A stretch of DNA of 64,000 nt from Actinomycetota bacterium. Its GTDB lineage: Bacteria > Actinomycetota > UBA4738 > HRBIN12. Location of the stretch: the NCBI GenBank assembly GCA_036390995.1, contig DASWAT010000193.1, positions 314 through 64,313 on the forward strand, given 5' to 3'. Shown here one piece after another: positions 1 through 64,000 of this stretch. The translations under genes were made by a program, and so were the position numbers. Numbering within the stretch: the first letter of the stretch is position 1; each line of letters begins with the position of its first letter. The notes under the pieces are model-generated. The model searched no databases. It saw nothing but the letters and a program-made list of their open reading frames with translations, and was not told where the DNA came from.

Positions 1-1053
1 CTGGTCGACTTCCTCAATCGGACCGACCGCCGCCGCGAGCCCCGGCGCCTGCGGCGGGTCATGAACCACCACATCGGCAAGGGGGGCCACCTCTCCGCTC
101 AGCCGATGGGCGCCCTCAAGGACTTCGTCGCTCGCGACCCGCGGACCGAGCGGCCGGCGGTGGTCAACTTCCCCGTGCTGCCGGGCAACCCGTACCGCGT
201 GGACGTCCCGGCGACGCTCGAGCTGATCGAGGAGTACCGGCCCGAGCTGATCGTGTTCGGCAAGAGCATGATCCTCCACAAGGAGCCCGTGACCGAGGTC
301 CGCCGGTTCGTCGACGAACGAGGCATCCCCGCGGTGGTCATGTACGACATGGCGCACGTGCTCGGGCTGATCGGGCCCCACTTCCAGGAACCGTTCGAGG
401 AGGGCGCCGACCTGGTCACCGGCTCGACCCACAAGACCTACTTCGGGACCCAGCGCGGGGTCGTCGGCAGCCGGTACCGTGAGGAGGACGAGGGGTACGA
501 GCTGTGGGAGTCGATCCGCAGCCGGACGTTCCCCGGGTCGGTCTCGAACCATCACCTCGGGACCCTGCTCGGCCTGCTCATGGCCGCGTACGAGATGAAC
601 CACTTCAAGGGCGAGTACCAGCCGCAGGTGATCGCCAACGCGAAGGCGTTCGCCCGGGCGCTGCACGACGCCGGCCTCGACGTGGCCGGAGACCCCGCCA
701 TCGACTTCACGGAGACCCACCAGGTGGTGGTCCGCGTCGGCTACGCACGCGGCTCCGAGATCGCGCGCCGCCTCGAGGCGAACAACGTCATCTGCAACTA
801 CCAAGCGGTTCCGGGCGACGAGGGCTTCACCGCCGCTGGCGGCCTCCGGTTGGGTGTTGCCGAGATGACCAGGTTCGGCATGGAGGAAGAGGACTTCCGT
901 GAGCTCGCCGCCTTGATGAAGGACGTGATCGTGGACGGCGCCGACGTGGCGGAGAAGGTCGAGGCCTTCCGCCGTCGCTTCACGCAGATGCGGTTCTGCT
1001 TCGCCCGCGACGAGTTCGCCGACCTGATCGACAGGCTCTCCGCGTTCGTCTAG
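1..1053 (+). CDS. glyA: Serine hydroxymethyltransferase (fold-type I PLP enzyme), 5' end outside the window
   Basis: Frame is open from base 1. GSTHKTYFGTQRG PLP-lysine motif, FPGSVSNHH, GLRLG and TRFGM are SHMT hallmarks. Confidence 0.88.
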   Translation: MVDFLNRTDRRREPRRLRRVMNHHIGKGGHLSAQPMGALKDFVARDPRTERPAVVNFPVLPGNPYRVDVPATLELIEEYRPELIVFGKSMILHKEPVTEVRRFVDERGIPAVVMYDMAHVLGLIGPHFQEPFEEGADLVTGSTHKTYFGTQRGVVGSRYREEDEGYELWESIRSRTFPGSVSNHHLGTLLGLLMAAYEMNHFKGEYQPQVIANAKAFARALHDAGLDVAGDPAIDFTETHQVVVRVGYARGSEIARRLEANNVICNYQAVPGDEGFTAAGGLRLGVAEMTRFGMEEEDFRELAALMKDVIVDGADVAEKVEAFRRRFTQMRFCFARDEFADLIDRLSAFV

Positions 1054-1140
1054 CCCGCTCCGCCACCCGGAGGTGGCCGACCTCCCATCACGGCCGTGTG
1101 TAACTCTCTGCGCCCTCACCCGGACGCTCCTCCACCCGGG

Positions 1141-2634
1141 TCACCTCGCGCCCGGGAACCCGAGATCGACCTTGCTGGTCGAGGGATCCGGCCACCGGAC
1201 GGTAACCGCCTTCTCGTTGGTCCAGAACCGGATGCCTTCCGGGCCGTACATCTTCGCGGAGCCGAACAGCGAGCCCTTCCACCCGCCGAACGAGTAGAAG
1301 GCCAGCGGCACCGGGATCGGCACGTTGATCCCAACCATGCCCGTCGGGACGTCGAACTGGAACCGCCGTGCCGCCCCGCCGTCGTGGGTGAAGATCGCCG
1401 CGCCGTTGCCCCACGGGTTCCGTTCGATCAGTCCCAGCGCCTCCTCGTAGGTCTCGGCGCGAACGACGGTCATGACTGGACCGAAGATCTCGTCCTTGTA
1501 GCAGTCCATGTCGGTGGTGACGTGGTCGATCACCGAGGGTCCGACGAAGAACCCGGTACCCCACAAGGGGTGCTCTCGGCCGTCGACCAGGACCGACGCT
1601 CCTTGTTCCCGAGCGCCGTCGAGGTACGACACGACCTTGTCACGGTGCTCCCGGGTTACGAGCGGCCCCATCTCGGACTCGGGATCCATGCCGGGACCGA
1701 CCCGGAGCGTTGCGGTGCGCTCGAGGATCGCCTCCATCAACGGGTCGGCGACGTCGCCGACCGGCACCACGGTGGCGATGGCCATGCACCGCTCCCCCGA
1801 CGAGCCGTACACGGAGGAGACGGCCGCGTCGGCCGCCATGCCGACGTCGGCATCGGGCAGCACCACCATGTGGTTCTTCGCCCCGGCGAGGGCCTGCACG
1901 CGCTTCCCGTTCGCCGCGCCCGTCGCGTAGACGTACCTCGCGATCGGCGTCGAGCCCACGAAGCTCACGGCCTTCACGTCGGGATGGTCGAGGATCCGGT
2001 CGACGACCACCTTGTCGCCCTGCACGACCTGGAACACACCGTCGGGCAGCCCCGCCTCCCGGAAGATCTCCGCGAGCACCAGGGAGGCGCCCGGGTCCTT
2101 CTCCGACGGCTTCAGGATGAAGCAGTTGCCGCAGGCGATCGCGCCGGCGCACATCCACATCGGGACCATGGCCGGGAAGTTGAACGGCGTGATCCCTGCC
2201 ACCACGCCGAGCGGTTGCCGGATCGAGTACAGGTCGAAGCCCGTCGTGATCTGCTCGCTGTAGTCGCCCTTCATGAGGTGAGGGACGCCTGCCGCGAACT
2301 CCGTGAGCTCCACTCCGCGCTCCACCTCGGCGGTGGCGTCGAACAGGCACTTGCCGTGCTGGAGCGTGATCGCCCGCGCCACCTCGACCTTGCGCCCGTC
2401 CAGGGCCGCACGGATCTGGAACATGATCGCGGCGCGTCTCGACAGCGAGGTGGCGCGCCACTCGGGGAAGACCTCCTTCGCGACGTCGACCGCCCGATCG
2501 AACTCCGCCACGGTGGCGAAGTCGACCTCGTGGGTCTGGTGCCCCGTCGCCGGGTCGCACACGGGCCCGGTCCGGCCGGACTCCCCGGGCACGACCTTGC
2601 CGCCGATCCAATGGCTGATCCGTTCCACCGCCAT
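1141..2634 (-). CDS. mmsA: CoA-acylating methylmalonate/malonate-semialdehyde dehydrogenase
   Basis: ITPFNFPAMVP, LKPSEKDP, SFVGST, AKNHMVV, GERCMA, EIFGPV and GINVPIPVP motifs. ATG at 2634 with GGAAGG upstream. Confidence 0.93.
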   Translation of the reverse strand: MAVERISHWIGGKVVPGESGRTGPVCDPATGHQTHEVDFATVAEFDRAVDVAKEVFPEWRATSLSRRAAIMFQIRAALDGRKVEVARAITLQHGKCLFDATAEVERGVELTEFAAGVPHLMKGDYSEQITTGFDLYSIRQPLGVVAGITPFNFPAMVPMWMCAGAIACGNCFILKPSEKDPGASLVLAEIFREAGLPDGVFQVVQGDKVVVDRILDHPDVKAVSFVGSTPIARYVYATGAANGKRVQALAGAKNHMVVLPDADVGMAADAAVSSVYGSSGERCMAIATVVPVGDVADPLMEAILERTATLRVGPGMDPESEMGPLVTREHRDKVVSYLDGAREQGASVLVDGREHPLWGTGFFVGPSVIDHVTTDMDCYKDEIFGPVMTVVRAETYEEALGLIERNPWGNGAAIFTHDGGAARRFQFDVPTGMVGINVPIPVPLAFYSFGGWKGSLFGSAKMYGPEGIRFWTNEKAVTVRWPDPSTSKVDLGFPGAR

Positions 2635-2750
2635 CCACCCCTTCCGATGCGCACGCACTCCGCACCACTAAGCCATCCGGCGGCGTTCGGGACTAGGGAC
2701 TTCGGACCTCCCCGGGCGGGACCGCGATACCTTCTGGTCGAACTCCTCCG

Positions 2751-4208
2751 TCACCCCCGCAGGACGGCGTCCTGCTGGAGGTCGCGGAACATCGACCGTG
2801 CAGCGGCGCCGAGCTTGATAACGCTCTGGCCGCCGATCATGCCCCCAGACCCGGGAACGACGTCGTTGCGTACGTGGGCGGCGTCGATCGAGGGCACCGC
2901 CAGGAGGAGCTCGGTCATCTGGGCCAGACTGAGGTTCGTCCGTAGGTAGCGGGCCCCCGCCACGACCCAACGCAGGAGGGTTGCGGGGTCCCTCTGGAGG
3001 TCGGCGCGCAATCCGCGCATCGCCGAGACGATGAGATGCCCCTGGTTCCAGGAACGTCCGACGTCGCCGCCCGGAGCGTCGTGGCGGTCGCGCGCGAAGG
3101 CCAGTGCGTTGCGGCCGTTCAGGCGCTTCGGCCCCCTCTGGAAGTACGCGTGGGAGGCGGGGTCGCTCATCGGATACGGGATCGTGGTTCGGATCCCGCC
3201 GATCGCGTTCACGATGCTGCTGAAGCCGTCGAACCCGGTCAAGACATAGGCGTCGATGCCGATGCCGGTCAGCTGCTCGACGGTCCGAACGGTGAGCTCG
3301 GGACCCCCGTAGACGAGGGCCGAGTTGATCTTCTGCGTCCCGGCCCCGGGGATCTGGACGTACGAGTCGCGAGGGATGCCCAGGATCGACGCGATGCCCT
3401 TGCGGGGGTTCACGCCCACGATATGCAAGGAGTCGGCACGCGCTGCACCCACGGATCGGCCGGGTCGCGCGTCGCTCCCGATCACCAGCACGAAGAGCAG
3501 GTCGTTCGACGGCAACGGCGGAGAGAGGGACGCGCGCCGCACCTTCCGCTCGATCTCCCCCACCGAGGGCATCCGGCTGCGGACGTGGAAGGAAACGATC
3601 CTCCACCGTCCGGCGATCCGGCGCAGGACGTAGTCGCCGTCCTGGCTGAGCTCGGCACGGACCCCTTCGGCGTCGGTCAGCGCCACGCCGGCGAACGTCA
3701 TCTTCGCCACCGCGGTCACGGGATGCCCACCACGATCGAGCAGGAACCGCACGCCCAGCCGAGCCCGCCGCGGCCGCACCGCGGACAACCGCGTCGCGAG
3801 CTTGCCGAGCGTCAACTCCTGGAGATCCCGGCGGACGCCCTCGCGAACATCCCGGGCGAAGAGACGGTAGAGGGCGGAGAACCGGCCCTCGTCCCACCGG
3901 TCGGGATCGACGAACCCGATCGAGTAGAGCCGGGTCATGGTTCGCCGGATCGCGGCCGCCGGCGTGCGGAGCCGGCGTGGGCGAACGGGCCCCTGCACGC
4001 GATCACCCTGCACACGGTGCAGATCCACCGTGAGTCGGAACCGACGTGCTGTGGAGGCAGGCGACGTGGCCGACGAGGATCCCAGCGAGGACGGCTGCCC
4101 CGCGGAGCCCGATCCATCACGAAGGACGAGCCAAGCGCCGCCGGCAACCAGCAGAGCGGCTACGAAGGCCGATCCGCCGAGCAGCCATCCGCGCCGGCCG
4201 TTCCTCAC
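2751..4208 (-). CDS. LytR-CpsA-Psr (LCP) family glycopolymer transferase with N-terminal TM and an extra domain
   Basis: IGSDAR, RADSL, IPRDSYV, KINSAL, ALAFARDRH and DVGRSWNQ LCP motifs in the C-terminal half. Confidence 0.88.
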   Translation of the reverse strand: MRNGRRGWLLGGSAFVAALLVAGGAWLVLRDGSGSAGQPSSLGSSSATSPASTARRFRLTVDLHRVQGDRVQGPVRPRRLRTPAAAIRRTMTRLYSIGFVDPDRWDEGRFSALYRLFARDVREGVRRDLQELTLGKLATRLSAVRPRRARLGVRFLLDRGGHPVTAVAKMTFAGVALTDAEGVRAELSQDGDYVLRRIAGRWRIVSFHVRSRMPSVGEIERKVRRASLSPPLPSNDLLFVLVIGSDARPGRSVGAARADSLHIVGVNPRKGIASILGIPRDSYVQIPGAGTQKINSALVYGGPELTVRTVEQLTGIGIDAYVLTGFDGFSSIVNAIGGIRTTIPYPMSDPASHAYFQRGPKRLNGRNALAFARDRHDAPGGDVGRSWNQGHLIVSAMRGLRADLQRDPATLLRWVVAGARYLRTNLSLAQMTELLLAVPSIDAAHVRNDVVPGSGGMIGGQSVIKLGAAARSMFRDLQQDAVLRG

Positions 4209-4336
4209 GCGCTCACCGTGGCATGGAATCGCACCCGCCCAAGGCTACCCGCCGCCGCTCGCGGCAAACGGCCCATCCGACTCCCCGGAGCCGGGCCGGC
4301 CGGCCGTCCCCCGGAGTCGTGTGGGCGAGATGCAGG

Positions 4337-5086
4337 TCAGCAACCCGGATCGACCCAATCGGGTCCGGGGCCTCCGGGGACGCCCGAGCGGCGCGCGAGG
4401 CGCCGTAGTTTGCGGCGGAAGGCCTGCATGTCCCCATGCTGCCAGTCCGCGTGGGTCAGGCACCGCCACGAGTCGTACCGCTCGTGGTGGTAGGGGCTGC
4501 GCAGGATCTCCGCATGGCCGATGACGTTGCCGGCGCCGATCCCGAACCGCGCCATCAGCCACAGGGTCAACCGTAGCGCCGCCCGCAGCTCGACCCGGTT
4601 CCGGAGTATCTGCCGGTCGCTCGTCCCCACCATCTCGATCCCGATCGCCGTCCAGTTCATCCCGATGGCGTGCCGGCACCGGGCCCCCAGGTTCACGAGC
4701 TGGAAGACGGTGCCGTCGGCGTCGACGAGGAAATGCGAGCAGACGCCGGGCATCTCGTTCAGATGCCGGACGTTCGCGGCGAAATAGTTCCAGGCGCTCT
4801 GGGCCGAGGTCCCGTCCGTGTAGTGCTCCACGATGACCTGTGGGTCGACCAGGCGCCATGTGCGCCGGCCGTAGTGACGTTTCGAGTAGGCGGCCATCTG
4901 ATGCTTGCGCTTCGCGCCGAACGGGATCTTCTTCCAGATCACGGCGGGCTTCAGCGTCGAGGGCTCGACACGGTTGGCGATCGCGGTCCGGTTCGCCGCA
5001 GGGAAGGCGCGAACCTCGGGTCCCGCCATCACGAGCACCATGAGCGTGCCCATCGCGAGAGCCCGACACCCGCGGGGTGCGGTCAA
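4337..5086 (-). CDS. Secreted N-acetylmuramoyl-L-alanine amidase (Amidase_2); start uncertain (TTG 5086 or ATG 5053)
   Basis: IVEHYT, SHFLVDADG, RHAIGMN, IGIEMVG and VIGHAE zinc-amidase motifs; hydrophobic N-terminus. Confidence 0.82.
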   Translation of the reverse strand: MTAPRGCRALAMGTLMVLVMAGPEVRAFPAANRTAIANRVEPSTLKPAVIWKKIPFGAKRKHQMAAYSKRHYGRRTWRLVDPQVIVEHYTDGTSAQSAWNYFAANVRHLNEMPGVCSHFLVDADGTVFQLVNLGARCRHAIGMNWTAIGIEMVGTSDRQILRNRVELRAALRLTLWLMARFGIGAGNVIGHAEILRSPYHHERYDSWRCLTHADWQHGDMQAFRRKLRRLARRSGVPGGPGPDWVDPGC

Positions 5087-5159
5087 AGCTCGTTCACCGC
5101 CGGATCGTAATCCCGTTCGGGTCGCCTCGGAACGTGCCGAGGCGACGCCGCGAACGCAC

Positions 5160-5336
5160 ATCCAAGGCCTCGGACGACTGGTCATGGACGCCGTCGTCTC
5201 CTACCTGGAGCGAACCGCACCCCCCGGGGCCTTCGTCGGGCTCATGGCAGCCAGGGACGTGGCCCCTTCTGCGAACGCTACGGGTTCGCCTGGCGGCTCG
5301 ACGCACAGCCGGGGATGTTCCGGATCTGGTGGCAGC
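5160..5336 (+). pseudogene. 5'-truncated, frameshifted GNAT acetyltransferase remnant
   Basis: QGLGRLVMDAVVSYLERTAPPGAFVGLMAARDVAP continues after a 1-nt shift in the C-run at 5263-5266 as FCERYGFAWRLDAQPGMFRIW, resembling GNAT motifs A and B. Confidence 0.62.
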
Positions 5337-6161
5337 TCAGGCCATCGCTGGGGAATCCGACGACGCCGGGGACCCCGACGACCTCGAAGGCGCCGCCCGT
5401 TGGAGACGACGAGCCACGACGAACCCCGCGATCACCAGGCCGATACACAGGTACTGCGCACCGGTCAGACCGAGGACCGTTCTGTCGTAGGCGCGAAGGA
5501 AGTCCGTGAGGAACCGCTGGACCCCGTACCAGAGCAGGAACGTGACGGTGAGCCAACCCGGTCGGATACCTTTGCGGCGCAACCAGAACATCAACCCGAT
5601 CAGCGGCAGGAGCAGGAGGAGTTCGTACAGCGCGGTGTTGTGGATGTGGGCGCCGATGGGGATGGGACCCTCCCTCGTGATGCCGCCGAGGTAGTGGACC
5701 GCCAGCGGGAACGAGGTCGTCCCGCCGAGGTGCTCTCCCACCGAGTAGCAGCCGATCCGGCCGATCGCGAGACCCGGCGCGAGCCCCAGCACGACGCCAT
5801 CGGCCAGGACGAGCCCCGGCACCTCGGGAGGGCGCCGGAGCCACCACACGACGACGGCGACCGCGGCGATGAACCCGCCCGAGAACTCCAGCCCTCCCTC
5901 CCAGACCGCGACCACGGCCCACGGCCGCGAGACGTAGTCGCCCAGGTGCGCGGCCACGAACAGGAGTCGGGCGCCGACGAACCCGAGGATCAGGATCCAC
6001 CACGCGAGCGTGCCCAACCGCTCCGGGTCCAGGCCGTTCCGACGGCCGTGACGGATGAAGACGAGCGAACCCACCAGCATGGCGAGACCCACGAACATCC
6101 CGAACGTGTGGAGCGTGACGGGACCGACCTGGACCGTGGGGAAGGTTCGATACGGGATCAT
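5337..6161 (-). CDS. lgt: Prolipoprotein diacylglyceryl transferase (GRIGC variant)
   Basis: GARLLFV, WEGGLEFSGG, GLAIGRIGC, HNTALYE and RFLTDFLR motifs; multiple TMs; ATG at 6161. Confidence 0.85.
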   Translation of the reverse strand: MIPYRTFPTVQVGPVTLHTFGMFVGLAMLVGSLVFIRHGRRNGLDPERLGTLAWWILILGFVGARLLFVAAHLGDYVSRPWAVVAVWEGGLEFSGGFIAAVAVVVWWLRRPPEVPGLVLADGVVLGLAPGLAIGRIGCYSVGEHLGGTTSFPLAVHYLGGITREGPIPIGAHIHNTALYELLLLLPLIGLMFWLRRKGIRPGWLTVTFLLWYGVQRFLTDFLRAYDRTVLGLTGAQYLCIGLVIAGFVVARRLQRAAPSRSSGSPASSDSPAMA

Positions 6162-6305
6162 GGGCGGGCTGCGCGATGGGTCACGTCCACATGCTACGCG
6201 GGTCCCCCCGATCGGCCGGGACCCGATAGGATGCCGAGGTGCCGCTTCGGAGCAACGACGCGGACGGCGGCACGGCACGATGCCCGCGCACGAACGAGGG
6301 TCCTG

Positions 6306-8351
6306 ATGAGCCACTGCCCAAAGCCCCGCTCGACCTCCCCACGGACGTCCCGGGTCCTCCTGCTCGTCGCCGTCCTGCCCCTGGTGGCCACGCTCCTCCC
6401 GAGCCCCGCAGGAGCCACGACCGGCGGAGGACAGTTCGTGATCCGCTGTCGGTACTCACACTCGCTGATGGACGATCCGATCGTGTTCCCCGGGCAGCCC
6501 GGAGCTTCCCACCTCCACGACTTCTACGGGAACAAGAGCGTCGACGCGTATTCGACCACGGCCTCCATGCTGGCGGGGACCACCACCTGTCGCGTTCCGA
6601 GCGACACGGCGGGCTACTGGGCGCCCGCGCCGTACCTCAACGGCACTCGCATCCTCCCGCCGGTGACCCGGGTCTACTACATCGGCAGCGCGAACCAGGA
6701 CGTCGAGACCTTCCCGCCCGGGCTGAAGATGATCGGCGGCAACAAGGCCGCGACCTCGCCGGCCGAGAACCCGCACGTCAGCTGGTACTGCGGGGAAGTC
6801 ACGAACATCAAGACCCCCCGCAAGGACACGCCGTACGACTGCACCCCGTACGCCGACTACTCCTTCGTCGACGGCGTCATCGAGGTCATCGACATGCCCA
6901 ACTGCTGGAACGGTATCGGCCTCGAGCCCTCAGACGTCGTGTACCCCGAGGGTGGGGCGTGCCCGTCGGAGTTCCCGCACGTGCTCCCGAAGATGTCGCA
7001 GCGGGTGCACACGCATGTCATGAACCCCCTCAACCCCGATGGAACGGTGGCCCTGTCGCTATCGAGCGGACCGTTCTGGACGCTGCACGCCGACTTCTGG
7101 AACACGTGGCAGCAGCCCAGGCTGGACCAGCTCGTGAGCGAGTGCATCGTGGCGGGCGTCCACTGCGGCGCCGTGGGCCCGGCCCCCAAGCCCTCCTGGA
7201 CGCGTGAGTTCGGCACCCGTCGGTACGACCTGACGCTCGGCCTGGCCGACGGTCCCGGCGGCGTCTACGCCGTGGGCACCACGAACCTCACCTTGCCGGG
7301 GCAGAAGCGGTACCACCGCACGGATGCCTTCGTCCGCGTCTACGGGGCCGGTGGCGAGGAACGATGGACACGACAGTTCGGCACGTCCGGCATCGACCGG
7401 GCCCTCGGCGTCGCGGTGGACCACACGGGCGTCTACGTGGTGGGGAGCACGGACGGCGTGTTCGAGGGACAACATCGTGGCGGCGGCGCGGATGCGTTCC
7501 TCCGTCGATACGACCTCCAGGGCAACGAGCTCTGGACCCGGCAGTTCGGCGGATCCGGAGATGACGAAGCGGCCGCCGTGAGCGTCCACCGCCGAGCCAT
7601 CTACGTGGCGGGGAGCTGGGGCGGCCTGCCCGGCACGGCCGGGGTCGGCTCCGACGGCTTCGTCCGCCGGTACCTCCCGAGCGGCAAGCTGACATGGAAG
7701 GGATCCATCCACACGGATGGGATCGACCGGATCCTTGCCGTCGCGGCCGAGGGATCTCGTGTGTACGTCGGCGGGAGCACCGACGCGGCGGTCGCATCGA
7801 CGAACGCCGGCGGCTCCGACGCCTTCGTCAAAGCATTCTCGACGAACGGAGGTTCGCTCTGGGCCCGCCAGATGGGGACCCCGGGTGACGAAGGGATCAC
7901 GGGGGTGCTCGTGCGGTCCGGAAGCATCTTCGCCGCCGGCTCCACGACGGGCGCACTCGGCGGCCCGATCGGAGGGGAAGAGGATGGGTTCCTCCTCCGA
8001 CTCGACGGCGGCGGCCAGCTTCGCTGGCTCCGCCAGTTCGGAACTGCCGGCGCCGACGAGGTCCACGGGATGGACGCGACGTCCACCGGTCTCCTCGTGG
8101 CCGGGGCGACGACCGGGGCGTTCCTGGACCAGGTGCTGCTGGGTGAGACCGATGCCTTCCTGACGAAGTACGACGTGAAGGGGGCGCAGCTGTGGACGTC
8201 CCAGCTCGGCACCGACGACTTCGACGCGGGCCTGGCCCTCACCGCGAACGACCGCGCCGCGTACGTGGGCGGGGAAACGCACGGAGCGTTCCCCGGTCAG
8301 GTGAACGAGGGTGACCGGGACGCCTTCGTGACGAAGGTCACCTTCCGGTAG
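6306..8351 (+). CDS. Secreted DUF1996 domain protein fused to SBBP-type beta-propeller repeats
   Basis: Signal peptide; DDPIVFPGQPGASHLHDFYGN, DTAGYWAP, FPPGLKMIGG and HADFWNTW (DUF1996); then repeated WTRQFGT..D / GVYVVGST / DAFVR units. Confidence 0.85.
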   Translation: MSHCPKPRSTSPRTSRVLLLVAVLPLVATLLPSPAGATTGGGQFVIRCRYSHSLMDDPIVFPGQPGASHLHDFYGNKSVDAYSTTASMLAGTTTCRVPSDTAGYWAPAPYLNGTRILPPVTRVYYIGSANQDVETFPPGLKMIGGNKAATSPAENPHVSWYCGEVTNIKTPRKDTPYDCTPYADYSFVDGVIEVIDMPNCWNGIGLEPSDVVYPEGGACPSEFPHVLPKMSQRVHTHVMNPLNPDGTVALSLSSGPFWTLHADFWNTWQQPRLDQLVSECIVAGVHCGAVGPAPKPSWTREFGTRRYDLTLGLADGPGGVYAVGTTNLTLPGQKRYHRTDAFVRVYGAGGEERWTRQFGTSGIDRALGVAVDHTGVYVVGSTDGVFEGQHRGGGADAFLRRYDLQGNELWTRQFGGSGDDEAAAVSVHRRAIYVAGSWGGLPGTAGVGSDGFVRRYLPSGKLTWKGSIHTDGIDRILAVAAEGSRVYVGGSTDAAVASTNAGGSDAFVKAFSTNGGSLWARQMGTPGDEGITGVLVRSGSIFAAGSTTGALGGPIGGEEDGFLLRLDGGGQLRWLRQFGTAGADEVHGMDATSTGLLVAGATTGAFLDQVLLGETDAFLTKYDVKGAQLWTSQLGTDDFDAGLALTANDRAAYVGGETHGAFPGQVNEGDRDAFVTKVTFR

Positions 8352-8365
8352 GCTCCGTTACCGCG

Positions 8366-9415
8366 ATGTCCACCCGAAGCCGCTTCCCGCTTGTCGCAGC
8401 GATCGTTGTCTTGACCGTGATCGCCCCCGCGCCTGCCGCCCCCGCGATGACCGTGTCCGGCGGCGCTGCCGTCCGGGTCTCCTCGCCGGCCTCGATCCAG
8501 ATCGCGGCGGCCGGCGACATCGCCTGCCAGTCCGGGCCGTACCCCCCGTCCGGGAGCAGCTCCTGCCAGTACCGGGCCACCTCCGATCTGCTGACCGACG
8601 GAGGCCTCTCGGCGGTCCTGGCACTTGGCGACGATCAATACGACGTCGGCGCCTACCGCGCCTTCCTCCGGTACTTCGATCCCACCTGGGGGCGGGCGGC
8701 CGAGATCCTGCATCCTGTCCCCGGCAACCACGAGTTCGCCCAGGATCCGACTGCGAAACCCCGCGGCTACTTCCGGTACTTCGGAGGCGCGGTCAAGGGT
8801 CCGGACGGGCTCGGCTACTACAGCTTCGATCTCCCGGCGGGGTGCACGCCCGGACACGGAGTCTGCTGGCACGTGGTCGCCCTCTCCTCGGAGCTCTGCT
8901 TCGCCCCCGGTGGCTGTGGGCCGGCCGCCGACCCGGCGAACCCGGGGACCGGGAACCGCATGTACGCGTGGCTGCAGCAGGACCTCGCTGTTCACCCGAA
9001 CGCCAGCTATCCGTGCACGCTGGCCTTCTGGCATCATCCGCTCTTCTCGTTCTCGACGGGGAGCGGGGCGAGCTCTGCCGTTCGGCCACTGTGGGAGCTC
9101 CTCTACCGAGCCCACGCCGACGTGGTCTTGAACGGGCACTCGCACAACTACCAGCGGTGGCGGCCGCAGGACCCGCTGGGGAGACGGGACCACGAACGCG
9201 GGATCCGCGAGTTCATCGCCGGCACCGGCGGAGCCAGCCACTACGCGCTGCAGCCCGGAACCCACCCGGGGAACCTGGCGGCCGCGCAGGACGACGCGTT
9301 CGGGATCCTCCGTCTCTCCTTGCGCCGGAAGGGCTACGCGTGGACGTGGGTGCCTGCCGCCGGCCAGCCGTCGGTGTTCACCGACACGAAGACCGTCCCG
9401 GTCCGCTGCCACTGA
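8366..9415 (+). CDS. Secreted calcineurin-like metallophosphoesterase
   Basis: AAGDIAC, LGDDQY, PGNHEF, WHHP and GHSHNY motifs after a signal peptide. Confidence 0.9.
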   Translation: MSTRSRFPLVAAIVVLTVIAPAPAAPAMTVSGGAAVRVSSPASIQIAAAGDIACQSGPYPPSGSSSCQYRATSDLLTDGGLSAVLALGDDQYDVGAYRAFLRYFDPTWGRAAEILHPVPGNHEFAQDPTAKPRGYFRYFGGAVKGPDGLGYYSFDLPAGCTPGHGVCWHVVALSSELCFAPGGCGPAADPANPGTGNRMYAWLQQDLAVHPNASYPCTLAFWHHPLFSFSTGSGASSAVRPLWELLYRAHADVVLNGHSHNYQRWRPQDPLGRRDHERGIREFIAGTGGASHYALQPGTHPGNLAAAQDDAFGILRLSLRRKGYAWTWVPAAGQPSVFTDTKTVPVRCH

Positions 9416-9486
9416 GGGGCCGAGCTGTCACGCCTGGCTCACCGTGACCGGTCTCCGCGAAACGTCTGGAGACTCCGCCCGACCGA

Positions 9487-10383
9487 TCAACCCTTCACAC
9501 CGGTGAGCGTCACGCCTTCGATGAAGACCCGTTGCGCCAGGAGGAACAGGAGGATGACGGGCAGCATGAAGAGGATCGACGCGGCCATCTGGATGTTCCA
9601 GAGGACGCTCCGGTGCACGACCGAGCTGTACTGCGAAAGGCCGACCGCCAGCGTCCAGACCTTCGGATTGCTACCCGTGTACAGGAGGGGGCCGAAGAAG
9701 TCGTTCCAGCAGTAGAGGAACTGGAACAGGGCGACCGCGGCAACGGCGGGCTTGGCAAGGGGCACGATCACTCGGGTCAGGATCTGGAGTTCGCTCGCGC
9801 CGTCCACCCGTGCCGCATCGGAGAGCTCCTCGGGGATCGTGAGGAAGAACTGCCGCAGCAAGAAGATCGTGAAGGCATCGCCGAAGAAGGCCGGCACGAT
9901 CAGCGGCTTCAGGGAACCGATCCAGTGCAGGCGAACGAACACCACGTACAGGGGCACTATCGTGACCTGCACGGGAAGCATGAGGGTCGACAACACCAAC
10001 AGGAAGACGATGTTCCGTCCCCGCCATCGCATCCGTGAGAGGGCGTACGCGACCGGGATCGACGACAGCACCGTGCCCACCGTGGACAACACGGCGTACA
10101 CAACCGTGCTGTACGTGTAGCGGATCAACGGAATCTCGCTGAAGACCCTGGCGAAGTTGCCCCACCGGAACGGGCTCGGCCACAGGTCGGTTGTGAGTGC
10201 TTGCTGCTGGGTCATCAGTGCGGTCAGCAGGATGAAGATGAAGGGCAGGACGAAGACGGCCGACAACGCGATCGCCACCGACTGGTTCGCCACCGCCACC
10301 AGGAAGCGGCGACGGCGCTCCGCCGGAGGGACCGCCCGGGGCGTGACCCCTCCTCGAGCGGCGCGAGTGGTGGTCACGGCCAC
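9487..10383 (-). CDS. Carbohydrate ABC transporter permease (CsnG/MalG-like)
   Basis: IPEELSDAARVDGA EAA loop and WNDFFGPL; GTG overlaps the upstream TAG. Confidence 0.92.
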   Translation of the reverse strand: MAVTTTRAARGGVTPRAVPPAERRRRFLVAVANQSVAIALSAVFVLPFIFILLTALMTQQQALTTDLWPSPFRWGNFARVFSEIPLIRYTYSTVVYAVLSTVGTVLSSIPVAYALSRMRWRGRNIVFLLVLSTLMLPVQVTIVPLYVVFVRLHWIGSLKPLIVPAFFGDAFTIFLLRQFFLTIPEELSDAARVDGASELQILTRVIVPLAKPAVAAVALFQFLYCWNDFFGPLLYTGSNPKVWTLAVGLSQYSSVVHRSVLWNIQMAASILFMLPVILLFLLAQRVFIEGVTLTGVKG

Positions 10384-11327
10384 TATCGGCCCCCTTGGTA
10401 ATGAACCCAGCGACCGGAGGTCTTGGTGAGCACCACCGTGCATGCCATGACGACGAGGAACAACGCCCAGGCCATGGCAGCCGCGTACCCCATGTGCGTG
10501 TACTGGATCTGCTGGTACATCCAGACGGCGTAGAAGCGCAGGGATCCCTGCGGCTCGCCGAGATGCAGCTGGCCACCCGAGGCAACGTAGGCCTGGGTGA
10601 AGTACTGGAACCCGAAGATGACACCGATGACCAGTGAAAAGAAGATCACCGGTGAGATCATCGGCAGGGTCACGTACCGGAACTTCTGCCAGGGGCCCGC
10701 ACCCTCGAGATCGGCGGCCTCGTAGAGCTGCGCCGGCACATCCAGGAGGGCCGCGAGGAAGATGATCATGGTCTCACCGATCCCCCACAGGCTGAGACCG
10801 ACGAGCGCCGGCTTGGACCACTGCGGGCTGGCGAACCACAGCGGCTCCGGCACGTGCAGGAATCGCAGGATCGTGTTCACGGGGCCCGCCGGGTTCAGGA
10901 GGAAGACGAACGCCAGCGCCGCCGCGACAGCGGGGACCATGGTCGGCAGGAAGAACAAGGTCCGGTAGAAACCGGATCCGGACTTGACCCGAGTCAGGAC
11001 CATCGCGGTTGCGATGGCGAATGCGATCTGGATCGGCGTTCCGAACAAAACGATCCAGACGGTATTCCGCACTGCCTGCCAGAACAACGAGTCGTGCTGC
11101 AGCATGAAGCGGTAGTTGAAGAGCCCGACCCATTCGGGAGACTGGAGCAGGTTGTACTTCGTGAATGAGAAGTACAGGCTCGCCAGCATCGGGTAGAGGA
11201 TGAAGCCGAGGAACCCAAGGATCCACGGCGACATGAAGAGCAGGACCACCAGGTGGTAGCGGACACGTCTCGGGCGACGGCGTCGGACTGCCGCCGCCCG
11301 AGACGCGAGGCTCACGCCCGCTGCCAT
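10383..11327 (-). CDS. Carbohydrate ABC transporter permease (CsnF/MalF-like)
   Basis: LYEAADLEGAGPWQKFRYVTLPMISP EAA motif; GYAAAMAW. Confidence 0.92.
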   Translation of the reverse strand: MAAGVSLASRAAAVRRRRPRRVRYHLVVLLFMSPWILGFLGFILYPMLASLYFSFTKYNLLQSPEWVGLFNYRFMLQHDSLFWQAVRNTVWIVLFGTPIQIAFAIATAMVLTRVKSGSGFYRTLFFLPTMVPAVAAALAFVFLLNPAGPVNTILRFLHVPEPLWFASPQWSKPALVGLSLWGIGETMIIFLAALLDVPAQLYEAADLEGAGPWQKFRYVTLPMISPVIFFSLVIGVIFGFQYFTQAYVASGGQLHLGEPQGSLRFYAVWMYQQIQYTHMGYAAAMAWALFLVVMACTVVLTKTSGRWVHYQGGR

Positions 11328-11340
11328 TCGGTCCTCGCGC

Positions 11341-12675
11341 TCAGCCGAGCTGCAGCTGCTGGTCGACCGCCGCTGCAAGTTGCTCGAGTCCGCCCTGTAG
11401 ATCGGACACTTTCCCCGCCTCCCACTTCCCCTGGAAATCGGCCCAGAGGTCCGCCGGTGCGGCGCCTGCGGGCGTGAGCGGCAGGAGGTAGGAGTGCTCG
11501 TTCGAGAAGATGTCGAGGAAGGGCTTGAACTGCGGGTCGCTGCTCAGCTTTGGGTCATTCAAGGAATCGAAGGTCGTAGGCACGTTCCCGAGCAGCTCGG
11601 CGAGGGTCTCCACGGCCTTCGTGTCGGTGGTCAGGAACTTGACCAGGAGCCATGCTTCCGCCGGATGCTCGGACGTCCGCGAGATGCCCACCACCGTTCC
11701 GCCCACCTGGCCGGATCCGTACCAGTCCGAGTGGTCGTCGGCGACGGGGAAGGGAGCCGTCCCGAACTCGATCTTCGCCTCGTCATCCCGGATGAACGTC
11801 CCGCGCCACTCGCCGTCGTAGAGCATGGCGACCTTCCCCTGTTCGAAAGCCTGCGCCGAGGACCACTCCGAGTTGGGACCGCCGAGTTGCTGGTAGAACC
11901 GCTGGAGGTTGTCGTAGCCGTAGAAGTCGACCAGATCCTTGTTCCATTGGAGCAGTTGCTTCCACGCGGGGTCCGTTGCGAACGCGGACTTCCCTTCGGG
12001 TGTGTACCACTGGGTGCCCCAGGCATTCCCGTTGTAGAGGTTGGTGTTCTCGTAGAACGTCGAAAGCGGCATGAACCCCGCGACCTTGATCGAGCCATCG
12101 GGATCGAACACCGTCAGCTTCTTCGCCATGTCGGTGAACTCGGAAAGGGTCTTCGGCGGCTCCGTATAGCCGGCGGCATCGAGCATGTCCTTGTTGTAGT
12201 AGAGACCGTAGGCGTCCGTGAGCAGCGGGAACGTGCACTGCACACCCTGGTAGCTCGTGTACTTGAGCGCCGCCGACGGGAAGACGGAGCCCAGATCCAT
12301 CCCATCGGCCTTGATGAAGGGCGCGAGATCGAGCATCCCTCCGGTCGAGCAGTACAGCGGCACGTTGGTGGACTCCGAGTCGATCCCGACGTCGAACGTT
12401 TCGCCGCTGTTGATGCCTCGAACGAAGTCGATCGGTTGCTTGCCCGGGACGATCTTCACGTCGATCCACGGATACTGCGCATTGAATCGATTCAGTACGT
12501 CGGTGAGGTTCTTCAGCTCGCGCTCGGTGAAGTAGTCCCAGACGGTCAGCGTCACGGGCGTGTGCGATCCACTCGGGTTCACCGTCTCCACCGGGCTGGA
12601 GGTAGTACCTCCGCCGGCCGTGCAAGCCCCCGCCAGCACGCCCAGCACGGCCACCACGGACAACAGCCGCTTCAT
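11341..12675 (-). CDS. Sugar ABC transporter substrate-binding lipoprotein (CsnE-like)
   Basis: Lipobox LAGAC; GLYYNKDML, FEQGKVAM and AWLLVKFLT typical of extracellular solute-binding family 1; RBS GAGGGGG. Confidence 0.92.
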   Translation of the reverse strand: MKRLLSVVAVLGVLAGACTAGGGTTSSPVETVNPSGSHTPVTLTVWDYFTERELKNLTDVLNRFNAQYPWIDVKIVPGKQPIDFVRGINSGETFDVGIDSESTNVPLYCSTGGMLDLAPFIKADGMDLGSVFPSAALKYTSYQGVQCTFPLLTDAYGLYYNKDMLDAAGYTEPPKTLSEFTDMAKKLTVFDPDGSIKVAGFMPLSTFYENTNLYNGNAWGTQWYTPEGKSAFATDPAWKQLLQWNKDLVDFYGYDNLQRFYQQLGGPNSEWSSAQAFEQGKVAMLYDGEWRGTFIRDDEAKIEFGTAPFPVADDHSDWYGSGQVGGTVVGISRTSEHPAEAWLLVKFLTTDTKAVETLAELLGNVPTTFDSLNDPKLSSDPQFKPFLDIFSNEHSYLLPLTPAGAAPADLWADFQGKWEAGKVSDLQGGLEQLAAAVDQQLQLG

Positions 12676-12800
12676 CGTCTTACCCCCTCTGTTCCCGTCC
12701 CCTTGGATGGGGCTCCATCCCGCACCTGTCAAAGCCGACTTCTAGGGTCGCTCCTCCCCGAGCGCGCGCCCACTGGTCCCACTGCCATTCCCCTTGTTAC

Positions 12801-14018
12801 TCACGACACCGCCTCCCGCGGAACCCGCGAGAACAACTGGTCCTGCGCCGCCTGGAGGGCCATCGCCACTGCCCCGGTCACCTCGGCGTCCTCGCCGAGG
12901 ACGGAGACCTCGATCCGGGGGTGGAACGGAGACAGCGCGCGGACCTCTCGTTCCACGGGCTCCAGCAACAGGTCACCGTTGCCCCCGATGCCGCCGCCCA
13001 GGATCACCAGCTCGGGATCTACTACGGGCACCACGGCCGTGATCGCCAACGCGATCCGTTCCGCCACGACCGCCACGACCTCGGTCGCGATCCGATCCCC
13101 GCGGCGAGCGGCCGCGAACACCTTCCGCGGAGTGAGCGGTGAACGCATGCCGCGGGAACGCGCCAGCGCGGCGACGCCCTTCGCGCCGAGCGCCGATTCC
13201 AACGCCCCCCGTCGTCGGTTCGAGGGGTCGTGCGGGTCTGCGGCGGCGAGCGGTAGATAGGCCACCTCACCCGCCACCCCAGTGGCGCCCCGGTAGAGGT
13301 CGCCGTTCAGCACAAGACCGAGCCCGACGCCAGTCCCGACGTGGAGGAACACGAAGTTCGCGATGCCCTTCCCCAGACCCCTCCACTGCTCCCCCACCGT
13401 GGCCAAGTTGACGTCGTTCTCGAAAGCGACTTTCGTGCCGAGCTCCTGTCGCACGGCCTCCACGAGCCCGTGTCGCCCCCACCCCGGCAGGTTGTGTGCC
13501 AGGGCGACCTGGTCTCCGGTCGGCTGGACCACGCCGGGGCTTCCCACCACGGCGAAGGTGACATGCCGCCACTGGATCCCCGCCTCGGCGGCCAGGCCGT
13601 GCGCCACGTGGCCGATCTGCTCGATCAGGGCCCGCGCGCTTCGAGCGCGGGCTCGTTCGTCGCGCCGCGCCACCACGTCTCCGGTGAGGTTCGCGATGGC
13701 AGCGCGGAGCCATGAGCGGCCGACATCGATGCCGACCACCCATCCGGCCGTGGGATTCAGCTCGTAGAGGAGGGCACTCGGACCCTTGCTGCCCGACGAC
13801 CGGCCGGCTTCTCGGACCAAGTGCGCCTGTTCCAGAGTCATCAACGCTTGGGACACGGTCGGCTTGGACAGTCCGCTGTCCCGAGCTATCTGCGCCCGAG
13901 AGACGGGGCCTCGCTGGCGGATGAACTCCAGGACCATGCGCTCGTTCATGGCCCTGAGGAGGCTCGGAGTGCCTGCTGCGAAGATCCGGTCGGCGCCCGT
14001 GCCCGTGCCCCCCGACAA
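12801..14018 (-). CDS. ROK family transcriptional repressor (CsnR-like)
   Basis: N-terminal HTH (SRAQIARDSGLSKPTVS), GIDVG, FENDVNLA, GTGVGLG and GVAGEV; adjacent AGGAAACTTTCCT box. Confidence 0.9.
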   Translation of the reverse strand: MSGGTGTGADRIFAAGTPSLLRAMNERMVLEFIRQRGPVSRAQIARDSGLSKPTVSQALMTLEQAHLVREAGRSSGSKGPSALLYELNPTAGWVVGIDVGRSWLRAAIANLTGDVVARRDERARARSARALIEQIGHVAHGLAAEAGIQWRHVTFAVVGSPGVVQPTGDQVALAHNLPGWGRHGLVEAVRQELGTKVAFENDVNLATVGEQWRGLGKGIANFVFLHVGTGVGLGLVLNGDLYRGATGVAGEVAYLPLAAADPHDPSNRRRGALESALGAKGVAALARSRGMRSPLTPRKVFAAARRGDRIATEVVAVVAERIALAITAVVPVVDPELVILGGGIGGNGDLLLEPVEREVRALSPFHPRIEVSVLGEDAEVTGAVAMALQAAQDQLFSRVPREAVS

Positions 14019-14025
14019 TAACTTA

Positions 14026-14038
14026 AGGAAACTTTCCT
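14026..14038. promoter_or_regulatory. Palindromic operator AGGAAACTTTCCT upstream of the ROK regulator (CsnR-type box)
   Basis: Perfect 6-1-6 inverted repeat 7 nt upstream of the TTG start, downstream of a TACGAT -10-like hexamer (minus strand 14060-14055). Confidence 0.8.
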
Positions 14039-14144
14039 AACTATTCACTGCCGAATCGTACCCGCCCAGATGCCTGGGGTCAAGGCTCCGGTCTCGACCA
14101 TCGCGGCCCGAGGCCCCCCCGATCGCAGAAGCACGCCGGCGAGC

Positions 14145-14609
14145 TCAGCGGATCGGGAACTGCACCTCGGTGACGTTGTCGCCCGGATCGGGCGTCTCCT
14201 CCGGATCGGTCAGGTAGACCTCCCGGGGCGGGCCGTCGATCTCGCGCCCCTGCTCCTCGATCCACGCCGTCAGCGCCTCGTACGCGGCGCCCACCTTATC
14301 GTACGGGCCCCGATGGATCGTCCAAGCCACCTCAGCCTCGGGGATCCGGGCGCCGCGCGCCTCGCCGACGTCCTCGAACGGCTCGCGCACCGGAGCGCAC
14401 ACCTCGATCTCCCCGATCACCTGGTCTCCGAGTTGGTGATAGACGATGAACGGTGGGGCACTCGGCGAAACCCTTGCCCGGACCATGGCCTCCATGAGGT
14501 CGGCGAACCCTTCGTGGATGTCCTTCGCGATCGACGCCATCGACGCGGTCATCCGAACCGCGGCCACGTGCTGCGCCGGAAGCTGCTTGACCTGCACCTC
14601 GTACGCCAT
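14145..14609 (-). CDS. Stand-alone GyrI-like small-molecule-binding protein
   Basis: EVQVKQLPAQHVA, HRGPYDKVGAAYEAL and PREVYLTDP; strong GGAAGGAGG RBS. Confidence 0.88.
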   Translation of the reverse strand: MAYEVQVKQLPAQHVAAVRMTASMASIAKDIHEGFADLMEAMVRARVSPSAPPFIVYHQLGDQVIGEIEVCAPVREPFEDVGEARGARIPEAEVAWTIHRGPYDKVGAAYEALTAWIEEQGREIDGPPREVYLTDPEETPDPGDNVTEVQFPIR

Positions 14610-14691
14610 GACTCCCTCCTTCCACGTGACGAGTCAAGCGCGTACGGAGGCGGTCGTCCCAGGGGCGTTCGGCCCGGCCGGTCTGGCCCGC

Positions 14692-15963
14692 TCAGGCGGG
14701 GAAGAAGCGAGGCAGATGCTGCCGGTTCGCCTCGAGCAGCTCCTCCAGCAGTGGGGCCGCGGTCCGGTAGTCGCGGACGAGCGGGTTCGTCAGCAGCGCC
14801 TTCAGGGCAACCGCGCGATCACCCGTCGTCGCCGCCCCCACGGCGAGCCGTTCGTAGGCCTTCGCGTGCTCGACGAGGCCGAGCATCTCGGGGGCGAGCG
14901 GCGCCAGCGGGAGGGCGTGCGCGCCCTCGCGATCGATCCTCGCCGGGATCTCGACCACGGCATCATCGGACAGGTTCGGGATGGCGCCATCGTTCCGCAG
15001 GTTCACGACCTGGACGTCGCCCGTCCCGGCGTGCAGCGAGGCCACCAGCTGCGCCGCCGCCTCGCTGTAGAAGGCGCCCCCTCGCTCCTCCAGCAGCGCC
15101 GGCTTCTCGTCCAGGTTCGGGTCCTTGTAGAGCTCGAGGAGCCCAGCCTCGATGTCCATGACCTCTTCGGCGCGGGTCCGATGGGTCCGTTGGTGCTCGA
15201 GCACCTCGTCGGTCAGGTAGTAGTAGTGCAGGTAGTACGAGGGAACGGCGCCGAGGGCACGGATCAGCTCGACGGGCGTACCGGTCTCGTCGGCGATCAG
15301 CTCGGCGGAACCCTCGACGAGCTCGGGGAGGCGGTCCACGCCGTCCACGCGAACCTCCCGCTCCCAGGACAGGTGGTTCAGGCCCACGTGCTCGAGCTCG
15401 ACGCGCTCGGGCTCCACGTCGAAGTGCCGGGCGAACCGCCGCTGGAACCCGATGGCGACGTTGCACAGCCCGAGCGCCCGGTGGCCCTCGTCCAGCAACG
15501 CCTGCGTCACGATCCCGGTGGGGTTCGTGAAGTCGACGAACCACGCACCCCGTGCGCCTCGCGAGGCGGTCAGCTCGGCCAGCTCGAGCACAACAGGCAC
15601 CGTCCGCAGGGCCTTCGCGAAGCCTCCGGGTCCGGTGGTCTCCTGCCCGATGCACCCGAACCGCAGCGGGAGCGTCTCGTCCACATACCGAGCCGCCTGG
15701 CCGCCGACCCGAAGCTGGACGATCACGAAGTCCGCGCCCTCGAGCGCCTCGTCGCGGTTCCCGGTGAGCCGGAGGCGTCCGGCCCATCCGGCCTTCGCGA
15801 GCATCCGGCCCGCAAGCGCTCCCACGATCTCGAGACGCTCCGGATCGATGTCCAGGAGCACCAGCTCCTCCACCGGAACACGGTCCGCCCGCCGCGCGAA
15901 GCCCTCCACGAGCTCGGGCGTGTAGGTACTACCGGCCCCGATCACCGACACCTTCACACCCAT
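14692..15963 (-). CDS. Family 4 glycoside hydrolase (6-phospho-beta-glucosidase / CsnH-like)
   Basis: KVSVIGAGSTYT, ALEGADFV, GQETTGPGG, DFTNP, GLCNV and GLNHL GH4 motifs. Confidence 0.93.
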   Translation of the reverse strand: MGVKVSVIGAGSTYTPELVEGFARRADRVPVEELVLLDIDPERLEIVGALAGRMLAKAGWAGRLRLTGNRDEALEGADFVIVQLRVGGQAARYVDETLPLRFGCIGQETTGPGGFAKALRTVPVVLELAELTASRGARGAWFVDFTNPTGIVTQALLDEGHRALGLCNVAIGFQRRFARHFDVEPERVELEHVGLNHLSWEREVRVDGVDRLPELVEGSAELIADETGTPVELIRALGAVPSYYLHYYYLTDEVLEHQRTHRTRAEEVMDIEAGLLELYKDPNLDEKPALLEERGGAFYSEAAAQLVASLHAGTGDVQVVNLRNDGAIPNLSDDAVVEIPARIDREGAHALPLAPLAPEMLGLVEHAKAYERLAVGAATTGDRAVALKALLTNPLVRDYRTAAPLLEELLEANRQHLPRFFPA

Positions 15964-15988
15964 CGCCGGGCATCGTACACTGCCCACG
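15964..15988. promoter_or_regulatory. 25-bp bidirectional promoter with overlapping -10 hexamers; both genes apparently leaderless
   Basis: TACACT (15976-15981, plus strand) lies 7 nt before ATG 15989; TACGAT (15977-15972, minus strand) lies 8 nt before ATG 15963; no room for an SD. Confidence 0.65.
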
Positions 15989-17062
15989 ATGAAATCGTTA
16001 AGAAACTTTCCTGATCCGTTCCTCGGCGAGATCGCCAGCCAGCCGGACGCGCTCCGCCGGGCCGCGGCTGCCCTCCTGGAGCAGCGGCCCGCGCTCGAGC
16101 GCATCCGCGAGGCCGGCACGGACGCGCGGACGCTCGTGTTCACGGGCATGGGCAGCTCGTACGACGCCTGCTACCCGGCGGTGAACGACCTCGCCGGCAG
16201 AGGCGTCGCCGCGCTACTGGTGGACACGGCCGAGCTCCTGCACTTCCGCCGGCCGGTGCTGAACCCGCAGACCCTCGTCACGGTGGTGAGCCAGTCGGGC
16301 GAGAGCGCCGAGATCGTGAAGCTCGCCTCCGACATCTCGAAGCAGCGCCTGCAGCCGATCGTGCTGTCGATCACGAATGGGCTCGACAACGACCTGGCGA
16401 AGCGGGCGGACATCACGCTCGACACGTGGGCCGGGCGCGAGACCGGACCATCCACCATGACCTTCGCCGCCTCGATGGCCACGCTGTCCGGGGTGGCGCG
16501 TTTGCTGGCCGGCGACAGCGTGGACACCGCGATCGACCGGACCCGCACCGCTGCGGAGGCCGCAGCCCGGGCGGTAGAGCGCTTGCTCTCGGACGCAGAA
16601 GCGTGGGCCGAGGAGCTCGTCGGCATGCTGGGCCAAAGGGCAGTGACCGTGGTACTGGGCCGGGGACCGGCCCGAGCCGCGGCGGAGATGGGCGCACTGA
16701 TGTTGAAGGAATGTGGGGTCATGGCCGAATCGCTCGAATCCGCGGCCTTCCGCCACGGGCCGCTCGAGCTCGCCGGCCCCGACATGGCCGCGATCGTGCT
16801 CGCCACCGAGCCCGAGACGCGGCGTCTGGACCTCGGGCTCGCCCGTGACCTCGTGGAGGCGGGCACCTCGGTCCTGGTCATCACCCCCGACGGCGAAGCA
16901 CCGAAGGGGGCGCACGCCGCGGCGACCGGCTACCAGGATCGCGCGCTGATGTCTGCCGTCTCGATCGTGCCGATCCAGCTGCTGTCCTGGAAGCTCGCCT
17001 CGCTACGGGGCCGCACGCCCGGCGCCTACACCCGGGCGTCGAAGGTGACCACCCGTGAGTGA
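15989..17062 (+). CDS. Double-SIS-domain sugar-phosphate isomerase/deaminase (glucosamine-6-P deaminase-like)
   Basis: EIASQP, GMGSSY, VSQSGES, ALMLKE and FRHGPLE motifs. Confidence 0.88.
   Translation: MKSLRNFPDPFLGEIASQPDALRRAAAALLEQRPALERIREAGTDARTLVFTGMGSSYDACYPAVNDLAGRGVAALLVDTAELLHFRRPVLNPQTLVTVVSQSGESAEIVKLASDISKQRLQPIVLSITNGLDNDLAKRADITLDTWAGRETGPSTMTFAASMATLSGVARLLAGDSVDTAIDRTRTAAEAAARAVERLLSDAEAWAEELVGMLGQRAVTVVLGRGPARAAAEMGALMLKECGVMAESLESAAFRHGPLELAGPDMAAIVLATEPETRRLDLGLARDLVEAGTSVLVITPDGEAPKGAHAAATGYQDRALMSAVSIVPIQLLSWKLASLRGRTPGAYTRASKVTTRE
16000..16012. promoter_or_regulatory. Second CsnR-type box AAGAAACTTTCCT, inside the 5' end of the SIS gene
   Basis: 12/13 identity to the box at 14026-14038; an AT-rich island in otherwise GC-rich coding DNA. 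Confidence 0.68.
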
Positions 17063-17675
17063 CGGCCTCCGGGTCGCCCTCACGTTCGACGCGGAGCATC
17101 CTGATCGTCCCCTCTGTCCCGGCGGCAACGTCGACCGCGTTCTCGACGCTCTCCACGCTGCCGCCGCGAGGGCCACGTTCTTCGTCCAGGCCCGGTGGGC
17201 CACCGCGCACCCCGAAGCGGCCGCGCGGATCGCCCGCGAGGGCCACCTCGTGGGGCACCATTCGAAGTTCCACGCCCGGATGACACTGCTCTCCGACGAC
17301 GGCCTCCGCGCCGACGTCCGGGAGGGCGAGGAAGAGATCCGGGCTACCACGGGCGCAGACCCTCGTCCGTGGTTCCGCTGTCCGTTCGGGGACGGCCACG
17401 ACGACGAGCGCGTCCTGTCCACGCTTGGAGGGCTCGGCTACCGCAACGTGTTCTGGCACGTCGTGTTGGAGGACTGGGAGCCCTGGCGCTCGCCCGACGA
17501 CCTGCGCGCCGACGCCGTGGCCGGGGCCATCGCGCACGGCGACGGCGCGGTGGTGCTGCTCCACACGTGGCCCGCGCCGACCGCCGAGGCCCTGGCGGGG
17601 ATGCTCGAGGACCTCGCCGCGGCGGGTGCACGGTTCGTCGGCGTGGACGAGCTGGAACCGGAGCTCCTGCCGTGA
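17055..17675 (+). CDS. NodB-type polysaccharide deacetylase
   Basis: ALTFDAE, ATFFVQ, GHHSKFH, WFRCPFG and VVLLH motifs. Confidence 0.88.
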   Translation: MSDGLRVALTFDAEHPDRPLCPGGNVDRVLDALHAAAARATFFVQARWATAHPEAAARIAREGHLVGHHSKFHARMTLLSDDGLRADVREGEEEIRATTGADPRPWFRCPFGDGHDDERVLSTLGGLGYRNVFWHVVLEDWEPWRSPDDLRADAVAGAIAHGDGAVVLLHTWPAPTAEALAGMLEDLAAAGARFVGVDELEPELLP

Positions 17676-18727
17676 GACGCCCTGCCATCCTCGCCGTGGA
17701 CGGGGGAGGATCGAAGGTCGACGCCGTCCTCCTGGGCGGGACCGGCGAGGTGCTGGGCACCGCCCGGGTTCTCGAGCCGAAATGGGACCGGACGGGCGAT
17801 GACCTCCACATGGATTCGATCCAGTCGGCCCTCGGGGGCGCGTGCGCCGATGCCGGGCTGGATCCCGATGTCCGGCCCGTCGCCGACCTCGGCGTCTACT
17901 GCCTGGCCGGCGCCGATCTCCCCGCCGACGACCGGCGGATCCTCCGTGGTCTGGCCGACCGCGGCTTCAGCGCGGAGAACGTCCTCCGCAACGACACGTT
18001 CGCCGTGCTGCGGGCGGGCACGGAGCGCGACTGGGGCGTGGGCGTGGTCTGCGGCTTCGGGACCAACTGTTCCGGCGTGGCGCCCGACGGCCGGATCTAC
18101 CGCTTCCCCGCGATCGGGGGCGTGTCGGGCGACTGGGGAGGCGGCATGGACATCGGCAGCGACGCGCTGTGGCACGCGCTGCGGGCACGCGACGGCCGCG
18201 GGCCCCGCACGGCGCTCTCCGAGCTCGTCCCCGCGCATTTCGGGCTTCGCACTCCCCGGCAGGTCATGGAGCGGCTGTACTTCGGACGGATGGAGACCGA
18301 ACGGCTCGCCGAGCTCCCGCCGGTCGTGTTCCGGGCCGCGGCGAAAGGGGACGGGATCGCCCGCGGGATCGTCGACCGGCAGGCCGACGAGGTCGTGATC
18401 ATGGCCGGCGCGGCGATCCGCAAGCTGCGGATGGCCGCGCTCGACGTCGACGTGGTCCTGGGCGGGGGCATCTTCCGCAACCGGTTCCCGACGTTCTTCG
18501 ACCGGATCCGGGACGGGCTGCAGGAGCTCTGCCCGCAGGTCGGGATCACGGTACTCACCGCACCCCCGATCGTGGGCGCCGCGATGCTCGGTCTCGACCG
18601 GATCGGAGCATCGACGACGTCGAAGTCACGTGTGCGGGCCGCGCTGACCCACGAGCGACTGCTCCGGATCGTGGACCGACTCAGGGAGGAGGAGAACGCA
18701 TGGCCAGGATCGTCCTCGACGGCGTGA
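17672..18727 (+). CDS. BadF/BadG/BcrA/BcrD-type N-acetylglucosamine/sugar kinase (CsnK-like)
   Basis: LAVDGGGSKVD, LAGAD, NDTFAVLRAG, VVCGFGTN and GDWGGG; GTGA overlap with the deacetylase. Confidence 0.88.
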   Translation: MRRPAILAVDGGGSKVDAVLLGGTGEVLGTARVLEPKWDRTGDDLHMDSIQSALGGACADAGLDPDVRPVADLGVYCLAGADLPADDRRILRGLADRGFSAENVLRNDTFAVLRAGTERDWGVGVVCGFGTNCSGVAPDGRIYRFPAIGGVSGDWGGGMDIGSDALWHALRARDGRGPRTALSELVPAHFGLRTPRQVMERLYFGRMETERLAELPPVVFRAAAKGDGIARGIVDRQADEVVIMAGAAIRKLRMAALDVDVVLGGGIFRNRFPTFFDRIRDGLQELCPQVGITVLTAPPIVGAAMLGLDRIGASTTSKSRVRAALTHERLLRIVDRLREEENAWPGSSSTA

Positions 18728-19896
18728 CGAAGGTCTTCGGATCGGACGTGCTCGCCGTCAGCGATCTCTCGTTGGAGATCGGCGACGGCGAGTTCATGGT
18801 GCTGGTGGGACCCTCCGGCTGCGGAAAATCGACGATCCTGCGGATCCTCGCCGGCCTCGAGGAGGTGACGGCGGGCGAGGTCTCCATCGGCGACCGACAG
18901 GTCACCGACCTGGCTCCGAAGGAGCGCGACGTCGCGATGGTGTTCCAGAACTACGCGCTCTACCCGCACATGACCGTCGAGGAGAATCTCGGGTTCGGGC
19001 TCAAGATCCGACGGGCCTCGAAGGAGGATACGCACCGCCGCGTCCGGGCGGCCGCCAAGATCCTCGGCCTCGAGCCGCTGCTCCGCCGAAGGCCTGCGGC
19101 GCTCTCCGGGGGCCAGCGCCAGCGAGTGGCGATGGGCCGTGCCATGGTTCGCGAGCCTCAGGCGTTCCTCATGGACGAACCGTTGTCGAACCTCGACGCG
19201 AAGCTTCGGGTCCAGATGCGCGCCGAGCTGGCCAAGCTCCACGAGCGCCTGAAGACCACCACGGTATATGTCACGCACGACCAGGTCGAAGCCATGACGC
19301 TCGGCGAGCGGGTCGCGGTCCTTCGGGACGGCGTGTTGCAGCAGGTCGACACACCGCAGAACCTCTACAACCGCCCGGCGAACCTGTTCGTGGCGGCGTT
19401 CATCGGATCGCCGCCGATGAACCTCGTGGAGGCTCGGATCGGCGCCGGTATGGTCTCGTTCGCAGGCTTCCACGTGCCCCTTCCTCGCGACGTGGATCTC
19501 GCCCCTCTCGACGGACGAACGATCATCCTCGGGATCCGGCCCTCCGACCTAGAGGACACGGAGGTCTGGTCCAACCCCGACCTTCCATCGATCGAGGTGA
19601 TGGCAGACGTCATCGAGGAGCTCGGATCGGAGGTGAACGTCCTGTTCACGGTGGACGCTCCGCCGATCGAGACCGAGGAGACGCTCGCGGCCGCCGATCA
19701 GGCGGCGGAGGAGGTCCCGATCCCGCTCCTGGCCGACGGGCGCCGGGCCATCTTCTGCGCCCGGGTCGACGCCCGGACCAGGGCCCGACCGGGTGCTACC
19801 GTCACGTTGTCCCTGGACCCGAGGCGGTTCCACTTCTTCGACCCGGAGACGGGCCTGGCCATCGCGCCGGCACGGGCGGCGTCGGCGACGGCCTGA
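18700..19896 (+). CDS. msiK: Sugar ABC transporter ATP-binding protein
   Basis: GPSGCGKST, LSGGQRQR, FLMDEP, YVTHDQVEAM, FIGSP and C-terminal HFFD. Confidence 0.9.
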   Translation: MARIVLDGVTKVFGSDVLAVSDLSLEIGDGEFMVLVGPSGCGKSTILRILAGLEEVTAGEVSIGDRQVTDLAPKERDVAMVFQNYALYPHMTVEENLGFGLKIRRASKEDTHRRVRAAAKILGLEPLLRRRPAALSGGQRQRVAMGRAMVREPQAFLMDEPLSNLDAKLRVQMRAELAKLHERLKTTTVYVTHDQVEAMTLGERVAVLRDGVLQQVDTPQNLYNRPANLFVAAFIGSPPMNLVEARIGAGMVSFAGFHVPLPRDVDLAPLDGRTIILGIRPSDLEDTEVWSNPDLPSIEVMADVIEELGSEVNVLFTVDAPPIETEETLAAADQAAEEVPIPLLADGRRAIFCARVDARTRARPGATVTLSLDPRRFHFFDPETGLAIAPARAASATA

Positions 19897-19902
19897 GACG
19901 CC

Positions 19903-21042
19903 TCAGTCCGCCCGCTCACCCACCTCCACGGCTGAGGGCCGGAACGGGATCCACGCCTCGACCACGGTTCCCGTGCCCGGTGTGCTGGTGACGCGGCACC
20001 ACCCGCCGGCCAGCTCCGCTCGTTCGACCATGGTCGGCAGGCCGATGTGCCCCGGCGTGGGGTGCTCGGGGTCCCCAGGATCGAACCCCCGTCCGTCGTC
20101 GGCCACCCGCAGCCCGATGCCGCCGTCCGGGCCGGCGAGCCGGACCTCCAGCCGCCCCGCATCCGCGTGCTTGCCGGCGTTCGTCACGGCCTCCTGCGCG
20201 ATCCGGAACACGATCGCGCCCAGATCGGGCGGCGGCTCCTCCGTGAGCTCCACGTCGAGCGTCCAGGCAACCGGGAACCGGAGGTCCTCGAGGTAGGCGC
20301 GCAGCGCCGCAGCGAGCCCCTCCTGGTCGAGGGTCACCGGGCGGAGCTCGAACAACAGATGGCGAAGACGATCGACCGCGAGCTTCAAGGTCTCGTGGAC
20401 CTCGCCGATCCCCCGCCGCAGGTCGGGGTCGTCGGCGGCCCCGAGGAGCGCCTGCAGCTGAAGGTCGGCGGCGCTGATCACCTGGATCGAGTCGTCGTGG
20501 AGGTCCGCGGCGATCCGGCGCCGTTCCTCCTCCTGGGCCTCCTCGAGCCGGGCCAGCAGGGACCGCCGCTCCTCCAGGTTCTGCCACCGGAGGGCCTCGC
20601 TCGCGCGGAGCCGCTCCTGCGCCTGCTTGCGCTCGGTGACGTCGACCATCACGCCTCGCCAGAACAGCGTCCCGCCGCGACCGTCCGATACAGGAACCGC
20701 CTCGTCGAGGATCCACACCTCCCGCCCGTCGGCTGCGAGCAGCCGGTACTCGCTGCGGAACGGCCGGCCGAGCTCACGGGATCGCCGCCGCTCCCGGTTC
20801 ACGCGGTCGCGGTCGTCCGGGTGCAGGCGGGAGCGACGAAGGGCCGGCTCCTCACGCCAGCGAGCCACGGGGTACCCGAGGACCCGCTCGACCTGCGACG
20901 AGGTGAACAGGTTCGTGCCGTCGCCGTCGTTCGAGTCCACGTATAGCACCGCCGGTAGGACGTCGCCGATGGATCGAGCGGCCGCCTCGGCTCTGACCAC
21001 GGCTTCGATCAGTCCAGGTGGGATCCGGGTCCGGGTGGTCAC
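19903..21042 (-). CDS. PAS-domain sensor histidine kinase (HisKA_3/NarQ-type)
   Basis: LHPDDRDRV PAS/PAC, ERRRIAADLHD H-box, QEAVTNAGKH, DDGRGF and GHIGL. Confidence 0.88.
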   Translation of the reverse strand: MTTRTRIPPGLIEAVVRAEAAARSIGDVLPAVLYVDSNDGDGTNLFTSSQVERVLGYPVARWREEPALRRSRLHPDDRDRVNRERRRSRELGRPFRSEYRLLAADGREVWILDEAVPVSDGRGGTLFWRGVMVDVTERKQAQERLRASEALRWQNLEERRSLLARLEEAQEEERRRIAADLHDDSIQVISAADLQLQALLGAADDPDLRRGIGEVHETLKLAVDRLRHLLFELRPVTLDQEGLAAALRAYLEDLRFPVAWTLDVELTEEPPPDLGAIVFRIAQEAVTNAGKHADAGRLEVRLAGPDGGIGLRVADDGRGFDPGDPEHPTPGHIGLPTMVERAELAGGWCRVTSTPGTGTVVEAWIPFRPSAVEVGERAD

Positions 21043-21049
21043 ATGGCCC

Positions 21050-21532
21050 TCACAGCTTGTAGCCGAACCGTCGGAGCAGCGCCATGCGCTCGGCCACGTC
21101 CTCCTCCGACTCCACCCCGAGCGGCGTTCTACCGTCGACCACGCCGAGGATGCCGCGCCCCTGCTCGGTCTCCGCCACCACCACCTCAACCGGGTTCGCG
21201 GTGGCGCAGTAGATGCGGCAGACCTCCGGGATCATCTTCACGGCGTTCAGAACGTTGATGGGGAACCCGTCCTTCAGGAGGATCACGAACGCGTGACCGG
21301 CGCCGATCGCCTGTGCGTTCCGCACGGAAAGGTCGACCAGCTCCGTGTCGTTCCCGCTCCGGCGGACCAGCCGAGGCCCGCTCGACTCGCAGAAGGCGAT
21401 CCCGAACTTCAGCCCTGGCGAGGCCTGCACGAGCGTCTCGTGGAGATCCTCGACGGTCTTGATGAAATGCGACTGCCCGAGGATGAGGTTCAACTCCTCC
21501 GGCTTCTCGAACCGGACGGTGGTGATCTCCAT
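21050..21532 (-). CDS. DUF355 / adenosine-specific kinase family protein
   Basis: ILGQSHFIKTVEDL, FCESSG, AGHAF, CATANP and GILGVVDG. Confidence 0.9.
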   Translation of the reverse strand: MEITTVRFEKPEELNLILGQSHFIKTVEDLHETLVQASPGLKFGIAFCESSGPRLVRRSGNDTELVDLSVRNAQAIGAGHAFVILLKDGFPINVLNAVKMIPEVCRIYCATANPVEVVVAETEQGRGILGVVDGRTPLGVESEEDVAERMALLRRFGYKL

Positions 21533-21542
21533 AGGGGGCTCC

Positions 21543-22736
21543 TCAGCTCGTCGGCGAACCCGTTCGCGCGATCGTTCCGAGCTTGGAGACTACCCCGGCC
21601 AAGAGTGCGATTCGAGGAACCACGGAGGTGAGATCCATCCATTCCTCCGCCGCGTGAGACGCCCCGCCGATCGGTCCGAGGCCGTCCAGGGTCGGCACCC
21701 CGGCGGCCGACGTGGTGTTCGCATCGGACGCTCCACCGGTGGATGCGTCCCGTAGCTCGAACCCCAGCTCCATCGCCACATCGGTGGCGAGCGAAGCCAG
21801 ACGAGCCCCGCCCTCCCTCCGCTCCATCGGTCGATGCCACTTGCCGGGCTGGATCTCGACGGAGACGTCGGGCACGGTGTGGGTGACGGCGATCCGCTCG
21901 ATCTCCTCCTCTACCACCCCAAGACTCTCCTCCTGGGGCGATCGGACGTCGATCTCGATCGTGCACCGCTCGGCCACGACGTTGGTGCGCGTTCCTCCGC
22001 GGACGGTCCCCGCATTCACCGTCACGCCAGGCCACCGCCCGTTCAGCGCGTGCAGCGCCACGATCTTGTGCGCCGCCTCCAGCACGGCGCTCCGTCCCTG
22101 CTCCGGCTCGACACCCGCGTGCGCGGCGCGGCCGGTGATCTCGATCCGGTAGTCCGAGACGCCCTTGCGGGCCGAGACCACGTCGCCGTTCTCGCGCCCG
22201 CTCTCCAGGACGAGGGCGGCGTCGGCCCGTCCCGCCGCCTCCTGGATGTGCGCCCGCGAGAAGGGGGACCCGATCTCCTCGTCAGGGTTGCAGACGTACG
22301 TGATGGAGCCGAAGCCGTCGAACCCCGCCTCCTGCAGGACCTCCACGGCGAAGAAGCCGAGGAGCAGGCCACTCTTCATGTCCGACACGCCGGGGCCGGT
22401 CGCGCGATCGCCTCGTGCGGCGAACGGACGCTCTTCCGCCGTGCCGGGATCGAACACGGTGTCGGTGTGTCCGATCAACAGGACGTGGGGACCACCGACG
22501 CCCTCGAGGCGACCGATCAGCAGGTCGCCGAGCTGCGGCTCGTCGCCGGCAGGCCGGTGGGGGATCCGCCGGACGGTCCACCCGCCGCGCTCGAACCGCG
22601 CGGCACACAGATCGGCGACGCGGTTCACGCCGTGGGGCGTGTACGAACCCGAGTCGATGTCCACCATCTCGCGCAACGCGTCGACGAAGTCGTCGTAGCG
22701 GTCCGCGGCAAGGCGCTCGAGCTGCCCCGGGTCCAC
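21543..22736 (-). CDS. M20 family metallopeptidase (glutamate carboxypeptidase-like)
   Basis: LIGHTDTVF, GPGVSDMKSG, PDEEIGS, GRAAHAG, GGASDAN and DGLGPIG. Confidence 0.9.
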   Translation of the reverse strand: MDPGQLERLAADRYDDFVDALREMVDIDSGSYTPHGVNRVADLCAARFERGGWTVRRIPHRPAGDEPQLGDLLIGRLEGVGGPHVLLIGHTDTVFDPGTAEERPFAARGDRATGPGVSDMKSGLLLGFFAVEVLQEAGFDGFGSITYVCNPDEEIGSPFSRAHIQEAAGRADAALVLESGRENGDVVSARKGVSDYRIEITGRAAHAGVEPEQGRSAVLEAAHKIVALHALNGRWPGVTVNAGTVRGGTRTNVVAERCTIEIDVRSPQEESLGVVEEEIERIAVTHTVPDVSVEIQPGKWHRPMERREGGARLASLATDVAMELGFELRDASTGGASDANTTSAAGVPTLDGLGPIGGASHAAEEWMDLTSVVPRIALLAGVVSKLGTIARTGSPTS

Positions 22737-22776
22737 GGCGCGCCAGTATACGGGCGGCCCGGGTACCATCCGCGGC

Positions 22777-23457
22777 GTGACGCGGCGGGGCGGAGACGAC
22801 CTGAACGTCTGGTGGAGGATCGGCATCCTCCTCGTCGGGATCGTCTGGCGGCTGCTGTTCCGACTGCGGTACATGGGAACGGAGAAGATCCCGCGGACCG
22901 GTCCCGCCATCGTCGCCGGCAACCACCTGAGCGCGCTGGACGGCATCGTGGTGGGACTCGCCAACGGCGAGCGAGCCCGCCGGATGACCCGGTTCCTCGC
23001 AGCGGCCGAGTTCTTCGTCAAGCCGTGGTTCGGATGGGCGCTGCGCCTGTACCGGCAGATCCCCCTCCGCAGGGGCGAGGGCGACGCCAGCGCGCTCGAC
23101 GAGGCCATCCGGGCGATCCGCGGCGGCGCCCTGGCCGGGATCTTCCCCGAGGGACTCGTGAACCCGCACCCTGAGGAGTTACAGCGGGGCCGTTCCGGCC
23201 TAGCGCGTCTGGCCCTTCCCACCGGCGCACCTGTGGTCCCGGTGGGGATCTGGGGAACGCAGGACCGCTGGCCGCGCGACGGCCTCCACTTCCGCCGGCC
23301 GTGGCGCCCCACCCTCGTCGTGGCCTACGGAGACCCGATCGAGCCGTACGGCGATCCCGACGACCCCGCCGACGTGCAGGCCTTCACGGAGACGGTCATG
23401 GAGGCGATCGCCCGTCAGATGCGGGTCGCTCGCGCCGCCGCCGCGCGCCGGCCCTGA
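22777..23457 (+). CDS. Lysophospholipid acyltransferase (PlsC family)
   Basis: NHLSALD (HX4D), IFPEG and VPVGIWG. Confidence 0.88.
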
Positions 23458-23548
23458 CGGCGGCCCTCTCCGGGGGGCTGATCGGGCGGGTCGAGCCCGG
23501 CACCGCGATCGCTCTCCGTGCTACGGTCGAGGAGGAGGAGGGACGACG

Positions 23549-25012
23549 ATGTCGGCGCAGCCCCCCACCCGCACGTCGACCGACGGCCGGTTCCACCTGA
23601 CGCGCGAGACGCCGTTCCGCTGGCGCATCCGGCTCAGAGACGGCATGCAGGTGCCCGGCGTGCTCTTCGCGTCGGACAGGCTGATCCCGGACATCCTCGC
23701 TGACCAGTCGCTCGCTCAGGTGGCGAACGTGGCCACGCTGCCGGGCATCGTCGACGCCTCGTACGGGATGCCCGACATCCACCTCGGCTACGGGTTCCCG
23801 ATCGGCGCCGTGGCCGCGACCGATGTCGAAGCAGGCGGCGTCATCTCGCCGGGCGGCGTGGGGTTCGACATCTCGTGCGGCGTGCGGCTACTGGTCTCGG
23901 GCCTCGACCTGGACGAGGTCCGTCCGAGCCTCGACCGGCTGATGGACGCGCTCGACCGGAACACCCCGAAGGGCGTCGGGAAGGGGGGCGTGTGGCATCT
24001 GCGATCCGAGCGCGACCTCGAGCGGCTCATGGTGGAGGGCGCCCGCTTCGCCGTCCGAAGCGGATACGGCGTGGATCGGGATCTCCAGCGGTGCGAGGAC
24101 GGGGGGGCGCTCCCGGAGGCCGACCCCGGCCAGGTGAGCGCGCACGCACGCCAGCGAGGGCTCGGCCAGGTGGGGAGCCTGGGTTCGGGCAACCACTTCC
24201 TCGAAGTCCAGACGGTGGATAGGGTGTTCGACCCGGACCTGGGGCACGCGTTCGGCCTGCGCGAGCGGCAGGTCTGCGTGATGATCCACTGCGGTTCGCG
24301 CGGCCTCGGGCACCAGGTGTGCACCGACCACGTCCGCGTGATGGAGCGGGTCATGCCCGGATACGGGATCCGCGTTCCCGACCGCCAACTGGCCTGCGCG
24401 CCGGTCGACTCGCCGGAGGGCCGCGCGTACCTCGGTGCGATGGCCGCCGCCACGAACTACGGCCGCGCGAACCGCCAGCTGCTGTCCGAGGCCGTTCGGG
24501 ACGCGTTCGCCGAGACCCTCGGGACACGAGCGCTCGACCTCCTGTACGACGTGTCGCACAACCTGGCGAAGCTCGAACGCCACCGGGTGGACGGCCGCGA
24601 CCGACTGCTCTGCGTGCAGCGCAAGGGCGCAACGCTCGCGCTGCCACCCGGCGACGAACGGCTCCCCGGCGACCTCCGCCCGTTCGGCCAGCCGGTCCTC
24701 ATCCCCGGCTCGATGGGTACGGCGTCCTACGTGCTTGCCGGCGTGCGGCAGAGCGGCGCCTTCCACTCGACCTGCCACGGCGCCGGACGGACGATGAGCC
24801 GTCACGCGGCGACGAAGAAGATCCACGGGGGCGACCTCCGGTCGCAGCTCGAACGGGAGGGGATCGCGGTGCGGGCCGGATCGCTCCGAGGCCTGGCCGA
24901 GGAGGCACCGTTCGCCTACAAGGACGTCGACGAGGTCGTCGCCACGTGCGAGGGGGCCGGCCTGGCCCGCCGGGTCGCCCGCCTGCGCCCGATCGGTGTG
25001 GTCAAGGGCTGA
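23549..25012 (+). CDS. rtcB: RtcB family RNA ligase (long, archaeal-like type)
   Basis: [51 protein letters not shown] and [10 protein letters not shown]. Confidence 0.94.
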
Positions 25013-25018
25013 GCCGAC

Positions 25019-25654
25019 TCACGCCGGCGAGACGCCGAGGTGCTCGGCGAACCAGTCGCCCGCGAGCTCGGCAACGCGTTCCAGGGCGCCCGGCTCCTCG
25101 AACAGGTGGGTCGCTCCGGGCACGATCTCCAGAGCGTTGGGGCAGCGGAGCTCCGCCTGGGCCTCGCGGTTCAGCTCGATCACCACGGTGTCGGCGCCGC
25201 CGACGATCAACAGGGTAGGCGCGCCGACCCGGGGGAGCGCCGCACCGGCCAGGTCGGGACGACCGCCGCGGGAGACCACCGCCCCGATCCGCTTCCCGAG
25301 CTCGGCCGCGGCCACCAGCGCTGCCGCCGCTCCCGTGCTCGCTCCGAACAGCCCAACCGGCAGACCGCCCACGTCGCCGCGACCGAGGAGCCACTCCACG
25401 GCCGAGCCCAGCCGACCCGCGAGCAGCTCGATGTCGAACACGTTGGCCCGGTCGGCCTCTTCGTCCGGCGTCAGGAGGTCGAAGAGCAGCGTCGCGATCT
25501 CACGGCCGTTCAAGGCGCGGGCAACCGCGACGTTGCGGACCGACAGCCGGCTGCTCCCGCTCCCGTGCGCGAACGCGACCACGCCGGTCGCGGCGGCGGG
25601 TGTCGTGAGTTCGCCGGGTAGGAGGACCCCATCGATCCCAAGCTCGACGTCCAT
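25019..25654 (-). CDS. Dienelactone-hydrolase-like alpha/beta hydrolase
   Basis: FAHGSGSSRLS, FGASTGAAAA, VSRGGRPD and GATHLFEE; start uncertain. Confidence 0.82.
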   Translation of the reverse strand: MDVELGIDGVLLPGELTTPAAATGVVAFAHGSGSSRLSVRNVAVARALNGREIATLLFDLLTPDEEADRANVFDIELLAGRLGSAVEWLLGRGDVGGLPVGLFGASTGAAAALVAAAELGKRIGAVVSRGGRPDLAGAALPRVGAPTLLIVGGADTVVIELNREAQAELRCPNALEIVPGATHLFEEPGALERVAELAGDWFAEHLGVSPA

Positions 25655-25798
25655 GGACGCCACCATCTCCACGCTGGCAGGACTTCGGGACGGATGCAAC
25701 CCCCTGGATGGGTGGTTGCGAAACGGACGCACTACCGTCTGGCAACGAACCGGGGCCGGCCCGAAGGGCCGGCCCCGTCTACTCGTCTCCCCGACGCG

Positions 25799-26731
25799 TC
25801 ACATCACGGTGACGGCCGAGATGAGGTTCGAGTCACGCAGCTTGCGCAGCGCCTCCCGCTCGATCAGGCGGACCCGCTCGCCCGACAGCCCGAGCACCTT
25901 CCCGGTCTCGCGGAGCGACAGCGGCTGCCCGTTCTCGAGGCCGTACCGGAGGGCGATCACGTGGCGCTCGCGCTCGTCGAGCACGCGCTCCACGGCGTCG
26001 CCGATCTCCTCGCGGACCAGCTGGTCCTCGACCTCGTTGAACGCGGCGTCCGAGTCGACCTCCTCGATGAGGTCGCCGAGCTCGGTGTCCTCGCCAACCG
26101 GCGACTGCAGGGACAGCGGCTCGCGCCTGCCCATCTCGGAGAGGTCGTCGATCTCCTCCACCGTGGTGTCGAGCGCCTTCGCCAGCTCCTCACGCGATGG
26201 CTCGCGGCCCATGGTCTGCGCGAACTGGAACCGCGTGCGATTCAGCTTGCGCAGCCGGTCGTGGATGTGCACCGGCAGGCGGATCGAGCGCGACCGGTCG
26301 GCGATGGCCCGGGTGATTCCCTGCCGGATCCACCACGTGGCGTACGTGGAGAACTTGAAGCCCCGGCGCCAGTCGAACAGCTCGACGGCGCGCATGAGGC
26401 CGATGTTCCCCTCCTGAATCAGGTCGAGCAGCGGCAGGCCCTGGCCCTGGTACTTCCGGGCGACCGAGACGACCAGCCGAAGGTTGGCCATGATGAACCG
26501 CTGGCGCGCGGCTTCGGCCTTCTTCACCGCCTGCCGCGCCTTCATGATGGACTTCTCCGAACGCAGCCGGCCGGAGCGGAGCTTCTCCTCCGCCTCCTTG
26601 CCGTGCTCGATGATGATGGCGAGCTCGACCTCCTCCTCCTTCGTGAGGAGTGGCTCACGCGCCGCGGCCTCCAGGTACAGCCGGAGGTCGTCGGCGTCGT
26701 CGGTGCCAAGCGGTCGTGCAGGTTCTGGCAT
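25799..26731 (-). CDS. RpoD/SigA-family sigma-70 factor lacking region 1.1
   Basis: LRLYL / LLTKEEE (1.2), [31 protein letters not shown] (2.4) and [10 protein letters not shown] (4.2); RBS GAAGGAG. Confidence 0.92.
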
Positions 26732-26974
26732 GTGCTCCTTCACTCTCCCCTCGAAGCCCGGGGTCGGGGCGTGCGTACCCCTTTGCCAGGTCTTCGGGAC
26801 CTTACAACGTACGTTGGCCCGCGGGCGCACGAAAACATGGCCGCCGGAGGCCTCTCGTTCGCGATGGTATCGACGCCTCCCGGATTTGTAAAGGCGATCA
26901 CCTGTTGAGACATCGTGAAAGTCCCGGCTATTCCGCATGTTTCGGCCCCGAACGACCTCTGGCGGCCGTTTCGT

Positions 26975-27122
26975 GGGGCCATCGTGAGACCTTCGCCGGG
27001 ATGGTGGGGAGGGTTCGCCTGATCCCCCAGGCTGCGGCACGAAGAACGGGGCTCACGGTTCGGGTCCCAGGGCAGGCCGAACCCTCCCGGAGGCGAGGAG
27101 GCAGGAGGCCGATCGTGGCCCC
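26975..27122. ncRNA. Candidate rod-like structured RNA in the 537-bp intergenic region; strand unknown
   Basis: Nested helices 26975-26981/27116-27122, 26991-26997/27092-27098 and 27007-27021/27073-27088 (15 bp, one bulge). No family recognised. Confidence 0.35.
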
Positions 27123-27268
27123 CGGGAGGAGGAACCGAGCCGGAAGCAGGGTCGGCGGCACGGGAGGGCTCAACGACCCCGAACGTTCATCCGCCGCTCC
27201 CCCGGCCGTTCGCCCACGGGACATCTGCGTGGGGTGTGATGGGGTCGGTTCAGTCCAAGGAGGATCCG

Positions 27269-27361
27269 ATGCACGAGGACCCGAACCGCATCTTCGGCCC
27301 GGAAGACGAGGAGGACGAAGAGGACGAGAACCTCGTCTGGGTCTGGGACGCACAAGACTGA
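27269..27361 (+). CDS. 30-aa acidic small protein MHEDPNRIFGPEDEEDEEDENLVWVWDAQD
   Basis: AAGGAGG SD 5 nt before the ATG; GC-biased third positions; followed by a hairpin. Below the ORF-track cutoff. Confidence 0.55.
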   Translation: MHEDPNRIFGPEDEEDEEDENLVWVWDAQD

Positions 27362-27388
27362 GTTCGAGCACCGGCCAAGGCGCACCGG

Positions 27389-27406
27389 GGGGCGGACAAC
27401 CGCCCC
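27389..27406. terminator. GGGGCGG-ACAA-CCGCCCC hairpin between convergent genes
   Basis: Perfect 7-bp stem with a 4-nt loop; short T run only. Confidence 0.5.
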
Positions 27407-27443
27407 TTCGTCGCGTCGGTGGTCCGGGTGCGTTGGAGTACGG

Positions 27444-28772
27444 CTAGGACGCGACGCGTACGGAAGACACCGGGGCCAGATGCGGTGCGACGAGCGTCCA
27501 CGACGTCCCACCGTCGACCGAGCCGAACACCTCGCCCGAAGTCGCCCCGAAGTACAGGCCGAGCGGATCGCGGCCGTCGTGGCAGAACGCCTGGCGCAGC
27601 ACGGTGAGGTAGGCCTCCTCCTGAGGGAGCCCGTCGGCGTGGGCCGTCCACGAGACACCGGCATCGCGGGTCTCGTACACGCGGACCCGGCCGTCGGGCG
27701 TCACCCGGTCTCGGTCGGCCAGGAGCGGGATCACCCATGCGCGGTCGGGGTCGCGCGGATCGATCGCCAGCGGGAACCCGAAGTCCGACGGCAGACCGGG
27801 TGCGATGTCGACCCACGACTCCCCGGCGTCGTCCGAGCGATAGACGCCGCCGTGGAACTGGAGGAACAACCGCTCGGGCCGAAGCGGCGCACGGTGCATG
27901 TTGTGGACGCAGAGATCGGTCGACGTCGGGCGGGCTTCTTCGGGCAGGTACCGGGCGACGAGCCCTGCGTTCGACCGGCGCCACGTCCCGCCCCCGTCCT
28001 CGGTGAGCCACACGCCGGCGGCAGAGATCCCGATGGCAACGCGCTCCGGATCACCCGGCCACGGACAGATCGAATGCAGCGCGAGGCCACCTGCCCCCGG
28101 TTGCCAGGTTGCTCGATCCGGCTGGTCCCACATCCCCCGGTTCAGCGTCCACGTGAGACCGTCGTCCTCGCTGGAGAAGAGCCCGGCGGGCGCGACCCCG
28201 GCCCAGAGCAGCCGATCGGTCTCGCCCGGCTGGATCACCCAGATCCGCTCGACCGTCGCGCCGGCGTCGTCGGGGAAGCGCGGCCCGTCGGTCTGCTCCC
28301 AGTCACCGGTCGGGTCGTCGGCCACGAACACGCGAGGTCCGAACTGGCCATGTGTGACGGACGCGAAGTAACGACCGCTCCGTGGGTCGCGCATCGCGTA
28401 CTCCACCGTGCTCCCGGCGAACGCCCTCGCGACCACGTCGAGCCGCTGTCCCCGCCGCCCCCGCAGCACGAACAGACCCTTCTTCGTGCCCACGAGCAGC
28501 TCGGTGTCGTCCGACCCTCCGGAGATGGCCGGAAGGACGTCCACCCGGTCCGTCTGCCCCACCGGCGTTGCCGCCGTCGCCTTGTCTCCGTTGACGAACA
28601 CTCCCACGTGCCGCCGGAGGTCGCCTCGCTCATCGAGGATCCAGCCCGTAAGCCGCGGATGCAGGTGCTCCAGCGAGCGAAGCACGTCGGCCACCGTGAC
28701 GCCCCCTGCCGGGACCTCCCGGAGACCCCCGGCCAGATCCCGCAGCGGAGGATGGAGGCTGACCATCGCCAT
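27444..28772 (-). CDS. MoaD/ThiS (ubiquitin-like) domain fused in frame to a BNR/WD40-YVTN beta-propeller
   Basis: Residues 1-86 end ...VFVN...VDVLPAISGG; then LLVGTKKGLF and Asp-box repeats (SSEDDGLTW, TEDGGGTW, SDDAGESW, SVDGGTSW). Confidence 0.85.
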   Translation of the reverse strand: MAMVSLHPPLRDLAGGLREVPAGGVTVADVLRSLEHLHPRLTGWILDERGDLRRHVGVFVNGDKATAATPVGQTDRVDVLPAISGGSDDTELLVGTKKGLFVLRGRRGQRLDVVARAFAGSTVEYAMRDPRSGRYFASVTHGQFGPRVFVADDPTGDWEQTDGPRFPDDAGATVERIWVIQPGETDRLLWAGVAPAGLFSSEDDGLTWTLNRGMWDQPDRATWQPGAGGLALHSICPWPGDPERVAIGISAAGVWLTEDGGGTWRRSNAGLVARYLPEEARPTSTDLCVHNMHRAPLRPERLFLQFHGGVYRSDDAGESWVDIAPGLPSDFGFPLAIDPRDPDRAWVIPLLADRDRVTPDGRVRVYETRDAGVSWTAHADGLPQEEAYLTVLRQAFCHDGRDPLGLYFGATSGEVFGSVDGGTSWTLVAPHLAPVSSVRVAS

Positions 28773-28859
28773 GCGGCGGAGTGTAGCGGGGGTGGACGAC
28801 GGCGGGGAACCCCGCTGATGCTGCCAGGCCGCGCCCGGGGGCGCACGGCCCGGCCGGCC

Positions 28860-29783
28860 TCACCCCGCCCGGGTGCCGACCTCGGGGCGGATCCGGAAGT
28901 CGGCGATCCCGTCGCGGACGGGGAAGCGATGCCCGCAGCCGCCGCACGTGTAGGCCCGGTTCCGTTCGGTCAGCCTGCCGCGGCAACGCGGACAGCGGAA
29001 GGTGTCGTCCTCCCGCGCCGGCCGAGGGATCGTCGGCTCCGGTACCGCCGAGCCGAACAGGATCGGCGCTATGCGCATGCGACCGAGCGCCCGGCCGGCG
29101 AGGAGGCCGGACGGGACCGCCGGCGCCAGCGCTCCGGCGTGTGCTGCGACCTTGTCCATGACGCCGAGGCCCAGCAGCTCCTCCACACGGAACCCCGCGT
29201 CGCCCAGCAGCCGCTCGACGTCGCGTGGATGCCATCCGAAGGAGCGGGGCCCGTAGGGCTCGAGCCCAGGTGCGAAGGGACTCGGACCCCGCCCGCCGAG
29301 GAGTCGCCGGCCGATCCGCCTGAGGTTCCGCTTGTTGCCCACGTTGAAGACGAGGGTCCCCTGTGGCGCGAGGATCTCCTGGGCCGGTCGGAGGACCTCG
29401 AGCGGCCGCTCGAAGTGGTGGAGGACGCGGACCAAGACCGCAGCGTCGAAGCTGCCGGGAGCGAACGGCAACGCCCTGAGGTCGGCGGCGATCAGGCGCA
29501 CCCGGGAACCCCATCGCTGCCGGGCCTGCTCCAGGAGGGACCACGCGCCGTCGAGGAGCACCACCTCCTCGAACCGGTCCAGATAGGCGCCGGTGAGCCG
29601 GCCGAACCCGCATCCTGCGTCGAGCAGCCGTCCGCCGGAGCGGGGGAGGAGTCGCGCGACGGCTCGGCGCTCCGAACGGTCGAGGTGGCTCCGTCCCGGC
29701 TCGCGCCAGAACGCCTCGTAGTCGAACCCCTCGTACGACAACGCCGTCGGGGGTGGCTCGGACCGCTCGGCGCGCACCACCAT
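28860..29783 (-). CDS. Class I SAM-dependent methyltransferase with C-terminal Zn-ribbon/Trm112-like module
   Basis: LLDAGCGFG, ADLRALPF and VLHH; C-terminal CPRC...CGGC...FPVRDGI. Confidence 0.85.
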   Translation of the reverse strand: MVVRAERSEPPPTALSYEGFDYEAFWREPGRSHLDRSERRAVARLLPRSGGRLLDAGCGFGRLTGAYLDRFEEVVLLDGAWSLLEQARQRWGSRVRLIAADLRALPFAPGSFDAAVLVRVLHHFERPLEVLRPAQEILAPQGTLVFNVGNKRNLRRIGRRLLGGRGPSPFAPGLEPYGPRSFGWHPRDVERLLGDAGFRVEELLGLGVMDKVAAHAGALAPAVPSGLLAGRALGRMRIAPILFGSAVPEPTIPRPAREDDTFRCPRCRGRLTERNRAYTCGGCGHRFPVRDGIADFRIRPEVGTRAG

Positions 29784-29808
29784 GACGCAGGAGAGCCTGT
29801 CCCGCGAA

Positions 29809-29852
29809 GGTTGGGAGGCGGTCGGAGGACGGTTCGGGGACGGTTGGGATCC
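29809..29852. repeat. Four imperfect tandem 11-bp repeats upstream of the methyltransferase
   Basis: GGTTGGGAGGC GGTCGGAGGAC GGTTCGGGGAC GGTTGGGATCC. Confidence 0.6.
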
Positions 29853-29857
29853 CGTGG

Positions 29858-30081
29858 CTATCCGGTGACGATGGCGGTGACCTCGATCTCCACGAGGATG
29901 TCGGGATCGACGGATCGGAGCCCACCGACGGTCGTGTTGGCCGGACGGACGTCCGCGAACACCTCGCCGGGGGCCGGGCGGCCTCCTCCCACCGGCTCTC
30001 GTCGGCCAGGAGGATCCACGCTCGCGAGTAGCCCATCGTCGCCGCCCACGGCCGGTTCGCTTCCACCCTTCCCCTCGTCAC
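29858..30081 (-). pseudogene. RidA/Rid-family pseudogene with internal deletion and frameshift
   Basis: VTRGRVEANRPWAATMGYSRA is joined directly to WILLADESRWEEAAR, then shifts frame into GEVFADVRPANTTV...DPDILVEIEVTA. Length 224 nt. Confidence 0.72.
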
Positions 30082-31571
30082 GTGGTCGCTCCTTCCGTCC
30101 GGGCCGCCTGCGCCGTCCGGCCCGCCGCCCACGCCCGGATCCGCGCCACGTCCTCCGCGCGGGTGCGCGACAGCGGGGTCGTGGCGCCGATCTCGACGAC
30201 GACCGCGTCGGTCGTGAGCTCGGACCCCTCGGCGTAGGCGCGGTACATGGCGCCCACCACGACTCCCTCCAGCTCGGCGCCCGAGAAGCCGGTGGCCGCC
30301 GCGGCAAGTCTCGACAGGTCGAACGCACCGGGATCGCGCTTGCGCCGGCGGAGCTGCACCTCGAGGATCTCCTGCCGCTCGCGAGCGCCGGGCAGGTCCA
30401 CGAAGAAGATCTGGTCGAACCGGCCCCGGCGCAGGAACTCCGCCGGCAGCGTGGTGGGCTCGTTGCAGGTTGCCACGAGGAACACGCCGCCCGGACGCTC
30501 CTGCATCCAGCGCAAGAACGTGCCGAGCAGCCGCTGGGAGACCCCGCCGTCCCCGGTCGTCGCTCCGGTGGCGAAGCCCTTCTCGATCTCGTCCACCCAC
30601 AGAACCATGGGGGACATCGCCTCGACCGTCGCGAGCGCGCTCTCGAGCCGGGTCTCGGACTCACCGACGTACGAGCCGTACAGCCTGCCCGGATCGAGCA
30701 GCACCAGCGGCAGGTTCCATGAACGCGCCAGCGCCTTCGCCACGAGCGACTTCCCGCATCCGGGCACGCCGGTGAGCAAGATGCCCTTCGGGGGGTCGAG
30801 CCCGAAGTCGCGGGCGGCGGGCTCGAAGGCTCGACCACGGATCCGGAGCCAGTCCTTCAGCTGGTCCATCCCACCCACGTCGCCGAGGTCGCCGGCCTCG
30901 GTGGGGACGAGCTCGAGGACGCCGTTCGCCTCGAGCAGCTCGGCCTTCGCGCCGCGCACGTAGGCGACGTCGCCGTCGTCCAGGCGGCCGTCGCGGAACG
31001 CCGCCTGGAGCAGGAGCCGCTCGGCCTCCGGCAGGGTGAGGCCGCGGACGGCTTCCACCAGCTCGTCGATCCCCGTGGTGTCGAGGGTCACCGGCATGCT
31101 CCGGGCCGCCAGGTCGTCGAGCGTCGTGCGCACCATCGAGGCCAGTTCGTCGCGGCTCGGCGGCTCGAGCGTCCACGGCAGCGCGAGCCCCTGCAGTTCA
31201 GGTGGGATGCGCGATCGCGGCCCCGTGAGCACCAGCGTCTGCCCGGTGCGGCCCTGCTGCCCGATCTCCTTGATCCGCCGGATCACGACCGGGTCGCCGA
31301 ACGCGACGTGGACGTCGGCCAGGACGAACACGCCCGGGTCGGTGAGCGACGCGATGAAGTCGAGCGCCTTCCGCGGGTCGGTGGTCGCCATCTGCGGGTC
31401 GTGGAGATCGCGGGCCAGGCCCTTCGTGACCGTCCACGTCCACACCGGGATCCCGGCGGCGTCGGCGGCCCGTCGCAGGATCTGCATGAAACGCTGCTCG
31501 TCCTGCATCTCGGCCACGATGAGGGTGTGCCGGGATGCCAAGAGGAGGCGAAGGTCGCCCGTCGTGTCCAT
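30078..31571 (-). CDS. Ycf46-like AAA+ ATPase
   Basis: DVGGMDQLKDW, GILLTGVPGCGKS, VLWVDEIEKGF and RRGRFDQIFFVDLP; degenerate N-terminal AAA-like region. Confidence 0.88.
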   Translation of the reverse strand: MDTTGDLRLLLASRHTLIVAEMQDEQRFMQILRRAADAAGIPVWTWTVTKGLARDLHDPQMATTDPRKALDFIASLTDPGVFVLADVHVAFGDPVVIRRIKEIGQQGRTGQTLVLTGPRSRIPPELQGLALPWTLEPPSRDELASMVRTTLDDLAARSMPVTLDTTGIDELVEAVRGLTLPEAERLLLQAAFRDGRLDDGDVAYVRGAKAELLEANGVLELVPTEAGDLGDVGGMDQLKDWLRIRGRAFEPAARDFGLDPPKGILLTGVPGCGKSLVAKALARSWNLPLVLLDPGRLYGSYVGESETRLESALATVEAMSPMVLWVDEIEKGFATGATTGDGGVSQRLLGTFLRWMQERPGGVFLVATCNEPTTLPAEFLRRGRFDQIFFVDLPGARERQEILEVQLRRRKRDPGAFDLSRLAAAATGFSGAELEGVVVGAMYRAYAEGSELTTDAVVVEIGATTPLSRTRAEDVARIRAWAAGRTAQAARTEGATT

Positions 31572-31625
31572 CCCCGGGATTATCGTCCGGCTACGATCGG
31601 CGGAGCGGTAGGCTGGCGTCGAGTC

Positions 31626-32537
31626 ATGAGCCTCGAACTGCCACCGAGCCGCTTCGTAGACCTGGACGGTCCGGTCCACTACGTCGAGTGGGAGGGTCCG
31701 GCCGAGCGAACGTTCGTGCTCGTGCACGGCCTCGGCGGCTCGCACCTGTCCTGGGCCTCGGTCGGATCCGCCCTGGCGGCGGACGGCCGAGTACTAGCCC
31801 TGGACCTGGCCGGGTTCGGGCGGACCCCGCGCGAGGGGCGCAGCAGCCGGCTCTCCGCGAACCAGGTTCTGCTGGCCCGGTTCATCGACGCCGTGGTCGG
31901 CGGGCCCGCGATCGTGGTCGGGAACTCGATGGGCGGGGCGATCGCGATGCTGCAGGCCGCGTACGAGCCGGCGTCCGTCGAGGGCATGGTCCTCACGGCG
32001 TCGGTGTTCCCGTGGGCGCGGGGGGGCGTGCCGCATCCGCTGGTGATGACCGGGTTCGCGCTGTATCGGACCCCGGGTGTGGGCGAGTGGGCCGTGAAGC
32101 AGCGGTTCACCGGCCTGTCGGCCGAGAAGATCGTGCGGTTCAGCTTCCGCATGATCACGGCAGATCCGACCTCGGTGCCCGAGGATCTGATCCGGGCACA
32201 CATCGACCTGCTGGACGAGCGGCAATCGGACCCGGACATGGGTCCCGCGTTCCTCGAGGCCGCGAGGTCGTTGCTCTCGCTCGGCCGCCGCGGCGAGTTG
32301 GCCCGGCGGCTGATCGAGTCCGTGAAGTGCCCGGTCCTGGTGATCCACGGCTACGGCGACCGGCTGATCCCGGTGGGATTCGCGCAGGCCGAGATCGAGC
32401 ACCACCCGAACTGGATGATCCGGCTCCTCCCCGGCGTGGGCCACGTCCCGATGATCGAGGCTCCCGATCGATGGCTGGCCGCGATCGAGGCTTGGCTCGG
32501 AGAGCTGGGCGCCGCATCCGGGGACGCCCCTATCTAG
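31626..32537 (+). CDS. Alpha/beta fold hydrolase
   Basis: LVHGLGG, DLAGFG, GNSMGG nucleophile elbow and GHVPMIE. Confidence 0.88.
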   Translation: MSLELPPSRFVDLDGPVHYVEWEGPAERTFVLVHGLGGSHLSWASVGSALAADGRVLALDLAGFGRTPREGRSSRLSANQVLLARFIDAVVGGPAIVVGNSMGGAIAMLQAAYEPASVEGMVLTASVFPWARGGVPHPLVMTGFALYRTPGVGEWAVKQRFTGLSAEKIVRFSFRMITADPTSVPEDLIRAHIDLLDERQSDPDMGPAFLEAARSLLSLGRRGELARRLIESVKCPVLVIHGYGDRLIPVGFAQAEIEHHPNWMIRLLPGVGHVPMIEAPDRWLAAIEAWLGELGAASGDAPI

Positions 32538-33925
32538 ACGCCGGCGGCCTTGGAGATCTCGTCGAGCGAATCGTCGATGGCGGCGGCGAGCGCGTCCAGG
32601 TCGGGCATGCCGTCCCAGTCCCCCGTGAGGCCGAACGCCATCGTGCCGCCGAGCGACGTGCAGGCCACCGACAACGCCGAGGTCCTGCCGATCGGCATCG
32701 AGGGGTAGTTCGCCACGAGCCTCGCGCCGGCCAGGTACAGCGGCTGCTGCGGGCCCGGGGTGTTCGAGACGACGAGGTTGAACACCGGCGCGTACGAGGC
32801 GACACGTGCCGCCGCGGCGAGCATCCCGCCGGGCCCGTACGAGCCGAGGCCGATGATCGCGTCGGCGCTCATCGCCATCATCGTGTCCTTCAGGTGCTGG
32901 GTCCCTGCGCGCACCCGCGTCAAACGGGTCTTCGGCGACATCGCGCCCACCGGCAGGTCGACGAACGCCGGTGCCACCCGGTTGCCGAGCCCGTCGTCCC
33001 CGGCGTGCCGGACCGAGACCGGCACCATCGCGCGGAGCGAACGGCCCCGCGTGGCCTCCCCCCGGTCCTTCAGCAACCGGTGGAGTGCCCCGGCCACCAC
33101 GGCGAGCACGACGTCGTTCACGGTCCCTCCCAGCGCGTCCTTCGCGTCCTTGAACCGCTGGAGCGGCGCCTCGGTCATGGCGAACCGACGGTTCGGACCG
33201 ATCGCGACGTCCAGCGACGAGGGCGGCCGAGCGCCCATGTCCGCGATGGCTCGCGCTCCGTTGGCCACCACCGAGAGCTCCAGCGCGGCGAGCGCCGGCG
33301 ACCTCACGAACCGGTCCGCGGCGGTGGCAAGGGCCCGGAGCGGATGCGTCAGCTGCTCCTGGACAGCCTGGCGGAGGAGGTCCACGGGCGAGGGCTCGGG
33401 CTCGGGCCTCCATGGCTCCGCCTCGGGCTCCGCCGGCGTCTCGGGGTCCAGGTCGTACACGGCCGTCCCGAGCTGCATCGCCGAGATGCCATCGATCATC
33501 GCGTGGTGCGCCTTGAACAGCACGGCCACGTGCCCGTCCTCGAGACCCTCGATCAGCGAGAGCTCCCACAGCGGCTTCGTCCGATCGAGCGGCCGGGACA
33601 ACACCCGCTGGACGTAGTCGGCCAGTTCGCGCCGCCCGCCCGGCGACGGCAACGCGGCCCTCCGAAGATGGAAGCCGAGGTCGAACGCCGGGTCGTCCAC
33701 CCACACCGGCAACGCCACGTGCCCAGGCACCGTCATCACTTTCCGCCGAAGTCGGGGCACGAGGTGGACGCGTGAGGCAAGGAGCCGTTCGACCTCGTCG
33801 AAGGCAAGCCGCTCGCCGGGCCGCGTCGAAGGGTCGAGGATCGTGAGGCCGGCCAGGTGCATGTGCATGACCGGCGTCTCCAGGTACAGGAAGGCTGCGT
33901 CCAGCGCGGTCAGTCGTTCGGCCAT
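32534..33925 (-). CDS. Wax ester synthase/diacylglycerol acyltransferase (WS/DGAT)
   Basis: LTALDAAFL, PLDRTKPLWE, HHAMIDG, TVNDVVLA and SNTPGP. Confidence 0.93.
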   Translation of the reverse strand: MAERLTALDAAFLYLETPVMHMHLAGLTILDPSTRPGERLAFDEVERLLASRVHLVPRLRRKVMTVPGHVALPVWVDDPAFDLGFHLRRAALPSPGGRRELADYVQRVLSRPLDRTKPLWELSLIEGLEDGHVAVLFKAHHAMIDGISAMQLGTAVYDLDPETPAEPEAEPWRPEPEPSPVDLLRQAVQEQLTHPLRALATAADRFVRSPALAALELSVVANGARAIADMGARPPSSLDVAIGPNRRFAMTEAPLQRFKDAKDALGGTVNDVVLAVVAGALHRLLKDRGEATRGRSLRAMVPVSVRHAGDDGLGNRVAPAFVDLPVGAMSPKTRLTRVRAGTQHLKDTMMAMSADAIIGLGSYGPGGMLAAAARVASYAPVFNLVVSNTPGPQQPLYLAGARLVANYPSMPIGRTSALSVACTSLGGTMAFGLTGDWDGMPDLDALAAAIDDSLDEISKAAGV

Positions 33926-34012
33926 GGCGACTCCACGCTACCGCTCCGGGCCCCGCGTGGGAACGGTGGATCGTGCACGCCTCGGGGGGAGGCGGATGCT
34001 ACCCTCCGCGCC

Positions 34013-34600
34013 GTGCGCCGCCTGATCGCCGCACTCGCGATCGCCCTCGTCCTAGGCGCGTGCACGAGCTCGGGACCCGCCCCAGCCGCGAACCGCCCCC
34101 CTAACGGCGTGAGTATCCGATGTTCGACGATGCCCCCCAACGCAGCGTGTGCGGCGGAGGTCGCGGGGGCGCTGGGGTTTCCGTTTGCCTGGATCTCCCC
34201 TCCGCCCGGATGGACAACGGGCGAGTCTGGTCACCCCGGCTTCATCGGAAGGTTCGGCGTGACGAGCCTCGTGGCCGAGGAGCTGCTCCACCGGGGAGGG
34301 GTCACCATCGTCCTCGCGTCGGGAGGCATGGTTGTACCTCCGAGGGTCCAGACGCATCGAAGCTTCACTTGGCACGGCGTGACGGTGCGTGAGTCCAGCG
34401 GCGTTCCCGAGCCTCAACCGAGTCCGGCGCGCTGGGTCGATTCCTACAGCTGGTCGATGGACGGCCAGCCTTATCGACTGATCCTCGCCGCCTATCCCAC
34501 GCAGGGACCGACCGGGACCCTGGCCCGTGGCAGGAGGACCGGCTTGCGGATGCTTGACCTGGTGCAGTTCTCGACACCCGCACCCACACCCAGTACCTAG
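34013..34600 (+). CDS. Hypothetical lipoprotein
   Basis: VRRLIAALAIALVLGAC lipobox; TACCCT 7 nt before the GTG. No family recognised. Confidence 0.6.
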   Translation: MRRLIAALAIALVLGACTSSGPAPAANRPPNGVSIRCSTMPPNAACAAEVAGALGFPFAWISPPPGWTTGESGHPGFIGRFGVTSLVAEELLHRGGVTIVLASGGMVVPPRVQTHRSFTWHGVTVRESSGVPEPQPSPARWVDSYSWSMDGQPYRLILAAYPTQGPTGTLARGRRTGLRMLDLVQFSTPAPTPST

Positions 34601-35034
34601 AGCACTCCGGGCAGTCGTTTCCGGCGGGAAGCGACACCGCGATGCGTTCGCTTCATGCGCTGCCCGGGCTGCTCAGCTGAGTCTCGTGGCGCAGTTGGCG
34701 GCGGGTCGCAGGGGTTCGCGTTCAGTTCCATCTGCGCCTCGATGAGGAGCTGACCCGCCTCCGTCCAGGCGCTGGCGATGTTGCCGGGCCCAGTCTGTGC
34801 GCGGATGGCGGAGGCCAGTTGCTCGAGGGCGCTCTTCGCGCTCTCGATCCCGTCGCTCAGATACTGAGCGGCCAGCGAGAGTTCCGGGGGCAGATCGCTC
34901 GATCCCAGCTGGGCCTGGAAGACCGCCATACGCGCCGCGCCCCACTTCGCTTGCGCCGCCTTGTTCGACGGACCCACGGCCTTCGAGACCCGATTCGAAA
35001 CGATGCGAAGGACCTTCAGCGCGTCGGCGTCCAC
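34597..35034 (-). CDS. Hypothetical helical protein (possibly a fragment)
   Basis: 145-codon ORF with protein-like Ala/Leu/Gln composition; no motif recognised. Confidence 0.4.
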   Translation of the reverse strand: MDADALKVLRIVSNRVSKAVGPSNKAAQAKWGAARMAVFQAQLGSSDLPPELSLAAQYLSDGIESAKSALEQLASAIRAQTGPGNIASAWTEAGQLLIEAQMELNANPCDPPPTAPRDSAEQPGQRMKRTHRGVASRRKRLPGVL

Positions 35035-35377
35035 TCACACGACCTTGATCCCAACGAGAATCGAGAGAGCCCCCATGATCATCACGAAGACAGCCAGAAA
35101 GCGCTCCGACTTCCAGACGCGGAGCGGACCCGCGTACGCTCACGGCAGGCCCTCGGAGAGACGCTGGTGCCAGACGGCCCCTCTGTTCCCAAGCTCTCCG
35201 CGCTGTCAGAGCAAGAACGCTCCCACCAGCACGAGGATCAGTCCTTGCACGACCTGGAACATCGCGACCCGCGCTCGGGCGTTCTCCGATCCAGCGCTCG
35301 CTCCGGTGGATGCTGGTGGCCGGCGGCCTCGGCGTCTACCTGACCCTCGCCCTCGTCGGCATGCTCGTCGGCGCCGG

Positions 35378-36295
35378 CTAAGGGATCGCAGGTTCTTCGG
35401 GGGCGACCTGGCGAGACAGGCTCGCGGCCACCGCGCCCGCGAGGATCAACAGGCCTCCGACGAGCGTCCCGGTGGTGATGTCCTCGTGCAGGAATATCCA
35501 CGCGAGGACGGCCGAGGACAGCGGCTCGAGCGCCGAGACGATCGACGTCCGGACGGCGCCGAGGCGCTGCAGACCGCCCATCAGGCACACGAACGCGCCG
35601 GCCGTCCCCGCGCCCATGCCGAGCACCGGCCACCACTCCCGTCCGCCCGAGGGCCACCGCGCCTGGCCGCTCACGAGCGCGAACACCCCCAGCCCCACGG
35701 AGGCGCCGACCGCCAACCACATCGCGCTCGTGAGCGGGTTCGTCCGTTTCAGCACCTGGTCCGCGCCGAACAGGTAGCCCGAGTACGTGAGCGCCGAGGC
35801 CAGCGCGAACGCCACGCCCGCGGGCCGGATCGTGAGGCCGGCGCCGGTCGTCACGACGATCGTCGCTCCGCCCACGGCGAGCACGAGCGAGACCACGGTG
35901 AGTCGCGTCGGTCTCCCGCGTCCGGTCGTCCACGAGAGCAGCGTCACGAACACCGGGTAGGTGAAGAAGAGCAACGTCACCGCCGCTGCTGTGCCGTGCT
36001 GGAGGGCCGCGAAGAAGAACCCAGCCTCCGCGGCGTAACCGAACAGCGACAGCAGCGCGAGGTCGCGGCGTTCACCTTCTGCGGCACGGATAGGTCGGCG
36101 GAGGAGCACGAGCGCGACGGCCAGGATCGCCCCGCCGGCGCCGAACCGGACGGCCAGCGCCGAGGGAACCGGCAGCCCATGCCGGAGGGCGAACTTCCCG
36201 AAGACGACCACTACGCCGAACAGCACGGCGCCGGACCCCACGATGATCCCGCCGACCGCCTCCCGGCGCGCTCCACCGTCCACGCGCTCCCGCAC
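35378..36295 (-). CDS. EamA/DMT family transporter
   Basis: About 10 TMs in two EamA repeats; LLFFTYPVFV and SALEPL. Confidence 0.88.
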   Translation of the reverse strand: MRERVDGGARREAVGGIIVGSGAVLFGVVVVFGKFALRHGLPVPSALAVRFGAGGAILAVALVLLRRPIRAAEGERRDLALLSLFGYAAEAGFFFAALQHGTAAAVTLLFFTYPVFVTLLSWTTGRGRPTRLTVVSLVLAVGGATIVVTTGAGLTIRPAGVAFALASALTYSGYLFGADQVLKRTNPLTSAMWLAVGASVGLGVFALVSGQARWPSGGREWWPVLGMGAGTAGAFVCLMGGLQRLGAVRTSIVSALEPLSSAVLAWIFLHEDITTGTLVGGLLILAGAVAASLSRQVAPEEPAIP

Positions 36296-36332
36296 GGCGG
36301 GAAGTATCGCAGGGGCCGTTCGCCCGGCACCC

Positions 36333-36354
36333 GGTTAGGAAACGGTTAGGAAAC
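36333..36354. promoter_or_regulatory. Perfect 11-bp direct repeat GGTTAGGAAAC x2 between the divergent eamA and ubiA genes
   Basis: Exact tandem copies at 36333-36343 and 36344-36354. Confidence 0.55.
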
Positions 36355-36447
36355 CGGTCGCGCGTGAGCCATCCGACGGCACCCGGCGAACGGCATGCGG
36401 AAGGGGGATCTCGGTACGACCCCTCCGCCCGGCGACCGTGGAGGAAC

Positions 36448-37404
36448 GTGGAGCAGCAGCTTCGACTGGCAGCAGGCGATACGGTCGCACGCGATCTCGG
36501 GACCGATGGGCGCACGGAGGCATCGTCCCGCAGACGCGCCGAAGCTCTGTGGCGGGCGCTTCGGCCGCGCCAGTGGCTGAAGAACCTGCTGGTCGTCGCG
36601 GCGCCCGGCGCGGCGGGGACCCTGAGCCGGCCGGACGTGCTCGCGCACGTCGGCGTGGCGTTCGCGGTCCTCTCGCTCGTCGCGAGCGCCACCTATCTCG
36701 TGAACGACGTCGTCGACGCGCCGACGGATCGACGCCACCCGACGAAGCGCCTCCGTCCGGTCGCCGCGGGGGACCTGCCTCCGGCGGCCGCCCTGAGCGC
36801 CGCGGGAGTCCTGTTCGCCGGCGGGATCGGTCTCGGGACGACACTCGGCGGCCGGTTCATGCTTGTGGTCGCCTCGTACGTCGGGGTTACGCTCGCGTAC
36901 TCCGCATGGCTGAAGCGGGTCGAGGTCTTCGACATGGCCGCGGTAGCCTCCTGCTACGTGCTGCGAGCGCTCGCCGGGGCGGCCGCGACGAGCGTGGCCA
37001 TCTCGCCGTGGTTCCTCATCCTCACATCCTCGGCCGCCGTGTTCGTGGTGGCCGGGAAGCGCGCCGCCGATCGTTCGGCGCTGGCACGGCACGGGGAAGC
37101 ACGGCTGAACGGCAACGGCTCCGACTATCCGATGGCCTACCTCCGGTACGTCTGGATGCTTGCGTCGGGCGTGGCCGTGGCCGCGTACTGCCTGTGGGCG
37201 TTCGACGTGCCGCACCTCGTGGACGGCATCGCTTGGAGCCAGATCTCGATCGTCCCGTTCGCCCTCGGCGTGATGCGGTACTCGCTCCTCATCGAGCGAG
37301 GACGCGGCGGACAACCCGAAGAGGTCTTCCTGCACGACCGCTCGCTGCAGCTGATCGCCGTGCTGTGGCTGGCGATCTACGCCATGGGGATCTACACGTC
37401 GTGA
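36448..37404 (+). CDS. ubiA: Decaprenyl-phosphate phosphoribosyltransferase (UbiA family)
   Basis: ALRPRQWLKNLLV, YLVNDVVD, DRRHPTKRLRPVAAG and AGKRAAD. GGAGG RBS before GTG 36448 (alternative start 36364). Confidence 0.88.
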   Translation: MEQQLRLAAGDTVARDLGTDGRTEASSRRRAEALWRALRPRQWLKNLLVVAAPGAAGTLSRPDVLAHVGVAFAVLSLVASATYLVNDVVDAPTDRRHPTKRLRPVAAGDLPPAAALSAAGVLFAGGIGLGTTLGGRFMLVVASYVGVTLAYSAWLKRVEVFDMAAVASCYVLRALAGAAATSVAISPWFLILTSSAAVFVVAGKRAADRSALARHGEARLNGNGSDYPMAYLRYVWMLASGVAVAAYCLWAFDVPHLVDGIAWSQISIVPFALGVMRYSLLIERGRGGQPEEVFLHDRSLQLIAVLWLAIYAMGIYTS

Positions 37405-38801
37405 GGACGGCAAACCGGAACATGGACGGTGAGGCCCGCCCCGTCGCCGGATGGGGCCGCACGTCGCCCACGTTCGCACGGATCCGAACCGTGCGTGATG
37501 CCGACGACGTCGCCGAAGCTCTGGCCTGGGCGGGACCGCGAGGCGCGCTCCCGCGCGGTCTGGGCCGGAGCTACGGCGACGTGGCGCAGAACGCCGGAGG
37601 GTTGGTCCTCGACACGACCGGTCTCGCGGGTATCCAGGAGCTCGACCTGGAGCGGGGCACCGTCCGGGTGGGGGCCGGCACCAGCTTGGACCGGTTGCTC
37701 CGCGAGCTCGTGCCCCTGGGCTGGCTCGTCCCGGTCCTGCCGGGTACGAGGAACGTGACGGTCGGTGGGGCCATCGCGAACGACGTCCACGGGAAGAACC
37801 ACCACCGCGACGGCGGCTTCTGCGATCACGTCGTCGACCTCACGCTGGTCACCACCGACGGCGAGCGCCGAACCGTAACCCCCGCCGGCGACCCCGAGCT
37901 CTTCGCGGCGACGGCGGGCGGCCTGGGCCTGACCGGCGTCGTGACAGCGGCGACGCTCCACCTGCTGCCGATCCGGACGGGTTTCGTGCGGGTCGACACG
38001 GATCGGGCGAACGATCTCGACGACCTGATGGCGCGGATGGAGGAGGGCGACCACCGCTACCGGTACTCCGTGGCCTGGATCGACTGCCTGGCTCGCGGCC
38101 GGCACCTCGGGCGAGGCGTCCTGACCAGGGCGGACCACGCCGTCACGCACGAACTCGATCGTCGCCACGCCGGCGGCGACCCGTTGGCCTTCGCCCCTCG
38201 CACGGTCGGCGCCGTCCCTCCGACACCCCGGCTCGTCGGTCGCACCACGGTGGCGGCGTTCAACGAAGCCTGGTTCCGGCGAGCACCTCGGGAAGCGCGG
38301 GACCGGATCCGTCCTCTCGCGTCGTTCTTCTTCCCGCTGGATGGCGTGGCGGGCTGGAACAGGCTGTACGGCCGGCGCGGCCTGGTCCAGTACCAGTTCG
38401 CCGTCCCGTTCGGCCGGGAGCGCACGATCGCCAGCGCGATCGACCGGCTTTCCTCACGCGGATGCCCCTCGTTCCTCGCCGTGCTGAAGCGGTTCGGACC
38501 GGGGCGCGGGTTGCTCTCGTTCCCGATCCCGGGATGGACGCTGGCCCTGGACATGCCGGCCGCATACCCGGGACTCCGACGGGTCCTCGACGAGCTCGAC
38601 CTCCTGGTGGCCCAAGCGGGCGGACGCGTGTATCTGGCGAAGGACTCGCGCCTTCGCCCGGAGCTCCTCCGCGACATGTACCCGGAGCTCGACCGGTGGC
38701 GAGAGGTTCGAGGCCGTGTGGACCCCGCGCGGGTGCTGCGATCGGACCTCGAGCGGCGCCTGGCCCTGGGGACGGACGAACGGAGGGAGGCGAGCGTATG
38801 A
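37401..38801 (+). CDS. dprE1: Decaprenylphosphoryl-beta-D-ribose oxidase-like FAD oxidoreductase
   Basis: GWGR, RGLGRSYGDVAQN, PGTRNVTVGGAIANDVHGKNHH, YSVAWID, FLAVLKRFG, GWTLALD and YLAKD. Confidence 0.9.
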   Translation: MRTANRNMDGEARPVAGWGRTSPTFARIRTVRDADDVAEALAWAGPRGALPRGLGRSYGDVAQNAGGLVLDTTGLAGIQELDLERGTVRVGAGTSLDRLLRELVPLGWLVPVLPGTRNVTVGGAIANDVHGKNHHRDGGFCDHVVDLTLVTTDGERRTVTPAGDPELFAATAGGLGLTGVVTAATLHLLPIRTGFVRVDTDRANDLDDLMARMEEGDHRYRYSVAWIDCLARGRHLGRGVLTRADHAVTHELDRRHAGGDPLAFAPRTVGAVPPTPRLVGRTTVAAFNEAWFRRAPREARDRIRPLASFFFPLDGVAGWNRLYGRRGLVQYQFAVPFGRERTIASAIDRLSSRGCPSFLAVLKRFGPGRGLLSFPIPGWTLALDMPAAYPGLRRVLDELDLLVAQAGGRVYLAKDSRLRPELLRDMYPELDRWREVRGRVDPARVLRSDLERRLALGTDERREASV

Positions 38802-39559
38802 AAGACGGTCTGGGCTCGGTTCAGTCGGCGCTGATCCTGGGCGGCGGCTCGGACATCGGCCTGGCCACCGCGCGAGCGCTGGTCGCCGATCGGACCCGCG
38901 CCGTCGTGCTGGCCGGGCGCAAGCCAGAGCGGCTCGCCGCCGCCGCCGACGGGCTCCGTGCGCTGGGAGCGAGCCGGGTCGAGCTGTTGGAGTTCGACGC
39001 CGGCGAGTTCGAGCGGCACGAACAGGTGGTCGACGACGCCTTCGCGCTGACCGGGGATCTCGACCTGGCCGTGCTGTCCTTCGGGGTCCTCGGCGACCAG
39101 CGGGTGGCCGAGCGCGATGCCGCGGCAGCCATGGAGATCCTGCGGACGAACCACCTCGGCGCGGTCTCGGTCCTCATCGCGCTCGCCGAGCGCATGCGCT
39201 CCCAGGGGCACGGGACGATCGCCGTGCTGTCCTCGGTCGCCGGGGAGCGAGGCCGCAAGTCGAACTTCGTCTACGGCTCTTCCAAGGCCGGGCTCGACGT
39301 GTTCTGCCAGGGGCTGGGCGATCGTTTGCACGGGACGGGTGTGCAGGTCCTGGTGGTCCGGCCCGGCTTCGTGCGGACGAAGATGACCCGCGGACTGCGG
39401 CCGCCGCCGCTCTCGACCACGCCCGACGCCGTCGCCGAAGCGCTCGTGCAGGGCGTTCGCACGGGCGCCGACATGGTCTGGGTGCCCCGGCCCCTCCGGT
39501 GGGTCATGAGCGGCCTTCGCCACCTCCCCCGGCCGGTGTTCAGGAGGCTCGAGATCTGA
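38798..39559 (+). CDS. dprE2: Decaprenylphosphoryl-2-keto-ribose reductase (SDR)
   Basis: LILGGGSDIGLA, FGVLGDQ, SSVAGERGRKSNFVYGSSKAG and RPGFVRTKMT. Confidence 0.9.
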   Translation: MKDGLGSVQSALILGGGSDIGLATARALVADRTRAVVLAGRKPERLAAAADGLRALGASRVELLEFDAGEFERHEQVVDDAFALTGDLDLAVLSFGVLGDQRVAERDAAAAMEILRTNHLGAVSVLIALAERMRSQGHGTIAVLSSVAGERGRKSNFVYGSSKAGLDVFCQGLGDRLHGTGVQVLVVRPGFVRTKMTRGLRPPPLSTTPDAVAEALVQGVRTGADMVWVPRPLRWVMSGLRHLPRPVFRRLEI

Positions 39560-40791
39560 TGGGTCAACTGCAGCGGATCCGCCCCACACCGGGCGCGCAC
39601 GTCCCACGCGAGGATCGAGCACCCGAGGACCGCCGCAGACACCGCGCCCGGCGAGCCGTGGCCCTCGCGGTGGTGGCGCTCTTGATCCCGGTCGGGTGGT
39701 CCTACGCGAACGCGCTCACCGCGCCGGGGAGCGCACCCCTTGCCGCGCGGACGGTGGAGTGGATCAAGGACCACGGCGGCAGGGGCCTCGTGCTCTGGGC
39801 GGAGCGACTCTGGTACAGCCGGCACCAGCCGCCGGTGGGCGGGACGCCCGCCGGCGGCCTCCCGTACGCCGCACCCACGCCGGCATCGAGTCCCGTGGGC
39901 AAGGTGGCGGCCAAGGTGCCTCCGCACCTGGACCCGCCTGCGGACGTCGCCCCGATCGCCTCGAACCCGCTCCCACACGAAGGGGCGTGGCAGACGGTGG
40001 GACGAACGGCGGACGGGCTGCCCGCGATCCGGGTGGCGTTCCTCCGCCCCGATCCCGTGCACACGAGCCTGGTCGCGGGCGTGGCCTGGATGGACACACG
40101 CCTGCTTCGGGGTGCCCTGGTGGCCGGCACCCAGGTCCCCGGTGGGACCCTGTGGCAGCAGCAGTGGGGCGCCGAGGTTCCGAGGGCGCTTCGGAACCGG
40201 CTCGTCGCCACCTTCAACTCCGGCTTCCTCCTGCAGGACTCCCACGGCGGCTACTTCGCGAACGGCCGGACGTACGCGCCGCTCGAGGGCGGCGCCGCCT
40301 CCGTCGTCGTCTACCGGGACGGGACGGTGACGGTCGGCCGGTGGGGGCAGGACGTCACGATGAGCCCGATGGTCGCGGCCGTTCGCCAGAACCTCCACCT
40401 GATCGTCGACCATGGGCGGCCGGTCCCCGGGCTCGCGACCGACTCACTCCAGCAGTGGGGCGCGACGCTCGGCAACGCCGTGATGGTGTGGCGCTCCGGG
40501 CTCGGCGTGACGAGGGACGGCGCCCTCCTCTACGCGGGCGGGCCCGGCCTGTCGGTCGAGTCGCTCGCGAGCGTGCTGGCCCGGGCCGGCGCGGTTCGGG
40601 CGATGGAGCTCGACATCAACACGGACTGGGTCTCGTTCAACTACTACACGACCGCCCCCGCGTCCTCGTGGGGTGTTGGAGCGCACGAACTGCTCCCGAC
40701 CATGGTGCGTTCCGCCGACCGCTACCTCGTGCCGGACGAGCGCGACTTCTTCGCGATGTTCCTCCGGCCGAGGTTCGCGAAGGCCGGCTGA
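39559..40791 (+). CDS. Membrane-anchored phosphodiester glycosidase (NAGPA/DUF2233-like) family protein
   Basis: Single TM; ATFNSGF, VRQNLHLIVDHG, WRSGLG and AMELDIN; TGATG-coupled to dprE2. Confidence 0.75.
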   Translation: MGQLQRIRPTPGAHVPREDRAPEDRRRHRARRAVALAVVALLIPVGWSYANALTAPGSAPLAARTVEWIKDHGGRGLVLWAERLWYSRHQPPVGGTPAGGLPYAAPTPASSPVGKVAAKVPPHLDPPADVAPIASNPLPHEGAWQTVGRTADGLPAIRVAFLRPDPVHTSLVAGVAWMDTRLLRGALVAGTQVPGGTLWQQQWGAEVPRALRNRLVATFNSGFLLQDSHGGYFANGRTYAPLEGGAASVVVYRDGTVTVGRWGQDVTMSPMVAAVRQNLHLIVDHGRPVPGLATDSLQQWGATLGNAVMVWRSGLGVTRDGALLYAGGPGLSVESLASVLARAGAVRAMELDINTDWVSFNYYTTAPASSWGVGAHELLPTMVRSADRYLVPDERDFFAMFLRPRFAKAG

Positions 40792-40800
40792 GCGGTCGGC

Positions 40801-41514
40801 TCAGCCGTCGACGAGCTCGATCCGCATCCGCTTGAAACCCTTGCCCTTGCTCTCGGTCTTCACCACGCGGACCCGGCCGACCTCGCCTGTCGAGCGGACG
40901 TGCGTACCGCCGTCGGCCTGCTTGTCGAGGCCCTCGATGTCGATCACGCGGATGGGGTCGACGTGGTCGGGGATCAGGCTCACCTTCGTCCGGATCAGAT
41001 CGGGATCGGCCAGGGCCTCCGCGCGCGGCACGAAGCTCACGTGGACGGGACGGTCCCTAGCGAGCTCCTCGTTCAGCTTCTCCTCGACCTCCCGGCCGAA
41101 CTCCGCGCTGATCGCGTCGAGCTCGAAGTCCATCCGGGCGACGCCGGGCTCCATGTTCCCGCCGGTGACCTTCGCGCCGTAGTCCCGCCACACGATCCCC
41201 GAGAGCGCGTGGAGCGCCGAGTGGGTGCGCATGAGCGTGTGCCGGCGGTCCCAGTCGATCTCGGCCGACACGGCCGTGCCGGGAGGCGGCGCGCCACCCT
41301 CGACGACGTGAACGACCTCTCCGGCCCGCTTCACGGTATCGGTCACCCGGACCTCTCCTGCATCCCAGCGGAGCACACCGGTGTCGCCGGGCTGGCCGCC
41401 ACCCCGGGCGTAGAAGACGGTTCGGTCCAGCACGACGCCGTCGACGTCGGCGATGGTCACGACGGCCTCGCAAGCTCGGGCATACGCGTCGGTGATGGCG
41501 ACCTGCTCGGTCAT
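40801..41514 (-). CDS. alaX: Alanyl-tRNA editing protein
   Basis: LDRTVFYARGGGQPGD, MRTHSALHAL (HxxxH) and ADGGTH. Confidence 0.9.
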   Translation of the reverse strand: MTEQVAITDAYARACEAVVTIADVDGVVLDRTVFYARGGGQPGDTGVLRWDAGEVRVTDTVKRAGEVVHVVEGGAPPPGTAVSAEIDWDRRHTLMRTHSALHALSGIVWRDYGAKVTGGNMEPGVARMDFELDAISAEFGREVEEKLNEELARDRPVHVSFVPRAEALADPDLIRTKVSLIPDHVDPIRVIDIEGLDKQADGGTHVRSTGEVGRVRVVKTESKGKGFKRMRIELVDG

Positions 41515-41666
41515 CCCGGCAAGGGTACCGAAGCCCGCGGCCGTTTCCACCGGCGTGTTTGAGCTGGATGGGATCTCGCCCGATATCTTGCGCGCTGCTC
41601 CTTACGTGGTGGCCAGCCGCGGACGGAACCGAAAGGGGGCGCGATAACGGCCGGCCGCGCAGCTTC

Positions 41667-42224
41667 CTAGTCCGACCCGGACCCCTCGGCGGCCGGGGGG
41701 GCGAACGCCTTCTCGCCGGCGCGTATCGGCACCGAGAGCCAGTTCTCGCCGGGAGGGATCGGACAGCTCCACGCCTCGTTGTACGCGCAGTAGGGGTTGT
41801 ACGCGTCGTTGAAGTCGACCTCCACTGTCCCCGCCGCGTCCGGAGGCTCGACCTCGAGGTAGCGTCCGGCGCCGTAGGTATCCCTGCCCGACGTGGCGTC
41901 GCGGAACGGCAGGAACAGCTCGTGCTGCTCGGGCGACGCGTACAGCGTGACCTGCGCCGCCTGCCCGTCGATCTGGAAGCGCACGATGCCCGCGCGCCGG
42001 TACTCCTGCGTGCCGCCGGTCGAGGTCTGCATCACGATCGGCTCGTCCCGGTCCACGTCGGCGTCGAGGGGCGCCCGGATCACGATGGTCGGGTCCTCGG
42101 GGAAGTACGAGAGACCTTCGAAGGTCGCCCGCTGCTCCGGTGTCAGCGGGGACTGCGGATGGTGCCGGAAGAACTCGTCCTTGTCCCGCCGGAACTCGTC
42201 GCGCTCGCTCATCGCGTTCGGCAC
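41667..42224 (-). CDS. DUF1684 domain protein
   Basis: FEGLSYF, LPFRDATSG, TYGAGRYL and DFNDAYNPYCAYN..WSCPIPP. Confidence 0.9.
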   Translation of the reverse strand: MPNAMSERDEFRRDKDEFFRHHPQSPLTPEQRATFEGLSYFPEDPTIVIRAPLDADVDRDEPIVMQTSTGGTQEYRRAGIVRFQIDGQAAQVTLYASPEQHELFLPFRDATSGRDTYGAGRYLEVEPPDAAGTVEVDFNDAYNPYCAYNEAWSCPIPPGENWLSVPIRAGEKAFAPPAAEGSGSD

Positions 42225-42270
42225 AACCGTGGAGGGCAGGCCACCATTCCCGGGACCCGCGCCGTCCCGC

Positions 42271-43056
42271 TCAGCCGGTGCCGCCCAGGAAGACCGCGAC
42301 CTTCTCCACGATCGACGGGATGGCGGCGAACAGCGTCTCCTGGCTCTCGAACATCAGCAGCTCGGAGTCCGGCAGGAGGTCGTGCAGGATGTATCCGAGC
42401 TCGGCCGGGTGGATGTCGTCGCCCTCGATGCAGATCAGCATGGTCGGCGCGGTCACCTTCCGGAGCAGGTCGCGATCGGGCACCGGCCAGTCCTCGATCA
42501 CGCCGCGGATGGCCCGGGCGACGCCCTCGGGATGCTCGTGCGCCCACATCACCTTATCGAGCTCCATCTTCCACGGGGTCTGCAGGTACTCGGCCACCCG
42601 CTGAGGGTCCGAGACGATGGCCTCGAGCGCCTCTTCGGGCGTCTTGCCATCGAGTTCGTCGGCGAGCGACCGGTACCGATCCTTGAAGCCGAAAGGCAGG
42701 TCGAGACCGGCGGGGAGCAGCCACACCATCCGGTCGAACCGATCCGGCTCGCGGCACAGCAGGTTGGCGATGGCTCCGGCACCGAGGGATGTGCCCACCG
42801 CGCACGTGGCGCCGTAGGCGTCGGCGACGGCCTCGACGTCGCGGCCGAAGTCCTCGAACCGGTACCCGGCCTCGGGGGCGCTCGAGCGCCCGTGGCCGCG
42901 GAAGTCGAACCGGACCGCGGTCCCGGGGAGGAGCGGCGTGAGCGCCGCAAGCTCCCTGCAGTTGTTCGTGAGACCGTGCGCCACGACCGTGACCGGCTCG
43001 CCGTCCCCGTCGATCTCGACGTGGAGCGTGACGTCGTTCGTAACGACCTGCGCCAA
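42271..43056 (-). CDS. Alpha/beta hydrolase
   Basis: AHGL, FDFRGHGRS, GTSLGAG and DDIHP; GGAGG RBS before the TTG. Confidence 0.82.
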   Translation of the reverse strand: MAQVVTNDVTLHVEIDGDGEPVTVVAHGLTNNCRELAALTPLLPGTAVRFDFRGHGRSSAPEAGYRFEDFGRDVEAVADAYGATCAVGTSLGAGAIANLLCREPDRFDRMVWLLPAGLDLPFGFKDRYRSLADELDGKTPEEALEAIVSDPQRVAEYLQTPWKMELDKVMWAHEHPEGVARAIRGVIEDWPVPDRDLLRKVTAPTMLICIEGDDIHPAELGYILHDLLPDSELLMFESQETLFAAIPSIVEKVAVFLGGTG

Positions 43057-43128
43057 ACTCGGACCTCCACGGGCTCGGTGTTCGAGACAGCCTACGGCGG
43101 GCGTCTGGGTTGCGTCGCGCGAGCGCGG

Positions 43129-43662
43129 CTAGCGACCCCGGAGCGCCGCGAGAGCCCGCCGGGCCTGATCCAGGTGGAACCGGTCGTGCCCGGCGATCAG
43201 CCGGAACGACAGATCCAGGCTCTCCGGACCTCGCTCCGCATGCATGCCGAGGCGCTCGCGCTCGGCCTCCGTGGTTCGGCCCCAGAGCGCCAGGTTCGCC
43301 TGCCGGAGCACCCCGAACACGTCCAGCAGCTCGCGCGGGTGGTCCTGTCCGTGCCGCAGGCGATCCACCCAGAGATCCTGGTCGTAGCCGGTCAGCGGGG
43401 GCTCGTCGTGCGCGAGGATCCACCGGTACCGGCCGGCGCACACGATCTCGGCGTCGGTGGCGTGCCCGAGGCACTCGAGCACGGACCACTCCGTGGGCTC
43501 CGGGCGCACCGCGAGGAGGTCGCCGGCCTGGGACACGAGGTCCGGCCAGGCGGCCAGCGTGGCCGTCTGCACCTCAACGGGATCGTCGTCGCCGAGGAGC
43601 CCGAGCAGGTGCCGCTGGTACCCGCCGGGATCGTCGATCGGATCGGGCGTGGGGACGGTCAC
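43129..43662 (-). CDS. DinB family protein
   Basis: EWSVLECLGHATDAE, YDQDLW and AGHDRFHLDQ; GTGA-coupled to the upstream fusion gene. Confidence 0.85.
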   Translation of the reverse strand: MTVPTPDPIDDPGGYQRHLLGLLGDDDPVEVQTATLAAWPDLVSQAGDLLAVRPEPTEWSVLECLGHATDAEIVCAGRYRWILAHDEPPLTGYDQDLWVDRLRHGQDHPRELLDVFGVLRQANLALWGRTTEAERERLGMHAERGPESLDLSFRLIAGHDRFHLDQARRALAALRGR

Positions 43663-46600
43663 TCGGCGACCTCGCCGTCGGTCGATCCGAGCTCGGCCGC
43701 GCCGGCGTTCGGCGACGCGGCATCGACCATGTCGTCCTGCACCGCGAGCTGCTCCTTGATGGATCGCGCCCAGATGTAGATCGCCGCCGTCACCAGCAGG
43801 AAGACGACCCCGGAGCCGACGAGGATGATCCGGGCCCGATCGCCGCTCCACACGAGCGTGAGGACCAGCGCGGGGACGATCCAGCCGAGGTTGTACGCGA
43901 TGTCGAACAGGCTGAACCCGCGCCCCCGGAAGTCGTCGGGCAGCGCCTGCTGCATGATCGTGTCGGCCGCGATCTTGCCGATGAAGAACCCCAGTGCGCC
44001 GATGAAGACGATCGCGCTGTAGCCGACGATCGTCGTGACGCCACCGAACAGGATCACGCCGATCCCCACCGCTGCCATCGACGTCACCAGCAACTGATAC
44101 GGGGGCACACGGTCCTTCAGCTTCTGCGCCAGGACCATGCCGATCGCCGCACCGATCGCTCCGAACGCCCCGGCGATGGCCACGACCGTCTTGTCGGAGT
44201 CCGCGCCGGAGAGGAGATGACGCGCCTCCAGCGCGAACGCGAGTGTCACGAAGCCGAAGAACTCCATCCGCAGGGCCTGGAACCCCGAAAGGCCCAGGGC
44301 GGCAGCGGGGCGCCCGAACACCTCCCGCACGCCCCGGACGATGTCGCCGAGCACGCGCTTCGCCTCGTCCACGAACCGGGTCACGTGCCGCTCGTACTCG
44401 AGCCGTTCCACCCGATTGGCCATCACGCCGGCGGACCCGTAGAGGATCGCTCCCAGAACCGCCACGATCCACGCCGGGGCGAGCGCGGTCCCCACCAGGG
44501 CCACGCCGCCGCCGAGCACCTGGAAGATCGCGCCGCCCGCCTGCGACAGCCCGTTGGCCTGCAGGAGGTCCTTGCCGTGGACCACGGCCGGCAGGCCCGC
44601 CGACTTGATGGCGAGCAGGATCCGCGTGCACGCGAGCGTGACGAGCACGGCCACGATGAGTACGACGTCGGGCAGCGCGTCGCCGCCGACGAGCAGGGCC
44701 ACCGCGGTCAGCGCCACGACGGCGGCTCGGAACAGGTTCGAGCGCGAAAGCAGCTCCCGGCGGTCGTAGCGATCGATGAACGCGCCGACGAACGGGCTCA
44801 CGAGCGTGTAGGGCACGTACAGGGCCAGGACGACGCCGAGGAGATACCGTGCCGAGGGAGCGCTCGTGACGTCGAACCCCTTCTGCCCGCCGAACGCGAT
44901 GGACTTCGCGAGCGACGCCTGGACGATGCCGTCCGCCGCCTGCGCGATGAACTGCGTGGTCATGAGCGCGGAGAAGCTACGGTTCGAGAAGACCGCGAAC
45001 ATCTCGTCGAAGAACCGCGAGAACGCCGCGAACAGCCGATCCAACCTGGGCTTCGCCAGCCGCAGCATCACGGCGATCGCAACCGCGAGTCCGATCGTCG
45101 CCCATCCGTCGGCCGCGCCGAACGGGGCGCGATGGGCGGCCACCACCACGATCCCGGCGATGATCGTGAGGGCGATCGAGATACCGGGAACGAGCGCGAC
45201 CTTCGTCCACACGTCCTCCAGGTCGAAGAACCGAGCGGAGATCAACCCGGGTACCACGAGCAGCAGCGCGAGCGCGATCAGCACCCGGAGCGTGTGTCCG
45301 AAGTTGCCGAACACCCCCGGGTGGTTCGCGTAGAGCTCGGCCGTCTGCCGTTCGGCTGCGCGCGCGGCATCCACCACCGCCGGAGAGGGCGTAGCGAGGT
45401 TGGGACCCGTGACCACCGCCATGTCGTCGCTGATCTTGATCAGGTAGTCGGGGGCGGGCTGCTGGTCGAGGAGCGCGGTGTTGTCGGTGTTCCCGTTGAA
45501 CTGGCGGACCAGGAAGGCGATCGGTGGCTCCGGGTACTCCTTCTCGAGGGTCTGGAGCTCGCGGAAGAAGCCGCGGGACATCTTGTTGTAGGTGGGATCC
45601 GCGAGCTGCGTCGGCCTGTTGGCCAGGAAGTCTTCGACGCTGCCGAAATACGACATCGATCGTTCCACGGCGTCGCCGGGCAGCCCGGTGCGCGACACGT
45701 TCGTGAACGTCTTCGACCACCCGTACGACTGGTAGGTGTCGCCGAAGTTCAGGATGAAGACGATCGGATGACCGGGCGCGGACTCCACCACGGCGCTGGC
45801 TGCCGCGAGCGCCGTCCGGGTCGGCTGGTCGATCCACTGGTTGTTCGGGTCCGCCCACTGGGACGCGTCGCGCCCACGGACCCACACGAACGCCAGCGCC
45901 CCGACCAAGACGGCAACCCCAAGAGCTCCGAGCACGCGCCGTCCGCCCTCGCGCCCCAGCAGCCACCGGGCGGCCACCCATACCCCGAGTCCGACCAGCG
46001 GCATGACGGCCGCCGTGGCGTTCATGAACCGGTAGTACGGATAGGCCTTGCCCAGGAGGAACCCGAAGACGCCGAGCAGCGGCAGGAGCCACAGGGCGGA
46101 GATGGTGCCGAACCCGGACGCCGGGCGGCGATCCCTGCGTGCCCGGTAGACCACCCAGCCGATCCCCAGCAGGATGAGCGGGAACGTGATGGCAGGCTGG
46201 AGCGAGAGCACCCACTGGCCGAGCCGCTTCTCGAACACGGCCTGCGTGTACGGCGGGGGAAGCGCTGCGTCGGCCAGCGATCCCTTCACGCCCCACGGCC
46301 CCACCAGCCACGAGGCCAGGCCGAGGATCATCCCGAAGCCGATCGACAGCAGGCTCGGGCCGTCTCGCCGGAGCGTCTCCCCCAGTGAGAGCCGGCTGGT
46401 CACGAAGTGCAGCGCGAACACGGCCATGAGCGAGGCGCCGAAGATCACGCACGTGGTGGGATGGGTGTACGCGGCAACGATCCCGAGCATGAACAGCGCC
46501 GTCCGGGCACCCCACGACGTTCGCCCCGGCCGGTAGAACGCGAGGGTGAGCGACAGGATGTACAGGACCGCGATGTTGTCGAGGTAGCCCACGTACGGCG

Positions 46601-47063
46601 TGGTCATGAACAGCGCCGCCGTGGCGAGCATCACCGACAGGTACAGGAGCGGGTCGCGGTGGTAGCGGTACCCGAACGCACCGAGCGCGAGGCCGGTGAG
46701 GATGGGGATCCCGATCATCATGAAGGCGCTGAACGTGTACAGGTCGATGCCCGCCACGCGCTGGAGGATCGATCCGTACAGGGGCACCGAGACCCTGTAC
46801 CCGCCGCCGAACATGTGGAACGGGCCCCAGTCGCCGGCGATGAGACCCGGGTCGTCGTGCATCATGAGGTTCGAGCGCCACGTGTACCAGGCAGGATCCC
46901 GCGTAGGTGCGCTGATGGAGGGGTCGCGGAGGAACGTCCAGCCGAACGCGAGGAGCAGAACGAGGATCGCGAAGACCAGGACGACCGCGCGGCCCGGGGC
47001 TCGGCTCTCTTCCTCCGGCACGCGGACGAGATCCTCGGCCGGGACCGACCTGGTGACCGCCAT
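43659..47063 (-). CDS. 1134-aa polytopic membrane protein: GT-C-like glycosyltransferase region fused to an MFS transporter
   Basis: N-terminal TM, then RDPAWY loop, AYTHP, YYRF and a soluble extracytoplasmic segment. The C-terminal ~440 aa are a 12-TM MFS (QFIAQAADG, FIDRYDRRELL, FRGRGFSLFD). The MFS call is firmer than the GT-C call. Confidence 0.7.
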   Translation of the reverse strand: MAVTRSVPAEDLVRVPEEESRAPGRAVVLVFAILVLLLAFGWTFLRDPSISAPTRDPAWYTWRSNLMMHDDPGLIAGDWGPFHMFGGGYRVSVPLYGSILQRVAGIDLYTFSAFMMIGIPILTGLALGAFGYRYHRDPLLYLSVMLATAALFMTTPYVGYLDNIAVLYILSLTLAFYRPGRTSWGARTALFMLGIVAAYTHPTTCVIFGASLMAVFALHFVTSRLSLGETLRRDGPSLLSIGFGMILGLASWLVGPWGVKGSLADAALPPPYTQAVFEKRLGQWVLSLQPAITFPLILLGIGWVVYRARRDRRPASGFGTISALWLLPLLGVFGFLLGKAYPYYRFMNATAAVMPLVGLGVWVAARWLLGREGGRRVLGALGVAVLVGALAFVWVRGRDASQWADPNNQWIDQPTRTALAAASAVVESAPGHPIVFILNFGDTYQSYGWSKTFTNVSRTGLPGDAVERSMSYFGSVEDFLANRPTQLADPTYNKMSRGFFRELQTLEKEYPEPPIAFLVRQFNGNTDNTALLDQQPAPDYLIKISDDMAVVTGPNLATPSPAVVDAARAAERQTAELYANHPGVFGNFGHTLRVLIALALLLVVPGLISARFFDLEDVWTKVALVPGISIALTIIAGIVVVAAHRAPFGAADGWATIGLAVAIAVMLRLAKPRLDRLFAAFSRFFDEMFAVFSNRSFSALMTTQFIAQAADGIVQASLAKSIAFGGQKGFDVTSAPSARYLLGVVLALYVPYTLVSPFVGAFIDRYDRRELLSRSNLFRAAVVALTAVALLVGGDALPDVVLIVAVLVTLACTRILLAIKSAGLPAVVHGKDLLQANGLSQAGGAIFQVLGGGVALVGTALAPAWIVAVLGAILYGSAGVMANRVERLEYERHVTRFVDEAKRVLGDIVRGVREVFGRPAAALGLSGFQALRMEFFGFVTLAFALEARHLLSGADSDKTVVAIAGAFGAIGAAIGMVLAQKLKDRVPPYQLLVTSMAAVGIGVILFGGVTTIVGYSAIVFIGALGFFIGKIAADTIMQQALPDDFRGRGFSLFDIAYNLGWIVPALVLTLVWSGDRARIILVGSGVVFLLVTAAIYIWARSIKEQLAVQDDMVDAASPNAGAAELGSTDGEVAE

Positions 47064-47086
47064 CTTCCTCTTCGGATCCTTCCCGG

Positions 47087-48781
47087 TTACGACGAGCCCG
47101 CGCGAGCCTCGGGCAGGCACGGGAGTCTGGACAGCATAGACGACGGGAAAGCGGCCGCGAACACGGTGTCGCTCTCGTGGCCGGCGGCCGGGACGTTCCG
47201 GTTCTTGTACGTCTGCTCCTGCGTGAGGCCGGCGATGAACTGTGAGATCTGCGCGAGCGTCACGCCGTTCGCCTTCAGCTCGGCGGGGTCGAGCCAGATC
47301 TCGGTCGCGCGCACCTTCTCGATGAGCGGCACGCGATCGCCGTCGCGATCGAACGCCTGCTCGATGAGCGACGTGAGCTTGTCGATGTCGATCATGAACG
47401 CGCCCGACACCGCCGGATCGCGCTGCGTGCCGTGGTCGGCGGTCAGGATCATGGCCCAGTTGCCCTGCCCGACCGTGCGGTTCAGGAAGTCGACGAACTG
47501 GCGCAGCGCGGCGTCCTGGTACTGCACGGCGTCGGACATCTCGAGACCGTCGGCGCTGAACAGGTGCCCGATCGTGTCGATGGCCTTGTAGTTCAGGTCG
47601 AGCAGGTCGGGGACGTCGTCCAGGCCGAAGCCCTCGCGCTGGAGGACGGTCTCGATCAGCTTCTCCTGGTAGGGCGTCCGAGCCGGCGTGTCGAAGCCGT
47701 TGTGGAGCTGGCTGAACGGGTGCCCTCGCCAGGCGTCGTCGAGCTTGCCGTCCGCCTGGTCGAGGGGGCGCGTGTACGCGGTGACCGGCGGCAGCGAGTT
47801 CACGTAGCTGGGGAACGTGTAGAAGGGAGCCATCGCGTCGGTGAGGTTCCAGACGCTCGACTCCGCGCCCCCGGTCGGTCCGAACTGGGCTTCGCGCGTG
47901 ACCGCGATGTCCTTGTCGCCCCCGCCCCACTCAGAGCCGTGGCTCATCATCATGATGTGGGCCGACAGGCTCGCGATACCGCCCACGATCGGGCGGTTGC
48001 CCATCGCCCGGTCGTAGAGGTCGGCCAGGGTCGGCTCCAACAGGAACGCGGGACCCTCGGCGTTCGGCTTCTGGATCCGGCCGTTCACCCGCATGTACTC
48101 GTCCACGAAGCCCGAATGCATCGGGAAAGCCCCCGTGCCGATGATCGAGTGGCCGGTCGGGGTGTTCGACGGGGAGGACCCCACGGTGGCGTTCGTGAAG
48201 AGCGCCCCGTGCGGCAGGAGGGAGCGCAGGTAGGGCCAGTCGTCCTTCCACCGGTTCAGGACGTCCCACCCGGCAGAGTCCCAGATCATCGTCACGAGGA
48301 GCTTCGGCAACGGCCGCTGATCGGCCGGAAGCAGGGCCTGCGTCTGGGCGCTTCCGTCGGGCGCGTCGAAGGGGAACTTCAGCAACGCTCCGGCCGTTGG
48401 GGCGACGTCTGCGAGCGTCACCGCGCGTGGGTACACGCCCGCGCGCACGTAGCCGGGGCCGTACAGGAAGACCGGGACGTCCTGCGTGTACGGATACGGG
48501 GTCGCGTGGGTGAGTCCTCCGTTCACGAAGTTCGGGTACTTCGGGATGATCTGGATGTCACCGCCTCGGCCGGGGAAGTATCCACGCCACGTCCGCAGCA
48601 GCACGTCGTGGGAGACGTGGGTGCACACCCGCTCGGCCAGCGCGCGGTTCGTGACGGGCGGTGGCGGCGACGGGGCTCCGGCCCCGCTCCCAGGCCCCGT
48701 GGGTGACGGCTCCGAGCCCGACGACGCGGTGCATGCCGCGAGGAGGAGGGCGAGAGCGCTCGCGGCCATCCGTCGTCTCAC
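47087..48781 (-). CDS. Alkaline-phosphatase-superfamily (PafA/NPP-like) lipoprotein, circularly permuted
   Basis: Lipobox LAAC; LTHA..VPVFLYGPG..DVAPT precedes the core KLLVTMIWD, NTPTGH, IDTIGH and ADHG. Confidence 0.88.
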   Translation of the reverse strand: MRRRMAASALALLLAACTASSGSEPSPTGPGSGAGAPSPPPPVTNRALAERVCTHVSHDVLLRTWRGYFPGRGGDIQIIPKYPNFVNGGLTHATPYPYTQDVPVFLYGPGYVRAGVYPRAVTLADVAPTAGALLKFPFDAPDGSAQTQALLPADQRPLPKLLVTMIWDSAGWDVLNRWKDDWPYLRSLLPHGALFTNATVGSSPSNTPTGHSIIGTGAFPMHSGFVDEYMRVNGRIQKPNAEGPAFLLEPTLADLYDRAMGNRPIVGGIASLSAHIMMMSHGSEWGGGDKDIAVTREAQFGPTGGAESSVWNLTDAMAPFYTFPSYVNSLPPVTAYTRPLDQADGKLDDAWRGHPFSQLHNGFDTPARTPYQEKLIETVLQREGFGLDDVPDLLDLNYKAIDTIGHLFSADGLEMSDAVQYQDAALRQFVDFLNRTVGQGNWAMILTADHGTQRDPAVSGAFMIDIDKLTSLIEQAFDRDGDRVPLIEKVRATEIWLDPAELKANGVTLAQISQFIAGLTQEQTYKNRNVPAAGHESDTVFAAAFPSSMLSRLPCLPEARAGSS

Positions 48782-48797
48782 GCCGGAAGCTCCGAGC

Positions 48798-50543
48798 TCA
48801 GCCGCCGCGGGCCTCCGGCAGACACGGCAGGTCCTTCATGATCGACGAGGGGAACGCGGCCTGGAAGACTCGATCGTTGGCCGTCGCCGGATCAACGGCG
48901 ACACCCGCCCCGGCCGTCTGTGCCTGCGTGAGCGTCATGAGGTACTGGGATACGTCGTCCAGCGTGTAGCCGTTCTGGTGCAGCTCCCTCGTGTCGATGA
49001 AGATCTGGGTGGGCTGGATCAGCTGGACGATGTGCGTCGTGTCGCCGTCGTGGTCGAACTTGGCATTGATGCCCGCCGCGATCGGCGTGGACGAGATCTG
49101 GAAGCCGCCCGAGACCCGCGGCGGGATCATGGACCCGTGGTCGGCGGTGAGCGCCAGGACCCAGTTGCCCTCGCCGACCTGCCGGTTCAGGAATCCGATG
49201 AATCCCTTCAGCGCGACGTCCTGGGCAACCACGGCGTCGCGCATCTCCAGCGAATCCACGCTCCACACGTGGCTGATGTAGTCGATCTCCTTGTAGTTCA
49301 CGTAGAGGAGGTCCGGGACGTCGTCGGCGCCGAACCTCTCGCGCCGGACCATCTCCTCCAGCACGCGTGTCTGGTAGGGCGTGCGTGCCGGCGTGTCGAA
49401 GCCGTTCAGGAGCTGCGCGATGTCGTTGTTCCGCCACTTGCCGTCGATCTGCCCATCGGCCGCGTCCACCGCGCGGACGTCGTCCTGGAACCCCGGCACG
49501 TCGTTCACGTAGCCCGGGAAGCGGTAGAACTGCTGCAGCAGCGGGCTGAGGTTCCACCTGAACGTCTCGGCGCCGAGCGTGTCGGCGCCCACGGCCTCCC
49601 GGGTCACCGCGATGTCCTTGTCGCCGCCGCCCCACATCGAGCCGTGCCCGAGCATGCCCAGGTGGATCGAGACCGTGCCGAGCTCACCGACCACGGGCTT
49701 GTTCGCCATGGCCCGGTCGTACAGGTCGGCCAGCGTCGGATCCATGAGGTACGCGGGTCCTTGCGCCCACGGTGTGGTGATCCTGTCGCCGATCCGGAAC
49801 CGATGACCGATCAGCTCGTGGTGGTCGGGGAACGCGCCGGTGCCGATCGTGGCGTGGATCTGCGCCGTGCTGGTGGGCGAGGAACCGACCGACGTGTTCG
49901 CGTACCACGTGCCCTTCGGGATGAGGGAACGAAGGTACGGCCACGCGTCCTTCCATCGGTCGAGGACGTCGGTGCCGCCCGCATCCCACACCATCGTGAC
50001 GATCAGCTTCGGCGGTTGTTGACCGGGAACGATCGCCTCGTCCATGGGGATGCCGTCGGGGGCGTGGTACTGGTCGAACTGCAGCAGCTTCGCTGCGGTC
50101 GGCGCGATCCCCGCGACGGTCACAGGGCGATCCACCGGGCCGCGGGCCTGGATGTGACCCGGCCCGTACCAGAACATCGGCACGTCGTTCACGTAGTCCC
50201 AAGGGCCGACGTGCGGCAGACCAGAGCCGATGAAGTCGTATTCCTTCGGAAGGAGCTGGATCTCGGGTCCTCGGTCCGCCTCGTAGCCGCGCCAGGTCCG
50301 GAGCAGCCACTCGTGGGGGATCGAGCAGGCGATCTCCTGCACACTGCCCGGCGCAACGATGGCGGACGATGACGCCGGCGTGACGGTCGCGATGGCCACC
50401 GGAGAAGCCGCGGGAGCGGACGGCGACGCCCTCGTGGGGGAAGGAGCGGCGACCTCCTGCGCGCCCGAACCGGTGCAGGCCCCGGCCGCCAGCGACGTGG
50501 CGAAGGCGAGCGCCAAGAGGCGTCTGGAGGTCACGAAGCGCAT
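48798..50543 (-). CDS. Second PafA/NPP-like lipoprotein paralog, same permuted order
   Basis: Lipobox AGAC; LPHV..VPMFWYGPG..GIAPT, then KLIVTMVWD, STAQIH, IDYISH and ADHG. Confidence 0.88.
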   Translation of the reverse strand: MRFVTSRRLLALAFATSLAAGACTGSGAQEVAAPSPTRASPSAPAASPVAIATVTPASSSAIVAPGSVQEIACSIPHEWLLRTWRGYEADRGPEIQLLPKEYDFIGSGLPHVGPWDYVNDVPMFWYGPGHIQARGPVDRPVTVAGIAPTAAKLLQFDQYHAPDGIPMDEAIVPGQQPPKLIVTMVWDAGGTDVLDRWKDAWPYLRSLIPKGTWYANTSVGSSPTSTAQIHATIGTGAFPDHHELIGHRFRIGDRITTPWAQGPAYLMDPTLADLYDRAMANKPVVGELGTVSIHLGMLGHGSMWGGGDKDIAVTREAVGADTLGAETFRWNLSPLLQQFYRFPGYVNDVPGFQDDVRAVDAADGQIDGKWRNNDIAQLLNGFDTPARTPYQTRVLEEMVRRERFGADDVPDLLYVNYKEIDYISHVWSVDSLEMRDAVVAQDVALKGFIGFLNRQVGEGNWVLALTADHGSMIPPRVSGGFQISSTPIAAGINAKFDHDGDTTHIVQLIQPTQIFIDTRELHQNGYTLDDVSQYLMTLTQAQTAGAGVAVDPATANDRVFQAAFPSSIMKDLPCLPEARGG

Positions 50544-50630
50544 ACGAAACAACACCACGGGCGAGTGTGCAACCTAACAGACCTGCGGAGCGACGGACCC
50601 TCGGCCCGATCCCGCGGTACCGTGGAGTGC

Positions 50631-51959
50631 GTGTTCGGGCGAAGGCTTCTGATCCTCCTCGTGCTCCTGGGTCTGCTGGCGATCCCCGCAGGGGCACTGC
50701 GGGCCGCATGCGTGGGGCGCTCGTGCGCGGTCGAAGTCGGATCGGTCCGGGTTCCCTTCTGCCCCCTCCCCGCAGCGCTGAGGGCCGATCTGGTGGCGGG
50801 GTTCCGGGAGGGACGCTCCCCGGACGTCCTGGCGGTCGCGCGCACCCCCACGGTGCGAGGCGCGACCCGCGACCCCGGAGTGGCCCCGCCGTGGCCGTTC
50901 CTGACCACGCGGCCGGACACCTCGGTTCCGATCGTGTTCGCCGGCACCGGCGTGGATCCCGCCGCCGTGGTCCCCGGCGGAACGGGTCTCGATCAGATCG
51001 CGCCCACGCTCGCCGACGTCATCGGGTTCCGGCGGCCGCATCCGGAGGTCCGCGCCGGCGTCGCCGTCCGGGGCGTGGCCGACGGCGCCCACCCCCGCCT
51101 GATCCTCGAGATCGCGTGGAAGGGGGTGGGCCGCGCCGACCTGCGCTCCGCCCCGGACGCGTGGCCGTTCCTTTCGTCACTGCTTCGGACCGGGGCGGGA
51201 ACGCTCGACGGCACGACCGGGTCCCTGCCTCTGGACCCCACGGCCACGCTCACGACGATCGGAACCGGCGGGCTCCCCTCGCAGCATGGGATCACGGGGA
51301 CACTCGTCCGCGACAAGCGTGGGAAGGTCGTCACCGCGTGGGGAAGGGGATCGCCGCTCTCGGTGATCGCGACGCTCCCAGACGACCTCGACCAGCGAGA
51401 GAACCAGGCCTCGAAGATCGGCCTGGTGGCCACCGACCCGTCCGATCGGGGGCTCACCGGCGGCAACTGGTACCTCGGACACGATCACGACGCCTTCGTC
51501 ACCGCATCGGGTCCCGGAGCCGTGACCGCGGCCTCGGGGCTCCTGGCGAGCGGATTCGGGCGGGACCGCGTTCCGGACGTCCTGGCCGTGGTTCTGGACG
51601 GCTCGATCCGGTCCATGGACCTTCGAACCCGGCAGATCGTCGTCGCCGCGCGCGAGGCGTCGGCGGGCTCCGTCGTGGTGGCCGTCGCCGGCTCGGGTTC
51701 GGCCGCGGCGCACCGGGGTGCCGATGTCCGCGTCGCCGACGTCGTGGCGAAGGTGGAGACCGCCGTCCCCGGCGACATCGATGTGGTGACGGGTGCCGTT
51801 CCCGGCGGACTGTTCCTGAACCAGGACGCGCTGACCTCGCTCGGGATCACCGGGCAGGCCGCCGTGCAGGCGCTCCTGGACGTCGAGGCCCCGGATGGGT
51901 CGAAGCTGTTCGACGACGCGTTCCAGGGGTTCGCGGTGTCCTTCGCGAGGTACTGCTGA
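50631..51959 (+). CDS. Third, degenerate permuted AP-superfamily protein (probable pseudoenzyme)
   Basis: VPIVFAGTG..DQIAPTLA, RLILEIAWK, WPFLSSLL and TTIGTGGLPSQHG. Metal-ligand D/H residues are missing. Confidence 0.72.
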   Translation: MFGRRLLILLVLLGLLAIPAGALRAACVGRSCAVEVGSVRVPFCPLPAALRADLVAGFREGRSPDVLAVARTPTVRGATRDPGVAPPWPFLTTRPDTSVPIVFAGTGVDPAAVVPGGTGLDQIAPTLADVIGFRRPHPEVRAGVAVRGVADGAHPRLILEIAWKGVGRADLRSAPDAWPFLSSLLRTGAGTLDGTTGSLPLDPTATLTTIGTGGLPSQHGITGTLVRDKRGKVVTAWGRGSPLSVIATLPDDLDQRENQASKIGLVATDPSDRGLTGGNWYLGHDHDAFVTASGPGAVTAASGLLASGFGRDRVPDVLAVVLDGSIRSMDLRTRQIVVAAREASAGSVVVAVAGSGSAAAHRGADVRVADVVAKVETAVPGDIDVVTGAVPGGLFLNQDALTSLGITGQAAVQALLDVEAPDGSKLFDDAFQGFAVSFARYC

Positions 51960-52972
51960 TGACCGACGTCGTCACCGCCCCACGCGCGCGCACCGCCTCG
52001 GGACGCACGTTCGCCGCGATCCTGGTGGCCCTCGTGCTGACCGCGCTCCTGCTCCGGCTCTCCGCACCGGAGCGGGTTGCGTGGATCCAGACCTTCTTCG
52101 TGATCTTCGGTTCGCTGCTGATCCAGGCGCTGCCGTTCGTCCTGATCGGCGCCCTGGCGGCCGCGATCATCGAGGTGTTCGTGCCGATCGGAACGCTCGA
52201 GAAGCTCGCGAGCCTCCCTCGGGCGCTGCAGCTGCCCGCCGCGGCACTCGCCGGACTGGCGTTCCCGATCTGCGAATGCGGCTCGGTGCCGGTGGCACGC
52301 CGCCTGGCCGCGAAGGGGTTGAAGCCCTCGGCGGCGGTGACGTTCATGCTGGCCGCGCCGGTCCTGAATCCGGTCGTGATCGCGTCGACCTTCGTCGCGT
52401 ACCGGGGGCGAACCGCCCTGTGGACCATGGTGATCGGGAGGTTCACCCTCGGGTTGCTGGTGGCGGTGGCGGTGGGCTGGGTCGTGGGCGACCGGTCGAA
52501 GGACGAGCTCCTGCGGCCCCGCCCCGACGAAGGGCACGCGCATCACGTCGTCGAGCTCGCCCCTCCCGAGGCGAGGTGGAGGCGCTTCTTCGTCCACATG
52601 GGCAACGACTTCCTGTACATGGGGCGGTTCCTGGTGCTCGGGGCGACCATCGCGGCGATGGTCCAGACGTTCCTGCCTGCGTCCGTGATCGGCGGCGTCG
52701 CGGGGATCCCGGTGGTCGACCTGCTCGTGATGATGGCGCTCGCGTTCGTCCTGTCGCTGTGCAGCGAATCGGACGCCTTCATCGCGGCCTCGTTCGTGCA
52801 GTTCGGCCCGGCGGCCCAGCTCGCCTTCCTCGTGTTCGGCCCGATGGTCGACTTCAAGCTGGGCGCGCTCTACATGGGGACGTTCCGGAAGGGGTTCTTC
52901 CGGATGCTGGTGATCGCGGTCGCGGCATCGACGCTCGTGGGCACGATGTGGGTCAAAGTGATCGCCGGATGA
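51959..52972 (+). CDS. DUF318 / YcgR-like permease
   Basis: QALPFVLIG, PICECGSVP, LAAPVLNP, CSESDAF and FGPMVD. Confidence 0.9.
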   Translation: MTDVVTAPRARTASGRTFAAILVALVLTALLLRLSAPERVAWIQTFFVIFGSLLIQALPFVLIGALAAAIIEVFVPIGTLEKLASLPRALQLPAAALAGLAFPICECGSVPVARRLAAKGLKPSAAVTFMLAAPVLNPVVIASTFVAYRGRTALWTMVIGRFTLGLLVAVAVGWVVGDRSKDELLRPRPDEGHAHHVVELAPPEARWRRFFVHMGNDFLYMGRFLVLGATIAAMVQTFLPASVIGGVAGIPVVDLLVMMALAFVLSLCSESDAFIAASFVQFGPAAQLAFLVFGPMVDFKLGALYMGTFRKGFFRMLVIAVAASTLVGTMWVKVIAG

Positions 52973-53739
52973 GCGACGTCGTCGTCCCCCGCCCAGCGGC
53001 ACCCGCGGCGACGCATGCCAGGATGCGCCCGGCGCCCACGGGGTGGAGCCCATCCCGGGTCGGCGGGGGTCTGGTCCTCGGCGCCTGGGCGACGCTGTTC
53101 TGGTTCCTCCTCCTGTCCGGACGGGACAACCTGTACCTGTCCACTCGCACCAGCTGGGTCGTCCCGGTCGGGGCGGCGCTGCTCTCCGCCGCCTCGCTCG
53201 GCCGGCTGGCCTCGGCCAGGGTGCGCGCCCCCGAGCCGCTCGGCCGGCGCGAGGCGTGGATCCTCGGGGCGATGGTGCTGCCGGTCGTGCTGGTGCTCGC
53301 GCTGCCGCCCGCGACCCTCGGGAGCTTCTCGGCCGGCAAGCGCGCAGGCTTCGCGGCCTCGGGAGTGGCCACGCCGCTCGGCGACATCGGGACCGGACAG
53401 CTGACGCTGATCGACGTCGCGGCGGCGCAGACGACGAAGCAGGGTGAGACCGCGCTGGCGAAGCGGGCGGGCGAGGCGGTGGGATTCGTCGGCTTCGTCA
53501 CGCGCTACGCCGATACGCCGGCCGACGAGTTCCTGCTGTCCCGTTACATCGTCACCTGCTGCGTCGCCGATGCCACGATCGCCCAGGTTCGCGTGGTGAA
53601 CGTCACGCCGGGCGCGTTCGCGGCGAACCAGTGGGTCGAGGTCAAGGGCACGATCTACCCGCTGGGACGCGAGGTCATCGTGAACGCATCATCGGTCGCC
53701 AGCGTGCCGCGGCCCTCACGGCCGTACCTCACGCCCTGA
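52969..53739 (+). CDS. TIGR03943 / YcgQ-like (DUF1980) membrane protein
   Basis: LYLSTR, GFVGFV, RYIVTCCVADA, QWVEVKG and PSRPYL. Confidence 0.88.
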   Translation: MSDVVVPRPAAPAATHARMRPAPTGWSPSRVGGGLVLGAWATLFWFLLLSGRDNLYLSTRTSWVVPVGAALLSAASLGRLASARVRAPEPLGRREAWILGAMVLPVVLVLALPPATLGSFSAGKRAGFAASGVATPLGDIGTGQLTLIDVAAAQTTKQGETALAKRAGEAVGFVGFVTRYADTPADEFLLSRYIVTCCVADATIAQVRVVNVTPGAFAANQWVEVKGTIYPLGREVIVNASSVASVPRPSRPYLTP

Positions 53740-54199
53740 CGGCGCGCCGCCCAGACCCGGCGTTCCGGACGGAACACGCGGTGCACAAGCCGAAGATGTC
53801 CGCCTGATGCGTGGACACGGTGAAGCCTCGCCGCCGGGCGGCCGCGTTCGCCCACCCCTCGATCTCACACGAAGGGATCTCGACCACCAACCCGCACCGC
53901 TCGCAGATCAGGTGATGGTGGTGGCCCGGATCGCAGAGCTTGTAGGAGAGCTCGCCCTCGCCGGCCGGGAAGGTTCGAGCGTACCCGGCTTCCTCGAGGG
54001 CCTGCAGCGTTCGGTACACGGTGGCCAGGCCCGGGCCCGTGCTGCGACGCGAGAGCGCAGCGTGGAGCGCCTGCGCGGTGATCGGCCGCCGCGACCGCTC
54101 CAGAGCCTCGACGATCGTTTCCCGCTGGCGGGTGACCCGGAGGCCGGCAGCGGACAGCATCGTCTGCGGATCGGCCACGAGGCCCCCCGGGCGCGTCAC
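53729..54199 (-). CDS. zur: Fur-family regulator, probably Zur (start 54199 or 54178)
   Basis: LRVTRQR, LATVYRTL, HHHHLICERC and FGLCTAC; last gene of the znu operon. Confidence 0.8.
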   Translation of the reverse strand: MTRPGGLVADPQTMLSAAGLRVTRQRETIVEALERSRRPITAQALHAALSRRSTGPGLATVYRTLQALEEAGYARTFPAGEGELSYKLCDPGHHHHLICERCGLVVEIPSCEIEGWANAAARRRGFTVSTHQADIFGLCTACSVRNAGSGRRAVRA

Positions 54200-55026
54200 G
54201 AGGCCACCGTTCGTGGATGCCGCCGCGCCGCCCGGCGTCCGAGGACCGCGGCGAGAACGAACACCACCGCCGAGGTGAGCACGATCGTGCCGCCCGGCGA
54301 CACCTCGCCCTGCACGAGCGCGATCACCAAGCCGACGATGGCCGAGAAGAGCCCGGCCGTCGCAGCCCAGAACATCGAGCCGCGGAACGAGTGCGCCAGC
54401 CGGGAGCCGGCGGCCACCGGAACGACGAGCAGGGACGCGATGAGGAGCAGCCCCACAACGCGCATGCCTGCCGCGACCAGCAGCGCAGTGAGGACCACGA
54501 GCAGCACATTCAGCCGGTCCACCGGCAGCCCCGACGCCCTGGCGGTCTCTTCGTCCAGAGCCACCGCGACGAGCTCCTTGTAGAAGACCGCGGTGAACGT
54601 CACCACCACAGCGCACAGCGCCGCGATGGCCGCGACATCGCCCCACGTGATGGTGAAGATCGAGCCGAACAGCACTCCCTGGACCGACGCCGTGAGGCCG
54701 CCGCGAGCCGAGATGATCACGAGCCCGAGCGCCAGACCCAGGTAGAAGACCAATGCGAGCGACAGGTCGCCGGCCAACCGGCCTCGCACCCGGAGCCACT
54801 CGAGGCCGATCGCGCCGATCACCGCGATGGCCAGCGCGCCCCACAGCGGGGCGACACCGATGGCCACGCCGAGCCCTACTCCCGCGAACGCAAGGTGACC
54901 CACGGCGTCCCCGATCAGCGAGAGACGTCGCTGCACGAGGAAGCAGCCGATCACCGGCGCCGCGATCCCCACCGCCGCTCCGGCCACGTACGCCTGCACC
55001 GCCCACACCAGGAACAGCCTGCTCAT
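54196..55026 (-). CDS. znuB: Zn/Mn ABC transporter permease
   Basis: LIGDAVGH, LFGSI, LDEETARASG, VGLLLIASLL and PGGTIV. Confidence 0.85.
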   Translation of the reverse strand: MSRLFLVWAVQAYVAGAAVGIAAPVIGCFLVQRRLSLIGDAVGHLAFAGVGLGVAIGVAPLWGALAIAVIGAIGLEWLRVRGRLAGDLSLALVFYLGLALGLVIISARGGLTASVQGVLFGSIFTITWGDVAAIAALCAVVVTFTAVFYKELVAVALDEETARASGLPVDRLNVLLVVLTALLVAAGMRVVGLLLIASLLVVPVAAGSRLAHSFRGSMFWAATAGLFSAIVGLVIALVQGEVSPGGTIVLTSAVVFVLAAVLGRRAARRHPRTVAS

Positions 55027-55748
55027 GTCCTCCCCGCGTGCTGGTGATAGCGATGGTGGAACTCGTCGTGGGTGATCGGCTCGAGCCGGCCCTCCTCGAG
55101 GACCAGGATCCGTTCACACACCTCATGGAACTCGTCGGGGTCGTGCGACACGGCGACCACCGTGGCACCGGCTTCCGCCCGGCGATGGAACTCGCGGACG
55201 ACGCCCGGACGAGCGGCCGGGTCGATCCCGGTGGTCGGCTCGTCGAGCAGCAGGAGCTCCGGATCCCCCACGAGGGCGCGGGCCAGGATCGCCCGTTGCT
55301 GCTGCCCGCCCGACAGCTCGAACAGGCACTCCGCCGACAGATCGCCCAGACCGACCGCATCGATCGCGGCGTTCACCCGACGCCAGTCCGACCGGCCCAT
55401 CCGGCCGAACAGCGGCTTCGACGGCACCAGACCGGCGGCGACCACCTCGGTCACCGAGACCGGGAGGGAGGTCACCGTGCGGAGGCCCTGCGGCGCGTAG
55501 CCGATCCTTCGCAGGATGGACGGGTCGGTGGGCGAGCCGCCGAGCACCCGGACCGTTCCCGCCTCCGGACGGAGCAGCCCGACGAGGAGCCGTAGGAGCG
55601 TCGACTTGCCGCTTCCGTTCGCTCCCGCCAGGACGGCGAACTCGCCGGGCTCCAACCGGAGGTCGAGCCCGTCGAAGATCGGGGCAGCTCCGTAACCGAA
55701 CCGGAGCCCGGAGACCTCGACGGTGAGGCCCGATGCGGCGGCAGCCAT
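55023..55748 (-). CDS. znuC: Zn/Mn ABC transporter ATP-binding protein
   Basis: GANGSGKST, LSGGQQQR, LDEPTTGID and SHD; His-rich tail. Confidence 0.85.
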   Translation of the reverse strand: MAAAASGLTVEVSGLRFGYGAAPIFDGLDLRLEPGEFAVLAGANGSGKSTLLRLLVGLLRPEAGTVRVLGGSPTDPSILRRIGYAPQGLRTVTSLPVSVTEVVAAGLVPSKPLFGRMGRSDWRRVNAAIDAVGLGDLSAECLFELSGGQQQRAILARALVGDPELLLLDEPTTGIDPAARPGVVREFHRRAEAGATVVAVSHDPDEFHEVCERILVLEEGRLEPITHDEFHHRYHQHAGRT

Positions 55749-56638
55749 CACGTCCCGCACCGCAGCCCCTCCTCGAGGCTCGACAGGTTGGCTCGCATCA
55801 CCGAGAGGTAGTCGCCCGAGGTCGGGGCAGATTCGAGCGTCCCGAGCGGCAGCGCCGGCACTCCCACATCGGAGGCGACGCTCTGCCCCACCCGGCGGCC
55901 CTCGTCGGTGGCCTCGTAGAAGACGGCGGGCGCGGCAAGGCCCTGCTCGATGGCTTGGGATGCCGCCTGGATCCTGGTGGCCGACGGCTCGCTCTCGGGC
56001 GTCAGGCCCTCGATCCCCAGCTGCCGGAGCCCGTACCGTGCCGCCAGATAGCCGAACGCCTCGTGCGTGGTGACGAAGGTCGTGAATGCGCAGCTCGAGA
56101 GCTCCTTCCGGTACGCGGCGTCGAGCGAGCCGAGGGCCGAGAGCGTGGCGTCCTCGCGGTCTCGGTAGCCGGCCTCGTGCTGTGGATCGGCCGAGGCGAG
56201 CCCGTCGGCGGCGCGCCGCACGATCTGCTCCATCAGCACGGGATCCAGCCACACGTGCGGGTCGGCCGCGAGGTCCCCCTCGGTGGAGGCGAGCAGCTGC
56301 AGTCCCTTCGAGACCGCGATCACCTGCCCCTGCGCGTCCGCGACCGCGCGCTCGACGTCGGGCTGGAACCCCAGGTCCCCGAGATAGAGAACGAGGGGCG
56401 CCGTCGTGAGATCCGCGCGCTGGGCCGCGGTGAGGGTCGTGTCGTGCGCCTCCGTCCCCGGCGGGGTGAGGTCCTCCACGTCCACCCGGTCGCCCCCCAC
56501 CCGCTGTGCGACCCACGCGAGCGGGTGGAAGGCCGCGACCACCTTCATGCGGCCCTCGGAGCCTCCCGAACCCGTACACGCGGACGCTGCCAGGAGGAGA
56601 ACGAGGGTCCCACCCGTGAGCCGCCATGCCCTGGCCAT
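55748..56638 (-). CDS. znuA: Zn/Mn ABC transporter substrate-binding lipoprotein
   Basis: Lipobox ASAC; EAHD, DPHVWLDP and HEAFGYLA. Confidence 0.85.
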   Translation of the reverse strand: MARAWRLTGGTLVLLLAASACTGSGGSEGRMKVVAAFHPLAWVAQRVGGDRVDVEDLTPPGTEAHDTTLTAAQRADLTTAPLVLYLGDLGFQPDVERAVADAQGQVIAVSKGLQLLASTEGDLAADPHVWLDPVLMEQIVRRAADGLASADPQHEAGYRDREDATLSALGSLDAAYRKELSSCAFTTFVTTHEAFGYLAARYGLRQLGIEGLTPESEPSATRIQAASQAIEQGLAAPAVFYEATDEGRRVGQSVASDVGVPALPLGTLESAPTSGDYLSVMRANLSSLEEGLRCGT

Positions 56639-56655
56639 GTCGCGAAAGGGTAGAC

Positions 56656-56674
56656 GAGAATGATTATCAGTTTC
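56656..56674. promoter_or_regulatory. Fur-family (Zur) box upstream of znuA
   Basis: Minus strand reads GAAACTGATAATCATTCTC, 16/19 to the classical GATAATGATAATCATTATC; lies 3 nt upstream of the TACCCT -10. Confidence 0.72.
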
Positions 56675-57074
56675 AACCCGGGGAGCGGCCCCCCGCCCGA
56701 GACCCGTGCTCGCGGACGGCCCGGCGGATCTCCCCCAGCGCCCGCGCCGACCCGAACCCGAGCTGGCGGGCCCGGCGGGCGAAGCGGTCCGCTGCAGCGG
56801 CCAGCCGTGCCTCGGCCTCGTCCGGTGCCGACGGCAGCGTGTCTGCTACGAAGGTGCCCCGCCTGCCCCGACCGACGATCCACCCGGCCGACTCGAGCTC
56901 CCGGTAGGCCCGGGCCACCGTATTCGCCGCGAGCCCGAGTTCCTCGGCCAGGGCGCGCACGGTCGGCAGCCGGTCGCCCGGCAGGAGACGGCCCCCACCG
57001 ATCGCAGCGGCGATCCGGTCGCGTAGCTGTGTGGAAACCGGGGTCTTCGACGAAGGCTCGATGCGCAGATCCAC
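56673..57074 (-). CDS. GntR family regulator (YtrA-like)
   Basis: PGDRLPTVRALA, NTVARAYRELE and GRGRRGTFV. Confidence 0.88.
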   Translation of the reverse strand: MDLRIEPSSKTPVSTQLRDRIAAAIGGGRLLPGDRLPTVRALAEELGLAANTVARAYRELESAGWIVGRGRRGTFVADTLPSAPDEAEARLAAAADRFARRARQLGFGSARALGEIRRAVREHGSRAGGRSPG

Positions 57075-57140
57075 GGCGCCATCATGACCCATGCCCCCGC
57101 CGGTTTGAGAACGCGCCTGCGCGCCGGTAGCCTCCATCCC

Positions 57141-58175
57141 ATGGGCGTCCTCGTCGGCATCGGGTTGTTCACGGGCCAGCTCCCGGCAGGATCGGAACGG
57201 ACCTTCGCGCGCGAGTACCGGGAGATGCTCGACCTCGTCCGGCTGGCGGAGGCGCTCGGGTTCGACTCCGCCTGGGTGAGCGAGCACCACGGGGCGTCCG
57301 ACGGCTACCTCCCCTCCCTGCTGGCGATGCTGGCCGCCTTCGCCGCGTCCACCGAGCGGCTCCTGCTGGGGACCGGAGTGGTCCTCACCCCGTTGCACGA
57401 TCCGATCCGCCTGGCGGAGGATGCGGCGGTCGTCGACCAGCTCTCGGACGGACGTCTGATCCTTGGCCTCGGGCTGGGCTGGCGCCAGGAGGAGTTCCGG
57501 ATGTTCGGCGTGCCGGCTGCCGAGCGGCTCCAACGCACGGTCGAGACGGTCGAGATCCTGCGCCGGGCGTGGACGGGGCAGCGGTTCTCGTTCCAGGGCC
57601 GCTCGTTCCGGTACGACCGCGTCCGGGTCACCCCGCCGCCCGCACGAGCGGGCGGTCCTCCGATCTTCCTCGGTGGCTACACGGAACGCGCCGTTCGCCG
57701 GGCCGGACGGCTCGGCGACGGCTACATCACGGACGCCGACGCCCTGGATGAGGTGCGTCCGGTCATGCGGCTCTTCGACGAGGGCGCGCGGGAAGCGGGC
57801 AAGGATCCTCGCGGCATGGGGCTGGCGCTGTTGCAGAACGTGTTCGTCGCGCGCGAGGGTGACGCGTGGCAGATCGCACGTCCCGGCGTGGTCCACCAGC
57901 TCGGGGCGTACACGGCGTGGGACGAGGGAGCCGACACGCCGGACCGCGACGAGCTCGTTCCCAGGGCCGACGACGAGGAGGCCCTTCGGAGGTCCACGGC
58001 CGCGGGAACCCCCGAGGAGGTGGCCCACGCCCTTCGACCGCTCGTGAACGCCTTCGGCGACCGGGAGCTGCATCTCGTGCTCCGGCTGCACTACCCGGGC
58101 ATGGACTTCGACACGGCAAGCCGTGCGGTGGAGGCGTTCGGAGAAGAGGTGCTCCCCGCGCTGAAGGGGAGCTGA
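57141..58175 (+). CDS. LLM-class flavin-dependent oxidoreductase
   Basis: GFDSAWVSEHH, HDPIRLAED, LSDGRLILGLGLGW and AGRLGDG. Confidence 0.9.
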   Translation: MGVLVGIGLFTGQLPAGSERTFAREYREMLDLVRLAEALGFDSAWVSEHHGASDGYLPSLLAMLAAFAASTERLLLGTGVVLTPLHDPIRLAEDAAVVDQLSDGRLILGLGLGWRQEEFRMFGVPAAERLQRTVETVEILRRAWTGQRFSFQGRSFRYDRVRVTPPPARAGGPPIFLGGYTERAVRRAGRLGDGYITDADALDEVRPVMRLFDEGAREAGKDPRGMGLALLQNVFVAREGDAWQIARPGVVHQLGAYTAWDEGADTPDRDELVPRADDEEALRRSTAAGTPEEVAHALRPLVNAFGDRELHLVLRLHYPGMDFDTASRAVEAFGEEVLPALKGS

Positions 58176-58213
58176 CGGGTCCCGAGAGGGGACGAGGGAC
58201 CCGTCGGCTCAGC

Positions 58214-58447
58214 TCATCGTCGCGTCTCGTCGAGCACTCGCCGGCGGTCCCGGTACTCCTCTTCCGAGATCTCGCCTCGGGCGTATCGCTCGTCCAGGAT
58301 CTCTCGGGGATCACGCTGCCGTGAGGCCGGCGAGGAAGGCTCCCGGCTGAAGGCCCGGACGATCAGGACGACGACCGCCACGATGGCCACCCAGGACAGG
58401 ATCATCCAGAGGATCCCCCAGCCGCCGTCGTTCCAGCCGTACATCAT
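58214..58447 (-). CDS. SHOCT domain-containing membrane protein
   Basis: MMYGW, a TM, then EILDERYARGEISEEEY. Confidence 0.88.
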   Translation of the reverse strand: MMYGWNDGGWGILWMILSWVAIVAVVVLIVRAFSREPSSPASRQRDPREILDERYARGEISEEEYRDRRRVLDETRR

Positions 58448-58454
58448 CGCCTGC

Positions 58455-58877
58455 TCAACTCCCCATCATCCCGCCGGGACCGTAGCCATCCATCATGCTG
58501 CCGGGACCGTAGCCACCCATCATGCCCGGGCCCGGGCCGAAGCCGCCGACCTGGCTCATGTGCTCGCGCATCTGGTCCGTCATGTGCTGCCTGATCTGGT
58601 CGCGGTCCTGGTTGCCCAGCTGCTGCTGCATCTGCTCGTGGAGGCGGTCGCACTGCGCCGCGAACTCCGGACCCATATGCTCCCGCATCTGCTCCATCCA
58701 CGCCGAGTCGTGCATCGCGTCCATCGCGGCCCACCAGTCGGAGGAGTCGCCGCTCGAGAACGTCGCGTTCATGGCTTGTCCCGCGGGCACCCTGGGTCCG
58801 GAGCCGAAGGCGAACCCGAGCGTCAGGGCGACGCCGAGCCCGATCACCGCTCCGACTGCGATCCACCGTGTCTTCAT
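58455..58877 (-). CDS. Secreted/anchored Met/His/Gln-rich protein with GYGPGxMM repeats
   Basis: N-terminal hydrophobic segment, AMDAMH, EHM motifs; RBS AAAGGAG. Confidence 0.78.
   Translation of the reverse strand: MKTRWIAVGAVIGLGVALTLGFAFGSGPRVPAGQAMNATFSSGDSSDWWAAMDAMHDSAWMEQMREHMGPEFAAQCDRLHEQMQQQLGNQDRDQIRQHMTDQMREHMSQVGGFGPGPGMMGGYGPGSMMDGYGPGGMMGS
58464..58544 (-). repeat. Three 27-nt coding tandem repeats (G-Y/F-GPGxMM-G/D)
   Basis: CATCAT units recur at 58464, 58491 and 58518. Confidence 0.75.
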
Positions 58878-60301
58878 GGTCGTTCTCCTTTCATCGCCCC
58901 CACAGTAGCCGTGCCGTGTGAAGGGCCGGTGAAGACCACACGCGGCGGCGATGAAGCCCCCGGGACACGGACCGTGAAGATCGTCCCTCGGCCGAGCTCG
59001 CTCGCGACCTGCAGGTCGCCACCGTGAGCCTGGACCAGCTCCCGAGCCACGGTAAGCCCGATGCCGGAGCCACCGGCCCTGGAGCTCCGGCCACGGAAGA
59101 ACCGATCGAAGACGTGTGGCAGCTCGTCCGGCGGGATGCCCGGGCCGGTATCGGCCACGGTGATGACCGCGTCGTCGTTGTCGACGCCAAGGCCCAAGCG
59201 CACCTCCCCGCCGGGCGGCGTGAACTTCAGCGCGTTGGACAGCAGGTTCGTGACGATCTGACGGATACGCGTCGCGTCGGCCTCCACGACGACCTCGGCC
59301 AGATCCGCCGCGAGGCGGACATCCTCGGCCTCGTACGGACCGGCGAACTCCAAGGCCGCCTCCTCCAGGAGGGGCCGCAGCTCCAGCCTCTGCCGAACGA
59401 GGGAGAACCCGGCTGCCTCGGCGGACGCGAGCGTCTCCAGGTCGGCGACCAGTCCCTGGAGCCGGAGCGTCTCCTCGTGCAGCGAGGCCATCGACGCCGA
59501 CGACGGCTCGACGACGCCGTCCTGGATCCCCTCGACCTGTGTGCGGAGGATCGTGAGCGGCGTCCGGAGCTCGTGCGCCACGTCTGCCGCGAAGGCCCGG
59601 CGCAGTCGATCCTCCTCCTCGATCGTGTCCGCCATCGAGTTGAAGGCACTCGCCATCTCGCCCAGCTCGTCGGCCGCCTCGAACTCGACCCGCGTGGACC
59701 GGTCTCCGGCAGCGAGCGAGCGGGCCGCGCGCGTGAGCTCCCGCGCCGGCGCCGTCGCTCGACGGGCCAGGACGAAACCGAGCGCCAGCGCAACGAGACC
59801 GGCGAGGATCCCGCCTACGAGCAGCAGCCGGTTGACCGAGGAACGGAATGCCTCGTCCTGCGGGAGCAGGCCGGGCCGGGGGAGCCGCATCACGACCGTT
59901 CCCACAACCGAGCTGCCGACCCGGACGGGCAGCCGCTGCTCGGGACCCAGGGGCCCGCTTCCCATCATCCGCCGGTGCACGGCCGCCATCGCGCTTCCGA
60001 CCGCACCGGTCGAGGTCCATACGGTACGACCGCTCATATCCAGCAGCCGCACCGTTCCGCCGTCCATGAGCGCCATCGGGGCAAGGGAGTTCAGGTCCTC
60101 GCGGTCCCAACCGTCCATCCTCGCGTACGAGTCGGTCAGCGCGGCAAGCAGTTGCTGCTGATGGGCGGCCTGCTGATCCGCGAGGTAGCTCGTGAACCGC
60201 GTGCCGAACGCGAGGTTCACGAGGATCGCAGTGATCGCGGCCGCGGCCACGCCGACGCCAGCGAAGGCCGCAGCAAGGCGGAGCGCGTACGACCTACGCA
60301 T
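58874..60301 (-). CDS. HAMP-domain sensor histidine kinase (BaeS/CopS-like)
   Basis: Two TMs, HAMP (DELGEMASAFNSMA), AHELRTPL, NLLSNALKF, DTGPGI and GSGIGL. Confidence 0.92.
   Translation of the reverse strand: MRRSYALRLAAAFAGVGVAAAAITAILVNLAFGTRFTSYLADQQAAHQQQLLAALTDSYARMDGWDREDLNSLAPMALMDGGTVRLLDMSGRTVWTSTGAVGSAMAAVHRRMMGSGPLGPEQRLPVRVGSSVVGTVVMRLPRPGLLPQDEAFRSSVNRLLLVGGILAGLVALALGFVLARRATAPARELTRAARSLAAGDRSTRVEFEAADELGEMASAFNSMADTIEEEDRLRRAFAADVAHELRTPLTILRTQVEGIQDGVVEPSSASMASLHEETLRLQGLVADLETLASAEAAGFSLVRQRLELRPLLEEAALEFAGPYEAEDVRLAADLAEVVVEADATRIRQIVTNLLSNALKFTPPGGEVRLGLGVDNDDAVITVADTGPGIPPDELPHVFDRFFRGRSSRAGGSGIGLTVARELVQAHGGDLQVASELGRGTIFTVRVPGASSPPRVVFTGPSHGTATVGAMKGERP
58918..58934. 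promoter_or_regulatory. GTGAAG-N5-GTGAAG direct repeat (11-bp period) with a TACTGT -10 for the Met-rich gene, inside the 3' end of the kinase
   Basis: Repeats at 58918-58923 and 58929-58934; minus-strand -10 at 58907-58902. Confidence 0.55.
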
Positions 60302-60995
60302 CTGCCTTCACTCCGAACTTGTAGCCCACCCCGGTCACGGTGATCACGAACGTCGGGTGCTTCGGGTCGTCGCCCAGCTTGCGGCGCAGGTTCTTCACGT
60401 GAGCGTCGATCGTGCGCTCGTAGCCTTCGTAGTCGTAGCCCTGAACCTTCGTGATGAGCTCGTAGCGCGAGAACACGCGGCCCGGGTGCGCGCCGAGCGC
60501 ATACAGGAGGTCGAATTCGCTCCGCGTGAGCTCGACGGGCTCGCCTCCGACGGTGACCTCGCGGGCGTCGAGGTCGATCACGAGCCCGCCTCCGACGAAG
60601 GACACGGCCCGTGAGACGCCGTTCCCGTCCCCGGAGCGTCGCAGCACAGCCTCGACCCTGGCGACGAGCTCCCGCGGGCTGAACGGCTTGACCAGGTAGT
60701 CGTCGGCCCCCAGGCGCAACCCGGCGACCCGGTCCTCCTCCGAGGCCTTCGCCGTCAGCATGATGATCGGCACGTTCGAATGGGAGCGGACCGTCCGGGC
60801 GATCTCTTCGCCGGAGAGGTCGGGGAGCATGAGGTCGAGCACGACCAGCTCGGGGTGAGCACGCTCGAGGGTCTCGAGCGCCTGCTGGCCGGAATCGGCG
60901 ACGAGGACCGCGTAGCCCTCCCGCTCCAGGTAGGAACGAACGAGATCGCGGATCTTCCGTTCGTCGTCGACCACGAGGATCGTGGCCGTTCCCAT
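60294..60995 (-). CDS. OmpR-family response regulator
   Basis: ILVVDDE, VLDLMLP, MLTAK, ADDYLVKPF, TIDAHVKNLRRKL and GVGYKF. Confidence 0.94.
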   Translation of the reverse strand: MGTATILVVDDERKIRDLVRSYLEREGYAVLVADSGQQALETLERAHPELVVLDLMLPDLSGEEIARTVRSHSNVPIIMLTAKASEEDRVAGLRLGADDYLVKPFSPRELVARVEAVLRRSGDGNGVSRAVSFVGGGLVIDLDAREVTVGGEPVELTRSEFDLLYALGAHPGRVFSRYELITKVQGYDYEGYERTIDAHVKNLRRKLGDDPKHPTFVITVTGVGYKFGVKADA

Positions 60996-61090
60996 CGCAC
61001 TCTCCTCTGCTCTTGGACCGAGGGTAGGGAGGCCCCGAAACCGGACTCAGGGCCCTTCGCCCCGTCCTCCCAGGGCCGTTCGGGTACGGA

Positions 61091-62275
61091 TCAGTTGTCG
61101 CTTGCGCCCTGGGCGATCCACGTCACGATCAGCTGGATCTGCTCCTCGGCGAGCGGCGGCAGGGACGGCGGCATCTGCATCCCGACCGAGAGCAGGTGCT
61201 CGATGAGCTCGCTCTTCTCGGGCTTGCCGGGCACGATGACCGCCTCATTGGCCATCACGCCCTCATAGGAGTCCAGGCGGAGACCGCCGGGGGGCGGCGA
61301 ATCCTCGGGCGCCACGACATGCGGTCCGCCGTTCGCTAGGAAGATCGGAAGCACCTCGTTCGAGAAGCTGACCGGCCGCGTGAGCGGTTCCGGCATCTCC
61401 CGCATCTCCATCGCCTGACCGAGGTGGGCCACCGAGGTGCGGTGATAGCCGGCCGTGGCCGGAGGCGCCATGAGGTTGCCGTGCGTTCGCGGCGAGCGGG
61501 CCACGACGGCGACGAGCCCCGTGCCGATCGCCGCGATGCCGACCTGGGCACCGAGCGGCAGCGCGCGGGCCAGGAACTGCCGCCGGCTTTGCCCGGTCAC
61601 GGCGGCCCTCGTGGCGGGGTGCGAGCTCGGTGGCCGGGAGATCCGGAGGATCCGCACGCCGACCAGGAAGAACATCGCCCAGACGAACGCGATGACGGCT
61701 GCCAGCACCCACAGGTTCAGCCCGGGGATCCGGATGCCCGCCGATGGCGAGTACAGCTGTGTGTCACCATGGACCTCCAGGTCGACCTCCTCCATCACCG
61801 GCTCGTACCTTCCGCTCCCCGGGAAGTAAGCGGCGATCTCGTATCCGCCGGAGGTTCGGGGCCGCGTCGTGAGCGTGGCAACACCATCACGGTTCGTCAC
61901 CGCCGAGCCGATGACCATGTGCCCTTGGAACTCCTCCCCCCAGAAGGCGTCCGCCTCGAACACGATCGTCATCCCGGCGATCGGGCCCCCCCTGCGATCC
62001 GTGAGGACAGCCCGTGCGAGGACTGGTCGGCCGAGCGTGGCCTCCTTCGGAACGATCACCTCCAGGTGCGTGGCCATCGATCGCGCCGACGCGCTCGTGC
62101 CGCTCATGCCCCCGCCAGTCTCCGCGCCGGGCTCCGTAACCTGCGCCTCGGGAGGCTGCTCGTCCATGCTCCCGTGTGCAAGGGCGGCCGTCGGGACCAG
62201 CGAGAGGGCAAGCAGCGCGCCGACGACCGGAACGAGGATCCGTCGCCCCCCCGGTGTGTACGGGCGGGGTCTCAC
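61091..62275 (-). CDS. 394-aa membrane protein: signal peptide, Ig-like domain, TM, internal RR motif, TM, Cys-less PSCyt1-like cytochrome domain
   Basis: SRRQFL at 61588-61571; VSFSNEVLPIFLANGGPH..GLRLDS..IVPGKPEKSEL..QMPP..LIVTWIAQGA; GTGA-coupled to nrfD. Confidence 0.75.
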   Translation of the reverse strand: MRPRPYTPGGRRILVPVVGALLALSLVPTAALAHGSMDEQPPEAQVTEPGAETGGGMSGTSASARSMATHLEVIVPKEATLGRPVLARAVLTDRRGGPIAGMTIVFEADAFWGEEFQGHMVIGSAVTNRDGVATLTTRPRTSGGYEIAAYFPGSGRYEPVMEEVDLEVHGDTQLYSPSAGIRIPGLNLWVLAAVIAFVWAMFFLVGVRILRISRPPSSHPATRAAVTGQSRRQFLARALPLGAQVGIAAIGTGLVAVVARSPRTHGNLMAPPATAGYHRTSVAHLGQAMEMREMPEPLTRPVSFSNEVLPIFLANGGPHVVAPEDSPPPGGLRLDSYEGVMANEAVIVPGKPEKSELIEHLLSVGMQMPPSLPPLAEEQIQLIVTWIAQGASDN

Positions 62276-63639
62276 GATCCGACCACCTCCGGAGCAGCAA
62301 CGGGCAGCGGTTGGCGGTGGATCCCCTCCAGGCCCGCCTCGTGCTCGCGGATCTCCCAGATCGACAGCACGGGCACGAATCGCACGAAGACGGCGATGAT
62401 CAATCCGAACAGCGCGAACGCTCCCGCAGTGATCGCGAGCTCGACCCAGGCGGGGAAGTAGCGCGCGGGGCTCGGATACGGCATCTGCGGAACCCGCAGG
62501 CTGGCCACCACGATGATGTAGCGCTCGAGCCACATCGAGACGTCCACGAGGATGGCCGCGATCACGACGTTCCGGATGGTCCGGGCCCGTCGGAAGAGCA
62601 TCACCAGGCCCGGCACGAGCAGCCCGGCGAACACGTAGAACCAGTACAGGGGTGCGAACGAGCCGGTGAAGATCGAGCCGAGATAGACGGGCTCGTTGCC
62701 CTCGAGCTTGTAGCCCGCGGTGACGAACTCGGAGAGGTTGAAGTACAACATGATCATCGCGAGCGCCGCCATGAGGTACCCGAGGTTCACGAACTGCTGC
62801 GGCGCGATCCAACGCTCGAGGTGCAACACCCGGCGGAGGATGGCCATCACGACGATCAATGTGGCGATGCCGGAGAAGATCGCTCCTGCGACGAAGTAGA
62901 TGCCGAACACAGCCGTGTTCCACCCGGTTCGAAGCGTCATCGCGAAGATCCACGACACGACGGTGTGGACCGAGACCGCCACGAAGATGATGACGATCAT
63001 CATCAGCCCGAGCCCGCCCGCGAGGTTCGCCCGCTGCGCTGCGGAGCCGGTCCATCCGAGCGACAGCGTCCGGAAGAACCAGGCCTTGCGCCGGGACACC
63101 ACGCCGCTCAGCCGCTCTCGGCACGTGGCGAGGTCCGGGATCAACGGCAGGTAGAGGTACATGAGACTGCCGATGAAGTACGTGGAGATCGCGAAGAAGT
63201 CCCAAAGGATCGGCGAGGGCCACCGACCGTATCGCAGCACGTTCAGCATCCGGTCTGGGCGGCCGAGATCCAGGATGGGGAACAGGGCGCCCACGGACAG
63301 CGCCACCACGGTGATGAACTCGGCCATGCGCGTGATCGGCGTGCGCCATCCCGCATGGCTCACGCGAAGGATCGCCGAGATGAGCGTCCCCGCGTGACTG
63401 ATGCCGATGAAGAAGACGAAGTTCGTGATGTACAGGCCCCACATGATCTTGTTCTGGCTGGAGGCCATGCCCGTCACGGCGAGCCCGCGGCGGAGCTGGA
63501 CCGTGTAGGCGAATACCCCGAACCCGAACACGGCGAGGAACCCGAGGATCAGGAGGTAGTAGCCGGGGCGCACCTTGCGGAGCGGCCGCAGAACGGTTGC
63601 CTCGAGCTCGTCGCGGATCTCGAGTGTCTGTTCGGCCAT
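62272..63639 (-). CDS. nrfD: NrfD/PsrC/ActC-family quinol-interacting membrane subunit
   Basis: WGLYITNFVFFIGISHAG, DLGRPDR, SPILWDF, LIPDLA, VHTVVSW and WLERYIIV. Confidence 0.88.
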   Translation of the reverse strand: MAEQTLEIRDELEATVLRPLRKVRPGYYLLILGFLAVFGFGVFAYTVQLRRGLAVTGMASSQNKIMWGLYITNFVFFIGISHAGTLISAILRVSHAGWRTPITRMAEFITVVALSVGALFPILDLGRPDRMLNVLRYGRWPSPILWDFFAISTYFIGSLMYLYLPLIPDLATCRERLSGVVSRRKAWFFRTLSLGWTGSAAQRANLAGGLGLMMIVIIFVAVSVHTVVSWIFAMTLRTGWNTAVFGIYFVAGAIFSGIATLIVVMAILRRVLHLERWIAPQQFVNLGYLMAALAMIMLYFNLSEFVTAGYKLEGNEPVYLGSIFTGSFAPLYWFYVFAGLLVPGLVMLFRRARTIRNVVIAAILVDVSMWLERYIIVVASLRVPQMPYPSPARYFPAWVELAITAGAFALFGLIIAVFVRFVPVLSIWEIREHEAGLEGIHRQPLPVAAPEVVGS

Positions 63640-64000
63640 CACATCGTCCCCTGTGAGGGGGCGGTCGCCCCTGCAGACGCCGATGGCGACAGGTGCATCC
63701 GCTCGAGCTCCGCGTTGATGCGGGCCCACGGCCACTCCAGCCGGTCCTTCTTGAACTCCGGGTGTTCGACCTCCGAGTAGCCCCGCTCCTTCGCCTCGTC
63801 GTCGATCGAGATGAGCTCCCCGTGGCCCGGGATGTAGTAGACGCGAGGCTCGGTCCCAAGCTCGTCCTTGTAGCGCTGGACACCGTCCTCGTTGAGGAGG
63901 AGCTTGAGATCGACCATCTCAGCGCCGTTCGTGGCGATCTCCTCCTCGAGGTCGCCCATGTAGACGGCGTGGTGCGGGCATGCCTCGACGCAGGTCGGAA
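63639..64000 (-). CDS. 4Fe-4S dicluster protein (NrfC/PsrB-like), 3' part only
   Basis: PTCVEACPHHAVYMGD and LGTEPRVYYIP; TGATG-coupled to nrfD. Confidence 0.82.
   Translation of the reverse strand, partial: PTCVEACPHHAVYMGDLEEEIATNGAEMVDLKLLLNEDGVQRYKDELGTEPRVYYIPGHGELISIDDEAKERGYSEVEHPEFKKDRLEWPWARINAELERMHLSPSASAGATAPSQGTM

What the first reader, a model, noticed from the sequence alone, without database searches (positions are those of the whole stretch)
43659..47063. GT-C-like glycosyltransferase fused to an MFS transporter
One uninterrupted 1134-aa ORF. The first ~690 aa show a GT-C-like layout (acidic residue in the first external loop, THP, YxR before the last core TM, external soluble domain) and the rest is a complete MFS. 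I know of no characterised fusion of this kind. Inference: the MFS could be a flippase/exporter channelling lipid-linked sugar or acceptor, possibly the arabinose donor encoded 3 kb away.
Basis: inference. Interest (0 to 1): 0.65.

Follow-up and report, generated by a model that had tools for sequence, protein, structure and literature searches.

The report
Lipid-sugar transferase fused to MFS transporter
One 1134-residue membrane protein of an uncultured soil actinobacterium joins an unannotated enzyme module, shaped like the transferases that use lipid-carried sugars outside the cell, to a complete MFS transporter; the pairing is conserved, so the transporter may be the long-sought flippase that feeds such enzymes.

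Summary
The ORF is real (window 43659-47063, minus strand, 1134 aa, GC3 0.92 in both halves). Residues ~694-1101 are a canonical 12-helix MFS transporter of DHA3-like type. Residues 1-690 match no Pfam, NCBIfam or PDB sequence. Their AlphaFold model (pTM 0.81) matches GT-C glycosyltransferases in all 11 top PDB hits (STT3, ArnT, AftA, PglB, ALG3, AftB). Family-wide conserved residues (D56, R63, D162, H201, R345) all lie on the predicted outer face.

The fusion is not an artefact. It is full-length in more than 100 proteins from independent assemblies and in four families of the window's order. In a distant sister family (26-39% identity) the two halves are separate genes of one operon. This supports functional coupling.

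Exported PafA-like alkaline-phosphatase-superfamily genes (1-4 copies) flank the pair in nearly all loci. They share its phyletic distribution (51 shared genomes of 54 and 53, out of 401).

The proposed link to the nearby decaprenyl-phospho-arabinose genes fails: DprE1 occurs in only 3 of 54 carrier genomes.

Best reading: an extracytoplasmic glycosylation enzyme fused to the transporter of its lipid-linked substrate. Donor, acceptor and the phosphatases' role remain inferred. I file it as a new variant of a known kind.

The parts
43659..47063 (-). Whole fusion gene, 1134 aa plus stop (P0002)
   Evidence: GC1/2/3 are 0.67/0.47/0.92. At least 545 homologs, the best 120 nearly all ~1125 aa.
45864..46994 (-). 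GT-C-like transmembrane core, residues 24-400, about 11 helices. External loops carry the conserved motifs TRD56PAWYTWR63, GGY89R90, YLD162N, TH201PTT, DAALPPP271Y and PY343YR345FMN348.
   Evidence: AlphaFold models. Foldseek hits to STT3, ArnT, AftA and PglB. Conservation. Positive-inside loop count.
46896..46898 (-). Codon of D56, the candidate catalytic or metal-binding Asp of external loop 1
   Evidence: Invariant in A1 and A2 and kept in 98% of 102 sequences. Codon checked.
46578..46580 (-). Codon of D162 (YLDN motif, external loop between TM3 and TM4), the second conserved acidic residue
   Evidence: Kept in 99% of 102 sequences. Codon checked.
46029..46031 (-). Codon of R345 (PYYRF motif in the loop before TM10), a candidate ligand for the lipid-carrier phosphate
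   Evidence: Kept in 98% of 102 sequences. Codon checked. The role is inferred.
45303..45863 (-). External soluble alpha/beta domain, residues 401-587 (conserved W410, R458, G474, FxxRxFN523)
   Evidence: Secondary structure and pLDDT 80-96. Conservation. No WWD motif in the sequence.
44985..45302 (-). Three further transmembrane helices and a cytoplasmic connecting helix, residues 588-693. Also present in the stand-alone homologs.
   Evidence: Weak matches to the start of DUF6541 in stand-alone relatives.
43761..44984 (-). MFS transporter module, residues 694-1101, 12 helices. Motif A at G760-R768 (nt 44760-44786). Conserved charged residues that I place in membrane helices: R814, K820, R932, K1030, D1034.
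   Evidence: Pfam and NCBIfam. Invariant columns. Foldseek TM 0.64-0.76 to VMAT, ferroportin, Spns1/2 and MdfA.
47087..48781 (-). PafA-like alkaline-phosphatase-superfamily lipoprotein (P0122), 24 nt upstream of the fusion gene
   Evidence: PF01663 at 77 bits. Best PDB hit is PafA 5tj3, E 3e-21. Lipobox LLAAC.
48798..50558 (-). Second PafA-like lipoprotein paralog (P0123), first gene of the operon
   Evidence: Lipobox AAGAC.
43129..43662 (-). DinB_2-family gene whose GTG start overlaps the fusion gene's stop (GTGA). An accessory gene, found only in close relatives.
50631..53739 (+). Divergently transcribed degenerate PafA paralog, ArsP_1 permease and DUF1980. This context is conserved with the module in both clades.

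Best explanation
The gene encodes a bifunctional inner-membrane protein.

- **N-terminal module (residues 1-690).** It founds, or belongs to, an undescribed family of GT-C-fold glycosyltransferases. It has about 11 core helices, an outward-facing active site built from external loops (D56, R63, R90, D162, H201, R345), an external alpha/beta domain and three further helices.
- **C-terminal module (residues ~694-1101).** It is a DHA3-like, proton-coupled MFS transporter.
- **Proposed mechanism.** The MFS moves a lipid-linked, phosphate-bearing substrate to the outer leaflet, right beside the GT-C active site. That substrate is most likely the polyprenyl-phosphate-sugar donor. The alternatives are the lipid acceptor or the spent carrier. 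The GT-C module then transfers the sugar to an envelope acceptor. This would be the flippase and transferase of a 'three-component' extracytoplasmic glycosylation system fused into one chain.
- **Partners.** Membrane-anchored PafA-like phosphatases encoded in the same operon act in the same extracytoplasmic process. They may act on a phosphorylated lipid or glycan intermediate, or be the glycosylation targets.

Shown: the fold, the MFS identity, the conserved fusion or operon pairing, the outward position of the conserved residues, and the association with phosphatases. Inferred: transferase activity, the identity of donor and acceptor, the flippase role of the MFS, and the role of the phosphatases.
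For: - **Fold.** The N-domain model has pLDDT 76.6 and pTM 0.81. The 11 best PDB matches are all GT-C enzymes: STT3 6ezn_F (E 1.5e-5), ArnT 5f15, AftA 8if8_C, PglB 5ogl_A, ALG3 and AftB. The next matches are unrelated transporters at probability 0.08-0.16.
- **Active-site layout.** Across 102 sequences down to 26% identity, the residues kept in at least 93% include D56, Y60, W62, R63, Y89, R90, D162, H201, P202, Y343, R345 and N348. All sit in predicted external loops.
- **MFS.**. Conserved R814, K820, R932 and K1030, which I place in membrane helices, would suit an anionic substrate (inference).
- **Coupling.** The fusion is kept in all complete loci of families f1, f2, f4 and f5. In family f6 the orthologous MFS (38-42% identical, against 26% for the next MFS in the window's own genome) is a separate gene in the same operon as the stand-alone GT-C-like gene.
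- **Whole-chain model.** The full-length model has pTM 0.81 over 1134 residues and a continuous connecting helix. This suggests a fixed arrangement of the two modules.
- **Phosphatases.** They are adjacent in about 35 of 37 loci with enough flank and share the same phyletic pattern. All carry export signals.
- **Glycan context.** In f6 the gene is translationally coupled to a Wzy_C-family gene and a Wzx gene, next to sulfotransferases and a WecG/TagA glycosyltransferase.
- **Precedent.** Flippase families are already known to be interchangeable in three-component systems: GtrA-type, SMR or MATE (PMC11127046).
Against: - No polyprenyl-phosphate-sugar synthase (GT2) gene was seen in the operon in any lineage, so the donor is unknown.
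- The MFS is only generically DHA3-like: 83-86 bits against a cut-off of 320 for TIGR00900. Its structural neighbours are mostly drug and amine transporters. Resemblance to lipid transporters (the LplT part of Aas fusions at E 4e-10; Spns1 at 19% identity) is weak.
- TM-scores to known GT-C enzymes are moderate (0.42-0.51).
- The phyletic match with the phosphatases rests on essentially two clades. It may reflect one or two evolutionary events.
- Two loci lack adjacent phosphatases (L054, L067).
- No coordinates were available, so I could not inspect the modelled interface.
Confidence: 0.5

Rival explanations
1. Dedicated protein glycosylation of the co-encoded phosphatases. The GT-C module would be a PMT- or OST-like protein glycosyltransferase that modifies the exported PafA-like enzymes (or other lipoproteins). 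The MFS would supply the lipid-linked sugar.
For: - The best structural match is the oligosaccharyltransferase subunit STT3.
- The phosphatases are almost always adjacent.
- In the window they are lipoproteins with Ser/Thr/Pro-rich linkers. From general knowledge, such linkers are typical O-glycosylation sites in actinobacterial lipoproteins.
Against: - The Ser/Thr/Pro-rich linker is absent from the f5 and f6 phosphatases, which have plain signal peptides or signal anchors.
- There is no WWDxG-type acceptor motif.
- Most carrier genomes already encode PMT- or ArnT-type GT-C enzymes, so there is no 'missing enzyme' argument.
- Two loci keep the MFS and GT-C pair without phosphatases.
Confidence: 0.17
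2. A lipid-carrier cycle. The GT-C module would use a polyprenyl-diphosphate-linked glycan, as OST and WaaL do. The membrane-anchored PafA-like enzymes would dephosphorylate the released polyprenyl diphosphate. The MFS would return polyprenyl phosphate to the inner leaflet.
For: - OST-type enzymes are the top structural hits.
- The phosphatases are tethered at the outer face of the membrane.
- In f6 the gene is coupled to Wzx and Wzy_C genes, which handle diphosphate-linked glycans.
- Conserved cationic residues in the MFS.
Against: - Known carrier phosphatases (BacA, PAP2) and carrier flippases (DedA, DUF368) are unrelated families (general knowledge).
- Having 2-4 paralogous phosphatases per locus is more than such a role needs.
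- The window's own genome lacks the f6 Wzy_C and sulfotransferase genes.
Confidence: 0.1
3. A phosphate-scavenging or lipid-remodelling module. The PafA-like enzymes would hydrolyse external organophosphates or membrane phospholipids. The MFS would move the product or a lysolipid. The GT-C-like module would be a structural anchor or an ancillary activity.
For: - The neighbours are most similar to PafA and PhoK phosphomonoesterases.
- The family is expanded to three or more copies per genome.
- There are weak MFS similarities to LplT-type and OPA-type transporters and to Spns1.
- Metal-uptake genes lie alongside.
Against: - The GT-C-like module keeps a complete set of conserved external polar residues over deep divergence. 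This argues for catalysis, not scaffolding.
- In two loci the MFS and GT-C pair persists without phosphatases.
- I identified no Pho-type regulatory evidence.
Confidence: 0.13
4. One reading: an arabinofuranosyltransferase that uses decaprenyl-phospho-arabinose made by the ubiA-dprE1-dprE2 genes 5 kb away, with the MFS as the donor flippase.
For: - DprE1 is present in the window above the NCBIfam cut-off.
- AftA and AftB are among the structural hits.
Against: - DprE1 occurs in only 3 of 54 carrier genomes and in no f6 genome.
- It is absent from the flanks of all 21 related loci. It lies on the other strand, behind three unrelated genes.
Confidence: 0.05
5. An artefact: a chimeric ORF made by an assembly or frameshift error that joins two genes.
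For: - One relative (L017) shows the two halves in separate frames.
- In family f6 they are separate genes.
Against: - L017 has frameshifts in every gene of the locus, typical of uncorrected long-read assemblies.
- The fusion is in frame in 16 of the 21 GTDB loci, including every locus complete at both ends except L017, and in the more than 100 listed proteins from independent assemblies.
- Codon bias is identical in both halves.
- The gene order in f6 differs (MFS, PafA, GT-C), so a lost stop codon cannot explain the fusion.
Confidence: 0.01

Closest known systems
GT-C_A glycosyltransferases with an external C-terminal domain (STT3/PglB/AglB, ArnT, AftA/AftB, PMT)
   Same: - Overall fold (Foldseek probability 1.0, TM 0.42-0.51).
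- A conserved Asp in the first external loop and a second acidic residue in the loop between TM3 and TM4.
- Conserved basic residues near the outer leaflet.
- A soluble external domain after the core.
   Different: - No detectable sequence similarity to any of them.
- No WWDxG motif.
- Three extra helices after the external domain.
- Fused to an MFS transporter.
- Activity, donor and acceptor are unknown.
Three-component extracytoplasmic glycosylation systems (GtrA/GtrB/GtrC; CsbB/GtcA/YfhO; the polyprenyl-phosphoribose synthase, MATE flippase and GT136 system of PMC11127046)
   Same: - A GT-C enzyme acting outside the membrane, paired genetically with a membrane transporter presumed to flip the lipid-linked donor.
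- The flippase family is already known to vary between systems.
   Different: - Here the presumed flippase is an MFS and is covalently fused to the GT-C (or lies in the same operon in f6).
- No lipid-sugar synthase gene is in the cluster.
- Exported PafA-like phosphatases are constant companions.
MFS lipid transporters and MFS fusion proteins: LtaA (glycolipid flippase of lipoteichoic acid synthesis), LplT and LplT-Aas fusions, Spns1/2, MFSD2A
   Same: - These are MFS proteins that move amphipathic lipids.
- LplT-Aas is a precedent for an MFS fused to the enzyme that handles its lipid substrate.
- LtaA works with an extracellular alkaline-phosphatase-superfamily enzyme (LtaS). This point is from general knowledge.
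- There are weak profile matches to the LplT part of Aas fusions (E 4e-10) and a structural match to Spns1.
   Different: - The similarity is no better than to drug exporters.
- The best family match is DHA3 (TIGR00900), far below its cut-off.
- The fusion partner here is a GT-C module at the N-terminus, not an acyltransferase.
PafA/PhoK-type alkaline phosphatases (the neighbours, not the gene itself)
   Same: - PF01663 domain.
- Best PDB hit is PafA 5tj3 (E 3e-21).
- The nucleophile Thr context (NTPTGH) is retained.
   Different: - 110 bits against a cut-off of 650 for the PafA equivalog.
- The segment order appears circularly permuted: query residues 59-140 align to PafA 439-522.
- They are membrane-tethered and present in 2-4 tandem copies beside the GT-C/MFS pair.

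Membership tests
GT-C glycosyltransferase superfamily (GT-C_A class) | Multi-helix membrane core with the GT-C fold | tested here: met
   AlphaFold pTM 0.81. The 11 top Foldseek PDB hits are all GT-C enzymes at probability 0.99-1.00. No other fold scores below E 0.04.
GT-C glycosyltransferase superfamily (GT-C_A class) | Conserved acidic residue in the first external loop | tested here: met
   D56 is invariant in A1 and A2 and kept in 98% of 102 sequences. It lies just after TM1 on the predicted outer side. D162 in the next external loop is kept in 99%.
GT-C glycosyltransferase superfamily (GT-C_A class) | Transfer of sugar from a lipid-phosphate-linked donor | not testable with these tools
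   Needs biochemistry.
Any existing sequence family of GT-C enzymes (Pfam PMT, PMT_2, STT3, Arabinose_trans, AftA, GT87, YfhO and others; NCBIfam) | Profile match above the curated cut-off | tested here: not met
   - No Pfam or NCBIfam hit in residues 1-690, apart from DUF5693 at E 0.011, below its cut-off.
- No PDB sequence hit at E < 0.09.
- Stand-alone homologs have no family either.
Oligosaccharyltransferases (STT3/PglB/AglB) | WWDxG motif in the external domain | tested here: not met
   No WWD string anywhere in the protein. The conserved external-domain residues are different: W410, Y447-G448-W449, R458.
Mycobacterial-type arabinofuranosyltransferases (AftA/AftB/Emb) using decaprenyl-phospho-arabinose | Co-occurrence with the donor pathway (DprE1) | tested here: not met
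   DprE1 is in 3 of 54 carrier genomes, in none of f6, and in no related locus flank.
Major facilitator superfamily | 12 helices in two six-helix halves, with motif A between TM2 and TM3 | tested here: met
   - PF07690 at 66.9 bits against 33.4.
- 12 helices in the model.
- G760-x3-D764-R765-x2-R768 invariant.
- TM 0.64-0.76 to solved MFS structures.
DHA3 (TIGR00900) and LplT-type MFS | Score above the curated family cut-off | tested here: not met
   TIGR00900 scores 82.6-86.4 bits against 319.6. PRK06814 and PRK08633 score 25-38 bits against more than 1200. This is resemblance only.
Three-component glycosylation system | Adjacent GT2 polyprenyl-phosphate-sugar synthase and a small GtrA-type flippase | tested here: not met
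   Neighbours in the window and in about 38 related loci are phosphatases, DinB_2, a hydrolase, DUF1684 and AlaX. In f6 they are Wzy_C, Wzx and sulfotransferases. No GT2 or GtrA gene was seen in the operon. No genome-wide search for a GT2 synthase was done.

The most novel reading that the evidence does not exclude
The MFS module is a flippase for a polyprenyl-phosphate-linked sugar (or for the carrier lipid itself). It is physically coupled to the GT-C enzyme that consumes that lipid. This would be the first natural flippase-transferase fusion. It would mean MFS proteins can serve as lipid-linked-sugar flippases and that the substrate is handed over within one protein. The PafA-like enzymes would complete a previously undescribed envelope pathway in uncultured Actinomycetota.
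Probability: 0.4. Interest if true: 0.75.

Novelty: new variant of a known kind. Interest (0 to 1): 0.6.

Why it matters
From general knowledge, direct flipping activity has not been demonstrated for most of the proposed flippases that carry polyprenyl-phosphate sugars across the membrane (GtrA, Rv3789, ArnE/F, MATE proteins). A conserved covalent fusion of a transporter to a GT-C enzyme, backed by the split-gene arrangement in a sister clade, is a 'Rosetta stone' that nominates a specific transporter for a specific transferase. It also gives a single polypeptide that can be expressed, reconstituted and imaged to test flipping and substrate hand-over.

The finding also defines a GT-C family with no entry in the Pfam or NCBIfam libraries searched. 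And it points to an unknown envelope process that links lipid-linked glycosylation with exported alkaline-phosphatase-superfamily enzymes in abundant, uncultured soil Actinomycetota.

Tried and rejected
1. **Sequence searches of the N-domain.** Pfam, NCBIfam and a PDB profile search gave nothing usable.
2. **DprE1 link.** Rejected by synteny and phyletic pattern.
3. **'Missing PMT' argument for protein O-glycosylation.** PMT- or ArnT-type hits exist in most carrier genomes, so the test does not discriminate.
4. **Ser/Thr/Pro-rich linkers as a general acceptor feature of the phosphatases.** They are present only in f1 and f2, not in f5 or f6.
5. **Wzy_C, Wzx and sulfotransferase genes as core partners.** They are adjacent only in f6. 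The window's genome has no orthologue of the Wzy_C or sulfotransferase genes and only a weak Wzx-like match (26% identity).
6. **DinB_2 gene as a core partner.** It is present only in close relatives.
7. **Alternative neighbours in the two loci that lack phosphatases.** They are unrelated genes.
8. **Foldseek of the full-length model.** The list is saturated by generic MFS hits and does not identify a substrate class.
9. **Literature searches for a described GT-C/MFS fusion or a PafA/GT-C operon.** None found in the held library.
11. **Model coordinates.** They are not exposed, so I could not measure the GT-C/MFS interface or make residue-level superpositions on ArnT or PglB.

Full report
**Observation**

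On the minus strand an open frame ends at the stop codon 43659-43661. The frame stays open upstream to 47930. That upstream stretch has GC3 of 0.46, against 0.92 in the gene, because it is the out-of-frame shadow of the upstream gene. The ATG at 47063 gives MAVTRSV..., the N-terminus shared by homologs. It lies 24 nt after the stop of the preceding gene. The product is 1134 aa. Both halves have the same codon-position GC pattern, 0.65-0.69 / 0.45-0.48 / 0.92-0.93.

**The C-terminal half**

- Pfam MFS_1 matches residues 742-1063 at 66.9 bits, against a cut-off of 33.4.
- NCBIfam places the domain nearest the DHA3 subfamily TIGR00900, at 83-86 bits and far below the 320-bit cut-off. There are weaker matches to the LplT-like N-terminal MFS of Aas fusion proteins (E 4e-10) and to macrolide exporters.
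- The full-length AlphaFold model shows 12 helices between residues 695 and 1101.
- Its Foldseek neighbours are ordinary MFS structures: VMAT1/2, ferroportin, Spns1/2, NorA and MdfA, with target-normalised TM 0.64-0.76.
- Motif A (G760-x3-D764-R765-x2-R768) is invariant in 32 fused homologs. So are several charged residues that I place in membrane helices: R814, K820, R932, K1030 and D1034.
- The module is a complete and probably active MFS transporter. Its substrate class cannot be read from similarity.

**The N-terminal half**

- Residues 1-690 match no Pfam or NCBIfam family and no PDB sequence.
- With a 17-sequence alignment, AlphaFold gave pLDDT 76.6 and pTM 0.81. In the full-length run with 32 sequences the first external loop also became confident.
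- Foldseek against the PDB returned GT-C glycosyltransferases in ranks 1-11: yeast and human STT3, ArnT 5f15, AftA 8if8_C, PglB 5ogl_A, ALG3 and AftB. E ran from 1.5e-5 to 3.5e-2, probability 0.99-1.00, and TM 0.28-0.51, with all but ALG3 at 0.35 or higher.
- The next hits were unrelated transporters at probability about 0.1.
- The predicted layout is:
  - a cytoplasmic N-terminus;
  - TM1 (residues 24-46);
  - a long first external loop with short helices;
  - about ten more helices, to residue 400;
  - an external alpha/beta domain (401-587);
  - three more helices (588-669);
  - a cytoplasmic helix (671-693) that runs into MFS TM1.
- The short loops assigned to the cytoplasm carry the Arg/Lys clusters.
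- I aligned 102 family members down to 26% identity. The positions kept in at least 93% include D56, Y60, W62, R63, G88-Y89-R90, D162, H201-P202, W257-G258, P271, Y343, R345, N348, W410, R458 and G474. All lie in predicted external loops or in the external domain.
- This is the GT-C_A pattern: an Asp in external loop 1, a second acidic residue in the loop between TM3 and TM4, and basic residues that could hold the phosphate of a lipid carrier.
Of the two RDP strings, D56 is more conserved than D47.
- No WWDxG motif is present, so it is not an oligosaccharyltransferase in the strict sense.

**Is the fusion real?**

- A word-index search found at least 545 homologs. The best 120 are nearly all 1115-1165 aa, at 60-88% identity. 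They come from many independent metagenome assemblies and are labelled 'MFS transporter' or 'hypothetical'.
- Of 21 loci in GTDB species genomes, every complete one keeps a single frame of 1103-1155 codons. That includes one at 45% identity.
- The only split, L017, lies in a long-read MAG where every gene of the locus is broken by frameshifts.
- I sampled 401 genomes of the phylum. The family occurs in 54:
  - 29 genomes in four families of the window's order (f1, f2, f4, f5), always fused, with open frames of about 1120-1280 codons;
  - 25 genomes in one other family (f6), as a stand-alone frame of about 680-780 codons.
- A profile search of 1.84 billion representatives likewise found few fused and many stand-alone proteins of 650-740 aa. 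These cover profile positions ~20-670.
- All are unnamed proteins of uncultured Actinomycetota.

**The split form is informative**

- In most of the 12 f6 loci the gene order is PafA-like, MFS, PafA-like, GT-C-like, all on one strand with overlapping or closely spaced genes. Ten of the 12 have both flanking PafA-like genes. In L063 the contig ends at the MFS. L054 has none.
- The separate MFS is 38-42% identical to the window's MFS module. The next-best MFS in the window's own genome is 26% identical. So the f6 MFS is the orthologue.
- The gene order differs from the fused order (GT-C then MFS), so the fusion is not a lost stop codon.
- The two modules have therefore stayed together, as one gene or as one operon, across divergence down to about 30% identity.
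- The full-length model has pTM 0.81 over 1134 residues. That is higher than expected for two independently floating modules. I could not inspect the interface because coordinates are not exposed.

**Context**

- Upstream on the same strand lie two paralogous genes, 47087-48781 and 48798-50558. Both have lipoprotein signal peptides (LLAAC, AAGAC) and a PF01663 domain.
- Their best PDB and NCBIfam relatives are the PafA and PhoK alkaline phosphatases, far below the equivalog cut-offs. Their N-terminal segment aligns to the C-terminal part of PafA, which suggests circular permutation.
- One to four such genes precede the fusion gene in every close locus. They flank the pair in f2, f5 and f6. Only two loci (L054, L067) lack them.
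- In the 401-genome sample this phosphatase family occurs in 53 genomes. Of these, 51 are among the 54 carriers of the GT-C-like family. Both families are confined to the same two clades, so this is few independent events.
- The phosphatases are always exported, but by different means: lipobox in f1 and f2, Sec signal or signal anchor in f5 and f6. The Ser/Thr/Pro-rich linker seen in the window is not general.
- A divergently transcribed set is conserved with the module in both clades: a degenerate PafA paralog, an ArsP_1 permease and DUF1980.
- In f6 the GT-C-like gene is translationally coupled to a Wzy_C-family gene and a Wzx-type flippase gene. Nearby are two sulfotransferases, a sulfatase and a WecG/TagA glycosyltransferase, which is an envelope-glycan context. 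The Wzy_C and sulfotransferase genes are absent from the window's genome; only a weak Wzx-like match remains.
- A DinB_2 gene overlaps the stop codon of the fusion gene (GTGA) in the window and in about ten close relatives only.

**The arabinose idea**

- DprE1 is truly present 5 kb away on the other strand (573 bits, cut-off 500).
- None of the 21 related loci has it in the flanks.
- Among 401 genomes it occurs in 51, but in only 3 of the 54 carriers and in no f6 genome. Chance alone would give about 7.
- The donor of this family is therefore not decaprenyl-phospho-arabinose as a rule.

**Mechanism**

The best-supported reading is an extracytoplasmic glycosylation enzyme fused to the transporter of its lipid-linked substrate. 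These would be two parts of a 'three-component' system. In such systems the flippase family is already known to vary between GtrA-type, SMR and MATE proteins (PMC11127046).

- **Shown:** the fold, the outward-facing conserved residues, the MFS identity, the conserved pairing and the association with phosphatases.
- **Inferred:** glycosyl transfer, the nature of donor and acceptor, flipping by the MFS and what the phosphatases do.

Rival readings remain open:
- dedicated glycosylation of the phosphatases;
- a diphosphate-carrier cycle;
- a phosphate-scavenging or lipid-remodelling module.

The test for a 'missing PMT' did not discriminate between them. An earlier follow-up on an orthologue in another genome reached the same general reading. 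That is not independent evidence.

**Novelty**

No Pfam, NCBIfam or PDB entry covers the N-domain. No paper in the searchable library describes a GT-C/MFS fusion or this operon. I rate it a new variant of a known kind: a new GT-C family in a new architecture. Interest is moderate to high, because it offers a concrete, testable candidate for a lipid-linked-sugar flippase.

Noticed in passing
window 43129-43662 (-): A 177-aa DinB_2-family gene starts with a GTG that overlaps the fusion gene's TGA (GTGA). It is present after the fusion gene in about ten close relatives, is a remnant in L001, and was not found in the more distant lineages.
   Followed up: partly
window 47087-48781 and 48798-50558 (-): The PafA-like lipoproteins look circularly permuted. 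Residues 59-140 align to PafA residues 439-522, while residues 156-455 align to PafA 15-347. The family has three or more copies per genome in both clades.
   Followed up: partly
window 50631-53739 (+); L052-L066: A degenerate PafA paralog (PF01663 only at E 1e-3), an ArsP_1 permease and DUF1980 form a divergent operon. Its position next to the PafA/MFS/GT-C module is conserved in both the window's order and family f6. Some f6 loci carry a second ArsP/DUF1980 pair.
   Followed up: partly
window ~37434-38801 (+): DprE1 (573 bits) is patchy in the window's own lineage. It is found in only 2 of 23 sampled genomes of the same family and in 1 of the other families of the order. The donor operon may be a recent acquisition.
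   Followed up: partly
L053 10959-19900 (family f6): Downstream of the stand-alone GT-C-like gene lie a Wzy_C-family gene, Wzx, two sulfotransferases, a sulfatase, a PD40 propeller protein and a WecG/TagA glycosyltransferase. This looks like a locus for a sulfated envelope glycan.
   Followed up: partly
L017 (CAWHGC010000015.1): Every gene of this locus is interrupted by frameshifts (phosphatases, fusion gene, hydrolase, AlaX). This is typical of an unpolished long-read MAG and explains the apparent split of the fusion gene there.
   Followed up: yes
L001 (JBHGAT010000005.1): The closest relative (88% identity, same gene order) is deposited as 'Candidatus Velamenicoccus archaeovorus'. From memory, that name belongs to a different phylum. 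All other relatives are labelled Actinomycetota, so the label is probably wrong.
   Followed up: no
stand-alone homologs P0132, P0136, P0147, P0176 (C-terminal ~90 aa): The three helices after the external domain give weak hits (E 2e-4 to 1e-2) to the first 75-88 positions of Pfam DUF6541, another uncharacterised polytopic family.
   Followed up: no

Follow-up and report, generated by a model that had tools for sequence, protein, structure and literature searches.

A circularly permuted family of PafA-like phosphoesterases in a conserved gene cluster of uncultured Actinomycetota

Genes A and B of an Actinomycetota bacterium, adjacent in the 64,000-nucleotide stretch of contig DASWAT010000193.1 that we analysed (the window), encode PafA-like phosphoesterases whose chain is circularly permuted. 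They are paralogues of each other (51% identity) and of a neighbouring gene, C. All three belong to the alkaline phosphatase superfamily, in its NPP/PafA branch, and each has the portion that closes a canonical enzyme placed directly before the canonical N-terminal strand. The permuted order and the rearrangement of the A and B chains are confirmed by the alignments described below. Judging from their sequences, A and B are very probably lipid-anchored two-zinc phosphoesterases of the NPP/PafA branch, natural circular permutants that would use the standard mechanism of the superfamily.

Table 1. Features of the permuted phosphoesterase genes and their neighbours, in window coordinates
Feature	Coordinates	Strand	Length or residues	Remarks
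Gene M	43659..47063	-	1134 aa	Membrane protein; predicted GT-C-fold domain (~700 aa) fused to MFS transporter
Gene A	47087..48781	-	564 aa	Permuted PafA-like phosphoesterase, predicted lipoprotein
A signal peptide	48731..48781	-	1-17	Lipobox LLAAC, read from sequence; Cys17 presumed lipid-attachment site
A Pro/Ser-rich linker	48650-48730	-	18-44	pLDDT <50
A Cys53	48623-48625 (codon)	-	53	Putative partner of Cys555
A relocated segment	48332..48607	-	59-150	Equals PafA chain 436-534, C-terminal in canonical enzymes; pLDDT 86-98
A motif GYFPGRGGDIQII			67-79	
A motif LTHAT			90-94	
A H92	48506-48508 (codon)	-	92	Last Zn-ligand His; conserved in 71/72 members
A motif VPVFLYG			102-108	
A motif DVAPT			125-129	
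A junction linker	48308..48331	-	151-158	Joins old C-terminus to old N-terminus; pLDDT 96-97
A canonical core	47417..48307	-	159-455	D168, T207 nucleophile, D402/H406, D449/H450
A motif PKLLVTMIWD			159-168	
A cap region and new C-terminal tail	47090..47416	-	456-564	Cap equals PafA chain ~348-435
A Cys555	47117-47119 (codon)	-	555	Invariant, in C-terminal tail
Gene B	48798..50558	-	586 aa	Second permuted paralogue, catalytic residues intact: H116, D192, T230, D426/H430, D473/H474
Gene C	50565..51959	+	464 aa	Permuted paralogue without any catalytic residue
ArsP_1 permease	51959-52972	+		
TIGR03943/DUF1980 subunit	52972-53739	+		

The chain of A and B is rotated relative to canonical enzymes

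The motifs on which the preliminary description of this region based its proposal of a permutation are present in A, in the order it gave (Table 1). Where a canonical chain has the Asp strand first and the segment with the last His at its C-terminus, A has the His segment (59-150) ahead of the Asp strand (159-168). A phmmer search of PDB sequences with A returned PafA (5tj3) as the top match, in three non-collinear pieces: A59-140 with PafA 439-522, A156-225 with PafA 15-86 and A374-455 with PafA 266-347 (numbered by the 5tj3 chain sequence; published numbering is chain +11). With a profile of 72 family sequences the PafA match had an E-value of 2.4e-35 and the non-collinear order was unchanged, the individual pieces having HMMER E-values of 2e-3, 1.4e-18 and 6.7e-8. 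At the A junction only ~5 profile residues separate one PafA-matching piece from the next. Five more canonical homologues, encoded on plasmids of Bacteroidota and Alphaproteobacteria, aligned in the non-collinear order as well.

Another way to view the relationship is to rotate the profile. Aligned in its native order with a canonical family alignment using hhalign, the family profile gave two separate matches with scores of 176 and 104 (profile 76-509 with template 7-456, and profile 2-108 with template 434-545). Rotating the profile columns gave a single end-to-end profile-profile alignment with a score of 261, an E-value of 2.5e-34 and 450 aligned columns, spanning profile 3-518 and template 19-542 of 545 (524/545 template columns). 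After rotation the three HMMER pieces were collinear for all five canonical proteins, and neither the family-profile nor the profile-profile alignments contained a duplicate of the His-bearing segment at the C-terminus. A circular-shift Smith-Waterman scan of single sequences against three canonical PafA homologues, which the profile methods supersede, gave for A a score peak at the expected rotation, at residue 155 (Spirosoma) and 145 (Persicobacter), and for B the expected peak against Spirosoma only. Chondrinema gave no peak with A or B, and Persicobacter none with B, the local alignment path being interrupted by the divergent middle region. Split alignments and the rotation test thus support a circular permutation relative to PafA, SPAP/PhoK and NPP.

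A tandem array of canonical genes could in principle be made to look permuted by misset boundaries, frameshifts or chimeric assembly. The A and B genes do lie in tandem arrays, with gaps of 16-23 nt, and frameshifted fusion artefacts exist in databases, such as the 927-aa protein P0173. However, in each open reading frame a signal peptide and lipobox come right ahead of the relocated segment, and the stop codon follows the cap domain. Behind A, the last copy, comes gene M and no orphan C-terminal segment. The permuted order is identical in single-copy loci (L007-L012, L035 and L038), which rules out a boundary misset inside a tandem array. It recurs in family members of other phyla, which are low-GC single genes. 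A chimeric assembly is excluded by contigs that two soil metagenome studies assembled independently, which run through both junctions with between 0 and 22 differences. Third-codon-position GC is also uniform along the open reading frames (0.92 in A, 0.90 in B and 0.88 in C). We therefore regard an artefact as exceedingly improbable. P0173 was separately considered as a duplication intermediate and rejected, being a frameshifted read-through of two adjacent genes.

Active site, anchoring and structure model of A and B

The Thr nucleophile and the six metal ligands (in PafA, D38, D305, H309, D352, H353 and H486) are kept in A and B, as the preliminary description had it, and are invariant or nearly so in the 72 members: position 207 is Thr in 69 and Ser in 3, and D168, D402, H406, D449 and H450 do not vary. 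Of 55 full-length cluster representatives, 50 have the complete catalytic set H-D-T-H-D-H-D-H. PF01663 is the sole Pfam family above threshold (cut-off 23 bits) in A (77.2 bits, residues 163-455) and B (74.4 bits, residues 189-477), and the relocated segment lies outside the model match. Scores against the PafA equivalog model NF042991, 110.6 bits for A and 103.7 bits for B, are below its cut-off of 650. The lipobox Cys, read from sequence (LLAAC17 in A, AAGAC28 in B), is conserved in 70 of the 72 members. The true start of B is possibly the ATG at 50545-50543.

The Lys and Arg of the PafA SLKDR motif were found to be absent from A and B, in agreement with the preliminary description: K162 has no counterpart in the profile-profile alignment, where it meets a gap, and R164 lies opposite S273. 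In the same alignment the position of PafA N100 is occupied by E228 in A and by His in B. For the monoesterase roles of N100, K162 and R164 we rely on a study of PafA in which the enzyme lacking K162 and R164 is an equal mono- and diesterase (bioRxiv 10.1101/2020.11.24.383182). The permuted family also has an insert of its own with H275, H281, D289, D291, R296 and E297 invariant in the 72 members. The diesterase preference earlier proposed for A and B is thus something we infer at most, since specificity cannot be read from sequence when the residue in the N100 position differs too and the family carries charged residues of its own that do not vary. With the second-shell residues N100, K162 and R164 not conserved, A and B could have little activity, or a different one, towards simple phosphate esters.

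The AlphaFold2 model of A has a pLDDT of 87.3 and a pTM of 0.88, with lower confidence in the middle region (A226-373, pLDDT 59-84). It has an alpha/beta fold of the alkaline phosphatase type, and Foldseek placed PafA first (E 5.8e-11, probability 1.0), with SPAP, phosphonoacetate hydrolase and Xac NPP as the other nearest structural neighbours and superfamily members in all of the top 50 positions. Sequential Foldseek TM-scores between the model and PafA, 0.47-0.51, fit a permutation and are no proof of one, as they come without aligned ranges. Cys53 and Cys555 co-occur: 34 proteins have both, 19 have neither and 2 are mixed (Fisher p 1.4e-12). In the actinobacterial clade, a Cys53-Cys555 disulfide probably staples the new termini together. 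A patch of variants in A (48008-48161) was considered as gene conversion from B and rejected, with 6 of 19 variant bases matching B.

A catalytically dead paralogue

The preliminary description counted three adjacent copies of the family. The three open reading frames lie exactly where it placed them, but the third, C, is on the opposite strand and is catalytically dead. Its BLASTP match to A (E 9e-15) runs across the junction, aligning A67-295 with C79-313, and its PF01663 score of 19 bits is below the cut-off of 23. Across 51 orthologues C retains neither the Thr nucleophile nor any of the six metal ligands: at the A positions, D168 is replaced by Lys in 39 of the 51, T207 by Pro and H211 by Leu, the DxxxH motif is deleted and DH has become GT. 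GTG, APT and a terminal ARYC are still conserved in the same orthologues. Because every catalytic residue has been lost in all 51, we call C a conserved pseudoenzyme on the grounds of its sequence. The true start of C is probably ~20 codons downstream of the start of the open reading frame.

The permuted family and its conserved locus

The permuted family comprises at least 174 clusters at 50% identity, with identity down to 28%, and reaches beyond Actinomycetota with its break point unchanged. Across uncultured Actinomycetota the gene cluster is conserved in 76 loci, and the contigs of about 185,000 species-representative genomes contain it at 488 sites. Its layout is one to five active permuted copies followed by the GT-C/MFS fusion gene M, with the pseudoenzyme C, an ArsP-type permease and a TIGR03943 subunit running divergently. 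Both the order of active copies and M and the divergent C-permease pair are kept to ~45-50% identity in nearly all loci that are long enough; the pair is present in 53 of 80 loci, most of the others being cut off on that side. In the window 23 nt separate A from M downstream of it. Where the contig of a related locus extends past the array, M mostly follows the array immediately, and in six loci it is shifted by 1.3-1.6 kb. C, the permease and the TIGR03943/DUF1980 subunit are apparently co-transcribed. A promoter/terminator scan found no promoter-like site, and in the B/C intergenic region, read by eye, there was no Zur-type AT-rich palindrome, nor any other palindrome that looked like a metal- or phosphate-regulator box.

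The N-terminal 720 residues of M have no significant Pfam, NCBIfam or PDB sequence match. Their AlphaFold2 model (residues 1-720, pLDDT 83) has a predicted multi-span GT-C fold, with Foldseek matches to STT3, AftA, ArnT and PglB (E 1e-5 to 6e-4); with DPY19 and ALG9 the list runs from 1e-5 to 2e-3, at TM-scores of 0.40-0.52. A motif RDPAWYTWR at residues 61-69 is invariant in 39 aligned homologues. The transporter part of M has an MFS_1 Pfam match and shows a weak likeness (E 3e-5) to the half of Aas that transports lysophospholipids.

Proposed architecture, mechanism and origin

By the alignments, the chain of A starts at a point that in PafA lies in the loop connecting the cap domain to the final core segment (chain ~435/436, published ~446/447). 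The old C-terminal segment comes first and would supply the last Zn-ligand His, H92, and an eight-residue linker then leads into the old N-terminal strand with D168, followed by the helix of the Thr207 nucleophile, by DxxxH (D402/H406) and by DH (D449/H450), the chain ending after the cap domain. A and B would be anchored by lipid on the membrane's outer face. We infer that both share the metal content and catalysis of the superfamily: a Zn-activated Thr alkoxide would attack phosphorus to form a covalent phospho-Thr intermediate, which a Zn-activated water would hydrolyse. Because distant members have the same break point, the permutation appears to have had a single origin, and it most likely came about when tandem copies fused and both ends were then trimmed. 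C, itself permuted, appears to have been kept as a non-catalytic protein.

Natural circular permutants are found elsewhere among GH70 glucansucrases (relative to GH13), swaposins and some DNA methyltransferases. These have unrelated folds, but the type of event is the same, with the fold kept and the chain rotated, plausibly by tandem duplication and trimming. PafA of Elizabethkingia meningoseptica (PDB 5TJ3/5TOO; NF042991) is the best sequence and structure match to A and B and shares with them the Thr nucleophile, six Zn ligands, large cap and auxiliary regions and a location outside the cytoplasm. Unlike PafA, A and B have a rotated chain with new termini at PafA chain ~435/436, lack K162, R164 and N100, and have the family-specific insert, the lipoprotein anchor and the terminal Cys pair. 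SPAP/PhoK of Sphingomonas (PDB 3Q3Q, 5XWI), the second-best sequence and structure match, likewise aligns in three non-collinear pieces; it has the canonical order itself, and its similarity to the permuted family is much weaker (E 6e-15). The NPPs (Xanthomonas NPP 2GSN, ENPP1/3/5/6; PF01663) resemble A and B in having a two-Zn site and a Thr nucleophile and no PafA-type Lys/Arg pair. However, NPPs are collinear, their auxiliary region is much smaller, and their conserved Asn, the equivalent of PafA N100, is Glu or His in A and B.

A full-text literature search for circular permutation together with the alkaline phosphatase superfamily, PafA or nucleotide pyrophosphatase returned nothing relevant, the paper on PafA distribution (PMC8812569) mentions neither permutation nor Actinobacteria, and no paper or curated family model in the libraries searched describes a family with this order. 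The rearrangement is old and apparently undescribed. PafA and the NPPs rank among the most thoroughly studied systems for asking how the architecture of an active site determines whether an enzyme prefers mono- or diesters. Since the last Zn ligand is now made first, the permutant is a natural test of chain connectivity against folding and metal-site assembly. Domain-based pipelines miss the His-bearing segment, because PF01663 covers residues 163-455 only, and label the proteins simply "alkaline phosphatase family protein"; surveys of soil phosphorus cycling that use canonical PafA or PhoK models would under-count or mis-classify them. The family also offers a way into a gene cluster of uncultured soil Actinomycetota, abundant and so far unstudied, that links phosphoesterases to a GT-C glycosyltransferase-transporter fusion.

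Possible functions

A and B might be ordinary secreted phosphatases or diesterases that scavenge phosphate, their linkage to the GT-C/MFS and permease genes being incidental or regulatory. Their closest characterised relatives, PafA and PhoK/SPAP, scavenge phosphate; the source is soil, where mineralisation of organic phosphorus is common; a copy number varying from one to five is typical of nutrient-acquisition genes; and a phytase lies near one related locus. However, the conservation of gene order across the cluster argues against an incidental linkage, there is no pst, phoU or phoR in the immediate neighbourhood, and the residues associated with monoesterase activity are absent. On balance we find scavenging as the whole explanation somewhat doubtful.

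The constant linkage to the GT-C glycosyltransferase-MFS fusion suggests that the phosphorylated substrate belongs to the envelope or is lipid-linked, and that general phosphate scavenging is not the role, or not the only one. A and B may be phosphotransferases or hydrolases of a cell-envelope pathway with M, with C as a non-catalytic partner of the permease; possible roles would be the processing of a polyprenyl-(pyro)phosphate-linked donor or product for the GT-C enzyme, or the addition or removal of a phospho-substituent on a glycan. Envelope phosphotransferases are found in the alkaline phosphatase superfamily, among them LtaS, EptA and OpgB, although these belong to its sulfatase-like branch and are membrane-embedded, unlike A and B. 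Consistent with an envelope role are the conserved operon with a GT-C-fold enzyme fused to an MFS domain, the weak likeness of that domain to the Aas transporter half, the predicted lipid anchoring at the membrane surface and, in a diderm, a distant permuted member that adjoins lolCD-bamA-skp. We put such a role forward tentatively, its likelihood falling rather short of even. A bolder version, in which A and B, the GT-C-MFS fusion, the dead paralogue and the two-part permease form an undescribed envelope modifying or recycling system of uncultured soil Actinomycetota, with the enzymes acting on lipid- or glycan-linked phosphate and not on free organophosphate, seems to us unlikely. If it were true, the permutation would put both termini, stapled by the disulfide, at the membrane-proximal face, suiting the enzymes to lipid-anchored work beside a membrane partner.

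Chain order of the phosphoesterase genes

The preliminary description had placed three adjacent copies of a circularly permuted PafA/NPP-type phosphoesterase family at 47087-51959, and three open reading frames were found at these coordinates: the active-type genes A and B and their paralogue C. Their third-codon-position GC contents (0.92, 0.90 and 0.88, respectively, in a window of ~70% GC) are values expected of real genes. The Pfam model PF01663 (Phosphodiest, cut-off 23 bits) scores A at 77 and B at 74 bits, with the match confined to A163-455 and B189-477, and C at only 19 bits. The NCBIfam PafA equivalog model reaches 111 bits for A and 104 for B, far from its cut-off of 650.

Genes of the phosphoesterase cluster and its neighbourhood
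Feature	Coordinates	Strand	Product or length
Hydrolase	42271-43128	-	alpha/beta hydrolase
DinB_2	43129-43650	-	DinB_2 family protein
M	43659-47063	-	1134 aa
A	47087-48781	-	564 aa
B	48798-50558	-	586 aa
C	50565-51959	+	464 aa
C and following genes	50565-53739	+	C, ArsP_1-type permease, TIGR03943/DUF1980 subunit
Zinc-uptake operon	53729-56845	-	ZnuA, ZnuC, ZnuB, Fur-family (Zur-type) regulator; directly beside cluster
Monooxygenase	57027-58175	+	luciferase-like monooxygenase

Searching all PDB sequences with A (phmmer) gave as top match PafA (5tj3), the alkaline phosphatase of Elizabethkingia meningoseptica, in three pieces: A59-140, A156-225 and A374-455 matched PafA chain residues 439-522, 15-86 and 266-347. 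PDB chain numbering here is the published numbering minus 11, such that chain T68, D27 and H475 are the published T79, D38 and H486 (the title of entry 5TOO lists T79, N100, K162 and R164). The Sphingomonas alkaline phosphatase SPAP/PhoK gave the same pattern of pieces. A family profile of 72 members (alignment A3) also matched PafA in three pieces (E 2.4e-35), profile 67-163, 169-239 and 387-533 corresponding to PafA 436-534, 16-88 and 267-417. From this order, the old C-terminal segment comes first, the old N-terminal strand follows five profile positions on, and the end of the permuted protein matches PafA at about residue 435.

Five canonical homologues, taken from plasmid annotations of Spirosoma, Chondrinema, Persicobacter, Prevotella and Alisedimentitalea, were used as extra targets; three of the five are named PafA. 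The native family HMM matched all five in three significant, non-collinear pieces. When the alignment columns of A45-149 were placed behind those of A150-564, the rotated HMM gave collinear pieces with consistent spacing. The cleanest test of permutation is profile-profile alignment with hhalign, which in native order returned two separate matches (profile 76-509 with template 7-456, score 176, E 1e-22; profile 2-108 with template 434-545, score 104, E 7e-13) and after rotation a single match of 450 aligned columns, from profile 3-518 to template 19-542 of 545 (score 261, E 2.5e-34). A second copy of the His-bearing segment is absent from the C-terminus of the permuted proteins. Judged by these alignments, the family fits the sequence definition of circular permutation relative to PafA, as first proposed.

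The AlphaFold2 model of A, built with the 72-sequence alignment, has a mean pLDDT of 87.3 and a pTM of 0.88, with pLDDT at 86-98 across the relocated segment and junction, 59-84 in the middle insert and <50 in the lipoprotein linker (residues 17-33). Foldseek matched this model to alkaline phosphatase superfamily members only in the PDB, with PafA first (E 5.8e-11, TM 0.47-0.51), then SPAP, followed by phosphonoacetate hydrolase and Xac NPP. A modest sequential TM for a confident homologue is what permutation would produce.

We also considered the permuted order as an artefact. However, in every ORF a signal peptide and lipobox sit directly ahead of the relocated segment and the stop codon comes after the cap domain, and what follows the last copy is gene M, not an orphan segment. 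The order is unchanged in related single-copy loci, and both junctions are spanned by contigs from independent assemblies of two soil studies, of which the first run covers 48162-49634 and 49605-50366 with zero differences and the second 47601-48618 and 48687-50216. On ORF structure, single-copy loci and independent contigs, an artefact was rejected.

Two cysteines flank the break point, Cys53 of A just ahead of the relocated segment and Cys555 nine residues short of the C-terminus. Scored with a ±4-column search window in 55 full-length representatives, both were present in 34, neither in 19, and 2 were mixed (Fisher p 1.4e-12), one of the latter looking like a lipobox Cys caught by the search window. 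Both are also kept in C (VPFCP and a terminal ARYC). The simplest reading is that a Cys53-Cys555 disulfide would re-close the chain break.

Full-text literature searches and targeted paper look-ups returned no description of circular permutation in the alkaline phosphatase superfamily, and neither Pfam nor NCBIfam has a model with the permuted order. The enzyme chemistry of A and B is familiar; the chain topology, dead paralogue and gene cluster are undescribed in the literature, Pfam and NCBIfam as searched.

Active site and specificity

Residues H92, D168, T207, D402, H406, D449 and H450 of A align with PafA H486, D38, T79, D305, H309, D352 and H353. The statement that A and B retain the Thr nucleophile and all six metal ligands holds, these residues being (near-)invariant in the 72 close members; among 55 full-length representatives of 50%-identity clusters, 50 have the set intact. 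With ligands and nucleophile kept, A and B are very probably active two-metal phosphoryl-transfer enzymes.

Profile-profile alignment sets PafA K162 opposite a gap and R164 opposite S273, supporting the reported loss of the PafA Lys/Arg; the N100 position is E228 in A and H in B-type copies. PafA stripped of K162 and R164 acts on mono- and diesters equally well (bioRxiv 10.1101/2020.11.24.383182), which makes the diesterase preference suggested in the preliminary description a reasonable proposal. The family insert carries its own invariant charged residues (H275, H281, D289, D291, R296, E297, E307, R368 and K399), and the Asn equivalent to N100 is still present in more distantly related permuted proteins, so the specificity of A and B cannot be called from sequence.

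Other metagenomes carry a strain-variant patch in A at 48008-48161 (residues about 207-258) with 19 substitutions. These are mostly synonymous, the exceptions (MHS221-223 to RRT and M230 to I) falling within the loop that corresponds to PafA HGIAGN (N100). Gene conversion from B was rejected as only 6 of the 19 bases match B.

A conserved paralogue lacking catalytic residues

The alignment of C with A runs across the junction (E 9e-15), so the permuted order is common to both. Among 51 C orthologues recovered from related loci, the D168 position is Lys in 39, T207 is replaced by Pro, H211 by Leu and DH by Gly-Thr, the DxxxH motif is deleted and the H92 position is variable; conservation persists in the structural motifs (GTG, APT and the terminal Cys). 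By its residues, C is a conserved, predicted non-catalytic paralogue. The account of three adjacent permuted copies is thus right as to order, with the amendment that the third has lost its catalytic residues and lies on the plus strand.

Gene cluster

Using tblastn with the window proteins on fetched loci, we found a conserved cluster of one to five tandem active copies followed by M, with C, the ArsP_1 permease and the TIGR03943/DUF1980 subunit on the divergent side. A is separated from B by 16 nt and from M by 23 nt; C diverges from B and abuts the permease gene. Active copy number among loci L001-L080 ranges from one (for example L007-L012) to five (for example L047), the window having two and its relatives L001 and L003 three each. 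Where the contig reaches far enough, M comes after the phosphoesterase genes, usually directly. In databases it is named only 'MFS transporter', which describes its C-terminal third; the first ~700 residues have no family by sequence in Pfam, NCBIfam or PDB sequences, and their AF2 model (pLDDT 83) matches the GT-C glycosyltransferases STT3, AftA, ArnT and PglB. C appears to be co-transcribed with the permease and subunit, a trio conserved across loci, and the permease shows weak similarity to Cu/Zn efflux transporters of the SO_0444 family.

The conserved linkage to M and the permease genes suggests a cell-envelope role for the permuted phosphoesterases, a tentative reading that falls short of probable; phosphate scavenging is an equally good explanation, held with the same reserve.

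The znuACB-zur genes lie next to the cluster in the window and L001 and are absent beside it in L003. Inspection of the B/C intergenic region by eye revealed no Zur box. Downstream of M, L001 has both the DinB_2 and hydrolase genes, and L003 the hydrolase without DinB_2.

Distribution

Close homologues number ~2000 in a set of 5.8 billion proteins, named only 'alkaline phosphatase family protein', 'type I phosphodiesterase' or 'hypothetical protein'. An exhaustive search of 50%-identity cluster representatives gave 174 clusters at E ≤ 1e-30, with full-length single-stretch matches down to 28% identity. The distant permuted proteins come from low-GC organisms (one cluster contains a Candidatus Sericytochromatia protein), with motif order and break point unchanged. 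One of them, P0340 (L086 6001-7572; 29% identical to A), has lolCD-bamA-skp directly ahead of it in the low-GC genome of a diderm, a setting quite different from the A/B cluster yet again envelope-related.

Scanning contigs of species-representative genomes placed relatives at 488 sites, the best 80 being nearly all uncultured Actinomycetota MAGs, with a few labels broader or doubtful. The closest related locus, L005 (JBHGAT010000005.1), carries the same cluster at 81-88% protein identity; its label, Candidatus Velamenicoccus archaeovorus (Omnitrophota), probably stems from a mistake in binning or naming. Soil, sludge and wetland metagenomes also contain the sequence of the window itself.

Follow-up and report, generated by a model that had tools for sequence, protein, structure and literature searches.

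A cysteine-free PSCyt1-type domain behind a twin-arginine motif: a candidate non-covalent haem subunit of an NrfCD-type module

Why should a domain that resembles a cytochrome c carry no cysteine, and why should it stand behind a twin-arginine motif inside a membrane protein? We sought to answer these questions for gene X, the third gene of an nrfC-nrfD-X operon in the window, that is, the whole 64-kb stretch of DNA analysed (Table 1). Gene X is read from 62275 to 61091. Its translation is coupled to that of nrfD, whose stop codon shares nucleotides with the GTG start of X (GTGA); a GGAGG lies ~10 nt 5′ of that start. Its homologues begin at the same point. A 930-aa ORF (61091..63883) that overlaps nrfD in another frame was rejected as a high-GC artefact. 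The original prediction had described a signal, an Ig-like domain, a transmembrane segment, a loop with SRRQFL, a second transmembrane segment and a cytochrome-like domain; we found all of these in X, in the order Sec-type signal peptide, Ig-like domain, TM1, basic loop with SRRQFL, TM2 and PSCyt1-type (FoxE-like) domain.

Table 1. Features of the nrfC-nrfD-X operon and of protein X (coordinates in the window).
Feature	Coordinates	Strand	Description and basis
nrfC-like 4Fe-4S ferredoxin gene, 3′ end	63639..64000	-	cut by window end; NCBIfam NrfC, ArrB, QrcC, DsrO C-termini
nrfD-like gene, quinone-interacting membrane subunit	62272..63642	-	Pfam NrfD 4.5e-33; likely start GTG 63642 or ATG 63639
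gene X	61091..62275	-	394-aa hairpin membrane protein; third gene of the operon
Sec-type signal peptide, aa 1-33	62177..62275	-	read from sequence; predicted cleavage ALA|HG
disordered acidic linker with Met and His, aa 34-65	62081..62176	-	starts at His34; AF2 pLDDT <50
Ig-like beta-sandwich, aa ~66-170	61766..62080	-	AF2 pLDDT 95-98
TM1, hydrophobic stop-transfer helix, aa ~186-210 (narrower placing 188-206)	61646..61720	-	approximate dGapp; AF2 helix 188-213
twin-arginine motif S230-R231-R232-Q233-F234-L235, cytoplasmic loop	61571..61588	-	sequence and family conservation
TM2, Gly/Ala-rich weakly hydrophobic helix, aa 239-259	61499..61561	-	candidate Tat-dependent signal anchor; approximate dGapp
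R260-S-P-R-T-H265-G-N motif directly after TM2	61475..61498	-	two positive charges; conserved
PSCyt1/FoxE-like four-helix domain, aa 292-394, Cys-free	61094..61402	-	Pfam PF07635, FoxE match, AF2
G316-G317-P318-H319, at or beside the CxxCH place	61319..61330	-	invariant GPH; His319 candidate proximal ligand
M368-P369-P370	61166..61174	-	invariant MPP; Met368 candidate distal ligand

Sequence comparison supported the C-terminal domain of X as a true PSCyt1/FoxE homologue without Cys. As the original prediction had anticipated, a Pfam search recovered PSCyt1 (PF07635, Planctomycete cytochrome C) at 33.5 bits, above the gathering score of 22. The same model was matched by 26/26 family C-domains. 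FoxE, the dihaem c Fe(II) oxidase of Rhodobacter ferrooxidans SW2 (PDB 5MAB; PMC10654088), was matched with an E value of 2e-6 by the single X sequence and 1.7e-9 by the family profile. X shares with PSCyt1 and FoxE the helix-loop pattern and the motifs LRLDSY, VVPGKPE.S, MPP and WIAQGA, but it has no CxxCH and no Cys, is one residue short in the CxxC stretch, has 4-5 extra residues and an invariant SPPP in the next loop, and is predicted to be exported by Tat rather than Sec. The cytochrome c fold, for which the original prediction had proposed a Foldseek search, was only modestly supported: the domain modelled alone was a four-helix structure (AF2 pLDDT 90.2) whose best match was a hydrazine synthase haem domain (E 0.019, probability 0.98, TM 0.57), with cytochrome c551 and PccH matched at low probability only. 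Three canonical PSCyt1 matches carried WD40 repeats, and WD40 proteins flooded a PDB profile search made with alignment A3.

The Cys-free state was a property of the family. About 90 homologues from Actinomycetota, Chloroflexota and Rokubacteria MAGs, with identity down to 37%, had no Cys in the mature protein, and the few that carried Cys did so within the N-terminal signal peptide (conservation set: 71 database homologues, 16 more distant ones from MAG loci and 16 representatives at 50% identity). RR, GPH and MPP were kept in all of them, and the whole PSCyt1 core pattern was likewise invariant across the three phyla. CxxCH, which would have pointed to a sequence error in X, was found in none of the Cys-free members, unlike the canonical PSCyt1 matches. 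At the sequence level, none of the outcomes that would have refuted the original prediction was observed. A c-type cytochrome holds its haem covalently through two, rarely one, Cys of CxxCH; with no Cys in the mature protein of X or of its ~90 homologues, and no CxxCH, X does not qualify chemically as one. In our survey of the literature on PSCyt1 biology and on natural Cys-less or Tat-exported cytochrome-c folds, whose coverage was incomplete and does not prove absence, the X family was undescribed and engineered b-type variants were the only examples.

We then examined the candidate haem ligands. X reads N315-G-G-P-H319 and M366-Q-M-P-P370, so the residues named in the original prediction (ANGGPH with its His, the Met of QMPP and no Cys) were all there, but its placement of His319 at the CxxCH position proved ambiguous. 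The Pfam match of X begins at profile position 10-11, past the CxxCH positions (profile 1-5, calibrated on P0221). In P0072, His319 fell on the haem His of CAKCH in domain 2, either ungapped or with one gap in MAFFT, and opposite the first Cys in domain 1; counted ungapped from the upstream VLPIF helix it lay opposite the second Cys, and in FoxE opposite the His just before CTTCH. Equivalence with the canonical proximal haem His is thus uncertain, as these registers span the CxxCH positions and the preceding FoxE His. In FoxE, the Met residues corresponding to MPP are distal haem ligands and cross between its domains (PMC10654088), so a His/Met pair within the one domain of X is not guaranteed.

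The N-terminal half of X carried the marks of a conventional export signal. The A-x-A site of the signal peptide was conserved, with A31 invariant (alignment A1), and a Tat-type reading of this signal was ruled out, its n-region RR not being conserved and a Tat consensus being absent. The HG[DE]M of the linker was conserved among Actinomycetota members. The Ig-like domain has no conserved His, Met or Cys; its Foldseek matches were macroglobulin, CARDB and SOR-type Ig folds, its Pfam matches to Big_3_5 and Big_1 were both weak, and the full-length X model returned generic Ig-fold matches only. On a position-independent scale, which makes all dGapp values approximate, TM1 scored -2.8 in X (family mean -1.2 to -1.3) and TM2 +2.9 (family mean about +3.1). 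TM2 exceeded TM1 in 68/68 members, and its predicted insertion energy was positive in every one.

The loop between the two helices held the full [ST]-R-R-x-F-L consensus: RR was invariant (68/68), with S/T at -1 in 58/68, F at +2 in 57/68 and L at +3 in 62/68, and RRx[FL][LFIV] was present in 69/69 Cys-free members. The 12 residues after TM2 carried a family mean of 1.9 positive and 0.15 negative charges (R260 and R263 in X). A Tat consensus just before the last TMD, a positive dGapp and positive charges after the TMD form the published signature of dual Sec/Tat proteins (Tooke et al. 2017, PMC5449189). Since the Tat consensus, the higher dGapp of TM2 than of TM1 and the ~2 positive charges after TM2 match these hallmarks, dual Sec/Tat export of X is well supported as a prediction. 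X would further share with those proteins Sec-dependent earlier hydrophobic segments, a globular C-terminal domain at the outer face and occurrence in Actinobacteria, but it belongs to none of the four families described (PMC5449189): it has two TMDs only, after a cleavable signal peptide; its sizeable Ig-like domain would leave by Sec before the Tat step; and its C-domain is cytochrome-c-like, theirs being FeS, MoCo or metallophosphatase domains.

Relatives with CxxCH were found in the same nrfC-nrfD-X slot. These sister forms (P0221, P0240, P0245 and others) share with X the signal peptide, Ig-like domain, TM1, TM2, RSPxTHxN scaffold and C-terminal PSCyt1 domain; they bear two CxxCH haem domains (CBB3-type and PSCyt1), and a hexahaem cytochrome c gene lies downstream. 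Their TM2 was hydrophobic (mean approximate dGapp -1.1), and the Tat consensus was present in 0/26 of them versus 69/69 of the Cys-free family, with slight overlap of the two classes, as some c-type members had RR-F-x-L-like loops and a TM2 dGapp of 0 to +1.8. Judged by these sequences, then, a Tat motif and a weakly hydrophobic TM2 came with the loss of Cys, the covariation that the hypothesis predicts. The NrfD tree indicates that this switch may represent only one or two evolutionary events. In Chloroflexi, the scaffold was split into two genes, an Ig-TM gene and a TM-cytochrome c gene.

X kept constant genomic company. In every locus with enough sequence, nrfC and nrfD lay upstream of X; the three genes overlap by 1-4 nt, the likely nrfD start overlapping the nrfC stop in our locus, and one representative (P0095) is an NrfD-X fusion. 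From the overlapping genes, the fusion and the strict co-occurrence, membership of X in the NrfC/NrfD module as an obligate genomic partner is well supported at the sequence level. Our neighbour survey was read for recurrent gene clusters only, as the gene caller was crude and mis-called some high-GC genes. The NrfD protein gave weak DsrP/QrcD-like NCBIfam matches, far below equivalog cut-offs. A full-length nrfC orthologue (locus L001) begins with the Tat signal MRITRRSLLQ; in every Cys-free locus NrfC carries a Tat signal itself, which ruled out its hitch-hiking on X. Among the confident genes of the window, we found no CxxCH ORF, a statement on the window that says nothing of the genome. 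The original prediction had cast X as a novel electron-transfer subunit of this module; the partnership with NrfC and NrfD was borne out, but "novel" calls for a reservation, since other lineages possess c-type versions of the subunit. A Rhodococcus equi paper reportedly deals with other actinobacterial NrfD systems (Fqo/FDH) and not with nrfC-nrfD-X. The same is true of a review of NrfD (PMC8076601).

The plan of nrfC-nrfD-X resembles that of NrfABCD, DsrJOP, QrcABCD, alternative complex III and the three-gene FeS/HybB-like/cytochrome c modules (PMC10924467), which share the combination of a Tat-exported 4Fe-4S ferredoxin, a cofactor-less NrfD-type quinone subunit and a cytochrome-type subunit at the periplasmic face. 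In the X module, a catalytic subunit of the molybdopterin-like kind, a multihaem protein and a second NrfD-like subunit are all missing, and the third subunit is an Ig-TM-TM scaffold without CxxCH. It is not alternative complex III: there is no ActA pentahaem protein, ActB molybdopterin-like domain or ActC/ActF pair, and the conserved unit is nrfC, one nrfD and X.

How might such a protein be made, and what might it do? The explanation we favour, with a probability of roughly 50%, is that X is the third subunit of a self-contained NrfCD module and a Sec/Tat hairpin with a non-covalent haem domain. The signal peptide would lead the Ig-like domain out through Sec and TM1 would halt the transfer; Sec would then let go of TM2, owing to the low hydrophobicity of this helix and to Arg260 and Arg263 after it. 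The C-terminal domain would fold in the cytoplasm, most likely around a non-covalent haem held by His319 and Met368, and the S-R-R-x-F-L motif would then direct TM2, together with the folded domain, to Tat, giving a hairpin with both the Ig-like and the C-terminal domain at the outer face. Electrons would pass at this face through the haem domain, between an external partner and the iron-sulfur clusters of NrfC (the Tat-exported 4Fe-4S ferredoxin of the module), from which the menaquinone pool would be reached via NrfD, its quinone-interacting membrane protein. The architecture, its conservation, the place of X in the operon and the covariation with the c-type sister forms were observed; dependence on Tat, the binding of haem and the direction in which electrons run are inferred.

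DyP-type haem peroxidases are known Tat substrates. Non-covalent haem in a cytochrome-c fold is chemically feasible too, since class I cytochromes c whose CxxCH is changed to AxxAH form stable b-type cytochromes (PMC4451467). The engineered proteins (Hydrogenobacter thermophilus c552 C10A/C13A and Aquifex aeolicus c555) keep the cytochrome c fold and His/Met ligation with no thioether bonds (PMC4451467); they are laboratory mutants and much less stable than the wild type, whereas in X the Cys-free state is natural and conserved and haem binding is putative. X may thus be a natural cytochrome c turned non-covalent haem protein. The fully specified version, a natural b-type cytochrome with a PSCyt1 fold, loaded non-covalently with haem before it leaves the cytoplasm through Tat as the C-terminal half of a Sec/Tat hairpin, stands a little short of even odds.

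Alternatively, the C-terminal domain could be a cofactor-less "pseudo-cytochrome", a structural or docking subunit of NrfCD with the same architecture and Tat export. Here Tat would serve a domain that folds fast or that joins NrfC before export, the two leaving the cytoplasm together, which is conceivable with NrfC carrying its own Tat signal; among Actinobacteria, Tat substrates without a cofactor are common (PMC10924467). Compared with the c-type forms, the Cys-free family has lost both the first haem domain (CBB3-type) and the hexahaem gene downstream; such losses would fit a decay of redox function in general, and the uncertain register of His319 points the same way. Yet both candidate axial ligands and the PSCyt1 core are invariant in ~90 sequences from three phyla, and the Tat motif was gained exactly where Cys was lost, for which a small helical domain that is free of cofactor and exportable by Sec would have no obvious need. 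We consider this alternative unlikely.

It is less probable still that the His/Met site and the acidic His/Met-rich tails bind a metal ion (Cu or Fe) instead of haem, making the module a quinone-linked metal oxidoreductase (a cupric/ferric reductase or a Cu(I)/Fe(II) oxidase) or a metal-handling device. The mature N-termini of X and NrfC are indeed His- and acidic-rich (AHGDEMDE...), and a D-C-X subgroup has a His/Glu-rich insert in the C-terminal domain, but these tails and inserts are lineage-specific, and the only invariant residues, His319 and Met368, are too few for a typical Cu site. FoxE, the closest solved relative, is an Fe(II) oxidase, but its iron oxidation runs through haem c and not through a metal site. 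Around gene X lie two-component system(s), with a flanking one of the HisKA_3/LuxR type, and a gene for a Met/Gly-rich secreted protein, and a cupredoxin gene follows X in locus L004; these neighbours were conserved among close relatives only.

A comparably small chance falls to the RR being a mere positive-inside topology signal, with TM2 inserted by Sec/YidC and the C-terminal domain exported unfolded. The loop is basic overall (mean net charge +3.3), the RSPxTH motif with its positive charges after TM2 is common to the Cys-free, c-type and split forms, and RR-like loops occur in the c-type relatives mentioned above. However, K never replaces RR (69/69 plus 16/16 sequences) and the full consensus surrounds it, and a weak last TMD followed by Arg residues, as predicted for every member here, has been shown experimentally to give Sec release in four other families (PMC5449189). 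A sequencing error, frameshift or pseudogene of an ordinary c-type cytochrome is refuted by the intact ORF and the same Cys-free state in ~90 independent assemblies, and has a negligible probability.

Returning to the favoured reading of X as a Sec/Tat hairpin with a non-covalent haem domain, its bearing on cytochrome biology would be considerable. It has long been asked why cytochromes c hold their haem by covalent bonds: stable b-type versions were within the reach of evolution, yet apparently none arose in vivo (PMC4451467). The Cys-free family and its CxxCH sister forms, which occupy one operon slot, offer a natural matched pair for this question, contrasting Cys with no Cys, Sec with Tat and a hydrophobic with a weak last helix on one scaffold. 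If the reading is true, X would be a natural counter-example to the view that thioether bonds are indispensable to cytochrome-c folds, and an entire NrfCD-type respiratory module would be independent of the extracytoplasmic cytochrome c maturation machinery. To the four described families of dual Sec/Tat membrane proteins X would also add a fifth with a new and distinct architecture: one chain whose large first domain leaves by Sec and whose next domain leaves by Tat. Our analysis defines an NrfCD-type module of three or four genes, widespread and so far uncharacterised, among uncultured Actinomycetota and Chloroflexota of soil and groundwater. One X homologue bears the NCBI label "c-type cytochrome domain-containing protein", an annotation that is chemically wrong for Cys-free X proteins.

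Gene X, which encodes a 394-aa membrane protein, is the third gene of an operon: its GTG start and the stop codon of the nrfD-like gene upstream overlap (GTGA), as do the nrfD start and the stop codon of the nrfC-like gene (TGATG), the latter gene being cut by the window end. The Met-Arg-Pro with which the 394-aa product begins is also where homologues start. A 930-aa ORF (61091..63883 (-)) that contains gene X and overlaps nrfD out of frame is a high-GC artefact whose annotation is unwarranted; DNA of 70% GC typically shows many spurious ORFs of great length, and the window has them in several frames. Consistent with the original prediction that X belongs to an NrfCD module, nrfC and nrfD lay directly upstream of X in every locus with enough sequence, in the order nrfC-nrfD-X (C-D-X) in most loci and nrfD-nrfC-X (D-C-X) in a distinct clade (L019, L024, L025, L027 and L029). 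No conserved catalytic subunit was found near the operon across the loci compared, and the only recurrent neighbours were two-component systems (a HisKA_3 kinase with a LuxR-type regulator; a HAMP/HisKA kinase with an OmpR-type regulator). The module is of NrfCD type but is none of Nrf, Dsr, Qrc or alternative complex III. In loci where X lacks Cys in its mature protein (the Cys-free family), NrfC always carries a canonical N-terminal Tat signal of its own, and X is therefore not needed as its export carrier. One protein of the representative library (P0095, 819 aa) joins NrfD and X in one polypeptide, which would fit a physical NrfD-X association but could also have arisen from an erroneous merging of frames where the genes overlap by 4 nt. 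Another protein, the chimeric-looking P0116 (212 aa), joins an NrfC Tat signal and first Fe-S motif straight to the Cys-free PSCyt1 domain, probably as an artefact of assembly or deletion.

Features of gene X, its product and downstream genes in the window
Feature	Position	Strand	Remarks
Gene X	GTG 62275 to stop 61091-61093	-	GGAGG ~10 nt upstream of start
Signal peptide	aa 1-33		ends A-L-A/H-G
Disordered linker	aa 34-65		acidic, Met-containing
Ig-like beta sandwich	aa ~66-170		AF2 pLDDT 95-98
TM1	aa 188-206		hydrophobic
Basic loop	before TM2		closes with S230-R-R-Q-F-L235
TM2	aa 239-259		Gly/Ala-rich
R-S-P-x-T-H-x-N motif	immediately after TM2		invariant
C-terminal domain	aa 292-394		four helices; AF2 pLDDT 90.2, domain modelled alone
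OmpR-type regulator	60294..60995		
HAMP kinase	58874..60301		
Small secreted protein	~58455..58874	-	also L001:13395-13778

The C-terminal domain exceeded the Pfam PSCyt1 gathering score, as had been anticipated, and its sole solved-structure relative was FoxE, a dihaem c-type Fe(II) oxidase (E 2e-6 for the single-sequence query; 1.7e-9 for a profile from 26 Cys-free domains). Structural comparison backed the predicted cytochrome c fold modestly: Foldseek ranked a haem domain from hydrazine synthase first for the model (E 0.019, probability 0.98, TM 0.57), with low-probability matches to cytochrome c551, to PccH and to the c-domain of cd1. The Ig-like domain matched generic Ig folds only in Foldseek, and no His, Met or Cys was conserved in it in the family alignment. 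Canonical PSCyt1 matches carry CxxCH at the place aligned with GPH of X; judged by sequence, X is a PSCyt1 homologue that fails this defining motif and so is not a c-type cytochrome, and the NCBI name given to a homologue, 'c-type cytochrome domain-containing protein', is misleading. RR, GPH and MPP were invariant, and the mature protein was free of Cys, in all homologues examined: 71 from a word-indexed search (43–73% identity; named sources Actinomycetota MAGs only), 16 more from GTDB genome contigs (identity as low as 37%; from Actinomycetota and Chloroflexota, plus a Rokubacteria bin, HR12 and a Thermoanaerobaculales fragment) and, in an exhaustive HMMER scan, 16 representatives at 50% identity. 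The Cys-free reading of the cytochrome-like domain, and the expectation that Cys would be lost jointly while RR, His and Met were kept, therefore both held family-wide.

The candidate proximal and distal haem ligands are His319 (in GPH) and Met368 (in MPP). Against the second PSCyt1 domain of P0072, whose loop length is identical, BLASTP placed His319 on the His of CAKCH, gapless through the conserved core, and MAFFT likewise placed it on the haem His, with one gap inside CxxC. Against P0072 domain 1, with the commoner short loop, it fell on the first Cys; a gapless count from the upstream helix (canonical P-x5-C-x2-C-H) gave the second Cys, HMMER aligned GPH to the P-H directly before CTTCH in FoxE, and the Pfam PSCyt1 match begins only at profile position 10-11. 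His319 therefore lies at or adjacent to the canonical ligand position, its exact equivalence being uncertain from sequence. Because Met ligands cross between the two domains of FoxE (PMC10654088), an in-domain His/Met pair in X is plausible, not guaranteed.

An RRx[FL][LFIV] motif preceded TM2 throughout the Cys-free family (69/69; mean TM2 dGapp +3.05, sd 0.82) and in none of the CxxCH-bearing relatives (0/26; mean −1.11, sd 1.37), dGapp being taken from an approximate, position-independent scale (Mann-Whitney p = 1e-13 between the groups, whose sequences are not phylogenetically independent). Among representatives, the Tat-type configuration was present in 16/16 Cys-free and 0/6 c-type proteins. 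RR was never Lys in the Cys-free family, with S/T preceding it in 58/68, F at +2 in 57/68 and L at +3 in 62/68; TM2 was less hydrophobic than TM1 in 68/68 and was followed by ~2 positive charges. In the Rieske, Sco3746, polyferredoxin and YkuE families, experiments have shown that such features cause release by Sec and hand-over to Tat (PMC5449189). X agrees with these dual Sec/Tat proteins at each sequence-level criterion and would work alike, but differs in architecture and lies outside the described families; overall, we consider it probable that X uses Tat. A c-type subgroup (P0230-P0236) has RR-F-x-L-like loops with TM2 dGapp near 0 to +1.8, and the RSPxTH charges are common to both classes.

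An exhaustive profile search recovered c-type sister forms with the X scaffold (signal peptide, Ig domain, TM1, loop, TM2, RSPxTHxNL..GY.RT), in which the C-terminal part is made up of a Cytochrome_CBB3-type and then a PSCyt1 domain, with CxxCH in each. In all three that were placed on contigs (3/3), nrfC and nrfD are followed by the c-type X gene and then by a hexahaem cytochrome c gene. Chloroflexi have the scaffold divided between two genes after nrfC-nrfD, encoding a 190-aa signal peptide-Ig-TM protein and a 245-aa TM-RSPxTH-cytochrome c protein, from which we infer that X is a fusion of two subunits and that the signal now 'internal' to it was once the signal anchor at the N-terminus of the cytochrome subunit. 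A neighbour-joining tree of NrfD formed three groups (C-D-X Cys-free; c-type and split; D-C-X Cys-free), suggesting that the switch from Cys to Tat may have happened only once or twice. In three c-type operons (L051:4294-5355, L052:5543-6658 and L050:5471-6652) the annotated NrfC opens with 1-2 hydrophobic segments followed by an internal RR (..DRRTAVRMVG.., ..DRRAALRLFG..), and might be N-terminally anchored or dual-targeted, barring mis-called gene starts.

In the mechanism we propose, Sec would export the Ig domain, integrate TM1 and release TM2; the C-terminal domain would fold in the cytoplasm and be loaded there with its cofactor, a putative non-covalent haem on His319 and Met368; and Tat would insert TM2 and translocate the folded domain. 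The product would be a hairpin subunit with the Ig and C-terminal domains both outside, the latter linking the NrfC clusters to an external partner. DyP-type haem peroxidases exported by Tat are a precedent. Cytoplasmic loading would be the simplest reason for a Sec-to-Tat exchange exactly as the thioether Cys disappear. As a further precedent, class I cytochromes c changed to AxxAH still fold, as b-type cytochromes (PMC4451467). We regard binding of the putative haem as evenly balanced, and keep the combined reading (a third NrfCD subunit, a Sec/Tat hairpin and a putative non-covalent haem domain) at a probability of about 0.5 because its weight lies on architecture. The searchable literature yielded neither a description of the X family nor one of a cytochrome-c fold that is naturally Cys-free; the matched c-type and Cys-free pairs let a long-standing question be tested directly.

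That the Cys-free form has lost the first haem domain and the hexahaem partner gene would fit a Tat-exported pseudo-cytochrome with no cofactor, but invariant ligand candidates and the gain of a Tat motif make this unlikely. Less probable still is that the domain binds a metal or acts as a metal oxidoreductase. Pointing that way are the tails of X and NrfC, both rich in His, Met and acidic residues, the His/Glu-rich insert of the D-C-X clade, homology to FoxE and a cupredoxin downstream at one locus, but the supporting features are lineage-specific. That RR is a mere topology signal, with TM2 inserted by Sec, is similarly improbable given the absolute conservation of R-R and the weak TM2. Sequencing error or a pseudogene is excluded by the Cys-free state holding across the whole family, and an artefact is extremely improbable.

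After predicted signal-peptide cleavage, the tails of X and NrfC are alike (A-x-A/HG[DE]M..; for example AHGSMDEQ in X and AHGDEMDEQ in NrfC; window 62081..62176 (-), L001:7718-7870, loci L006-L029); most Actinomycetota members have this tail, which is absent or different in both proteins of Chloroflexota and may serve metal binding or be a common processing/assembly signal. The insertion in D-C-X clade X genes (L019, L024, L025, L026, L027 and L029; GEHGEPEGAHAEEEP...HGH) sits inside the cytochrome-like domain between LDSY..M and LVVPGKPE, and this clade has an additional His ahead of MPP (AHRMPP). Directly after the X gene of P0067, the most divergent C-D-X member, lies a 167-aa lipoprotein-like cupredoxin gene (L004:11130-11633; Pfam Cupredoxin_1 25.6 bits, slightly below cut-off), a candidate electron partner. 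Downstream of the OmpR-type regulator and HAMP kinase, the small secreted protein has a Met/Gly-rich tail (..MMGGYGPGSMMDGYGPGGMMGS) and His/Met-rich helices; it had no Pfam match, presumably resembles ZraP/CpxP-type periplasmic stress or metal proteins, and is followed by a SHOCT protein in L001, the closest long contig. Upstream of the operon in L001 (3857-5703), three genes, for a glutaredoxin-like protein, a membrane protein of DsbD_TM/CcdA-like type and a redoxin, precede the GAF-HisKA_3 kinase and LuxR-type regulator ahead of nrfC; in other bacteria, such thiol-reducing systems help to mature cytochrome c or confer tolerance of copper. A ZnuA/ABC/ABC-3/Fur-type metal uptake cluster (window 53700..56640) is adjoined by an ArsP_1 and DUF1980 permease pair (52-53.7 kb by L001 synteny), with synteny of this region in close relatives only.
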